This document shows positions 1 to 64,000 of a DNA stretch of 64,000 nucleotides, one piece after another. Within the stretch, counting starts at the first letter, position 1. Each line of letters opens with the position of its first letter. Origin of the DNA: Auanema rhodensis (Eukaryota > Animalia > Nematoda). The translations under genes were made by a program, and so were the position numbers. The stretch spans positions 434,001 through 498,000 of the forward strand of contig OZ059899.1 of assembly GCA_964057225.1 (NCBI GenBank), written 5' to 3'. The notes under the pieces were generated by a model, which saw only the letters and a program-made list of their open reading frames with translations, was not told where the DNA came from and ran no database searches.

Positions 1-3000
1 TTACCATGCACCAATATCAATAAAAATTTGTTTTTAGACTAATATGGACATGGGGAATCTAATTTTGAAAACCGCATCTCTTTATCTTTCACGTGAAGCG
101 AGTTACATACCAAGGGCACATCACGTGTACATTTAATTAGCATAAATTAAAGTTCACGTAAATTTCAAAGTCATGGTTACCATGCACCAATATCAATAAA
201 AATTTGTTTTTAGACTAATATGGACATGGGGAATCTAATTTTGAAAACCGCATCTCTTTATCTTTCACGTGAAGCGAGTTACATACCAAGTGCACATCAC
301 GTGTACATTTAATTAGCATAAATTAAAGTTCACGTAAATTTCAAAGTCATGGTTACCATGAACCAATATCAATAAAAATTTGTTTTTAGACTAATATGGA
401 CATGGGGAATCTAATGTTGAAAACCGCATATCTTTATCTTTCACGTGAAGCGAGTTACATACCAAGGGCACATCACGTGTACATTTAATTAGCATAAATT
501 AAAGTTCACGTAAATTTCAAAGTCATGGTTACCATGCACAAATATCAATAAAAATTTGTTTTTAGACTAATATGGACATGGGGAATCTAATTTTGAAAAC
601 CGCATCTCTTTATCGTTCACGTGAAGCGAGTTACATACCAAGTGCACATCACGTGTACATTTAATTAGCATAAATTAAAGTTCACGTAAATTTCAAAGTC
701 ATGGTTACCATGAACCAATATCAATAAAAATTTGTTTTTAGACTAATATGGACATGGGGAATCTAATTTTGAAAACCGCATCTCTTTATCGTTCACGTGA
801 AGCGAGTTACATACCAAGTGCACATCACGTGTACATTTAATTAGCATAAATTAAAGTTCACGTAAATTTCAAAGTCATGGTTACCATGCACCAATATCAA
901 TAAAAATTTGTTTTTAGACTAATATGGACATGGGGAATCTAATTTTGAAAACCGCATCTCTTTATCTTTCACGTGAAGCGAGTTACACACCAAGTGCACA
1001 TCACGTGTACATTTAATTAGCATAAATTAAAGTTCACGTAAATTTCAAAGTCATGGTTACCATGCACCAATATCAATAAAAATTTGTTTTTAGACTAATA
1101 TGGACATGGGGAATCTAATTTTGAAAACCGCATCTCTTTATCTTTCACGTGAAGCGAGTTACATACCAAGTGCACATCACGTGTACATTTAATTAGCATA
1201 AATTAAAGTTCACGTAAATTTCAAAGTCATGGTTACCATGAACCAATATCAATAAAAATTTGTTTTTAGACTAATATGGACATGGGGAATCTAATGTTGA
1301 AAACCGCATCTCTTTATCTTTCACGTGAAGCGAGTTACATACCAAGGGCACATCACGTGTACATTTAATTAGCATAAATTAAAGTTCACGTAAATTTCAA
1401 AGTCATGGTTACCATGCACAAATATCAATAAAAATTTGTTTTTAGACTAATATGGACATGGGGAATCTAATTTTGAAAACCGCATCTCTTTATCGTTCAC
1501 GTGAAGCGAGTTACATACCAAGTGCACATCACGTGTACATTTAATTAGCATAAATTAAAGTTCACGTAAATTTCAAAGTCATGGTTACCATGAACCAATA
1601 TCAATAAAAATTTGTTTTTAGACTAATATGGACATGGGGAATCTAATTTTGAAAACCGCATCTCTTTATCGTTCACGTGAAGCGAGTTACATACCAAGTG
1701 CACATCACGTGTACATTTAATTAGCATAAATTAAAGTTCACGTAAATTTCAAAGTCATGGTTACCATGCACCAATATCAATAAAAATTTGTTTTTAGACT
1801 AATATGGACATGGGGAATCTAATTTTGGAAACCGAATCTCTTTATCTTTCACGTGAAGCGAGTTACATACCAAGTGCACATCACGTGTACATTTAATTAG
1901 CATAAATTAAAGTTCACGTAAATTTCAAAGTCATGGTTACCATGAACCAATATCAATAAAAATTTGTTTTTAGACTAATATGGACATGGGGAATCTAATT
2001 TTGAAAACCGCATCTCTTTATCTTTCACGTGAAGCGAGTTACATACCAAGGGCACATCACGTGTACATTTAATTAGCATAAATTAAAGTTCACGTAAATT
2101 TCAAAGTCATGGTTACCATGCACCAATATCAATAAAAATTTGTTTTTAGACTAATATGAACATGGGGAATCTAATTTTGAAAACCGCATCTCTTTATCTT
2201 TCACGTGAAGCGAGTTACACACCAAGTGCACATCACGTGTACATTTAATTAGCATAAATTAAAGTTCACGTAAATTTCAAAGTCATGGTTACCATGAACC
2301 AATATCAATGAATATTTGTTTTTAGACTAATATGGACATGGGGAATCTAATTTTGAGAACCGCATCTCTTTATCTTTCACGTGAAGCGAGTTACATACCA
2401 AGTGCACATCACGTGTACATTTAATTAGCATAAATGAAAGTTCACGTGAATTTCAAAGTCATGGTTACCATGCACAAATATCAATAAAAATTTGTTTTTA
2501 GACTAATATGGACATGGGGAATCTAATTTTGAAAACCGCATCTCTTTATCTTTCACGTGAAGCGAGTTACATACCAAGGGCACATCACGTGTACATTTAA
2601 TTAGCATAAATTAAAGTTCACGTAAATTTCAAAGTCATGGTTACCATGCACCAATATCAATAAAAATTTGTTTTTAGACTAATATGGACATGGGGAATCT
2701 AATTTTGAAAACCGCATCTCTTTATCTTTCACGTGAAGCGAGTTACATACCAAGGGCACATCACGTGTACATTTAATTAGCATAAATTAAAGTTCACGTA
2801 AATTTCAAAGTCATGGTTACCATGCACCAATATCAATAAAAATTTGTTTTTAGACTAATATGGACATGGGGAATCTAATTTTGAAAACCGCATCTCTTTA
2901 TCTTTCACGTGAAGCGAGTTACATACCAAGTGCACATCACGTGTACATTTAATTAGCATAAATTAAAGTTCACGTAAATTTCAAAGTCATGGTTACCATG

Positions 3001-6000
3001 AACCAATATCAATAAAAATTTGTTTTTAGACTAATATGGACATGGGGAATCTAATGTTGAAAACCGCATCTCTTTATCTTTCACGTGAAGCGAGTTACAT
3101 ACCAAGTGCACATCACGTGTACATTTAATTAGCATAAATTAAAGTTCACGTAAATTTCAAAGTCATGGTTACCATGAACCAATATCAATAAAAATTTGTT
3201 TTTAGACTAATATGGACATGGGGAATCTAATTTTGAAAACCGCATCTCTTTATCTTTCACGTGAAGCGAGTTACATACCAAGTGCACATCACGTGTACAT
3301 TTAATTAGCATAAATTAAAGTTCACGTAAATTTCAAAGTCATGGTTACCATGAACCAATATCAATAAAAATTTGTTTTTAGACTAATATGGACATGGGGA
3401 ATCTAATTTTGAAAACCGCATCTCTTTATCGTTCACGTGAAGCGAGTTACATACCAAGTGCACATCACGTGTACATTTAATTAGCATAAATTAAAGTTCA
3501 CGTAAATTTCAAAGTCATGGTTACCATGCACCAATATCAATAAAAATTTGTTTTTAGACTAATATGGACATGGGGAATCTAATTTTGGAAACCGAATCTC
3601 TTTATCTTTCACGTGAAGCGAGTTACATACCAAGTGCACATCACGTGTACATTTAATTAGCATAAATTAAAGTTCACGTAAATTTCAAAGTCATGGTTAC
3701 CATGAACCAATATCAATAAAAATTTGTTTTTAGACTAATATGGACATGGGGAATCTAATTTTGAAAACCGCATCTCTTTATCTTTCACGTGAAGCGAGTT
3801 ACATACCAAGTGCACATCACGTGTACATTTAATTAGCATAAATTAAAGTTCACGTGAATTTCAAAGTCATGGTTACCATGCACAAATATTAATAAAAATT
3901 TGTTTTTAGACTAATATGGACATGGGGAATCTAATTTTGAAAACCGCATCTCTTTATCTTTCACGTGAAGCGAGTTACATACCAAGTGCACATCACGTGT
4001 ACATTTAATTAGCATAAATTAAAGTTCACGTAAATTTCAAAGTCATGGTTACCATGAACCAATATCAATAAAAATTTGTTTTTAGACTAATATGGACATG
4101 GGGAATCTAATTTTGAAAACCGCATCTCTTTATCTTTCACGTGAAGCGAGTTACATACCAAGTGCACATCACGTGTACATTTAATTAGCATAAATTAAAG
4201 TTCACGTAAATTTCAAAGTCATGGTTACCATGAACCAATATCAATAAAAATTTGTTTTTAGACTAATATGGACATGGGGAATCTAATTTTGAAAACCGCA
4301 TCTCTTTATCGTTCACGTGAAGCGAGTTACATACCAAGTGCACATCACGTGTACATTTAATTAGCATAAATTAAAGTTCACGTAAATTTCAAAGTCATGG
4401 TTACCATGCACCAATATCAATAAAAATTTGTTTTTAGACTAATATGGACATGGGGAATCTAATTTTGGAAACCGAATCTCTTTATCTTTCACGTGAAGCG
4501 AGTTACATACCAAGTGCACATCACGTGTACATTTAATTAGCATAAATTGAAGTTCACGTAAATTTCAAAGTCATGGTTACCATGAACCAATATCAATAAA
4601 AATTTGTTTTTAGACTAATATGGACATGGGGAATCTAATTTTGAAAACCGCATCTCTTTATCTTTTACGTGAAGCGAGTTACATACCAAGTGCACATCAC
4701 GTGTACATTTAATTAGCATAAATTAAAGTTCACGTAAATTTCAAAGTCATGGTTACCATGCACCAATATCAATAAAAATTTGTTTTTAGACTAATATGGA
4801 CATGGGGAATCTAATTTTGAAAACCGCATCTCTTTATCTTTCACGTGAAGCGAGTTACATACCAAGGGCACATCACGTGTACATTTAATTAGCATAAATT
4901 AAAGTTCACGTAAATTTCAAAGTCATGGTTACCATGCACCAATATCAATAAAAATTTGTTTTTAGACTAATATGGACATGGGGAATCTAATTTTGAAAAC
5001 CGCATCTCTTTATCTTTCACGTGAAGCGAGTTACATACCAAGTGCACATCACGTGTACATTTAATTAGCATAAATTAAAGTTCACGTAAATTTCAAAGTC
5101 ATGGTTACCATGCACCAATATCAATAAAAATTTGTTTTTAGACTAATATGGACATGGGGAATCTAATTTTGAAAACCGCATCTCTTTATCGTTCACGTGA
5201 AGCGAGTTACATACCAAGGGCACATCACGTGTACATTTAATTAGCATAAATTAAAGTTCACGTAAATTTCAAAGTCATGGTTACCATGCACCAATATCAA
5301 TAAAAATTTGTTTTTAGACTAATATGGACATGGGGAATCTAATTTTGGAAACCGAATCTCTTTATCTTTCACGTGAAGCGAGTTACATACCAAGTGCACA
5401 TCACGTGTACATTTAATTAGCATAAATTAAAGTTCACGTAAATTTCAAAGTCATGGTTACCATGAACCGATATCAATAAAAATTTGTTTTTAGACTAATA
5501 TGGACATGGGGAATCTAATTTTGAAAACCGCATCTCTTTATCTTTCACGTGAAGCGAGTTACATACCAAGTGCACATCACGTGTACATTTAATTAGCATG
5601 AATTAAAGTTCACGTGAATTTCAAAGTCATGGTTACCATGCACAAATATCAATAAAAATTTGTTTTTAGACTAATATGGACATGGGGAATCTAATTTTGA
5701 AAACCGCATCTCTTTATCTTTCACGTGAAGCGAGTTACATACCAAGTGCACATCACGTGTACATTTAATTAGCATAAATTAAAGTTCACGTAAATTTCAA
5801 AGTCATGGTTACCATGAACCAATATCAATAAAAATTTGTTTTTAGACTAATATGGACATGGGGAATCTAATTTTGAAAACCGCATCTCTTTATCTTTCAC
5901 GTGAAGCGAGTTACATACCAAGAGCACATCACGTGTACATTTAATTAGCATAAATTAAAGTTCACGTAAATTTCAAAGTCATGGTTACCATGAACCAATA

Positions 6001-8989
6001 TCAATAAAAATTTGTTTTTAGACTAATATGGACATGGGGAATCTAATTTTGAAAACCGCATCTCTTTATCGTTCACGTGAAGCGAGTTACATACCAAGTG
6101 CACATCACGTGTACATTTAATTAGCATAAATTAAAGTTCACGTAAATTTCAAAGTCATGGTTACCATGCACCAATATCAATAAAAATTTGTTTTTAGACT
6201 AATATGGACATGGGGAATCTAATTTTGGAAACCGAATCTCTTTATCTTTCACGTGAAGCGAGTTACATACCAAGTGCACATCACGTGTACATTTAATTAG
6301 CATAAATTGAAGTTCACGTAAATTTCAAAGTCATGGTTACCATGAACCAATATCAATAAAAATTTGTTTTTAGACTAATATGGACATGGGGAATCTAATT
6401 TTGAAAACCGCATCTCTTTATCTTTCACGTGAAGCGAGTTACATACCAAGTGCACATCACGTGTACATTTAATTAGCATAAATTAAAGTTCACGTAAATT
6501 TCAAAGTCATGGTTACCATGCACCAATATCAATAAAAATTTGTTTTTAGACTAATATGGACATGGGGAATCTAATTTTGTAAACCGCATCTCTTTATCTT
6601 TCACGTGAAGCGAGTTACATACCAAGGGCACATCACGTGTACATTTAATTAGCATAAATTAAAGTTCACGTAAATTTCAAAGTCATGGTTACCATGCACC
6701 AATATCAATAAAAATTTGTTTTTAGACTAATATGGACATGGGGAATCTAATTTTGAAAACCGCATCTCTTTATCTTTCACGTGAAGCGAGTTACATACCA
6801 AGTGCACATCACGTGTACATTTAATTAGCATAAATTAAAGTTCACGTAAATTTCAAAGTCATGGTTACCATGCACCAATATCAATAAAAATTTGTTTTTA
6901 GACTAATATGGACATGGGGAATCTAATTTTGAAAACCGCATCTCTTTATCTTTCACGTGAAGCGAGTTACATACCAAGGGCACATCACGTGTACATTTAA
7001 TTAGCATAAATTAAAGTTCACGTAAATTTCAAAGTCATGGTTACCATGCACCAATATCAATAAAAATTTGTTTTTAGACTAATATGGACATGGGGAATCT
7101 AATTTTGAAAACCGCATCTCTTTATCTTTTACGTGAAGCGAGTTACATACCAAGTGCACATCACGTGTACATTTAATTAGCATAAATTAAAGTTCACGTA
7201 AATTTCAAAGTCATGGTTACCATGCACCAATATCAATAAAAATTTGTTTTTAGACTAATATGGACATGGGGAATCTAATTTTGAAAACCGCATCTCTTTA
7301 TCTTTCACGTGAAGCGAGTTACATACCAAGGGCACATCACGTGTACATTTAATTAGCATAAATTAAAGTTCACGTAAATTTCAAAGTCATGGTTACCATG
7401 CACCAATATCAATAAAAATTTGTTTTTAGACTAATATGGACATGGGGAATCTAATTTTGGAAACCGAATCTCTTTATCTTTCACGTGAAGCGAGTTACAT
7501 ACCAAGGGCACATCACGTGTACATTTAATTAGCATAAATTAAAGTTCACGTAAATTTCAAAGTCATGGTTACCATGCACCAATATCAATAAAAATTTGTT
7601 TTTAGACTAATATGGACATGGGGAATCTAATTTTGGAAACCGAATCTCTTTATCTTTCACGTGAAGCGAGTTACATACCAAGTGCACATCACGTGTACAT
7701 TTAATTAGCATAAATTAAAGTTCACGTAAATTTCAAAGTCATGGTTACCATGCACCAATATCAATAAAAATTTGTTTTTAGACTAATATGGACATGGGGA
7801 ATCTAATTTTGAAAACCGCATCTCTTTATCTTTCACGTGAAGCGAGTTACATACCAAGGGCACATCACGTGTACATTTAATTAGCATAAATTAAAGTTCA
7901 CGTAAATTTCAAAGTCATGGTTACCATGAACCAATATCAATAAAAATTTGTTTTTAGACTAATATGGACATGGGGAATCTAATTTTGAAAACCGCATCTC
8001 TTTATCTTTCACGTGAAGCGAGTTACATACCAAGTGCACATCACGTGTACATTTAATTAGCATAAATTAAAGTTCACGTAAATTTCAAAGTCATGGTTAC
8101 CATGAACCAATATCAATAAAAATTTGTTTTTAGACTAATATGGACATGGGGAATCTAATTTTGAAAACCGCATCTCTTTATCTTTCACGTGAAGCGAGTT
8201 ACATACCAAGTGCACATCACGTGTACATTTAATTAGCATAAATTAAAGTTCACGTGAATTTCAAAGTCATGGTTACCATGCACAAATATCAATAAAAATT
8301 TGTTTTTAGACTAATATGGACATGGGGAATCTAATTTTGAAAACCGCATCTCTTTATCTTTCACGTGAAGCGAGTTACATACCAAGGGCACATCACGTGT
8401 ACATTTAATTAGCATAAATTAAAGTTCACGTAAATTTCAAAGTCATGGTTACCATGAACCAATATCAATAAAAATTTGTTTTTAGACTAATATGGACATG
8501 GGGAATCTAATTTTGAAAACCGCATCTCTTTATCTCTCACGTGAAGCGAGTTACATACCAAGGGCACATCACGTGTACATTTAATTAGCATAAATTGAAG
8601 TTCACGTAAATTTCAAAGTCATGGTTACCATGAACCAATATCAATAAAAATTTGTTTTTAGACTAATATGGACATGGGGAATCTAATTTTGAAAACCGCA
8701 TCTCTTTATCTTTCACGTGAAGCGAGTTACATACCAAGTGCACATCACGTGTACATTTAATTAGCATAAATTAAAGTTCACGTAAATTTCAAAGTCATGG
8801 TTACCATGAACCAATATCAATAAAAATTTGTTTTTAGACTAATATGGACATGGGGAATCTAATTTTGAAAACCGCATCTCTTTATCTTTCACGTGAAGCG
8901 AGTTACATACCAAGGGCACATCACGTGTACATTTAATTAGCATAAATTAAAGTTCACGTAAATTTCAAAGTCATGGTTACCATGCACAA

Positions 8990-11900
8990 ATATCAATAAA
9001 AATTTGTTTTTAGACTAATATGGACATGGGGAATCTAATTTTGAAAACCGCATCTCTTTATCTTTCACGTGAAGCGAGTTACATACCAAGTGCACATCAC
9101 GTGTACATTTAATTAGCATAAATTAAAGTTCACGTAAATTTCAAAGTCATGGTTACCATGCACCAATATCAATAAAAATTTGTTTTTAGACTAATATGGA
9201 CATGGGGAATCTAATTTTGGAAACCGAATCTCTTTATCTTTCACGTGAAGCGAGTTACATACCAAGTGCACATCACGTGTACATTTAATTAGCATAAATT
9301 AAAGTTCACGTAAATTTCAAAGTCATGGTTACCATGAACCAATATCAATAAAAATTTGTTTTTAGACTAATATGGACATGGGGAATCTAATTTTGAAAAC
9401 CGCATCTCTTTATCGTTCACGTGAAGCGAGTTACATACCAAGTGCACATCACGTGTACATTTAATTAGCATAAATTAAAGTTCACGTAAATTTCAAAGTC
9501 ATGGTTACCATGCACCAATATCAATAAAAATTTGTTTTTAGACTAATATGGACATGGGGAATCTAATTTTGGAAACCGAATCTCTTTATCTTTCACGTGA
9601 AGCGAGTTACATACCAAGTGCACATCACGTGTACATTTAATTAGCATAAATTGAAGTTCACGTAAATTTCAAAGTCATGGTTACCATGAACCAATATCAA
9701 TAAAAATTTGTTTTTAGACTAATATGGACATGGGGAATCTAATTTTGAAAACCGCATCTCTTTATCTTTCACGTGAAGCGAGTTACATACCAAGTGCACA
9801 TCACGTGTACATTTAATTAGCATAAATTAAAGTTCACGTAAATTTCAAAGTCATGGTTACCATGCACCAATATCAATAAAAATTTTTTTTTAGACTAATA
9901 TGGACATGGGGAATCTAATTTTGAAAACCGCATCTCTTTATCTTTCACGTGAAGCGAGTTACATACCAAGTGCACATCACGTGTACATTTAATTAGCATA
10001 AATTAAAGTTCACGTAAATTTCAAAGTCATGGTTACCAAACACCAATATCAATAAAAATTTGTTTTTAGACTAATATGGACATGGGGAATCTAATTTTGA
10101 AAACCGCATCTCTTTATCTTTCACGTGAAGCGAGTTACATACCAAGGGCACATCACGTGTACATTTAATTAGCATAAATTAAAGTTCACGTAAATTTCAA
10201 AGTCATGGTTACCATGCACCAATATCAATAAAAATTTGTTTTTAGACTAATATGGACATGGGGAATCTAATTTTGAAAACCGCATCTCTTTATCTTTCAC
10301 GTGAAGCGAGTTACATACCAAGTGCACATCACGTGTACATTTAATTAGCATAAATTAAAGTTCACGTAAATTTCAAAGTCATGGTTACCATGAACCAATA
10401 TCAATAAAAATTTGTTTTTAGACTAATATGGACATGGGGAATCTAATTTTGAAAACCGCATCTCTTTATCTTTCACGTGAAGCGAGTTACATACCAAGGG
10501 CACATCACGTGTACATTTAATTAGCATAAATTAAAGTTCACGTAAATTTCAAAGTCATGGTTACCATGCACCAATATCAATAAAAATTTGTTTTTAGACT
10601 AATATGGACATGGGGAATCTAATTTTGAAAACCGCATCTCTTTATCTTTCACGTGAAGCGAGTTACATACCAAGGGCACATCACGTGTACATTTAATTAG
10701 CATAAATTAAAGTTCACGTAAATTTCAAAGTCATGGTTACCATGCACCAATATCAATAAAAATTTGTTTTTAGACTAATATGGACATGGGGAATCTAATT
10801 TTGGAAACCGAATCTCTTTATCTTTCACGTGAAGCGAGTTACATACCAAGTGCACATCACGTGTACATTTAATTAGCATAAATTAAAGTTCACGTAAATT
10901 TCAAAGTCATGGTTACCATGCACCAATATCAATAAAAATTTGTTTTTAGACTAATATGGACATGGGGAATCTAATTTTGAAAACCGCATCTCTTTATCTT
11001 TCACGTGAAGCGAGTTACATACCAAGGGCACATCACGTGTACATTTAATTAGCATAAATTAAAGTTCACGTAAATTTCAAAGTCATGGTTACCATGCACC
11101 AATATCAATAAAAATTTGTTTTTAGACTAATATGGACATGGGGAATCTAATTTTGAAAACCGCATCTCTTTATCTTTCACGTGAAGCGAGTTACATACCA
11201 AGGGCACATCACGTGTACATTTAATTAGCATAAATTAAAGTTCACGTAAATTTCAAAGTCATGGTTACCATGCACTAATATCAATAAAAATTTGTTTTTA
11301 GACTAATATGGACATGGGGAATCTAATTTTGAAAACCGCATCTCTTTATCTTTCACGTGAAGCGAGTTACATACCAAGGGCACATCACGTGTACATTTAA
11401 TTAGCATAAATTAAAGTTCACGTAAATTTCAAAGTCATGGTTACCATGCACCAATATCAATAAAAATTTGTTTTTAGACTAATATGGACATGGGGAATCT
11501 AATTTTGAAAACCGCATCTCTTTATCTTTCACGTGAAGCGAGTTACATACCAAGTGCACATCACGTGTACATTTAATTAGCATAAATTAAAGTTCACGTA
11601 AATTTCAAAGTCATGGTTACCATGAACCAATATCAATAAAAATTTGTTTTTAGACTAATATGGACATGGGGAATCTAATTTTGAAAACCGCATCTCTTTA
11701 TCTCTCACGTGAAGCGAGTTACATACCAAGGGCACATCACGTGTACATTTAATTAGCATAAATTGAAGTTCACGTAAATTTCAAAGTCATGGTTACCATG
11801 AACCAATATCAATAAAAATTTGTTTTTAGACTAATATGGACATGGGGAATCTAATTTTGAAAACCGCATCTCTTTATCTTTCACGTGAAGCGAGTTACAT

Positions 11901-14900
11901 ACCAAGTGCACATCACGTGTACATTTAATTAGCATAAATTAAAGTTCACGTAAATTTCAAAGTCATGGTTACCATGAACCAATATCAATAAAAATTTGTT
12001 TTTAGACTAATATGGACATGGGGAATCTAATTTTGAAAACCGCATCTCTTTATCTTTCACGTGAAGCGAGTTACATACCAAGTGCACATCACGTGTACAT
12101 TTAATTAGCATAAATTAAAGTTCACGTGAATTTCAAAGTCATGGTTACCATGCACAAATATCAATAAAAATTTGTTTTTAGACTAATATGGACATGGGGA
12201 ATCTAATTTTGAAAACCGCATCTCTTTATCTTTCACGTGAAGCGAGTTACATACCAAGTGCACATCACGTGTACATTTAATTAGCATAAATTAAAGTTCA
12301 CGTAAATTTCAAAGTCATGGTTACCATGAACCAATATCAATAAAAATTTGTTTTTAGACTAATATGGACATGGGTAATCTAATTTTGAAAACCGCATCTC
12401 TTTATCTTTCACGTGAAGCGAGTTACATACCAAGTGCACATCACGTGTACATTTAATTAGCATAAATTAAAGTTCACGTAAATTTCAAAGTCATGGTTAC
12501 CATGAACCAATATCAATAAAAATTTGTTTTTAGACTAATATGGACATGGGGAATCTAATTTTGAAAACCGCATCTCTTTATCTTTCACGTGAAGCGAGTT
12601 ACATACCAAGTGCATATCACGTGTACATTTAATTAGCATAAATTAAAGTTCACGTAAATTTCAAAGTCATGGTTACCAAGCACCAATATCAATAAAAATT
12701 TGTTTTTAGACTAATATGGACATGGGGAATCTAATTTTGAAAACCGCATCTCTTTATCTTTCACGTGAAGCGAGTTACATACCAAGGGCACATCACGTGT
12801 ACATTTAATTAGCATAAATTAAAGTTCACGTAAATTTCAAAGTCATGGTTACCATGCACCAATATCAATAAAAATTTGTTTTTAGACTAATATGGACATG
12901 GGGAATCTAATTTTGAAAACCGCATCTCTTTATCTTTCACGTGAAGCGAGTTACATACCAAGTGCACATCACGTGTACATTTAATTAGCATAAATTAAAG
13001 TTCACGTAAATTTCAAAGTCATGGTTACCATGAACCAATATCAATAAAAATTTGTTTTTAGACTAATATGGACATGGGGAATCTAATTTTGAAAACCGCA
13101 TCTCTTTATCTTTCACGTGAAGCGAGTTACATACCAAGGGCACATCACGTGTACATTTAATTAGCATAAATTAAAGTTCACGTAAATTTCAAAGTCATGG
13201 TTACCATGCACCAATATCAATAAAAATTTGTTTTTAGACTAATATGGACATGGGGAATCTAATTTTGAAAACCGCATCTCTTTATCTTTCACGTGAAGCG
13301 AGTTACATACCAAGGGCACATCACGTGTACATTTAATTAGCATAAATTAAAGTTCACGTAAATTTCAAAGTCATGGTTACCATGCACCAATATCAATAAA
13401 AATTTGTTTTTAGACTAATATGGACATGGGGAATCTAATTTTGGAAACCGAATCTCTTTATCTTTCACGTGAAGCGAGTTACATACCAAGTGCACATCAC
13501 GTGTACATTTAATTAGCATAAATTAAAGTTCACGTAAATTTCAAAGTCATGGTTACCATGCACCAATATCAATAAAAATTTGTTTTTAGACTAATATGGA
13601 CATGGGGAATCTAATTTTGAAAACCGCATCTCTTTATCTTTCACGTGAAGCGAGTTACATACCAAGGGCACATCACGTGTACATTTAATTAGCATAAATT
13701 AAAGTTCACGTAAATTTCAAAGTCATGGTTACCATGCACCAATATCAATAAAAATTTGTTTTTAGACTAATATGGACATGGGGAATCTAATTTTGAAAAC
13801 CGCATCTCTTTATCTTTCACGTGAAGCGAGTTACATACCAAGGGCACATCACGTGTACATTTAATTAGCATAAATTAAAGTTCACGTAAATTTCAAAGTC
13901 ATGGTTACCATGCACCAATATCAATAAAAATTTGTTTTTAGACTAATATGGACATGGGGAATCTAATTTTGAAAACCGCATCTCTTTATCTTTCACGTGA
14001 AGCGAGTTACATACCAAGGGCACATCACGTGTACATTTAATTAGCATAAATTAAAGTTCACGTAAATTTCAAAGTCATGGTTACCATGCACCAATATCAA
14101 TAAAAATTTGTTTTTAGACTAATATGGACATGGGGAATCTAATTTTGAAAACCGCATCTCTTTATCTTTCACGTGAAGCGAGTTACATACCAAGTGCACA
14201 TCACGTGTACATTTAATTAGCATAAATTAAAGTTCACGTAAATTTCAAAGTCATGGTTACCATGAACCAATATCAATAAAAATTTGTTTTTAGACTAATA
14301 TGGACATGGGGAATCTAATTTTGAAAACCGCATCTCTTTATCTCTCACGTGAAGCGAGTTACATACCAAGGGCACATCACGTGTACATTTAATTAGCATA
14401 AATTGAAGTTCACGTAAATTTCAAAGTCATGGTTACCATGAACCAATATCAATAAAAATTTGTTTTTAGACTAATATGGACATGGGGAATCTAATTTTGA
14501 AAACCGCATCTCTTTATCTTTCACGTGAAGCGAGTTACATACCAAGTGCACATCACGTGTACATTTAATTAGCATAAATTAAAGTTCACGTAAATTTCAA
14601 AGTCATGGTTACCATGAACCAATATCAATAAAAATTTGTTTTTAGACTAATATGGACATGGGGAATCTAATTTTGAAAACCGCATCTCTTTATCTTTCAC
14701 GTGAAGCGAGTTACATACCAAGTGCACATCACGTGTACATTTAATTAGCATAAATTAAAGTTCACGTGAATTTCAAAGTCATGGTTACCATGCACAAATA
14801 TCAATAAAAATTTGTTTTTAGACTAATATGGACATGGGGAATCTAATTTTGAAAACCGCATCTCTTTATCTTTCACGTGAAGCGAGTTACATACCAAGTG

Positions 14901-17900
14901 CACATCACGTGTACATTTAATTAGCATAAATTAAAGTTCACGTAAATTTCAAAGTCATGGTTACCATGAACCAATATCAATAAAAATTTGTTTTTAGACT
15001 AATATGGACATGGGTAATCTAATTTTGAAAACCGCATCTCTTTATCTTTCACGTGAAGCGAGTTACATACCAAGTGCACATCACGTGTACATTTAATTAG
15101 CATAAATTAAAGTTCACGTAAATTTCAAAGTCATGGTTACCATGAACCAATATCAATAAAAATTTGTTTTTAGACTAATATGGACATGGGGAATCTAATT
15201 TTGAAAACCGCATCTCTTTATCGTTCACGTGAAGCGAGTTACATACCAAGTGCACATCACGTGTACATTTAATTAGCATAAATTAAAGTTCACGTAAATT
15301 TCAAAGTCATGGTTACCATGCACCAATATCAATAAAAATTTGTTTTTAGACTAATATGGACATGGGGAATCTAATTTTGGAAACCGAATCTCTTTATCTT
15401 TCACGTGAAGCGAGTTACATACCAAGTGCACATCACGTGTACATTTAATTAGCATAAATTGAAGTTCACGTAAATTTCAAAGTCATGGTTACCATGAACC
15501 AATATCAATAAAAATTTGTTTTTAGACTAATATGGACATGGGGAATCTAATTTTGAAAACCGCATCTCTTTATCTTTCACGTGAAGCGAGTTACATACCA
15601 AGTGCACATCACGTGTACATTTAATTAGCATAAATTAAAGTTCACGTAAATTTCAAAGTCATGGTTACCATGCACCAATATCAATAAAAATTTTTTTTTA
15701 GACTAATATGGACATGGGGAATCTAATTTTGAAAACCGCATCTCTTTATCTTTCACGTGAAGCGAGTTACATACCAAGTGCACATCACGTGTACATTTAA
15801 TTAGCATAAATTAAAGTTCACGTAAATTTCAAAGTCATGGTTACCAAGCACCAATATCAATAAAAATTTGTTTTTAGACTAATATGGACATGGGGAATCT
15901 AATTTTGAAAACCGAATCTCTTTATCTTTCACGTGAAGCGAGTTACATACCAAGTGCACATCACGTGTACATTTAATTAGCATAAATTAAAGTTCACGTA
16001 AATTTCAAAGTCATGGTTACCATGAACCAATATCAATAAAAATTTGTTTTTAGACTAATATGGACATGGGGAATCTAATTTTGAAAACCGCATCTCTTTA
16101 TCTTTCACGTGAAGCGAGTTACATACCAAGTGCACATCACGTGTACATTTAATTAGCATAAATTAAAGTTCACGTAAATTTCAAAGTCATGGTTACCATG
16201 CACCAATATCAATAAAAATTTGTTTTTAGACTAATATGGACATGGGGAATCTAATTTTGGAAACCGAATCTCTTTATCTTTCACGTGAAGCGAGTTACAT
16301 ACCAAGTGCACATCACGTGTACATTTAATTAGCATAAATTAAAGTTCACGTAAATTTCAAAGTCATGGTTACCATGAACCAATATCAATAAAAATTTGTT
16401 TTTAGACTAATATGGACATGGGGAATCTAATTTTGAAAACCGCATCTCTTTATCGTTCACGTGAAGCGAGTTACATACCAAGTGCACATCACGTGTACAT
16501 TTAATTAGCATAAATTAAAGTTCACGTAAATTTCAAAGTCATGGTTACCATGCACCAATATCAATAAAAATTTGTTTTTAGACTAATATGGACATGGGGA
16601 ATCTAATTTTGGAAACCGAATCTCTTTATCTTTCACGTGAAGCGAGTTACATACCAAGTGCACATCACGTGTACATTTAATTAGCATAAATTGAAGTTCA
16701 CGTAAATTTCAAAGTCATGGTTACCATGAACCAATATCAATAAAAATTTGTTTTTAGACTAATATGGACATGGGGAATCTAATTTTGAAAACCGCATCTC
16801 TTTATCTTTCACGTGAAGCGAGTTACATACCAAGTGCACATCACGTGTACATTTAATTAGCATAAATTAAAGTTCACGTAAATTTCAAAGTCATGGTTAC
16901 CATGCACCAATATCAATAAAAATTTTTTTTTAGACTAATATGGACATGGGGAATCTAATTTTGAAAACCGCATCTCTTTATCTTTCACGTGAAGCGAGTT
17001 ACATACCAAGTGCACATCACGTGTACATTTAATTAGCATAAATTAAAGTTCACGTAAATTTCAAAGTCATGGTTACCAAACACCAATATCAATAAAAATT
17101 TGTTTTTAGACTAATATGGACATGGGGAATCTAATTTTGAAAACCGCATCTCTTTATCTTTCACGTGAAGCGAGTTACATACCAAGGGCACATCACGTGT
17201 ACATTTAATTAGCATAAATTAAAGTTCACGTAAATTTCAAAGTCATGGTTACCATGCACCAATATCAATAAAAATTTGTTTTTAGACTAATATGGACATG
17301 GGGAATCTAATTTTGAAAACCGCATCTCTTTATCTTTCACGTGAAGCGAGTTACATACCAAGTGCACATCACGTGTACATTTAATTAGCATAAATTAAAG
17401 TTCACGTAAATTTCAAAGTCATGGTTACCATGAACCAATATCAATAAAAATTTGTTTTTAGACTAATATGGACATGGGGAATCTAATTTTGAAAACCGCA
17501 TCTCTTTATCTTTCACGTGAAGCGAGTTACATACCAAGGGCACATCACGTGTACATTTAATTAGCATAAATTAAAGTTCACGTAAATTTCAAAGTCATGG
17601 TTACCATGCACCAATATCAATAAAAATTTGTTTTTAGACTAATATGGACATGGGGAATCTAATTTTGAAAACCGCATCTCTTTATCTTTCACGTGAAGCG
17701 AGTTACATACCAAGGGCACATCACGTGTACATTTAATTAGCATAAATTAAAGTTCACGTAAATTTCAAAGTCATGGTTACCATGCACCAATATCAATAAA
17801 AATTTGTTTTTAGACTAATATGGACATGGGGAATCTAATTTTGGAAACCGAATCTCTTTATCTTTCACGTGAAGCGAGTTACATACCAAGTGCACATCAC

Positions 17901-20900
17901 GTGTACATTTAATTAGCATAAATTAAAGTTCACGTAAATTTCAAAGTCATGGTTACCATGCACCAATATCAATAAAAATTTGTTTTTAGACTAATATGGA
18001 CATGGGGAATCTAATTTTGAAAACCGCATCTCTTTATCTTTCACGTGAAGCGAGTTACATACCAAGGGCACATCACGTGTACATTTAATTAGCATAAATT
18101 AAAGTTCACGTAAATTTCAAAGTCATGGTTACCATGCACCAATATCAATAAAAATTTGTTTTTAGACTAATATGGACATGGGGAATCTAATTTTGAAAAC
18201 CGCATCTCTTTATCTTTCACGTGAAGCGAGTTACATACCAAGGGCACATCACGTGTACATTTAATTAGCATAAATTAAAGTTCACGTAAATTTCAAAGTC
18301 ATGGTTACCATGCACCAATATCAATAAAAATTTGTTTTTAGACTAATATGGACATGGGGAATCTAATTTTGAAAACCGCATCTCTTTATCTTTCACGTGA
18401 AGCGAGTTACATACCAAGGGCACATCACGTGTACATTTAATTAGCATAAATTAAAGTTCACGTAAATTTCAAAGTCATGGTTACCATGCACCAATATCAA
18501 TAAAAATTTGTTTTTAGACTAATATGGACATGGGGAATCTAATTTTGAAAACCGCATCTCTTTATCTTTCACGTGAAGCGAGTTACATACCAAGTGCACA
18601 TCACGTGTACATTTAATTAGCATAAATTAAAGTTCACGTAAATTTCAAAGTCATGGTTACCATGAACCAATATCAATAAAAATTTGTTTTTAGACTAATA
18701 TGGACATGGGGAATCTAATTTTGAAAACCGCATCTCTTTATCTCTCACGTGAAGCGAGTTACATACCAAGGGCACATCACGTGTACATTTAATTAGCATA
18801 AATTGAAGTTCACGTAAATTTCAAAGTCATGGTTACCATGAACCAATATCAATAAAAATTTGTTTTTAGACTAATATGGACATGGGGAATCTAATTTTGA
18901 AAACCGCATCTCTTTATCTTTCACGTGAAGCGAGTTACATACCAAGTGCACATCACGTGTACATTTAATTAGCATAAATTAAAGTTCACGTAAATTTCAA
19001 AGTCATGGTTACCATGAACCAATATCAATAAAAATTTGTTTTTAGACTAATATGGACATGGGGAATCTAATTTTGAAAACCGCATCTCTTTATCTTTCAC
19101 GTGAAGCGAGTTACATACCAAGTGCACATCACGTGTACATTTAATTAGCATAAATTAAAGTTCACGTGAATTTCAAAGTCATGGTTACCATGCACAAATA
19201 TCAATAAAAATTTGTTTTTAGACTAATATGGACATGGGGAATCTAATTTTGAAAACCGCATCTCTTTATCTTTCACGTGAAGCGAGTTACATACCAAGTG
19301 CACATCACGTGTACATTTAATTAGCATAAATTAAAGTTCACGTAAATTTCAAAGTCATGGTTACCATGAACCAATATCAATAAAAATTTGTTTTTAGACT
19401 AATATGGACATGGGTAATCTAATTTTGAAAACCGCATCTCTTTATCTTTCACGTGAAGCGAGTTACATACCAAGTGCACATCACGTGTACATTTAATTAG
19501 CATAAATTAAAGTTCACGTAAATTTCAAAGTCATGGTTACCATGAACCAATATCAATAAAAATTTGTTTTTAGACTAATATGGACATGGGGAATCTAATT
19601 TTGAAAACCGCATCTCTTTATCTTTCACGTGAAGCGAGTTACATACCAAGTGCATATCACGTGTACATTTAATTAGCATAAATTAAAGTTCACGTAAATT
19701 TCAAAGTCATGGTTACCAAGCACCAATATCAATAAAAATTTGTTTTTAGACTAATATGGACATGGGGAATCTAATTTTGAAAACCGCATCTCTTTATCTT
19801 TCACGTGAAGCGAGTTACATACCAAGGGCACATCACGTGTACATTTAATTAGCATAAATTAAAGTTCACGTAAATTTCAAAGTCATGGTTACCATGCACC
19901 AATATCAATAAAAATTTGTTTTTAGACTAATATGGACATGGGGAATCTAATTTTGAAAACCGCATCTCTTTATCTTTCACGTGAAGCGAGTTACATACCA
20001 AGTGCACATCACGTGTACATTTAATTAGCATAAATTAAAGTTCACGTAAATTTCAAAGTCATGGTTACCATGAACCAATATCAATAAAAATTTGTTTTTA
20101 GACTAATATGGACATGGGGAATCTAATTTTGAAAACCGCATCTCTTTATCTTTCACGTGAAGCGAGTTACATACCAAGGGCACATCACGTGTACATTTAA
20201 TTAGCATAAATTAAAGTTCACGTAAATTTCAAAGTCATGGTTACCATGCACCAATATCAATAAAAATTTGTTTTTAGACTAATATGGACATGGGGAATCT
20301 AATTTTGAAAACCGCATCTCTTTATCTTTCACGTGAAGCGAGTTACATACCAAGGGCACATCACGTGTACATTTAATTAGCATAAATTAAAGTTCACGTA
20401 AATTTCAAAGTCATGGTTACCATGCACCAATATCAATAAAAATTTGTTTTTAGACTAATATGGACATGGGGAATCTAATTTTGGAAACCGAATCTCTTTA
20501 TCTTTCACGTGAAGCGAGTTACATACCAAGTGCACATCACGTGTACATTTAATTAGCATAAATTAAAGTTCACGTAAATTTCAAAGTCATGGTTACCATG
20601 CACCAATATCAATAAAAATTTGTTTTTAGACTAATATGGACATGGGGAATCTAATTTTGAAAACCGCATCTCTTTATCTTTCACGTGAAGCGAGTTACAT
20701 ACCAAGGGCACATCACGTGTACATTTAATTAGCATAAATTAAAGTTCACGTAAATTTCAAAGTCATGGTTACCATGCACCAATATCAATAAAAATTTGTT
20801 TTTAGACTAATATGGACATGGGGAATCTAATTTTGAAAACCGCATCTCTTTATCTTTCACGTGAAGCGAGTTACATACCAAGGGCACATCACGTGTACAT

Positions 20901-22954
20901 TTAATTAGCATAAATTAAAGTTCACGTAAATTTCAAAGTCATGGTTACCATGCACCAATATCAATAAAAATTTGTTTTTAGACTAATATGGACATGGGGA
21001 ATCTAATTTTGAAAACCGCATCTCTTTATCTTTCACGTGAAGCGAGTTACATACCAAGGGCACATCACGTGTACATTTAATTAGCATAAATTAAAGTTCA
21101 CGTAAATTTCAAAGTCATGGTTACCATGCACCAATATCAATAAAAATTTGTTTTTAGACTAATATGGACATGGGGAATCTAATTTTGAAAACCGCATCTC
21201 TTTATCTTTCACGTGAAGCGAGTTACATACCAAGTGCACATCACGTGTACATTTAATTAGCATAAATTAAAGTTCACGTAAATTTCAAAGTCATGGTTAC
21301 CATGAACCAATATCAATAAAAATTTGTTTTTAGACTAATATGGACATGGGGAATCTAATTTTGAAAACCGCATCTCTTTATCTCTCACGTGAAGCGAGTT
21401 ACATACCAAGGGCACATCACGTGTACATTTAATTAGCATAAATTGAAGTTCACGTAAATTTCAAAGTCATGGTTACCATGAACCAATATCAATAAAAATT
21501 TGTTTTTAGACTAATATGGACATGGGGAATCTAATTTTGAAAACCGCATCTCTTTATCTTTCACGTGAAGCGAGTTACATACCAAGTGCACATCACGTGT
21601 ACATTTAATTAGCATAAATTAAAGTTCACGTAAATTTCAAAGTCATGGTTACCATGAACCAATATCAATAAAAATTTGTTTTTAGACTAATATGGACATG
21701 GGGAATCTAATTTTGAAAACCGCATCTCTTTATCTTTCACGTGAAGCGAGTTACATACCAAGTGCACATCACGTGTACATTTAATTAGCATAAATTAAAG
21801 TTCACGTGAATTTCAAAGTCATGGTTACCATGCACAAATATCAATAAAAATTTGTTTTTAGACTAATATGGACATGGGGAATCTAATTTTGAAAACCGCA
21901 TCTCTTTATCTTTCACGTGAAGCGAGTTACATACCAAGTGCACATCACGTGTACATTTAATTAGCATAAATTAAAGTTCACGTAAATTTCAAAGTCATGG
22001 TTACCATGAACCAATATCAATAAAAATTTGTTTTTAGACTAATATGGACATGGGTAATCTAATTTTGAAAACCGCATCTCTTTATCTTTCACGTGAAGCG
22101 AGTTACATACCAAGTGCACATCACGTGTACATTTAATTAGCATAAATTAAAGTTCACGTAAATTTCAAAGTCATGGTTACCATGAACCAATATCAATAAA
22201 AATTTGTTTTTAGACTAATATGGACATGGGGAATCTAATTTTGAAAACCGCATCTCTTTATCGTTCACGTGAAGCGAGTTACATACCAAGTGCACATCAC
22301 GTGTACATTTAATTAGCATAAATTAAAGTTCACGTAAATTTCAAAGTCATGGTTACCATGCACCAATATCAATAAAAATTTGTTTTTAGACTAATATGGA
22401 CATGGGGAATCTAATTTTGGAAACCGAATCTCTTTATCTTTCACGTGAAGCGAGTTACATACCAAGTGCACATCACGTGTACATTTAATTAGCATAAATT
22501 GAAGTTCACGTAAATTTCAAAGTCATGGTTACCATGAACCAATATCAATAAAAATTTGTTTTTAGACTAATATGGACATGGGGAATCTAATTTTGAAAAC
22601 CGCATCTCTTTATCTTTCACGTGAAGCGAGTTACATACCAAGTGCACATCACGTGTACATTTAATTAGCATAAATTAAAGTTCACGTAAATTTCAAAGTC
22701 ATGGTTACCATGCACCAATATCAATAAAAATTTTTTTTTAGACTAATATGGACATGGGGAATCTAATTTTGAAAACCGCATCTCTTTATCTTTCACGTGA
22801 AGCGAGTTACATACCAAGTGCACATCACGTGTACATTTAATTAGCATAAATTAAAGTTCACGTAAATTTCAAAGTCATGGTTACCAAGCACCAATATCAA
22901 TAAAAATTTGTTTTTAGACTAATATGGACATGGGGAATCTAATTTTGAAAACCG
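8990..22954. repeat. Higher-order tandem duplication of 40 monomers (7040-bp period) with a nested 15-monomer (2640-bp) duplication
   Basis: Rare variants recur at +7040: TTACCAAAC (~10035/17075), TGCATATCAC (12611/19651), GGGTAAT (12371/19411 and 15011/22051). Variants recur at +2640: TCTCTCACG (11701/14341), GGGTAAT (12371/15011). Boundaries are approximate. Confidence 0.88.
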
Positions 22955-25900
22955 CATCTCTTTATCTTTCACGTGAAGCGAGTTACATACCAAGGGCACA
23001 TCACGTGTACATTTAATTAGCATAAATTAAAGTTCACGTAAATTTCAAAGTCATGGTTACCATGCACCAATATCAATAAAAATTTGTTTTTAGACTAATA
23101 TGGACATGGGGAATCTAATTTTGAAAACCGCATCTCTTTATCTTTCACGTGAAGCGAGTTACATACCAAGTGCACATCACGTGTACATTTAATTAGCATA
23201 AATTAAAGTTCACGTAAATTTCAAAGTCATGGTTACCATGAACCAATATCAATAAAAATTTGTTTTTAGACTAATATAGACATGGGGAATCTAATTTTGA
23301 AAACCGCATCTCTTTATCGTTCACGTGAAGCGAGTTACATACCAAGTGCACATCACGTGTACATTTAATTAGCATAAATTAAAGTTCACGTAAATTTCAA
23401 AGTCATGGTTACCATGAACCAATATCAATAAAAATTTGTTTTTAAACTAATATGGACATGGGGAATCTAATTTTGAAAACCGCATCTCTTTATCTTTCAC
23501 GTGAAGCGAGTTACATACCAAGTGCACATCACGTGTACATTTAATTAGCATAAATTAAAGTTCACGTAAATTTCAAAGTCATGGTTACCATGCACCAATA
23601 TCAATAAAAATTTGTTTTTAGACTAATATGGACATGGGGAATCTAATTTTGAAAACCGCATCTCTTTATCTTTCACGTGAAGCGAGTTACATACCAAGTG
23701 CACATCACGTGTACATTTAATTAGCATAAATTGAAGTTCACGTAAATTTCAAAGTCATGGTTACCATGAACCAATATCAATAAAAATTTGTTTTTAGACT
23801 AATATGGACATGGGGAATCTAATTTTGAAAACCGCATCTCTTTATCTTTCACGTGAAGCGAGTTACATACCAAGTACACATCACGTGTACATTTAATTAG
23901 CATAAATTGAAGTTCACGTAAATTTCAAAGTCATGGTTACCATGAACCAATATCAATAAAAATTTGTTTTTAGACTAATATGGACATGGGGAATCTAATT
24001 TTGAAAACCGCATCTCTTTATCTTTCACGTGAAGCGAGTTACATACCAAGTGCACATCACGTGTACATTTAATTAGCATAAATTAAAGTTCACGTAAATT
24101 TCAAAGTCATGGTTACCATGAACCAATATCAATAAAAATTTGTTTTTAGACTAATATGGACATGGGGAATCTAATTTTGAAAACCGCATCTCTTTATCTT
24201 TCACGTGAAGCGAGTTACATACCAAGTGCACATCACGTGTACATTTAATTAGCATAAATTAAAGTTCACGTAAATTTCAAAGTCATGGTTACCATGCACC
24301 AATATCAATAAAAATTTGTTTTTAGACTAATATGGACATGGGGAATCTAATTTTGGAAACCGAATCTCTTTATCTTTCACGTGAAGCGAGTTACATACCA
24401 AGTGCACATCACGTGTACATTTAATTAGCATAAATTGAAGTTCACGTAAATTTCAAAGTCATGGTTACCATGAACCAATATCAATAAAAATTTGTTTTTA
24501 GACTAATATGGACATGGGGAATCTAATTTTGAAAACCGCATCTCTTTATCTTTCACGTGAAGCGAGTTACATACCAAGTGCACATCACGTGTACATTTAA
24601 TTAGCATAAATTAAAGTTCACGTAAATTTCAAAGTCATGGTTACCATGCACCAATATCAATAAAAATTTTTTTTTAGACTAATATGGACATGGGGAATCT
24701 AATTTTGAAAACCGCATCTCTTTATCTTTCACGTGAAGCGAGTTACATACCAAGTGCACATCACGTGTACATTTAATTAGCATAAATTAAAGTTCACGTA
24801 AATTTCAAAGTCATGGTTACCAAGCACCAATATCAATAAAAATTTGTTTTTAGACTAATATGGACATGGGGAATCTAATTTTGAAAACCGCATCTCTTTA
24901 TCTTTCACGTGAAGCGAGTTACATACCAAGGGCACATCACGTGTACATTTAATTAGCATAAATTAAAGTTCACGTAAATTTCAAAGTCATGGTTACCATG
25001 CACCAATATCAATAAAAATTTGTTTTTAGACTAATATGGACATGGGGAATCTAATTTTGAAAACCGCATCTCTTTATCTTTCACGTGAAGCGAGTTACAT
25101 ACCAAGTGCACATCACGTGTACATTTAATTAGCATAAATTAAAGTTCACGTAAATTTCAAAGTCATGGTTACCATGAACCAATATCAATAAAAATTTGTT
25201 TTTAGACTAATATGGACATGGGGAATCTAATTTTGAAAACCGCATCTCTTTATCGTTCACGTGAAGCGAGTTACATACCAAGTGCACATCACGTGTACAT
25301 TTAATTAGCATAAATTAAAGTTCACGTAAATTTCAAAGTCATGGTTACCATGAACCAATATCAATAAAAATTTGTTTTTAAACTAATATGGACATGGGGA
25401 ATCTAATTTTGAAAACCGTATCTCTTTATCTTTCACGTGAAGCGAGTTACATACCAAGTGCACATCACGTGTACATTTAATTAGCATAAATTAAAGTTCA
25501 CGTAAATTTCAAAGTCATGGTTACCATGCACCAATATCAATAAAAATTTGTTTTTAGACTAATATGGACATGGGGAATCTAATTTTGAAAACCGCATCTC
25601 TTTATCTTTCACGTGAAGCGAGTTACATACCAAGTGCACATCACGTGTACATTTAATTAGCATAAATTGAAGTTCACGTAAATTTCAAAGTCATGGTTAC
25701 CATGAACCAATATCAATAAAAATTTGTTTTTAGACTAATATGGACATGGGGAATCTAATTTTGAAAACCGCATCTCTTTATCTTTCACGTGAAGCGAGTT
25801 ACATACCAAGTACACATCACGTGTACATTTAATTAGCATAAATTGAAGTTCACGTAAATTTCAAAGTCATGGTTACCATGAACCAATATCAATAAAAATT

Positions 25901-26200
25901 TGTTTTTAGACTAATATGGACATGGGGAATCTAATTTTGAAAACCGCATCTCTTTATCTTTCACGTGAAGCGAGTTACATACCAAGTGCACATCACGTGT
26001 ACATTTAATTAGCATAAATTAAAGTTCACGTAAATTTCAAAGTCATGGTTACCATGAACCAATATCAATAAAAATTTGTTTTTAGACTAATATGGACATG
26101 GGGAATCTAATTTTGAAAACCGCATCTCTTTATCTTTCACGTGAAGCGAGTTACATACCAAGTGCACATCACGTGTACATTTAATTAGCATAAATTAAAG
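22500..26200. repeat. Higher-order duplication of 11 monomers (1936-bp period)
   Basis: TTTAAACT variant at 23445/25381 and CAAGTACAC at 23875/25811. Boundaries are approximate. Confidence 0.75.
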
Positions 26201-29200
26201 TTCACGTAAATTTCAAAGTCATGGTTACCATGAACCAATATCAATAAAAATTTGTTTTTAGACTAATATGGACATGGGGAATCTAATTTTGAAAACCGCA
26301 TCTCTTTATCTTTCACGTGAAGCGAGTTACATACCAAGTGCACATCACGTGTACATTTAATTAGCATAAATTGAAGTTCACGTAAATTTCAAAGTCATGG
26401 TTACCATGAACCAATATCAATAAAAATTTGTTTTTAGACTAATATGGACATGGGGAATCTAATTTTGAAAACCGCATCTCTTTATCTTTCATGTGAAGCG
26501 AGTTACATACCAAGTGCACATCACGTGTACATTTAATTAGCATAAATTAAAGTTCACGTAAATTTCAAAGTCATGGTTACCATGAACCAATATCAATAAA
26601 AATTTGTTTTTAGACTAATATGGACATGGGGAATCTAATTTTGAAAACCGCATCTCTTTATCTTTCACGTGAAGCGAGTTACATACCAAGTGCACATCAC
26701 GTGTACATTTAATTAGCATAAATTAAAGTTCACGTAAATTTCAAAGTCATGGTTACCATGAACCAATATCAATAAAAATTTGTTTTTAGACTAATATGGA
26801 CATGGGGAATCTGATTTTGAAAACCGCATCTCTTTATCGTTCACGTGAAGCGAGTTACATACCAAGTGCACATCACGTGTACATTTAATTAGCATAAATG
26901 AAAGTTCACGTAAATTTCAAAGTCATGGTTACCATGCACCAATATCAATAAAAATTTGTTTTTAGACTAATATGGACATGGGGAATCTAATTTTGAAAAC
27001 CGCATCTCTTTATCGTTCACGTGAAGCGAGTTACATACCAAGTGCACATCACGTGTACATTTAATTAGCATAAATTAAAGTTCACGTAAATTTCAAAGTC
27101 ATGGTTACCATGCACCAATATCAATAAAAATTTGTTTTTAGACTAATATGGACATGGGGAATCTAATTTTGAAAACCGCATCTCTTTATCGCTCACGTGA
27201 AGCGAGTTACATACCAAAAGCACATCACGTGTACATTTAATTAGCATAAATTAAAGTTCACGTAAATTTCAAAGTCATGGTTACCATGCACCAATATCAA
27301 TAAAAATTTGTTTTTAGACTAATATGGACATGGGGAATCTAATTTTGAAAACCGCATCTCTTTATCTTTCACGTGAAGCGAGTTACATACCAAGGGCACA
27401 TCACGTGTACATTTAATTAGCATAAATTAAAGTTCACGTAAATTTCAAAGTCATGGTTACCATGCACCAATATCAATAAAAATTTGTTTTTAGACTAATA
27501 TGGACATGGGGAATCTAATTTTGAAAACCGCATCTCTTTATCTTTCACGTGAAGCGAGTTACATACCAAGGGCACATCACGTGTACATTTAATTAGCATA
27601 AATTAAAGTTCACGTAAATTTCAAAGTCATGGTTACCATGCACCAATATCAATAAAAATTTGTTTTTAGACTAATATGGACATGGGGAATCTAATTTTGA
27701 AAACCGCATCTCTTTATCTTTCACGTGAAGCGAGTTACATACCAAGTGCACATCACGTATACATTTAATTAGCATAAATTAAAGTTCACGTAAATTTCAA
27801 AGTCATGGTTACCATGAACCAATATCAATAAAAATTTGTTTTTAGACTAATATGGACATGGGGAATCTAATTTTGAAAACCGCATCTCTTTATCTCTCAC
27901 GTGAAGCGAGTTACATACCAAGGGCACATCACGTGTACATTTAATTAGCATAAATTGAAGTTCACGTAAATTTCAAAGTCATGGTTACCATGAACCAATA
28001 TCAATAAAAATTTGTTTTTAGACTAATATGGACATGGGGAATCTAATTTTGAAAACCGCATCTCTTTATCTTTCACGTGAAGCGAGTTACATACCAAGTG
28101 CACATCACGTGTACATTTAATTAGCATAAATTAAAGTTCACGTAAATTTCAAAGTCATGGTTACCATGAACCAATATCAATAAAAATTTGTTTTTAGACT
28201 AATATGGACATGGGGAATCTAATTTTGAAAACCGCATCTCTTTATCTTTCACGTGAAGCGAGTTACATACCAAGTGCACATCACGTGTACATTTAATTAG
28301 CATAAATTAAAGTTCACGTAAATTTCAAAGTCATGGTTACCATGAACCAATATCAATAAAAATTTGTTTTTAGACTAATATGGACATGGGGAATCTAATT
28401 TTGAAAACCGCATCTCTTTATCTCTCACGTGAAGCGAGTTACATACCAAGGGCACATCACGTGTACATTTAATTAGCATAAATTGAAGTTCACGTAAATT
28501 TCAAAGTCATGGTTACCATGAACCAATATCAATAAAAATTTGTTTTTAGACTAATATGGACATGGGGAATCTAATTTTGAAAACCGCATCTCTTTATCTT
28601 TCACGTGAAGCGAGTTACATACCAAGTGCACATCACGTGTACATTTAATTAGCATAAATTAAAGTTCACGTAAATTTCAAAGTCATGGTTACCATGAACC
28701 AATATCAATAAAAATTTGTTTTTAGACTAATATGGACATGGGGAATCTAATTTTGAAAACCGCATCTCTTTATCGTTCACGTGAAGCGAGTTACATACCA
28801 AGTGCACATCACGTGTACATTTAATTAGCATAAATTAAAGTTCACGTAAATTTCAAAGTCATGGTTACCATGCACCAATATCAATAAAAATTTGTTTTTA
28901 GACTAATATGGACATGGGGAATCTAATTTTGGAAACCGAATCTCTTTATCTTTCACGTGAAGCGAGTTACATACCAAGTGCACATCACGTGTACATTTAA
29001 TTAGCATAAATTGAAGTTCACGTAAATTTCAAAGTCATGGTTACCATGAACCAATATCAATAAAAATTTGTTTTTAGACTAATATGGACATGGAGAATCT
29101 AATTTTGAAAACCGCATCTCTTTATCTTTCACGTGAAGCGAGTTACATACCAAGTGCACATCACGTGTACATTTAATTAGCATAAATTAAAGTTCACGTA

Positions 29201-32200
29201 AATTTCAAAGTCATGGTTACCATGCACCAATATCAATAAAAATTTTTTTTTAGACTAATATGGACATGGGGAATCTAATTTTGAAAACCGCATCTCTTTA
29301 TCTTTCACGTGAAGCGAGTTACATACCAAGTGCACATCACGTGTACATTTAATTAGCATAAATTAAAGTTCACGTAAATTTCAAAGTCATGGTTACCAAG
29401 CACCAATATCAATAAAAATTTGTTTTTAGACTAATATGGACATGGGGAATCTAATTTTGAAAACCGCATCTCTTTATCTTTCACGTGAAGCGAGTTACAT
29501 ACCAAGGGCACATCACGTGTACATTTAATTAGCATAAATTAAAGTTCACGTAAATTTCAAAGTCATGGTTACCATGCACCAATATCAATAAAAATTTGTT
29601 TTTAGACTAATATGGACATGGGGAATCTAATTTTGAAAACCGCATCTCTTTATCTTTCACGTGAAGCGAGTTACATACCAAGTGCACATCACGTGTACAT
29701 TTAATTAGCATAAATTAAAGTTCACGTAAATTTCAAAGTCATGGTTACCATGAACCAATATCAATAAAAATTTGTTTTTAGACTAATATGGACATGGGGA
29801 ATCTAATTTTGAAAACCGCATCTCTTTATCGTTCACGTGAAGCGAGTTACATACCAAGTGCACATCACGTGTACATTTAATTAGCATAAATTAAAGTTCA
29901 CGTAAATTTCAAAGTCATGGTTACCATGAACCAATATCAATAAAAATTTGTTTTTAGACTAATATGGACATGGGGAATCTAATTTTGAAAACCGCATCTC
30001 TTTATCTTTCACGTGAAGCGAGTTACATACCAAGTGCACATCACGTGTACATTTAATTAGCATAAATTGAAGTTCACGTAAATTTCAAAGTCATGGTTAC
30101 CATGAACCAATATCAATAAAAATTTGTTTTTAGACTAATATGGACATGGGGAATCTAATTTTGAAAACCGCATCTCTTTATCTTTCACGTGAAGCGAGTT
30201 ACATACCAAGTACACATCACGTGTACATTTAATTAGCATAAATTGAAGTTCACGTAAATTTCAAAGTCATGGTTACCATGAACCAATATCAATAAAAATT
30301 TGTTTTTAGACTAATATGGACATGGGGAATCTAATTTTGAAAACCGCATCTCTTTATCTTTCACGTGAAGCGAGTTACATACCAAGTGCACATCACGTGT
30401 ACATTTAATTAGCATAAATTAAAGTTCACGTAAATTTCAAAGTCATGGTTACCATGAACCAATATCAATAAAAATTTGTTTTTAGACTAATATGGACATG
30501 GGGAATCTAATTTTGAAAACCGCATCTCTTTATCTTTCACGTGAAGCGAGTTACATACCAAGTGCACATCACGTGTACATTTAATTAGCATAAATTAAAG
30601 TTCACGTAAATTTCAAAGTCATGGTTACCATGCACCAATATCAATAAAAATTTGTTTTTAGACTAATATGGACATGGGGAATCTAATTTTGGAAACCGAA
30701 TCTCTTTATCTTTCACGTGAAGCGAGTTACATACCAAGTGCACATCACGTGTACATTTAATTAGCATAAATTGAAGTTCACGTAAATTTCAAAGTCATGG
30801 TTACCATGAACCAATATCAATAAAAATTTGTTTTTAGACTAATATGGACATGGGGAATCTAATTTTGAAAACCGCATCTCTTTATCTTTCACGTGAAGCG
30901 AGTTACATACCTAGTGCACATCACGTGTACATTTAATTAGCATAAATTAAAGTTCACGTAAATTTCAAAGTCATGGTTACCATGCACCAATATCAATAAA
31001 AATTTTTTTTTAGACTAATATGGACATGGGGAATCTAATTTTGAAAACCGCATCTCTTTATCTTTCACGTGAAGCGAGTTACATACCAAGTGCACATCAC
31101 GTGTACATTTAATTAGCATAAATTAAAGTTCACGTAAATTTCAAAGTCATGGTTACCAAGCACCAATATCAATAAAAATTTGTTTTTAGACTAATATGGA
31201 CATGGGGAATCTAATTTTGAAAACCGCATCTCTTTATCTTTCACGTGAAGCGAGTTACATACCAAGTGCACATCACGTGTACATTTAATTAGCATAAATT
31301 AAAGTTCACGTAAATTTCAAAGTCATGGTTACCATGAACCAATATCAATAAAAATTTGTTTTTAGACTAATATGGACATGGGGAATCTAATTTTGAAAAC
31401 CGCATCTCTTTATCTTTCACGTGAAGCGAGTTACATACCAAGTGCACATCACGTGTACATTTAATTAGCATAAATTGAAGTTCACGTAAATTTCAAAGTC
31501 ATGGTTACCATGAACCAATATCAATAAAAATTTGTTTTTAGACTAATATGGACATGGGGAATCTAATTTTGAAAACCGCATCTCTTTATCTTTCACGTGA
31601 AGCGAGTTACATACCAAGTACACATCACGTGTACATTTAATTAGCATAAATTGAAGTTCACGTAAATTTCAAAGTCATGGTTACCATGAACCAATATCAA
31701 TAAAAATTTGTTTTTAGACTAATATGGACATGGGGAATCTAATTTTGAAAACCGCATCTCTTTATCTTTCACGTGAAGCGAGTTACATACCAAGTGCACA
31801 TCACGTGTACATTTAATTAGCATAAATTAAAGTTCACGTAAATTTCAAAGTCATGGTTACCATGAACCAATATCAATAAAAATTTGTTTTTAGACTAATA
31901 TGGACATGGGGAATCTAATTTTGAAAACCGCATCTCTTTATCGTTCACGTGAAGCGAGTTACATACCAAGTGCACATCACGTGTACATTTAATTAGCATA
32001 AATGAAAGTTCACGTAAATTTCAAAGTCATGGTTACCATGCACCAATATCAATAAAAATTTGTTTTTAGACTAATATGGACATGGGGAATCTAATTTTGA
32101 AAACCGCATCTCTTTATCGTTCACGTGAAGCGAGTTACATACCAAGTGCACATCACGTGTACATTTAATTAGCATAAATTAAAGTTCACGTAAATTTCAA

Positions 32201-33339
32201 AGTCATGGTTACCATGCACCAATATCAATAAAAATTTGTTTTTAGACTAATATGGACATGGGGAATCTAATTTTGAAAACCGCATCTCTTTATCGCTCAC
32301 GTGAAGCGAGTTACATACCAAAAGCACATCACGTGTACATTTAATTAGCATAAATTAAAGTTCACGTAAATTTCAAAGTCATGGTTACCATGCACCAATA
32401 TCAATAAAAATTTGTTTTTAGACTAATATGGACATGGGGAATCTAATTTTGAAAACCGCATCTCTTTATCGTTCACGTGAAGCGAGTTACATACCAAGTG
32501 CACATCACGTGTACATTTAATTAGCATAAATTAAAGTTCACGTAAATTTCAAAGTCATGGTTACCATGCACCAATATCAATAAAAATTTGTTTTTAGACT
32601 AATATGGACATGGGGAATCTAATTTTGAAAACCGCATCTCTTTATCGTTCACGTGAAGCGAGTTACATACCAAGTGCACATCACGTGTACATTTAATTAG
32701 CATAAATTAAAGTTCACGCAAATTTCAAAGTCATGGTTACCATGAACCAATATCAATAAAAATTTGTTTTTAGACTAATATGGACATGGGGAATCTAATT
32801 TTGAAAACCGCATCTCTTTATCTTTCACGTGAAGCGAGTTACATACCAAGAGCACATCACGTGTACATTTAATTAGCATAAATTGAAGTTCACGTAAATT
32901 TCAAAGTCATGGTTACCATGAAACAATATCAATAAAAATTTGTTTTTAGACTAATATGGACATGGGGAATCTAATTTTGAAAACCGCATCTCTTTATCTT
33001 TCACGTGAAGCGAGTTACATACCAAGTGCACATCACGTGTACATTTAATTAGCATAAATTAAAGTTCACGTGAATTTCAAAGTCATGGTTACCATGCACA
33101 AATATCAATAAAAATTTGTTTTTAGACTAATATGGACATGGGGAATCTAATTTTGAAAACCGCATCTCTTTATCTTTCACGTGAAGCGAGTTACATACCA
33201 AGTGCACATCACGTGTACATTTAATTAGCATAAATTGAAGTTCACGTAAATTTCAAAGTCATGGTTACCATGAACCAATATCAATAAAAATTTGTTTTTA
33301 GACTAATATGGACATGGGGAATCTAATTTTGAAAACCGC

Positions 33340-36300
33340 ATCTCTTTATCTTTCACGTGAAGCGAGTTACATACCAAGTACACATCACGTGTACATTTAA
33401 TTAGCATAAATTGAAGTTCACGTAAATTTCAAAGTCATGGTTACCATGAACCAATATCAATAAAAATTCGTTTTTAAACTAATATGGACATGAGGAATCT
33501 AATTTTGAAAACCGCATCTCTTTATCTTTCACGTGAAGCGAGTTACATACCAAGTGCACATCACGTGTACATTTAATTAGCATAAATTGAAGTTCACGTA
33601 AATTTCAAAGTCATGGTTACCATGAACCAATATCAATAAAAATTTGTTTTTAGACTAATATGGACATGGGGAATCTAATTTTGAAAACCGGATCTCTTTA
33701 TCTTTCACGTGAAGCGAGTTACATACCAAGTGCACATCACGTGTACATTTAATTAACATAAATTGAAGTTCACGTAAATTTCAAAGTCATGGTTACCATG
33801 AACCAATATCAATAAAAATTTGTTTTTAGACTAATATGGACATGGGGAATCTAATTTTGAAAACCGCATCTCTTTATCTTTCACGTGAAGCGAGTTACAT
33901 ACCAAGTGCACATCACGTGTACATTTAATTAGCATAAATTAAAGTTCACGTGAATTTCAAAGTCATGGTTACCATGCACAAATATCAATAAAAATTTGTT
34001 TTTAGACTAATATGGACATGGGGAATCTAATTTTGAAAACCGCATCTCTTTATCTTTCACGTGAAGCGAGTTACATACCAAGTGCACATCACGTGTACAT
34101 TTAATTAGCATAAATTAAAGTTCACGTAAATTTCAAAGTCATGGTTACCATGAACCAATATCAATAAAAATTTGTTTTTAGACTAATATGGACATGGGTA
34201 ATCTAATTTTGAAAACCGCATCTCTTTATCTTTCACGTGAAGCGAGTTACATACCAAGTGCACATCACGTGTACATTTAATTAGCATAAATTAAAGTTCA
34301 CGTGAATTTCAAAGTCATGGTTACCATGCACAAATATCAATAAAAATTTGTTTTTAGACTAATATGGACATGGGGAATCTAATTTTGAAAACCGCATCTC
34401 TTTATCTTTCACGTGAAGCGAGTTACATACCAAGTGCACATCACGTGTACATTTAATTAGCATAAATTAAAGTTCACGTAAATTTCAAAGTCATGGTTAC
34501 CATGAACCAATATCAATAAAAATTTGTTTTTAGACTAATATGGACATGGGTAATCTAATTTTGAAAACCGCATCTCTTTATCTTTCACGTGAAGCGAGTT
34601 ACATACCAAGTGCACATCACGTGTACATTTAATTAGCATAAATTAAAGTTCACGTAAATTTCAAAGTCATGGTTACCATGAACCAATATCAATAAAAATT
34701 TGTTTTTAGACTAATATGGACATGGGGAATCTAATTTTGAAAACCACATCTCTTTATCGTTCACGTGAAGCGAGTTACATACCAAGTGCACATCACGTGT
34801 ACATTTAATTAGCATAAATTAAAGTTCACGTAAATTTCAAAGTCATGGTTACCATGCACCAATATCAATAAAAATTTGTTTTTAGACTAATATGGACATG
34901 AGGAATCTAATTTTGGAAACCGAATCTCTTTATCTTTCACGTGAAGCGAGTTACATACCAAGTGCACATCACGTGTACATTTAATTAGCATAAATTGAAG
35001 TTCACGTAAATTTCAAAGTCATGGTTACCATGAACCAATATCAATAAAAATTTGTTTTTAGTCTAATATGGACATGGGGAATCTAATTTTGAAAACCGCA
35101 TCTCTTTATCTTTCACGTGAAGCGAGTTACATACCAAGTACACATCACGTGTACATTTAATTAGCATAAATTGAAGTTCACGTAAATTTCAAAGTCATGG
35201 TTACCATGAACCAATATCAATAAAAATTCGTTTTTAAACTAATATGGACATGAGGAATCTAATTTTGAAAACCGCATCTCTTTATCTTTCACGTGAAGCG
35301 AGTTACATACCAAGTGCACATCACGTGTACATTTAATTAGCATAAATTGAAGTTCACGTAAATTTCAAAGTCATGGTTACCATGAACCAATATCAATAAA
35401 AATTTGTTTTTAGACTAATATGGACATGGGGAATCTAATTTTGAAAACCGGATCTCTTTATCTTTCACGTGAAGCGAGTTACATACCAAGTGCACATCAC
35501 GTGTACATTTAATTAACATAAATTGAAGTTCACGTAAATTTCAAAGTCATGGTTACCATGAACCAATATCAATAAAAATTTGTTTTTAGACTAATATGGA
35601 CATGGGGAATCTAATTTTGAAAACCGCATCTCTTTATCTTTCACGTGAAGCGAGTTACATACCAAGTGCACATCACGTGTACATTTAATTAGCATAAATT
35701 AAAGTTCACGTGAATTTCAAAGTCATGGTTACCATGCACAAATATCAATAAAAATTTGTTTTTAGACTAATATGGACATGGGGAATCTAATTTTGAAAAC
35801 CGCATCTCTTTATCTTTCACGTGAAGCGAGTTACATACCAAGTGCACATCACGTGTACATTTAATTAGCATAAATTAAAGTTCACGTAAATTTCAAAGTC
35901 ATGGTTACCATGAACCAATATCAATAAAAATTTGTTTTTAGACTAATATGGACATGGGTAATCTAATTTTGAAAACCGCATCTCTTTATCTTTCACGTGA
36001 AGCGAGTTACATACCAAGTGCACATCACGTGTACATTTAATTAGCATAAATTAAAGTTCACGTGAATTTCAAAGTCATGGTTACCATGCACAAATATCAA
36101 TAAAAATTTGTTTTTAGACTAATATGGACATGGGGAATCTAATTTTGAAAACCGCATCTCTTTATCTTTCACGTGAAGCGAGTTACATACCAAGTGCACA
36201 TCACGTGTACATTTAATTAGCATAAATTAAAGTTCACGTAAATTTCAAAGTCATGGTTACCATGAACCAATATCAATAAAAATTTGTTTTTAGACTAATA

Positions 36301-36890
36301 TGGACATGGGTAATCTAATTTTGAAAACCGCATCTCTTTATCTTTCACGTGAAGCGAGTTACATACCAAGTGCACATCACGTGTACATTTAATTAGCATA
36401 AATTAAAGTTCACGTAAATTTCAAAGTCATGGTTACCATGAACCAATATCAATAAAAATTTGTTTTTAGACTAATATGGACATGGGGAATCTAATTTTGA
36501 AAACCACATCTCTTTATCGTTCACGTGAAGCGAGTTACATACCAAGTGCACATCACGTGTACATTTAATTAGCATAAATTAAAGTTCACGTAAATTTCAA
36601 AGTCATGGTTACCATGCACCAATATCAATAAAAATTTGTTTTTAGACTAATATGGACATGAGGAATCTAATTTTGGAAACCGAATCTCTTTATCTTTCAC
36701 GTGAAGCGAGTTACATACCAAGTGCACATCACGTGTACATTTAATTAGCATAAATTGAAGTTCACGTAAATTTCAAAGTCATGGTTACCATGAACCAATA
36801 TCAATAAAAATTTGTTTTTAGTCTAATATGGACATGGGGAATCTAATTTTGAAAACCGCATCTCTTTATCTTTCACGTGAAGCGAGTTAC
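33340..36890. repeat. Higher-order tandem duplication of 10 monomers (1760-bp period)
   Basis: Private variants recur at +1760: AATTCGTTTTTAAACT (33461/35221), CCGGATC (33691/35451), AATTAACATA (33751/35511), AACCACATC (34741/36501), GTCTAAT (35061/36821). Confidence 0.9.
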
Positions 36891-39800
36891 ATACCAAGTG
36901 CACATCACGTGTACATTTAATTAGCATAAATTAAAGTTCACGTAAATTTCAAAGTCATGGTTACCATGCACCAATATCAATAAAAATTTTTTTTTAGACT
37001 AATATGGACATGGGGAATCTAATTTTGAAAACCGCATCTCTTTATCTTTCACGTGAAGCGAGTTACATACCAAGTGCACATCACGTGTACATTTAATTAG
37101 CATAAATTAAAGTTCACGTAAATTTCAAAGTCATGGTTACCAAGCACCAATATCAATAAAAATTTGTTTTTAGACTAATATGGACATGAGGAATCTAATT
37201 TTGGAAACCGAATCTCTTTATCTTTCACGTGAAGCGAGTTACATACCAAGTGCACATCACGTGTACATTTAATTAGCATAAATTGAAGTTCACGTAAATT
37301 TCAAAGTCATGGTTACCATGAACCAATATCAATAAAAATTTGTTTTTAGTCTAATATGGACATGGGGAATCTAATTTTGAAAACCGCATCTCTTTATCTT
37401 TCACGTGAAGCGAGTTACATACCAAGTGCACATCACGTGTACATTTAATTAGCATAAATTAAAGTTCACGTAAATTTCAAAGTCATGGTTACCATGCACC
37501 AATATCAATAAAAATTTTTTTTTAGACTAATATGGACATGGGGAATCTAATTTTGAAAACCGCATCTCTTTATCTTTCACGTGAAGCGAGTTACATACCA
37601 AGTGCACATCACGTGTACATTTAATTAGCATAAATTAAAGTTCACGTAAATTTCAAAGTCATGGTTACCAAGCACCAATATCAATAAAAATTTGTTTTTA
37701 GACTAATATGGACATGGGGAATCTAATTTTGAAAACCGCATCTCTTTATCTTTCACGTGAAGCGAGTTACATACCAAGTGCACATCACGTGTACATTTAA
37801 TTAGCATAAATTAAAGTTCACGTAAATTTCAAAGTCATGGTTACCATGCACCAATATCAATAAAAATTTGTTTTTAAACTAATATGGACATGGGGAATCT
37901 AATTTTGAAAACCGCATCTCTTTATCTTTCACGTGAAGCGAGTTACATACCAAGGGCACATCACGTGTACATTTAATTAGCATAAATTAAAGTTCACGTA
38001 AATTTCAAAGTCATGGTTACCATGCACCAATATCAATAAAAATTTGTTTTTAGACTAATATGGACATGGGGAATCTAATTTTGAAAACCGCATCTCTTTA
38101 TCTTTCACGTGAAGCGAGTTACATACCAAGTGCACATCACGTGTACATTTAATTAGCATAAATTAAAGTTCACGTAAATTTCAAAGTCATGGTTACCATG
38201 AACCAATATCAATAAAAATTTGTTTTTAGACTAATATGGACATGGGGAATCTAATTTTGAAAACCGCATCTCTTTATCGTTCACGTGAAGCGAGTTACAT
38301 ACCAAGTGCACATCACGTGTACATTTAATTAGCATAAATTAAAGTTCACGTAAATTTCAAAGTCATGGTTACCATGAAAAAATATCAATAAAAATTTGTT
38401 TTTAAACTAATATGGACATGGGGAATCTAATTTTGAAAACCGCATCTCTTTATCTTTCACGTGAAGCGAGTTACATACCAAGTGCACATCACGTGTACAT
38501 TTAATTAGCATAAATTAAAGTTCACGTAAATTTCAAAGTCATGGTTACCATGCACCAATATCAATAAAAATTTGTTTTTAGACTAATATGGACATGGGGA
38601 ATCTAATTTTGAAAACCGCATCTCTTTATCTTTCACGTGAAGCGAGTTACATACCAAGTGCACATCACGTGTACATTTAATTAGCATAAATTGAAGTTCA
38701 CGTAAATTTCAAAGTCATGGTTACCATGAACCAATATCAATAAAAATTTGTTTTTAGACTAATATGGACATGGGGAATCTAATTTTGAAAACCGCATCTC
38801 TTTATCTTTCACGTGAAGCGAGTTACATACCAAGTACACATCACGTGTACATTTAATTAGCATAAATTGAAGTTCACGTAAATTTCAAAGTCATGGTTAC
38901 CATGAACCAATATCAATAAAAATTTGTTTTTAGACTAATATGGACATGGGGAATCTAATTTTGAAAACCGCATCTCTTTATCTTTCACGTGAAGCGAGTT
39001 ACATACCAAGTGCACATCACGTGTACATTTAATTAGCATAAATTAAAGTTCACGTAAATTTCAAAGTCATGGTTACCATGAACCAATATCAATAAAAATT
39101 TGTTTTTAGACTAATATGGACATGGGGAATCTAATTTTGAAAACCGCATCTCTTTATCGTTCACGTGAAGCGAATTACATACCAAGTGCACATCACGTGT
39201 ACATTTAATTAGCATAAATTAAAGTTCACGTAAATTTCAAAGTCATGGTTACCATGAACCAATATCAATAAAAATTTGTTTTTAGACTAATATGGACATG
39301 GGGAATCTAATTTTGAAAACCGCATCTCTTTATCTTTCACGTGAAGCGAGTTACATACCAAGTGCACATCACGTGTACATTTAATTAGCATAAATTAAAG
39401 TTCACGTAAATTTCAAAGTCATGGTTACCATGAACCAATATCAATAAAAATTTGTTTTTAGACTAATATGGACATGGGGAATCTAATTTTGAAAACCGCA
39501 TCTCTTTATCTTTCACGTGAAGCGAGTTACATACCAAGTGCACATCACGTGTACATTTAATTAGCATAAATTAAAGTTCACGTAAATTTCAAAGTCATGG
39601 TTACCATGAACCAATATCAATAAAAATTTGTTTTTAGACTAATATGGACATGGGGAATCTAATTTTGAAAACCGCATCTCTTTATCGTTCACGTGAAGCG
39701 AGTTACATACCAAGTGCACATCACGTGTACATTTAATTAGCATAAATTAAAGTTCACGTAAATTTCAAAGTCATGGTTAACATGCACCAATATCAATAAA

Positions 39801-42800
39801 AATTTGTTTTTAGACTAATATGGACATGGGGAATCTAATTTTGAAAACCGCATCTCTTTATCGTTCACGTGAAGCGAGTTACATACCAAGTGCACATCAC
39901 GTGTACATTTAATTAGCATAAATTAAAGTTCACGTAAATTTCAAAGTCATGGTTACCATGCACCAATATCAATAAAAATTTGTTTTTAGACTAATATGGA
40001 CATGGGGAATCTAATTTTGAAAACCGCATCTCTTTATCGTTCACGTGAAGCGAGTTACATACCAAGAGCACATCACGTGTACATTTAATTAGCATAAATT
40101 AAAGTTCACGTAAATTTCAAAGTCATGGTTACCATGCACCAATATCAATAAAAATTTGTTTTTAGACTAATATGGACATGGTGAATCTAATTTTGAAAAC
40201 CGCATCTCTTTATCGTTCACGTGAAGCGAGTTACATACCAAGTGCACATCACGTGTACATTTAATTAGCATAAATTAAAGTTCACGTAAATTTCAAAGTC
40301 ATGGTTACCATGCACCAATATCAATAAAAATTTGTTTTTAGACTAATATGGACATGGGGAATCTAATTTTGAAAACCGCATCTCTTTATCTTTCACGTGA
40401 AGCGAGTTACATACCAAGAGCACATCACGTGTACATTTAATTAGCATAAATTGAAGTTCACGTAAATTTCAAAGTCATGGTTACCATGAACCAATATCAA
40501 TAAAAATTTGTTTTTAGACTAATATGGACATGGGGAATCTAATTTTGAAAACCGCATCTCTTTATCTTTCAGGTGAAGCGAGTTACATACCAAGTGCACA
40601 TCACGTGTACATTTAATTAGCATAAATTAAAGTTCACGTAAATTTCAAAGTCATGGTTACCATGCACCAATATCAATAAAAATTTGTTTTTAGACTAATA
40701 TGGACATGGGGAATCTAATTTTGAAAACCGCATCTCTTTATCTTTCACGTGAAGCGAGTTACATACCAAGTGCACATCACGTGTACATTTAATTAGCATA
40801 AATTAAAGTTCACGTAAATTTCAAAGTCATGGTTACCATGAACCAATATCAATAAAAATTTGTTTTTAGACTAATATGGACATGGGGAATCTAATTTTGA
40901 AAACCGCATCTCTTTATCTTTCACGTGAAGCGAGTTACATACCAAGTACACATCACGTGTACATTTAATTAGCATAAATTGAAGTTCACGTAAATTTCAA
41001 AGTCATGGTTACCATGAACCAATATCAATAAAAATTTGTTTTTAGACTAATATGGACATGGGGAATCTAATTTTGAAAACCGCATCTCTTTATCTTTCAC
41101 GTGAAGCGAGTTACATACCAAGTGCACATCACGTGTACATTTAATTAGCATAAATTAAAGTTCACGTAAATTTCAAAGTCATGGTTACCATGAACCAATA
41201 TCAATAAAAATTTGTTTTTAGACTAATATGGACATGGGGAATCTAATTTTGAAAACCGCATCTCTTTATCTTTCACGTGAAGCGAGTTACATACCAAGTG
41301 CACATCACGTGTACATTTAATTAGCATAAATTAAAGTTCACGTAAATTTCAAAGTCATGGTTACCATGAACCAATATCAATAAAAATTTGTTTTTAGACT
41401 AATATGGACATGGGGAATCTAATTTTGAAAACCGCATCTCTTTATCTTTCACGTGAAGCGAGTTACATACCAAGTACACATCACGTGTACATTTAATTAG
41501 CATAAATTGAAGTTCACGTAAATTTCAAAGTCATGGTTACCATGAACCAATATCAATAAAAATTTGTTTTTAGACTAATATGGACATGGGGAATCTAATT
41601 TTGAAAACCGCATCTCTTTATCTTTCACGTGAAGCGAGTTACATACCAAGTGCACATCACGTGTACATTTAATTAGCATAAATTAAAGTTCACGTAAATT
41701 TCAAAGTCATGGTTACCATGAACCAATATCAATAAAAATTTGTTTTTAGACTAATATGGACATGGGGAATCTAATTTTGAAAACCGCATCTCTTTATCTT
41801 TCACGTGAAGCGAGTTACATACCAAGTGCACATCACGTGTACATTTAATTAGCATAAATTAAAGTTCACGTAAATTTCAAAGTCATGGTTACCATGAACC
41901 AATATCAATAAAAATTTGTTTTTAGACTAATATGGACATGGGGAATCTAATTTTGAAAACCGCATCTCTTTATCTTTCACGTGAAGCGAGTTACATACCA
42001 AGTGCACATCACGTGTACATTTAATTAGCATAAATTGAAGTTCACGTAAATTTCAAAGTCATGGTTACCATGAACCAATATCAATAAAAATATGTTTTTA
42101 GACTAATATGGACATGGGGAATCTAATTTTGAAAACCGCATCTCTTTATCTTTCACGTGAAGCGAGTTACATACCAAGTGCACATCACGTGTACATTTAA
42201 TTAGCATAAATTAAAGTTCACGTAAATTTCAAAGTCATGGTTACCATGAACCAATATCAATAAAAATTTGTTTTTAGACTAATATGGACATGGGGAATCT
42301 AATTTTGAAAACCGCATCTCTTTATCGTTCACGTGAAGCGAGTTACATACCAAGTGCACATCACGTGTACATTTAATTAGCATAAATTAAAGTTCACGTA
42401 AATTTCAAAGTCATGGTTACCATGCACCAATATCAATAAAAATTTGTTTTTAGACTAATATGGACATGGGGAATCTAATTTTGGAAACCGAATCTCTTTA
42501 TCTTTCACGTGAAGCGAGTTACATACCAAGTGCACATCACGTGTACATTTAATTAGCATAAATTAAAGTTCACGTAAATTTCAAAGTCATGGTTACCATG
42601 CACCAATATCAATAAAAATTTGTTTTTAGACTAATATGGACATGGGGAATCTAATTTTGAAAACCGCATCTCTTTATCTTTCACGTGAAGCGAGTTACAT
42701 ACCAAGTGCACATCACGTGTACATTTAATTAGCATAAATTAAAGTTCACGTAAATTTCAAAGTCATGGTTACCATGAACCAATATCAATAAAAATTTGTT

Positions 42801-45800
42801 TTTAGACTAATATGGACATGGGGAATCTAATTTTGAAAACCGCATCTCTTTATCGTTCACGTGAAGCGAGTTACATACCAAGTGCACATCACGTGTACAT
42901 TTAATTAGCATAAATTAAAGTTCACGTAAATTTCAAAGTCATGGTTACCATGCACCAATATCAATAAAAATTTGTTTTTAGACTAATATGGACATGGGGA
43001 ATCTAATTTTGGAAACCGAATCTCTTTATCTTTCACGTGAAGCGAGTTACATACCAAGTGCACATCACGTGTACATTTAATTAGCATAAATTGAAGTTCA
43101 CGTAAATTTCAAAGTCATGGTTACCATGAACCAATATCAATAAAAATTTGTTTTTAGACTAATATGTACATGGGGAATCTAATTTTGAAAACCGCATCTC
43201 TTTATCTTTCACGTAAAGCGAGTTACATACCAAGTGCACATCACGTGTACATTTAATTAGCATAAATTAAAGTTCACGTAAATTTCAAAGTCATGGTTAC
43301 CATGAACCAATATCAATAAAAATTTGTTTTTAGACTAATATGGACATGGGGAATCTAATTTTGAAAACCGCATCTCTTTATCTTTCACGTGAAGCGAGTT
43401 ACATACCAAGTGCACATCACGTGTACATTTAATTAGCATAAATTGAAGTTCACGTAAATTTCAAAGTCATGGTTACCATGAACCAATATCAATAAAAATT
43501 TGTTTTTAGACTAATATGGACATGGGGAATCTAATTTTGAAAACCGCATCTCTTTATCTTTCACGTGAAGCGAGTTACATACCAAGTGCACATCACGTGT
43601 ACATTTAATTAGCATAAATTAAAGTTCACGTAAATTTCAAAGTCATGGTTACCATGAACCAATATCAATAAAAATTTGTTTTTAGACTAATATGGACATG
43701 GGGAATCTAATTTTGAAAACCGCATCTCTTTATCGTTCACGTGAAGCGAGTTACATACCAAGTGCACATCACGTGTACATTTAATTAGCATAAATTAAAG
43801 TTCACGTAAATTTCAAAGTCATGGTTACCATGCACCAATATCAATAAAAATTTGTTTTTAGACTAATATGGACATGGGGAATCTAATTTTGGAAACCGAA
43901 TCTCTTTATCTTTCACGTGAAGCGAGTTACATACCAAGTGCACATCACGTGTACATTTAATTAGCATAAATTAAAGTTCACGTAAATTTCAAAGTCATGG
44001 TTACCATGCACCAATATCAATAAAAATTTGTTTTTAGACTAATATGGACATGGGGAATCTAATTTTGAAAACCGCATCTCTTTATCTTTCACGTGAAGCG
44101 AGTTACATACCAAGTGCACATCACGTGTACATTTAATTAGCATAAATTAAAGTTCACGTAAATTTCAAAGTCATGGTTACCATGAACCAATATCAATAAA
44201 AATTTGTTTTTAGACTAATATGGACATGGGGAATCTAATTTTGAAAACCGCATCTCTTTATCTTTCACGTGAAGCGAGTTACATACCAAGTGCACATCAC
44301 GTGTACATTTAATTAGCATAAATTAAAGTTCACGTAAATTTCAAAGTCATGGTTACCATGCACCAATATCAATAAAAATTTGTTTTTAGACTAATATGGA
44401 CATGGGGAATCTAATTTTGAAAACCGCATCTCTTTATTTTTCACGTGAAGCGAGTTACATACCAAGTGCACATCACGTGTACATTTAATTAGCATAAATT
44501 AAAGTTCACGTAAATTTCAAAGTCATGGTTACCAAGCACCAATATCAATAAAAATTTGTTTTTAGACTAATATGGACATGGGGAATCTAATTTTGAAAAC
44601 CGCATCTCTTTATCTTTCACGTGAAGCGAGTTACATACCAAGGGCACATCACGTGTACATTTAATTAGCATAAATTAAAGTTCACGTAAATTTCAAAGTC
44701 ATGGTTACCATGCACCAATATCAATAAAAATTTGTTTTTAGACTAATATGGACATGGGGAATCTAATTTTGAAAACCGCATCTCTTTATCTTTCACGTGA
44801 AGCGAGTTACATACCAAGTGCACATCACGTGTACATTTAATTAGCATAAATTAAAGTTCACGTAAATTTCAAAGTCATGGTTACCATGAACCAATATCAA
44901 TAAAAATTTGTTTTTAGACTAATATGGACATGGGGAATCTAATTTTGAAAACCGCATCTCTTTATCGTTCACGTGAAGCGAGTTACATACCAAGTGCACA
45001 TCACGTGTACATTTAATTAGCATAAATTAAAGTTCACGTAAATTTCAAAGTCATGGTTACCATGCACCAATATCAATAAAAATTTGTTTTTAGACTAATA
45101 TGGACATGGGGAATCTAATTTTGGAAACCGCATCTCTTTATCTTTCACGTGAAGCGAGTTACATACCAAGAGCACATCACGTGTACATTTAATTAGCATA
45201 AATTGAAGTTCACGTAAATTTCAAAGTCATGGTTACCATGAACCAATATCAATAAAAATATGTTTTTAGACTAATATGGACATGGGGAATCTAATTTTGA
45301 AAACCGCATCTCTTTATCTTTCACGTGAAGCGAGTTACATACCAAGTGCACATCACGTGTACATTTAATTAGCATAAATTGAAGTTCACGTAAATTTCAA
45401 AGTCATGGTTACCATGAACCAATATCAATAAAAATTTGTTTTTAGACTAATATGGACATGGGGAATCTAATTTTGAAAACCGCATCTCTTTATCTTTCAC
45501 GTGAAGCGAGTTACATACCAAGGGCACATCACGTGTACATTTAATTAGCATAAATTAAAGTTCACGTAAATTTCAAAGTCATGGTTACCATGCACCAATA
45601 TCAATAAAAATTTGTTTTTAGACTAATATGGACATGGGGAATCTAATTTTGAAAACCGCATCTCTTTATCTTTCACGTGAAGCGAGTTACATACCAAGTG
45701 CACATCACGTGTACATTTAATTAGCATAAATTAAAGTTCACGTAAATTTCAAAGTCATGGTTACCATGAACCAATATCAATAAAAATTTGTTTTTAGACT

Positions 45801-46767
45801 AATATGGACATGGGTAATCTAATTTTGAAAACCGCATCTCTTTATCGTTCACGTGAAGCGAGTTACATACCAAGTGCACATCACGTGTACATTTAATTAG
45901 CATAAATTAAAGTTCACGTAAATTTCAAAGTCATGGTTACCATGCACCAATATCAATAAAAATTTGTTTTTAGACTAATATGGACATGGGGAATCTAATT
46001 TTGGAAACCGCATCTCTTTATCTTTCACGTGAAGCGAGTTACATACCAAGAGCACATCACGTGTACATTTAATTAGCATAAATTGAAGTTCACGTAAATT
46101 TCAAAGTCATGGTTACCATGAACCAATATCAATAAAAATATGTTTTTAGACTAATATGGACATGGGGAATCTAATTTTGAAAACCGCATCTCTTTATCTT
46201 TCACGTGAAGCGAGTTACATACCAAGTGCACATCACGTGTACATTTAATTAGCATAAATTGAAGTTCACGTAAATTTCAAAGTCATGGTTACCATGAACC
46301 AATATCAATAAAAATTTGTTTTTAGACTAATATGGACATGGGGAATCTAATTTTGAAAACCGCATCTCTTTATCTTTCACGTGAAGCGAGTTACATACCA
46401 AGTACACATCACGTGTACATTTAATTAGCATAAATTAAAGTTCACGTAAATTTCAAAGTCATGGTTACCATGCACCAATATCAATAAAAATTTGTTTTTA
46501 GACTAATATGGACATGGGGAATCTAATTTTGAAAACCGCATCTCTTTATCTTTCACGTGAAGCGAGTTACATACCAAGTGCACATCACGTGTACATTTAA
46601 TTAGCATAAATTAAAGTTCACGTAAATTTCAAAGTCATGGTTACCATGCACCAATATCAATAAAAATTTGTTTTTAGACTAATATGGACATGGGGAATCT
46701 AATTTTGAAAACCGCATCTCTTTATCTTTCACGTGAAGCGAGTTACATACCAAGTGCACATCACGTG

Positions 46768-46965
46768 AACCTTATAACCTGTGATTCGAACTTATAACCT
46801 GTGATTCGAACTATAACCTGTGATTCGAACCTATAACCTGTGATTCGAACGTATAACCTGTGATTCGAACGTATAACCTGTGATTCGAACTTATAACCTG
46901 TGATTCGAACTTATAACCTGTGATTCGAACTTATAACCTGTGATTCGAACAATAAACCCGTTCAA
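46768..46965. repeat. 198-bp inserted cassette, copy 1: 9 x 19-nt unit TATAACCTGTGATTCGAAC with variable 0-1 nt junctions and tail AATAAACCCGTTCAA
   Basis: Interrupts ...GCACATC-ACGTG-TACATTT. ACGTG is present on both sides (46763-46767 and 46966-46970). The host monomer grows from 176 to 379 bp (+203). Units start at 46773, 46793, 46812, 46832, 46852, 46872, 46892, 46912 and 46932. Confidence 0.97.
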
Positions 46966-48730
46966 ACGTGTACATTTAATTAGCATAAATTAAAGTTCAC
47001 GTAAATTTCAAAGTCATGGTTACCATGCACCAATATCAATAAAAATTTGTTTTTAGACTAATATGGACATGGGGAATCTAATTTTGAAAACCGCATCTCT
47101 TTATTTTTCACGTGAAGCGAGTTACATACCAAGTGCACATCACGTGTACATTTAATTAGCATAAATTAAAGTTCACGTAAATTTCAAAGTCATGGTTACC
47201 AAGCACCAATATCAATAAAAATTTGTTTTTAGACTAATATGGACATGGGGAATCTAATTTTGAAAACCGCATCTCTTTATCTTTCACGTGAAGCGAGTTA
47301 CATACCAAGTGCACATCACGTGTACATTTAATTAGCATAAATTAAAGTTCACGTAAATTTCAAAGTCATGGTTACCAAGCACCAATATCAATAAAAATTT
47401 GTTTTTAGACTAATATGGACATGGGGAATCCAATTTTGAAAACCGCATCTCTTTATCTTTCACGTGAAGCGAGTTACATACCAAGGGCACATCACGTGTA
47501 CATTTAATTAGCATAAATTAAAGTTCACGTAAATTTCAAAGTCATGGTTACCATGCACCAATATCAATAAAAATATGTTTTTAGACTAATATGGACATGG
47601 GGAATCTAATTTTGAAAACCGCATCTCTTTATCTTTCACGTGAAGCGAGTTACATACCAAGTGCACATCACGTGTACATTTAATTAGCATAAATTAAAGT
47701 TCACGTAAATTTCAAAGTCATGGTTACCATGAACCAATATCAATAAAAATTTGTTTTTAGACTAATATGGACATGGGGAATCTAATTTTGAAAACCGCAT
47801 CTCTTTATCGTTCACGTGAAGCGAGTTACATACCAAGTGCACATCACGTGTACATTTAATTAGCATAAATTAAAGTTCACGTAAATTTCAAAGTCATGGT
47901 TACCATGCACCAATATCAATAAAAATTTGTTTTTAGACTAATATGGACATGGGGAATCTAATTTTGGAAACCGCATCTCTTTATCTTTCACGTGAAGCGA
48001 GTTACATACCAAGAGCACATCACGTGTACATTTAATTAGCATAAATTGAAGTTCACGTAAATTTCAAAGTCATGGTTACCATGAACCAATATCAATAAAA
48101 ATATGTTTTTAGACTAATATGGACATGGGGAATCTAATTTTGAAAACCGCATCTCTTTATCTTTCACGTGAAGCGAGTTACATACCAAGTGCACATCACG
48201 TGTACATTTAATTAGCATAAATTGAAGTTCACGTAAATTTCAAAGTCATGGTTACCATGAACCAATATCAATAAAAATTTGTTTTTAGACTAATATGGAC
48301 ATGGGGAATCTAATTTTGAAAACCGCATCTCTTTATCTTTCACGTGAAGCGAGTTACATACCAAGTACACATCACGTGTACATTTAATTAGCATAAATTA
48401 AAGTTCACGTAAATTTCAAAGTCATGGTTACCATGCACCAATATCAATAAAAATTTGTTTTTAGACTAATATGGACATGGGGAATCTAATTTTGAAAACC
48501 GCATCTCTTTATCTTTCACGTGAAGCGAGTTACATACCAAGTGCACATCACGTGTACATTTAATTAGCATAAATTAAAGTTCACGTAAATTTCAAAGTCA
48601 TGGTTACCATGCACCAATATCAATAAAAATTTGTTTTTAGACTAATATGGACATGGGGAATCTAATTTTGAAAACCGCATCTCTTTATCTTTCACGTGAA
48701 GCGAGTTACATACCAAGTGCACATCACGTG

Positions 48731-48928
48731 AACCTTATAACCTGTGATTCGAACTTATAACCTGTGATTCGAACTATAACCTGTGATTCGAACCTATAAC
48801 CTGTGATTCGAACGTATAACCTGTGATTCGAACGTATAACCTGTGATTCGAACTTATAACCTGTGATTCGAACTTATAACCTGTGATTCGAACTTATAAC
48901 CTGTGATTCGAACAATAAACCCGTTCAA
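48731..48928. repeat. 198-bp inserted cassette, copy 2
   Basis: Same sequence and insertion site as copy 1; 1963 bp (10 monomers + 203) downstream. Confidence 0.97.
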
Positions 48929-50693
48929 ACGTGTACATTTAATTAGCATAAATTAAAGTTCACGTAAATTTCAAAGTCATGGTTACCATGCACCAATATC
49001 AATAAAAATTTGTTTTTAGACTAATATGGACATGGGGAATCTAATTTTGAAAACCGCATCTCTTTATTTTTCACGTGAAGCGAGTTACATACCAAGTGCA
49101 CATCACGTGTACATTTAATTAGCATAAATTAAAGTTCACGTAAATTTCAAAGTCATGGTTACCAAGCACCAATATCAATAAAAATTTGTTTTTAGACTAA
49201 TATGGACATGGGGAATCTAATTTTGAAAACCGCATCTCTTTATCTTTCACGTGAAGCGAGTTACATACCAAGTGCACATCACGTGTACATTTAATTAGCA
49301 TAAATTAAAGTTCACGTAAATTTCAAAGTCATGGTTACCAAGCACCAATATCAATAAAAATTTGTTTTTAGACTAATATGGACATGGGGAATCCAATTTT
49401 GAAAACCGCATCTCTTTATCTTTCACGTGAAGCGAGTTACATACCAAGGGCACATCACGTGTACATTTAATTAGCATAAATTAAAGTTCACGTAAATTTC
49501 AAAGTCATGGTTACCATGCACCAATATCAATAAAAATATGTTTTTAGACTAATATGGACATGGGGAATCTAATTTTGAAAACCGCATCTCTTTATCTTTC
49601 ACGTGAAGCGAGTTACATACCAAGTGCACATCACGTGTACATTTAATTAGCATAAATTAAAGTTCACGTAAATTTCAAAGTCATGGTTACCATGAACCAA
49701 TATCAATAAAAATTTGTTTTTAGACTAATATGGACATGGGGAATCTAATTTTGAAAACCGCATCTCTTTATCGTTCACGTGAAGCGAGTTACATACCAAG
49801 TGCACATCACGTGTACATTTAATTAGCATAAATTAAAGTTCACGTAAATTTCAAAGTCATGGTTACCATGCACCAATATCAATAAAAATTTGTTTTTAGA
49901 CTAATATGGACATGGGGAATCTAATTTTGGAAACCGCATCTCTTTATCTTTCACGTGAAGCGAGTTACATACCAAGAGCACATCACGTGTACATTTAATT
50001 AGCATAAATTGAAGTTCACGTAAATTTCAAAGTCATGGTTACCATGAACCAATATCAATAAAAATATGTTTTTAGACTAATATGGACATGGGGAATCTAA
50101 TTTTGAAAACCGCATCTCTTTATCTTTCACGTGAAGCGAGTTACATACCAAGTGCACATCACGTGTACATTTAATTAGCATAAATTGAAGTTCACGTAAA
50201 TTTCAAAGTCATGGTTACCATGAACCAATATCAATAAAAATTTGTTTTTAGACTAATATGGACATGGGGAATCTAATTTTGAAAACCGCATCTCTTTATC
50301 TTTCACGTGAAGCGAGTTACATACCAAGTACACATCACGTGTACATTTAATTAGCATAAATTAAAGTTCACGTAAATTTCAAAGTCATGGTTACCATGCA
50401 CCAATATCAATAAAAATTTGTTTTTAGACTAATATGGACATGGGGAATCTAATTTTGAAAACCGCATCTCTTTATCTTTCACGTGAAGCGAGTTACATAC
50501 CAAGTGCACATCACGTGTACATTTAATTAGCATAAATTAAAGTTCACGTAAATTTCAAAGTCATGGTTACCATGCACCAATATCAATAAAAATTTGTTTT
50601 TAGACTAATATGGACATGGGGAATCTAATTTTGAAAACCGCATCTCTTTATCTTTCACGTGAAGCGAGTTACATACCAAGTGCACATCACGTG

Positions 50694-50891
50694 AACCTTA
50701 TAACCTGTGATTCGAACTTATAACCTGTGATTCGAACTATAACCTGTGATTCGAACCTATAACCTGTGATTCGAACGTATAACCTGTGATTCGAACGTAT
50801 AACCTGTGATTCGAACTTATAACCTGTGATTCGAACTTATAACCTGTGATTCGAACTTATAACCTGTGATTCGAACAATAAACCCGTTCAA
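50694..50891. repeat. 198-bp inserted cassette, copy 3
   Basis: Same sequence and site; 1963 bp after copy 2. Confidence 0.97.
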
Positions 50892-52832
50892 ACGTGTACA
50901 TTTAATTAGCATAAATTAAAGTTCACGTAAATTTCAAAGTCATGGTTACCATGCACCAATATCAATAAAAATTTGTTTTTAGACTAATATGGACATGGGG
51001 AATCTAATTTTGAAAACCGCATCTCTTCATCTTTCACGTGAAGCGAGTTACATACCAAGTGCACATCACGTGTACATTTAATTAGCATAAATTAAAGTTC
51101 ACGTAAATTTCAAAGTCATGGTTACCATGCACCAATATCAATAAAAATTTGTTTTTAGACTAATATGGACATGGGGAATCTAATTTTGAAAACCGCATCT
51201 CTTTATTTTTCACGTGAAGCGAGTTACATACCAAGTGCACATCACGTGTACATTTAATTAGCATAAATTAAAGTTCACGTAAATTTCAAAGTCATGGTTA
51301 CCAAGCACCAATATCAATAAAAATTTGTTTTTAGACTAATATGGACATGGGGAATCTAATTTTGAAAACCGCATCTCTTTATCTTTCACGTGAAGCGAGT
51401 TACATACCAAGGGCACATCACGTGTACATTTAATTAGCATAAATTAAAGTTCACGTAAATTTCAAAGTCATGGTTACCATGCACCAATATCAATAAAAAT
51501 TTGTTTTTAGACTAATATGGACATGGGGAATCTAATTTTGAAAACCGCATCTCTTTATCTTTCACGTGAAGCGAGTTACATACCAAGTGCACATCACGTG
51601 TACATTTAATTAGCATAAATTAAAGTTCACGTAAATTTCAAAGTCATGGTTACCATGAACCAATATCAATAAAAATTTGTTTTTAGACTAATATGGACAT
51701 GGGAAATCTAATTTTGAAAACCGCATCTCTTTATCGTTCACGTGAAGCGAGTTACATACCAAGTGCACATCACGTGTACATTTAATTAGCATAAATTAAA
51801 GTTCACGTAAATTTCAAAGTCATGGTTACCATGCACCAATATCAATAAAAATTTGTTTTTAGACTAATATGGACATGGGGAATCTAATTTTGGAAACCGC
51901 ATCTCTTTATCTTTCACGTGAAGCGAGTTACATACCAAGAGCACATCACGTGTACATTTAATTAGCATAAATTGAAGTTCACGTAAATTTCAAAGTCATG
52001 GTTACCATGAACCAATATCAATAAAAATATGTTTTTAGACTAATATGGACATGGGGAATCTAATTTTGAAAACCGCATCTCTTTATCTTTCACGTGAAGC
52101 GAGTTACATACCAAGTGCACATCACGTGTACATTTAATTAGCATAAATTAAAGTTCACGTAAATTTCAAAGTCATGGTTACCATGCACCAATATCAATAA
52201 AAATTTGTTTTTAGACTAATATGGACATGGGGAATCTAATTTTGAAAACCGCATCTCTTTATCTTTCACGTGAAGCGAGTTACATACCAAGTGCACATCA
52301 CGTGTACATTTAATTAGCATAAATTGAAGTTCACGTAAATTTCAAAGTCATGGTTACCATGAACCAATATCGATAAAAATTTGTTTTTAGACTAATATGG
52401 ACATGGGGAATCTAATTTTGAAAACCGCATCTCTTTATCTTTCACGTGAAGCGAGTTACATACCAAGTACACATCACGTGTACATTTAATTAGCATAAAT
52501 TAAAGTTCACGTAAATTTCAAAGTCATGGTTACCATGCACCAATATCAATAAAAATTTGTTTTTAGACTAATATGGACATGGGGAATCTAATTTTGAAAA
52601 CCGCATCTCTTTATCTTTCACGTGAAGCGAGTTACATACCAAGTGCACATCACGTGTACATTTAATTAGCATAAATTAAAGTTCACGTAAATTTCAAAGT
52701 CATGGTTACCATGCACCAATATCAATAAAAATTTGTTTTTAGACTAATATGGACATGGGGAATCTAATTTTGAAAACCGCATCTCTTTATCTTTCACGTG
52801 AAGCGAGTTACATACCAAGTGCACATCACGTG

Positions 52833-53030
52833 AACCTTATAACCTGTGATTCGAACTTATAACCTGTGATTCGAACTATAACCTGTGATTCGAACCTATA
52901 ACCTGTGATTCGAACGTATAACCTGTGATTCGAACGTATAACCTGTGATTCGAACTTATAACCTGTGATTCGAACTTATAACCTGTGATTCGAACTTATA
53001 ACCTGTGATTCGAACAATAAACCCGTTCAA
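52833..53030. repeat. 198-bp inserted cassette, copy 4
   Basis: Same sequence and site; 2139 bp (11 monomers + 203) after copy 3. Confidence 0.97.
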
Positions 53031-56000
53031 ACGTGTACATTTAATTAGCATAAATTAAAGTTCACGTAAATTTCAAAGTCATGGTTACCATGCACCAATA
53101 TCAATAAAAATTTGTTTTTAGACTAATATGGACATGGGGAATCTAATTTTGAAAACCGCATCTCTTCATCTTTCACGTGAAGCGAGTTACATACCAAGTG
53201 CACATCACGTGTACATTTAATTAGCATAAATTAAAGTTCACGTAAATTTCAAAGTCATGGTTACCATGCACCAATATCAATAAAAATTTGTTTTTAGACT
53301 AATATGGACATGGGGAATCTAATTTTGGAAACCGCATCTCTTTATCTTTCACGTGAAGCGAGTTACATACCAAGTGCACATCACGTGTACATTTAATTAG
53401 CATAAATTAAAGTTCACGTAAATTTCAAAGTCATGGTTACCATGAACCAATATCAATAAAAATATGTTTTTAGACTAATATGGACATGGGGAATCTAATT
53501 TTGAAAACCGCATCTCTTTATCTTTCACGTGAAGCGAGTTACATACCAAGTGCACATCACGTGTACATTTAATTAGCATAAATTAAAGTTCACGTAAATT
53601 TCAAAGTCATGGTTACCATGCACCAATATCAATAAAAATTTGTTTTTAGACTAATATGGACATGGGGAATCTAATTTTGAAAACCGCATCTCTTCATCTT
53701 TCACGTGAAGCGAGTTACATACCAAGTGCACATCACGTGTACATTTAATTAGCATAAATTAAAGTTCACGTAAATTTCAAAGTCATGGTTACCATGCACC
53801 AATATCAATAAAAATTTGTTTTTAGACTAATATGGACATGGGGAATCTAATTTTGAAAACCGCATCTCTTTATTTTTCACGTGAAGCGAGTTACATACCA
53901 AGTGCACATCACGTGTACATTTAATTAGCATAAATTAAAGTTCACGTAAATTTCAAAGTCATGGTTACCATGAACCAATATCAATAAAAATTTGTTTTTA
54001 GACTAATATGGACATGGGGAATCTAATTTTGAAAACCGCATCTCTTTATCGTTCACGTGAAGCGAGTTACATACCAAGTGCACATCACGTGTACATTTAA
54101 TTAGCATAAATTAAAGTTCACGTAAATTTCAAAGTCATGGTTACCATGCACCAATATCAATAAAAATTTGTTTTTAGACTAATATGGACATGGGGAATCT
54201 AATTTTGAAAACCGCATCTCTTTATCTTTCACGTGAAGCGAGTTACATACCAAGTGCACATCACGTGTACATTTAATTAGCATAAATTAAAGTTCACGTA
54301 AATTTCAAAGTCATGGTTACCATGAACCAATATCAATAAAAATATGTTTTTAGACTAATATGGACATGGGGAATCTAATTTTGAAAACCGCATCTCTTTA
54401 TCTTTCACGTGAAGCGAGTTACATACCAAGTGCACATCACGTGTACATTTAATTAGCATAAATTAAAGTTCACGTAAATTTCAAAGTCATGGTTACCATG
54501 CACCAATATCAATAAAAATTTGTTTTTAGACTAATATGGACATGGGGAATCTAATTTTGAAAACCGCATCTCTTCATCTTTCACGTGAAGCGAGTTACAT
54601 ACCAAGTGCACATCACGTGTACATTTAATTAGCATAAATTAAAGTTCACGTAAATTTCAAAGTCATGGTTACCATGCACCAATATCAATAAAAATTTGTT
54701 TTTAGACTAATATGGACATGGGGAATCTAATTTTGAAAACCGCATCTCTTTATTTTTCACGTGAAGCGAGTTACATACCAAGTGCACATCACGTGTACAT
54801 TTAATTAGCATAAATTAAAGTTCACGTAAATTTCAAAGTCATGGTTACCAAGCACCAATATCAATAAAAATTTGTTTTTAGACTAATATGGACATGGGGA
54901 ATCTAATTTTGAAAACCGCATCTCTTTATCTTTCACGTGAAGCGAGTTACATACCAAGGGCACATCACGTGTACATTTAATTAGCATAAATTAAAGTTCA
55001 CGTAAATTTCAAAGTCATGGTTACCATGCACCAATATCAATAAAAAATTGTTTTTAGACTAATATGGACATGGGGAATCTAATTTTGAAAACCGCATCTC
55101 TTTATCTTTCACGTGAAGCGAGTTACATACCAAGTGCACATCACGTGTACATTTAATTAGCATAAATTAAAGTTCACGTAAATTTCAAAGTCATGGTTAC
55201 CATGAACCAATATCAATAAAAATTTGTTTTTAGACTAATATGGACATGGGGAATCTAATTTTGAAAACCGCATCTCTTTATCTTTCACGTGAAGCGAGTT
55301 ACATACCAAGGGCACATCACGTGTACATTTAATTAGCATAAATTAAAGTTCACGTAAATTTCAAAGTCATGGTTACCATGCACCAATATCAATAAAAATT
55401 TGTTTTTAGACTAATATGGACATGGGGAATCTAATTTTGAAAACCGCATCTCTTTATCTTTCACGTGAAGCGAGTTACATACCAAGAGCACATCACGTGT
55501 ACATTTAATTAGCATAAATTGAAGTTCACGTAAATTTCAAAGTCATGGTTACCATGAACCAATATCAATAAAAATATGTTTTTAGACTAATATGGACATG
55601 GGGAATCTAATTTTGAAAACCGCATCTCTTTATCTTTCACGTGAAGCGAGTTACATACCAAGTGCACATCACGTGTACATTTAATTAGCATAAATTAAAG
55701 TTCACGTAAATTTCAAAGTCATGGTTACCATGCACCAATATCAATAAAAATTTGTTTTTAGACTAATATGGACATGGGGAATCTAATTTTGAAAACCGCA
55801 TCTCTTTATCTTTCACGTGAAGCGAGTTACATACCAAGTGCACATCACGTGTACATTTAATTAGCATAAATTGAAGTTCACGTAAATTTCAAAGTCATGG
55901 TTACCATGAACCAATATCAATAAAAATTTGTTTTTAGACTAATATGGACATGGGGAATCTAATTTTGAAAACCGCATCTCTTTATCTTTCACGTGAAGCG

Positions 56001-56379
56001 AGTTACATACCAAGTACACATCACGTGTACATTTAATTAGCATAAATTAAAGTTCACGTAAATTTCAAAGTCATGGTTACCATGCACCAATATCAATAAA
56101 AATTTGTTTTTAGACTAATATGGACATGGGGAATCTAATTTTGAAAACCGCATCTCTTTATCTTTCACGTGAAGCGAGTTACATACCAAGTGCACATCAC
56201 GTGTACATTTAATTAGCATAAATTAAAGTTCACGTAAATTTCAAAGTCATGGTTACCATGCACCAATATCAATAAAAATTTGTTTTTAGACTAATATGGA
56301 CATGGGGAATCTAATTTTGAAAACCGCATCTCTTTATCTTTCACGTGAAGCGAGTTACATACCAAGTGCACATCACGTG

Positions 56380-56577
56380 AACCTTATAACCTGTGATTCG
56401 AACTTATAACCTGTGATTCGAACTATAACCTGTGATTCGAACCTATAACCTGTGATTCGAACGTATAACCTGTGATTCGAACGTATAACCTGTGATTCGA
56501 ACTTATAACCTGTGATTCGAACTTATAACCTGTGATTCGAACTTATAACCTGTGATTCGAACAATAAACCCGTTCAA
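56380..56577. repeat. 198-bp inserted cassette, copy 5
   Basis: Same sequence and site; 3547 bp (19 monomers + 203) after copy 4. Confidence 0.97.
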
Positions 56578-58694
56578 ACGTGTACATTTAATTAGCATAA
56601 ATTAAAGTTCACGTAAATTTCAAAGTCATGGTTACCATGCACCAATATCAATAAAAATTTGTTTTTAGACTAATATGGACATGGGGAATCTAATTTTGAA
56701 AACCGCATCTCTTCATCTTTCACGTGAAGCGAGTTACATACCAAGTGCACATCACGTGTACATTTAATTAGCATAAATTAAAGTTCACGTAAATTTCAAA
56801 GTCATGGTTACCATGCACCAATATCAATAAAAATTTGTTTTTAGACTAATATGGACATGGGGAATCTAATTTTGGAAACCGCATCTCTTTATCTTTCACG
56901 TGAAGCGAGTTACATACCAAGAGCACATCACGTGTACATTTAATTAGCATAAATTGAAGTTCACGTAAATTTCAAAGTCATGGTTACCATGAACCAATAT
57001 CAATAAAAATATGTTTTTAGACTAATATGGACATGGGGAATCTAATTTTGAAAACCGCATCTCTTTATCTTTCACGTGAAGCGAGTTACATACCAAGGGC
57101 ACATCACGTGTACATTTAATTAGCATAAATTAAAGTTCACGTAAATTTCAAAGTCATGGTTACCATGCACCAATATCAATAAAAATTTGTTTTTAGACTA
57201 ATATGGACATGGGGAATCTAATTTTGAAAACCGCATCTCTTTATCTTTCACGTGAAGCGAGTTACATACCAAGTGCACATCACGTGTACATTTAATTAGC
57301 ATAAATTAAAGTTCACGTAAATTTCAAAGTCATGGTTACCATGAACCAATATCAATAAAAATTTGTTTTTAGACTAATATGGACATGGGGAATCTAATTT
57401 TGAAAACCGCATCTCTTTATCGTTCACGTGAAGCGAGTTACATACCAAGTGCACATCACGTGTACATTTAATTAGCATAAATTAAAGTTCACGTAAATTT
57501 CAAAGTCATGGTTACCATGCACCAATATCAATAAAAATTTGTTTTTAGACTAATATGGACATGGGGAATCTAATTTTGGAAACCGCATCTCTTTATCTTT
57601 CACGTGAAGCGAGTTACATACCAAGAGCACATCACGTGTACATTTAATTAGCATAAATTGAAGTTCACGTAAATTTCAAAGTCATGGTTACCATGAACCA
57701 ATATCAATAAAAATATGTTTTTAGACTAATATGGACATGGGGAATCTAATTTTGAAAACCGCATCTCTTTATCTTTCACGTGAAGCGAGTTACATACCAA
57801 GTGCACATCACGTGTACATTTAATTAGCATAAATTAAAGTTCACGTAAATTTCAAAGTCATGGTTACCATGAACCAATATCAATAAAAATATGTTTTTAG
57901 ACTAATATGGACATGGGGAATCTAATTTTGAAAACCGCATCTCTTTATCTTTCACGTGAAGCGAGTTACATACCAAGTGCACATCACGTGTACATTTAAT
58001 TAGCATAAATTGAAGTTCACGTAAATTTCAAAGTCATGGTTACCATGAACCAATATCAATAAAAATTTGTTTTTAGACTAATATGGACATGGGGAATCTA
58101 ATTTTGAAAATTGCATCTCTTTATCTTTCACGTGAAGCGAGTTACATACCAAGTACACATCACGTGTACATTTAATTAGCATAAATTAAAGTTCACGTAA
58201 ATTTCAAAGTCATGGTTACCATGCACCAATATCAATAAAAATTTGTTTTTAGACTAATATGGACATGGGGAATCTAATTTTGAAAACCGCATCTTTTTAT
58301 CTTTAACGTGAAGCGAGTTACATACCATGTGCACATCACGTGTACATTTAATTAGCATGAATTAAAGTTCACGTAAATTTCAAAGTCATGGTTACCATGA
58401 ACCAATATCAATAAAAATTTGTTTTTAGACTAATATGGACATGGGGAATCTAATTTTGAAAACCGCATCTCTTTATCTTTCACGTGAAGCGAGTTACATA
58501 CCAAGTGCACATCACGTGTACATTTAATTAGCATAAATTAAAGTTCACGTAAATTTCAAAGTCATGGTTACCATGCACCAATATCAATAAAAATTTGTTT
58601 TCAGACTAATATGGACATGGGGAATCTAATTTTGAAAACCGCATCTCTTTATCTTTCACGTGAAGCGAGTTACATACCAAGTGCACATCACGTG

Positions 58695-58892
58695 AACCTT
58701 ATAACCTGTGATTCGAACTTATAACCTGTGATTCGAACTATAACCTGTGATTCGAACCTATAACCTGTGATTCGAACGTATAACCTGTGATTCGAACGTA
58801 TAACCTGTGATTCGAACTTATAACCTGTGATTCGAACTTATAACCTGTGATTCGAACTTATAACCTGTGATTCGAACAATAAACCCGTTCAA
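58695..58892. repeat. 198-bp inserted cassette, copy 6
   Basis: Same sequence and site; 2315 bp (12 monomers + 203) after copy 5. Confidence 0.97.
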
Positions 58893-60833
58893 ACGTGTAC
58901 ATTTAATTAGCATAAATTAAAGTTCACGTAAATTTCAAAGTCATGGTTACCATGCACCAATATCAATAAAAATTTGTTTTTAGACTAATATGGACATGGG
59001 GAATCTAATTTTGAAAACCGCATCTCTTCATCTTTCACGTGAAGCGAGTTACATACCAAGTGCACATCACGTGTACATTTAATTAGCATAAATTAAAGTT
59101 CACGTAAATTTCAAAGTCATGGTTACCATGCACCAATATCAATAAAAATTTGTTTTTAGACTAATATGGACATGGGGAATCTAATTTTGAAAACCGCATC
59201 TCTTTATTTTTCACGTGAAGCGAGTTACATACCAAGTGCACATCACGTGTACATTTAATTAGCATAAATTAAAGTTCACGTAAATTTCAAAGTCATGGTT
59301 ACCAAGCACCAATATCAATAAAAATTTGTTTTTAGACTAATATGGACATGGGGAATCTAATTTTGAAAACCGCATCTCTTTATCTTTCACGTGAAGCGAG
59401 TTACATACCAAGGGCACATCACGTGTACATTTAATTAGCATAAATTAAAGTTCACGTAAATTTCAAAGTCATGGTTACCATGCACCAATATCAATAAAAA
59501 TTTGTTTTTAGACTAATATGGACATGGGGAATCTAATTTTGAAAACCGCATCTCTTTATCTTTCACGTGAAGCGAGTTACATACCAAGTGCACATCACGT
59601 GTACATTTAATTAGCATAAATTAAAGTTCACGTAAATTTCAAAGTCATGGTTACCATGAACCAATATCAATAAAAATTTGTTTTTATACTAATATGGACA
59701 TGGGGAATCTAATTTTGAAAACCGCATCTCTTTATCGTTCACGTGAAGCGAGTTACATACCAAGTGCACATCACGTGTACATTTAATTAGCATAAATTAA
59801 AGTTCACGTAAATTTCAAAGTCATGGTTACCATGCACCAATATCAATAAAAATTTGTTTTTAGACTAATATGGACATGGGGAATCTAATTTTGGAAACCG
59901 CATCTCTTTATCTTTCACGTGAAGCGAGTTACATACCAAGAGCACATCACGTGTACATTTAATTAGCATAAATTGAAGTTCACGTAAATTTCAAAGTCAT
60001 GGTTACCATGAACCAATATCAATAAAAATATGTTTTTAGACTAATATGGACATGGGGAATCTAATTTTGAAAACCGCATCTCTTTATCTTTCACGTGAAG
60101 CGAGTTACATACCAAGTGCACATCACGTGTACATTTAATTAGCATAAATTAAAGTTCACGTAAATTTCAAAGTCATGGTTACCATGCACCAATATCAATA
60201 AAAATTTGTTTTTAGACTAATATGGACATGGGGAATCTAATTTTGAAAACCGCATCTCTTTATCTTTCACGTGAAGCGAGTTACATACCAAGTGCACATC
60301 ACGTGTACATTTAATTAGCATAAATTGAAGTTCACGTAAATTTCAAAGTCATGGTTACCATGAACCAATATCAATAAAAATTTGTTTTTAGACTAATATG
60401 GACATGGGGAATCTAATTTTGAAAACCGCATCTCTTTATCTTTCACGTGAAGCGAGTTACATACCAAGTACACATCACGTGTACATTTAATTAGCATAAA
60501 TTAAAGTTCACGTAAATTTCAAAGTCATGGTTACCATGCACCAATATCAATAAAAATTTGTTTTTAGACTAATATGGACATGGGGAATCTAATTTTGAAA
60601 ACCGCATCTCTTTATCTTTCACGTGAAGCGAGTTACATACCAAGTGCACATCACGTGTACATTTAATTAGCATAAATTAAAGTTCACGTAAATTTCAAAG
60701 TCATGGTTACCATGCACCAATATCAATAAAAATTTGTTTTTAGACTAATATGGACATGGGGAATCTAATTCTGAAAACCGCATCTCTTTATCTTTCACGT
60801 GAAGCGAGTTACATACCAAGTGCACATCACGTG

Positions 60834-61031
60834 AACCTTATAACCTGTGATTCGAACTTATAACCTGTGATTCGAACTATAACCTGTGATTCGAACCTAT
60901 AACCTGTGATTCGAACGTATAACCTGTGATTCGAACGTATAACCTGTGATTCGAACTTATAACCTGTGATTCGAACTTATAACCTGTGATTCGAACTTAT
61001 AACCTGTGATTCGAACAATGAACCCGTTCAA
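60834..61031. repeat. 198-bp inserted cassette, copy 7 (tail variant AATGAACCC)
   Basis: Same site; 2139 bp after copy 6; A>G at 61020. Confidence 0.97.
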
Positions 61032-62268
61032 ACGTGTACATTTAATTAGCATAAATTAAAGTTCACGTAAATTTCAAAGTCATGGTTACCATGCACCAAT
61101 ATCAATAAAAATTTGTTTTTAGACTAATATGGACATGGGGAATCTAATTTTGAAAACCGCATCTCTTCATCTTTCACGTGAAGCGAGTTACATACCAAGT
61201 GCACATCACGTGTACATTTAATTAGCATAAATTAAAGTTCACGTAAATTTCAAAGTCATGGTTACCATGCACCAATATCAATAAAAATTTGTTTTTAGAC
61301 TAATATGGACATGGGGAATCTAATTTTGGAAACCGCATCTCTTTATCTTTCACGTGAAGCGAGTTACATACCAAGAGCACATCACGTGTACATTTAATTA
61401 GCATAAATTGAAGTTCACGTAAATTTCAAAGTCATGGTTACCATGAACCAATATCAATAAAAATATGTTTTTAGACTAATATGGACATGGGGAATCTAAT
61501 TTTGAAAACCGCATCTCTTTATCTTTCACGTGAAGCGAGTTACATACCAAGGGCACATCACGTGTACATTTAATTAGCATAAATTAAAGTTCACGTAAAT
61601 TTCAAAGTCATGGTTACCATGCACCAATATCAATAAAAATTTGTTTTTAGACTAATATGGACATGGGGAATCTAATTTTGAAAACCGCATCTCTTTATCT
61701 TTCACGTGAAGCGAGTTACATACCAAGTGCACATCACGTGTACATTTAATTAGCATAAATTAAAGTTCACGTAAATTTCAAAGTCATGGTTACCATGAAC
61801 CAATATCAATAAAAATTTGTTTTTAGACTAATATGGACATGGGGAATCTAATTTTGAAAACCGCATCTCTTTATCGTTCACGTGAAGCGAGTTACATACC
61901 AAGTGCACATCACGTGTACATTTAATTAGCATAAATTAAAGTTCACGTAAATTTCAAAGTCATGGTTACCATGCACCAATATCAATAAAAATTTGTTTTT
62001 AGACTAATATGGACATGGGGAATCTAATTTTGAAAACCGCATCTCTTTATCTTTCACGTGAAGCGAGTTACATACCAAGAGCACATCACGTGTACATTTA
62101 ATTAGCATAAATTGAAGTTCACGTAAATTTCAAAGTCATGGTTACCATGCACCAATATCAATAAAAATTTGTTTTTAGACTAATATGGACATGGGGAATC
62201 TAATTCTGAAAACCGCATCTCTTTATCTTTCACGTGAAGCGAGTTACATACCAAGTGCACATCACGTG

Positions 62269-62466
62269 AACCTTATAACCTGTGATTCGAACTTATAACC
62301 TGTGATTCGAACTATAACCTGTGATTCGAACCTATAACCTGTGATTCGAACGTATAACCTGTGATTCGAACGTATAACCTGTGATTCGAACTTATAACCT
62401 GTGATTCGAACTTATAACCTGTGATTCGAACTTATAACCTGTGATTCGAACAATGAACCCGTTCAA
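62269..62466. repeat. 198-bp inserted cassette, copy 8 (tail variant AATGAACCC)
   Basis: Same site; 1435 bp (7 monomers + 203) after copy 7; A>G at 62455. Confidence 0.97.
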
Positions 62467-63703
62467 ACGTGTACATTTAATTAGCATAAATTAAAGTTCA
62501 CGTAAATTTCAAAGTCATGGTTACCATGCACCAATATCAATAAAAATTTGTTTTTAGACTAATATGGACATGGGGAATCTAATTTTGAAAACCGCATCTC
62601 TTCATCTTTCACGTGAAGCGAGTTACATACCAAGTGCACATCACGTGTACATTTAATTAGCATAAATTAAAGTTCACGTAAATTTCAAAGTCATGGTTAC
62701 CATGCACCAATATCAATAAAAATTTGTTTTTAGACTAATATGGACATGGGGAATCTAATTTTGGAAACCGCATCTCTTTATCTTTCACGTGAAGCGAGTT
62801 ACATACCAAGAGCACATCACGTGTACATTTAATTAGCATAAATTGAAGTTCACGTAAATTTCAAAGTCATGGTTACCATGAACCAATATCAATAAAAATA
62901 TGTTTTTAGACTAATATGGACATGGGGAATCTAATTTTGAAAACCGCATCTCTTTATCTTTCACGTGAAGCGAGTTACATACCAAGGGCACATCACGTGT
63001 ACATTTAATTAGCATAAATTAAAGTTCACGTAAATTTCAAAGTCATGGTTACCATGCACCAATATCAATAAAAATTTGTTTTTAGACTAATATGGACATG
63101 GGGAATCTAATTTTGAAAACCGCATCTCTTTATCTTTCACGTGAAGCGAGTTACATACCAAGTGCACATCACGTGTACATTTAATTAGCATAAATTAAAG
63201 TTCACGTAAATTTCAAAGTCATGGTTACCATGAACCAATATCAATAAAAATTTGTTTTTAGACTAATATGGACATGGGGAATCTAATTTTGAAAACCGCA
63301 TCTCTTTATCGTTCACGTGAAGCGAGTTACATACCAAGTGCACATCACGTGTACATTTAATTAGCATAAATTAAAGTTCACGTAAATTTCAAAGTCATGG
63401 TTACCATGCACCAATATCAATAAAAATTTGTTTTTAGACTAATATGGACATGGGGAATCTAATTTTGAAAACCGCATCTCTTTATCTTTCACGTGAAGCG
63501 AGTTACATACCAAGAGCACATCACGTGTACATTTAATTAGCATAAATTGAAGTTCACGTAAATTTCAAAGTCATGGTTACCATGCACCAATATCAATAAA
63601 AATTTGTTTTTAGACTAATATGGACATGGGGAATCTAATTCTGAAAACCGCATCTCTTTATCTTTCACGTGAAGCGAGTTACATACCAAGTGCACATCAC
63701 GTG

Positions 63704-63901
63704 AACCTTATAACCTGTGATTCGAACTTATAACCTGTGATTCGAACTATAACCTGTGATTCGAACCTATAACCTGTGATTCGAACGTATAACCTGTGAT
63801 TCGAACGTATAACCTGTGATTCGAACTTATAACCTGTGATTCGAACTTATAACCTGTGATTCGAACTTATAACCTGTGATTCGAACAATGAACCCGTTCA
63901 A
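63704..63901. repeat. 198-bp inserted cassette, copy 9 (tail variant AATGAACCC)
   Basis: Same site; 1435 bp after copy 8; A>G at 63890. Confidence 0.97.
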
Positions 63902-64000
63902 ACGTGTACATTTAATTAGCATAAATTAAAGTTCACGTAAATTTCAAAGTCATGGTTACCATGCACCAATATCAATAAAAATTTGTTTTTAGACTAATAT

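Follow-up and report, generated by a model that had tools for sequence, protein, structure and literature searches.

The LINEs best known for inserting at a fixed nucleotide of a multicopy tandem target are R1 and R2 in rDNA and TRAS and SART in telomeric repeats. Like the insertions described here, they encode an endonuclease and a reverse transcriptase (RT) and leave a constant 3' junction, variable 5' truncation and short target duplications; unlike them, the insertions described here use a germline-restricted 176-bp satellite as their target. Non-templated bases, microhomology and occasional rearrangements are found at the 5' junctions of R1 and R2, and long tandem reiteration of the last-copied 17–20 nt is absent from the survey of those junctions (PMC2718515). 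Jumping by the R2 RT in vitro is described, as cited in PMC2718515, as an end-to-end process in which a few non-templated bases are added at run-off before another template is taken up, whereas we propose here a return to an internal position 17–20 nt downstream on the same RNA, made many times and recorded in vivo.

Telomerase, like the process proposed here, re-copies a short RNA template and repositions its product in each round to yield head-to-tail repeats. The analogy is functional only: the candidate enzyme here is a LINE ORF2 (APE plus RVT_1) and not a TERT-type protein, the template would be 17–20 nt at the 5' end of the LINE's own RNA with no dedicated RNA gene or subunit, and the product lies inside an insertion within a satellite rather than at a chromosome end, with an unfaithful junction base. 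Short tandem repeats of variable copy number are known at LINE termini, both as 3'-tail repeat slippage in CR1/L2-type LINEs and as 5' monomer arrays in mouse L1. Those are fixed, element-specific repeats, whereas here any cDNA 5' end can be reiterated, and the reiterated sequence varies accordingly between 3' UTR, ORF1 and the true 5' end. The 3' UTR repeats of Hebe are 72 bp long and not comparable to the arrays here (PMC2861651). Concatemeric or tandem-repeat cDNA made from a short template, by template jumping or telomerase-like addition, is reported for the bacterial defence RTs DRT2 and DRT10 (PMC12039810, PMC12632851); as those reports present them, these systems differ in being prokaryotic, in using a dedicated non-coding RNA and in yielding a product that is not integrated, and the homology is limited to the RT fold.

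The nine-unit array and its amplified copies

The window, that is, the whole 64,000-nucleotide stretch of DNA that was analysed, contains the following satellite:

1..64000, plus strand: 176-bp satellite, about 361 monomers (TRF period 176, 95% matches)

This satellite is the same as AT-1, the germline-restricted repeat known from Auanema rhodense: the FISH probe published for AT-1 matches 239 of the window monomers exactly. AT-1, an autosomal-terminal repeat, is lost from somatic cells from the 12-cell stage (bioRxiv 10.64898/2026.08.27.747507), and the preprint that describes this elimination makes no mention of the LINE or the arrays reported below. Within the satellite lies an insertion with these parts:

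46763..46766, plus strand: upstream copy of the ACGT target-site duplication, within the CACGTG motif of the monomer (from the flanks and from independent LINE copies)
46767..46772, plus strand: extreme 5' end of the insertion, read from the sequence as a partial tenth unit (GAAC) and two junction bases (C, T)
46773..46950, plus strand: nine perfect 19-mers, the reiterated 5'-terminal 19–20 nt of a truncated LINE copy
46951..46965, plus strand: final 15 nt of the LINE (AATAAACCCGTTCAA), a constant 3' terminus whose junction recurs identically at 45 genomic sites
46966..46969, plus strand: downstream copy of the ACGT target-site duplication

The first G of 46767..46772 can be assigned equally well to the satellite. 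A sequence-only reading of this DNA had counted nine exact 19-mers, and our recount agrees; the chance expectation of the 19-mer in the 64-kb window is 0. The bases between successive 19-mers are, in order, T, none, C, G, G, T, T and T, with T before the first unit and A after the last. That variation is confined to the junctions, as the same reading had maintained, is borne out by the counts: four of nine junction slots differ versus none of 171 core positions (Fisher 3e-6, or 9e-5 when the two adjacent Gs are taken as one event). The junction differences are also backed by reads, since contigs from three public DNA runs, one each from three separate studies, hold a perfect 78–79-nt piece spanning the junctions T, none, C and G, and in these contigs no alternative letters or indels occur in the array. 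The uninterrupted target site, with five shared letters, is abundant beside the array in the reads. The one possible RNA run (X10) gave plain satellite without the block, a result that weighs neither way.

The insertion is one of several copies of a 199-bp block with the same junction order and flanks, nine of them in the window and 16 on contig C7, and all nine window blocks have ACGT on either side. The other eight are:

48730..48928, plus strand: copy 2 of the 199-bp insertion, identical in sequence and junction order
50693..50891, plus strand: copy 3
52832..53030, plus strand: copy 4
56379..56577, plus strand: copy 5
58694..58892, plus strand: copy 6
60833..61031, plus strand: copy 7, whose 15-nt tail has since undergone an A-to-G change
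62268..62466, plus strand: copy 8, with the tail A-to-G change of copy 7
63703..63901, plus strand: copy 9, with the tail A-to-G change of copy 7

Because junction order and flanks are identical, the nine window arrays are copies of one event and not repeated events. The 16 copies on C7 also serve as an internal control for what happens to such an array after insertion: they have since acquired two substitutions in cores and one in the tail, one copy has lost a whole unit, and none of their post-insertion changes is at a junction. Since later changes miss the junctions and the founder differences are all located there, the junction variation arose together with the array and did not accumulate afterwards. 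The junction differences are real and go back to one founding event, whose product was afterwards amplified together with the satellite.

These data bear directly on the idea that replication slippage or unequal exchange afterwards enlarged a plain 34–35-bp insertion, with the junction acting as a mutational hot spot. The satellite does recombine actively, as seen in the 16-fold amplification of the block and in the copy that lost a unit, and the GG and TTT runs of junction bases could be local duplications. Slippage would, however, copy the junction base faithfully, which makes three different bases and a deletion against an invariant core improbable (3e-6 to 9e-5); the documented post-insertion changes are in cores and tail rather than at junctions, so that scattered differences of the kind expected of a slippage minisatellite appear only among later copies; and the placement of array starts exactly at the 5' junction in unrelated insertions (see below) would go unexplained. 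We regard this expansion as improbable, and slippage in its pure form was rejected on the junction statistics together with the internal control of amplified copies. Rolling-circle copying of a tiny circular template was also rejected, as every unit would then have the same junction base.

The blocks of the window are spaced by 203 + n x 176 bp, with n equal to 10, 10, 11, 19, 12, 11, 7 and 7 monomers, and the 199-bp insertion has in this way made an irregular higher-order repeat out of the satellite at 46767–63901. The common A-to-G change of the last three blocks, along with their two equal spacings of 1435 bp, indicates a very recent local duplication. Three of the block copies on C7 are inverted (C7:542089-549537; L054, L055, L045), and the satellite array therefore includes an inverted segment; among these three, one has lost its second unit, of 19 nt, and another differs by a G-to-T substitution within a core. 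Incorporation into a higher-order repeat is seen a second time in a truncated 171-bp copy of the same LINE, without reiteration, which was co-amplified with the satellite at a 527-bp period (C4:13064303-13136570; L002-L011).

The source LINE and its target site

The sequence-only reading had raised the possibility that the 19-mer belongs to the 3' end of a mobile element, and this turned out to be so. Outside C7 the 19-mer is single-copy and always lies 15 nt from a LINE 3' end (C1, C4, C6), including that of an intact LINE, in the native context ...CCGAT, then the 19-mer, then AATAAACC. Long copies of the LINE (L033:701-4715, minus strand, and others) encode an ORF1 and a 955-aa ORF2 that are read in different frames and share a 44-nt overlap. 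ORF2 has an RT domain (RVT_1, 8e-34) and, N-terminal to it, an endonuclease domain at residues 43–242 (Exo_endo_phos_2, 7e-9; Exo_endo_phos, 2e-5); its best solved relatives are LINE-1 ORF2p (1e-18) and R2. It was correctly noted earlier that the window, being satellite only, encodes no enzyme, but an intact ORF2 with endonuclease and RT is encoded elsewhere in the genome. Indeed, at least ten copies of this LINE family (with L033:701-3565, minus strand, as one example) and dozens of related copies have an intact ORF2, and this suggests that the LINE is currently active, in DNA that somatic cells discard.

We fetched twenty insertions of this LINE, 140–5948 bp long, and found all of them in the satellite, in one orientation and with one 3' junction. 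The 5' flank usually ends in ...CACGT and the 3' flank begins with ACGTGTACA, with ACGT duplicated. There are at least ten different 5' truncation points, all at the position between CACGT and G of the monomer, on six or more contigs; as the truncation points differ, the twenty insertions represent independent events at one site. An RT with an endonuclease N-terminal to it, a constant 3' end, variable 5' truncation, a short duplication and independent insertions at a single target nucleotide together form the signature of a sequence-specific APE-type LINE, one that would integrate by target-primed reverse transcription. The lack of a poly(A) tail, the 955-aa ORF2 and the Exo_endo_phos_2 match are circumstantial signs of the CR1 clade.

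The block in the window has the exact 3' end of this LINE, the 15-nt tail preceded by the 19-mer, at the exact LINE site, and the 45 sites that share its 3' junction include LINE copies of 140 bp to 5.9 kb. Its target nucleotide and its duplication agree with those of the longer insertions, and it ends in the final 34 nt of the element; the block is therefore a LINE copy truncated to 34–35 nt. What had been taken for synthesis into a break is instead a canonical site-specific LINE insertion, with its ACGT duplication, constant 3' end and 5' truncation. This leaves scarcely any room for the view that the satellite suffered a random break into which some unknown enzyme copied a free ~19-nt template, with no mobile element involved; the absence of an enzyme from the window would suit it, yet the block ends with 34 nt identical to a LINE 3' end and sits, duplication included, at the LINE target nucleotide. 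We consider it very improbable. The earlier proposal of iterative templated synthesis is thereby retained in part, with a defined RNA template of 19–20 nt and an unfaithful or untemplated base at each switch, and loses the free template and the random break.

The LINE belongs to a larger population. A search with ORF2 gave ~240 candidate copies in several lineages of ~60% amino-acid identity, many with intact reading frames, and most of the copies sampled from this search are also in AT-1. Some related lineages lie in the satellite in the opposite orientation (L057, L063, L064, L065 and L070, on C92, C86, C101, C1 and C80), at least one of them at the same palindromic CACGTG and another beside a second ACGTG-containing site (...TTTACGTGAAC). 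The palindromic CACGTG target may allow LINEs to insert in both orientations.

Reiteration at the 5' ends of other insertions

Several other insertions have arrays at their 5' ends. On C95/C101, a copy whose truncation lies within ORF1, 3934 bp from the 3' end, opens with ten complete repeats and one incomplete repeat of the native 17 nt adjoining the truncation point, with variants only at the junction. This 17-mer lies in ORF1 and is single-copy in eight other elements. Full-length 5' ends of the window LINE's own family have 1, 2, 7, 8, 15 or 76 copies of an 18–19-nt unit, with invariant cores and a variable base that can be T, A, G or C, and those of related lineages have 3 to 39 copies of their own 17–20-nt units. 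In one of these arrays (L064, about 31–32 units) the variable site is none, T, A or C in quasi-random order. When arrays were pooled, ~30 of 36 variant events fell at a single position, and partial units at the 5' extreme, as in the window, are also found in the C95 array and in full-length arrays. As far as can be judged from these genomic copies, 5'-end reiteration with variation in the junction base characterises this LINE group in general.

The C95/C101 copy is informative about whether the array was already present in the 3' UTR of a master LINE, in which case the window block would be a copy truncated inside that array. Three degenerate units of about 20 nt already make up the 3' tail of the source element, LINE 3' UTRs with tandem repeats in varying copy number are known (for example Hebe, PMC2861651), and a partial 5' unit is what truncation within an array would leave. 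Yet a whole-genome search, allowing one mismatch and every junction type, found no independent array of the 19-mer outside the C7 block, and no element of the assembly other than the amplified block has more than one 19-mer; a longer donor minisatellite, whose discovery would have told against the sequence-only reading, or a master LINE with an expanded 3' UTR was likewise not found in the assembly. Moreover, the C95/C101 array has the same architecture and cannot have been inherited from a functional master, because its 17-mer lies inside ORF1. A master array is accordingly an unlikely source of the window block.

Reiteration is not obligatory, since most truncated copies are plain-ended (~13 of 15 events), whereas nearly all full-length ends have arrays. 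The repeated units of L064 and L037 are not identical to the native copy beside them, which indicates that full-length arrays are at least partly inherited through RNA. Some variants are clustered, namely GG and TTT in the window array, a run of TTATT units in L039 and a run of 20-nt units in L063, and such clusters fit clonal spread at the DNA level, or inheritance, better than independent events in each cycle. No consistent microhomology was found at the switch points.

A short motif precedes the variable base in otherwise unrelated units: ..TTCGAAC, ..TTTGAAATT, ..TTTGACC, ..CGTGACC and ..TTTCGAC. The comparison covers a small sample, consisting of the window array, the C95 array (L048) and the full-length arrays L033, L068 and L070. 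The motif might mark the point at which copying restarts and so explain the scarcity of arrays on truncated copies.

Two further copies have unusual 5' ends. A truncated LINE copy of 1040 bp (L041, C4:23315050-23321450) carries a 22-nt snap-back inverted repeat of its first bases with a 7-nt loop, and in L072 (C1:26700-29800) an inverted copy of the family's 5'-terminal unit precedes a copy truncated within ORF1, in what looks like a chimeric or twin-priming-like junction. The snap-back and the inverted unit together suggest frequent template switching at the 5'-end step.

Candidate mechanism and its implications

The most reasonable explanation for the window block, and one that we consider probable, is that it is a severely 5'-truncated insertion of the satellite-specific LINE whose terminal 19–20 nt were reiterated, most likely by the LINE's own RT. 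In this scheme, target-primed cDNA would have copied the last 34–35 nt of the LINE RNA and then met the 5' end of its template, which we assume was probably a broken RNA. The polymerase would have stepped back 19–20 nt on the same RNA and copied this stretch anew roughly nine and a half times. The final template base, T, would have been copied correctly at five of the nine switch slots, miscopied or replaced by C, G and G, and skipped once; the final cycle would have been interrupted, giving the partial unit GAAC, and joined to the upstream target. Since the 19-mer follows a T in the source element, the commonest junction base, T, probably comes from the template, and the unit would then really be 20 nt long with an error-prone last position. 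The earlier suggestion that the junction nucleotides are untemplated would thus apply to C, G, G and the missing base, as switch errors, and probably not to T.

Two observations suggest which polymerase was at work. The R2 LINE enzyme is known to add non-templated bases at template run-off and to jump between templates (PMC2718515). In addition, the narrow range of unit lengths (17–20 nt) across unrelated sequences suggests a single enzyme complex of fixed geometry, which favours the LINE's own RT as the writer of the repeats.

A host repair polymerase could also have written the repeats, by end joining of the polymerase-theta type with cycles of annealing, extension and dissociation and error-prone ends, during attachment of the cDNA 5' end to the upstream target. 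In C. elegans, polymerase theta is known to make templated insertions iteratively, the arrays are located exactly at the 5' junctions, where host joining is thought to act, and the snap-back and inverted 5' ends of L041 and L072 resemble the footprints of templated insertion. It is harder to reconcile with such joining that arrays reach 32–76 perfect units with so narrow a unit length, and that they are near-universal at full-length ends and rare at truncated ones, which ties them to arrival at the RNA 5' end. On balance a host polymerase seems to us an unlikely author of the repeats, and we return to the LINE's own RT.

It is conceivable, although we lean somewhat against it, that the RT of this LINE group has an intrinsic telomerase-like repeat-addition mode, with a fixed back-step of 17–20 nt and up to dozens of re-copyings. 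The short T(Y)GA(M)C-like motif would then possibly serve as a template-boundary element, the elements would use each insertion to restore and multiply the promoter-proximal unit at their 5' terminus, and truncated insertions like that in the window would be accidental records of the process, seeding minisatellites and higher-order satellite repeats.

We found no published description of reiterated LINE 5' ends, of tandem-repeat template jumping or of satellite-specific CR1-type LINEs in open-access text searched by exact words, which is weak evidence of novelty. The window block is a further, unusually clean instance of a behaviour of this LINE group that is probably undescribed. If the LINE enzyme does write the repeats, they would be a natural in vivo record of an endonuclease-type LINE RT engaged in processive, telomerase-like addition with a step of ~18 nt, with dozens of independent arrays in which the error of each cycle is preserved. 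Such a record would bear on how retroelement RTs behave at template ends, on the origin of the 5' repeat (monomer) arrays of LINEs and on the evolution of telomerase-like repeat addition from retroelement enzymes. The locus is also a concrete case in which a single event created a minisatellite, which amplification of the satellite then built into a higher-order repeat.

Finally, AT-1, a satellite confined to the germline of a nematode that eliminates DNA in a programmed way, is here a dedicated landing site for active LINEs. The AT-1 FISH probe covers the LINE target nucleotide in every monomer (for example at 47124–47151), and monomers with insertions would consequently escape that probe.
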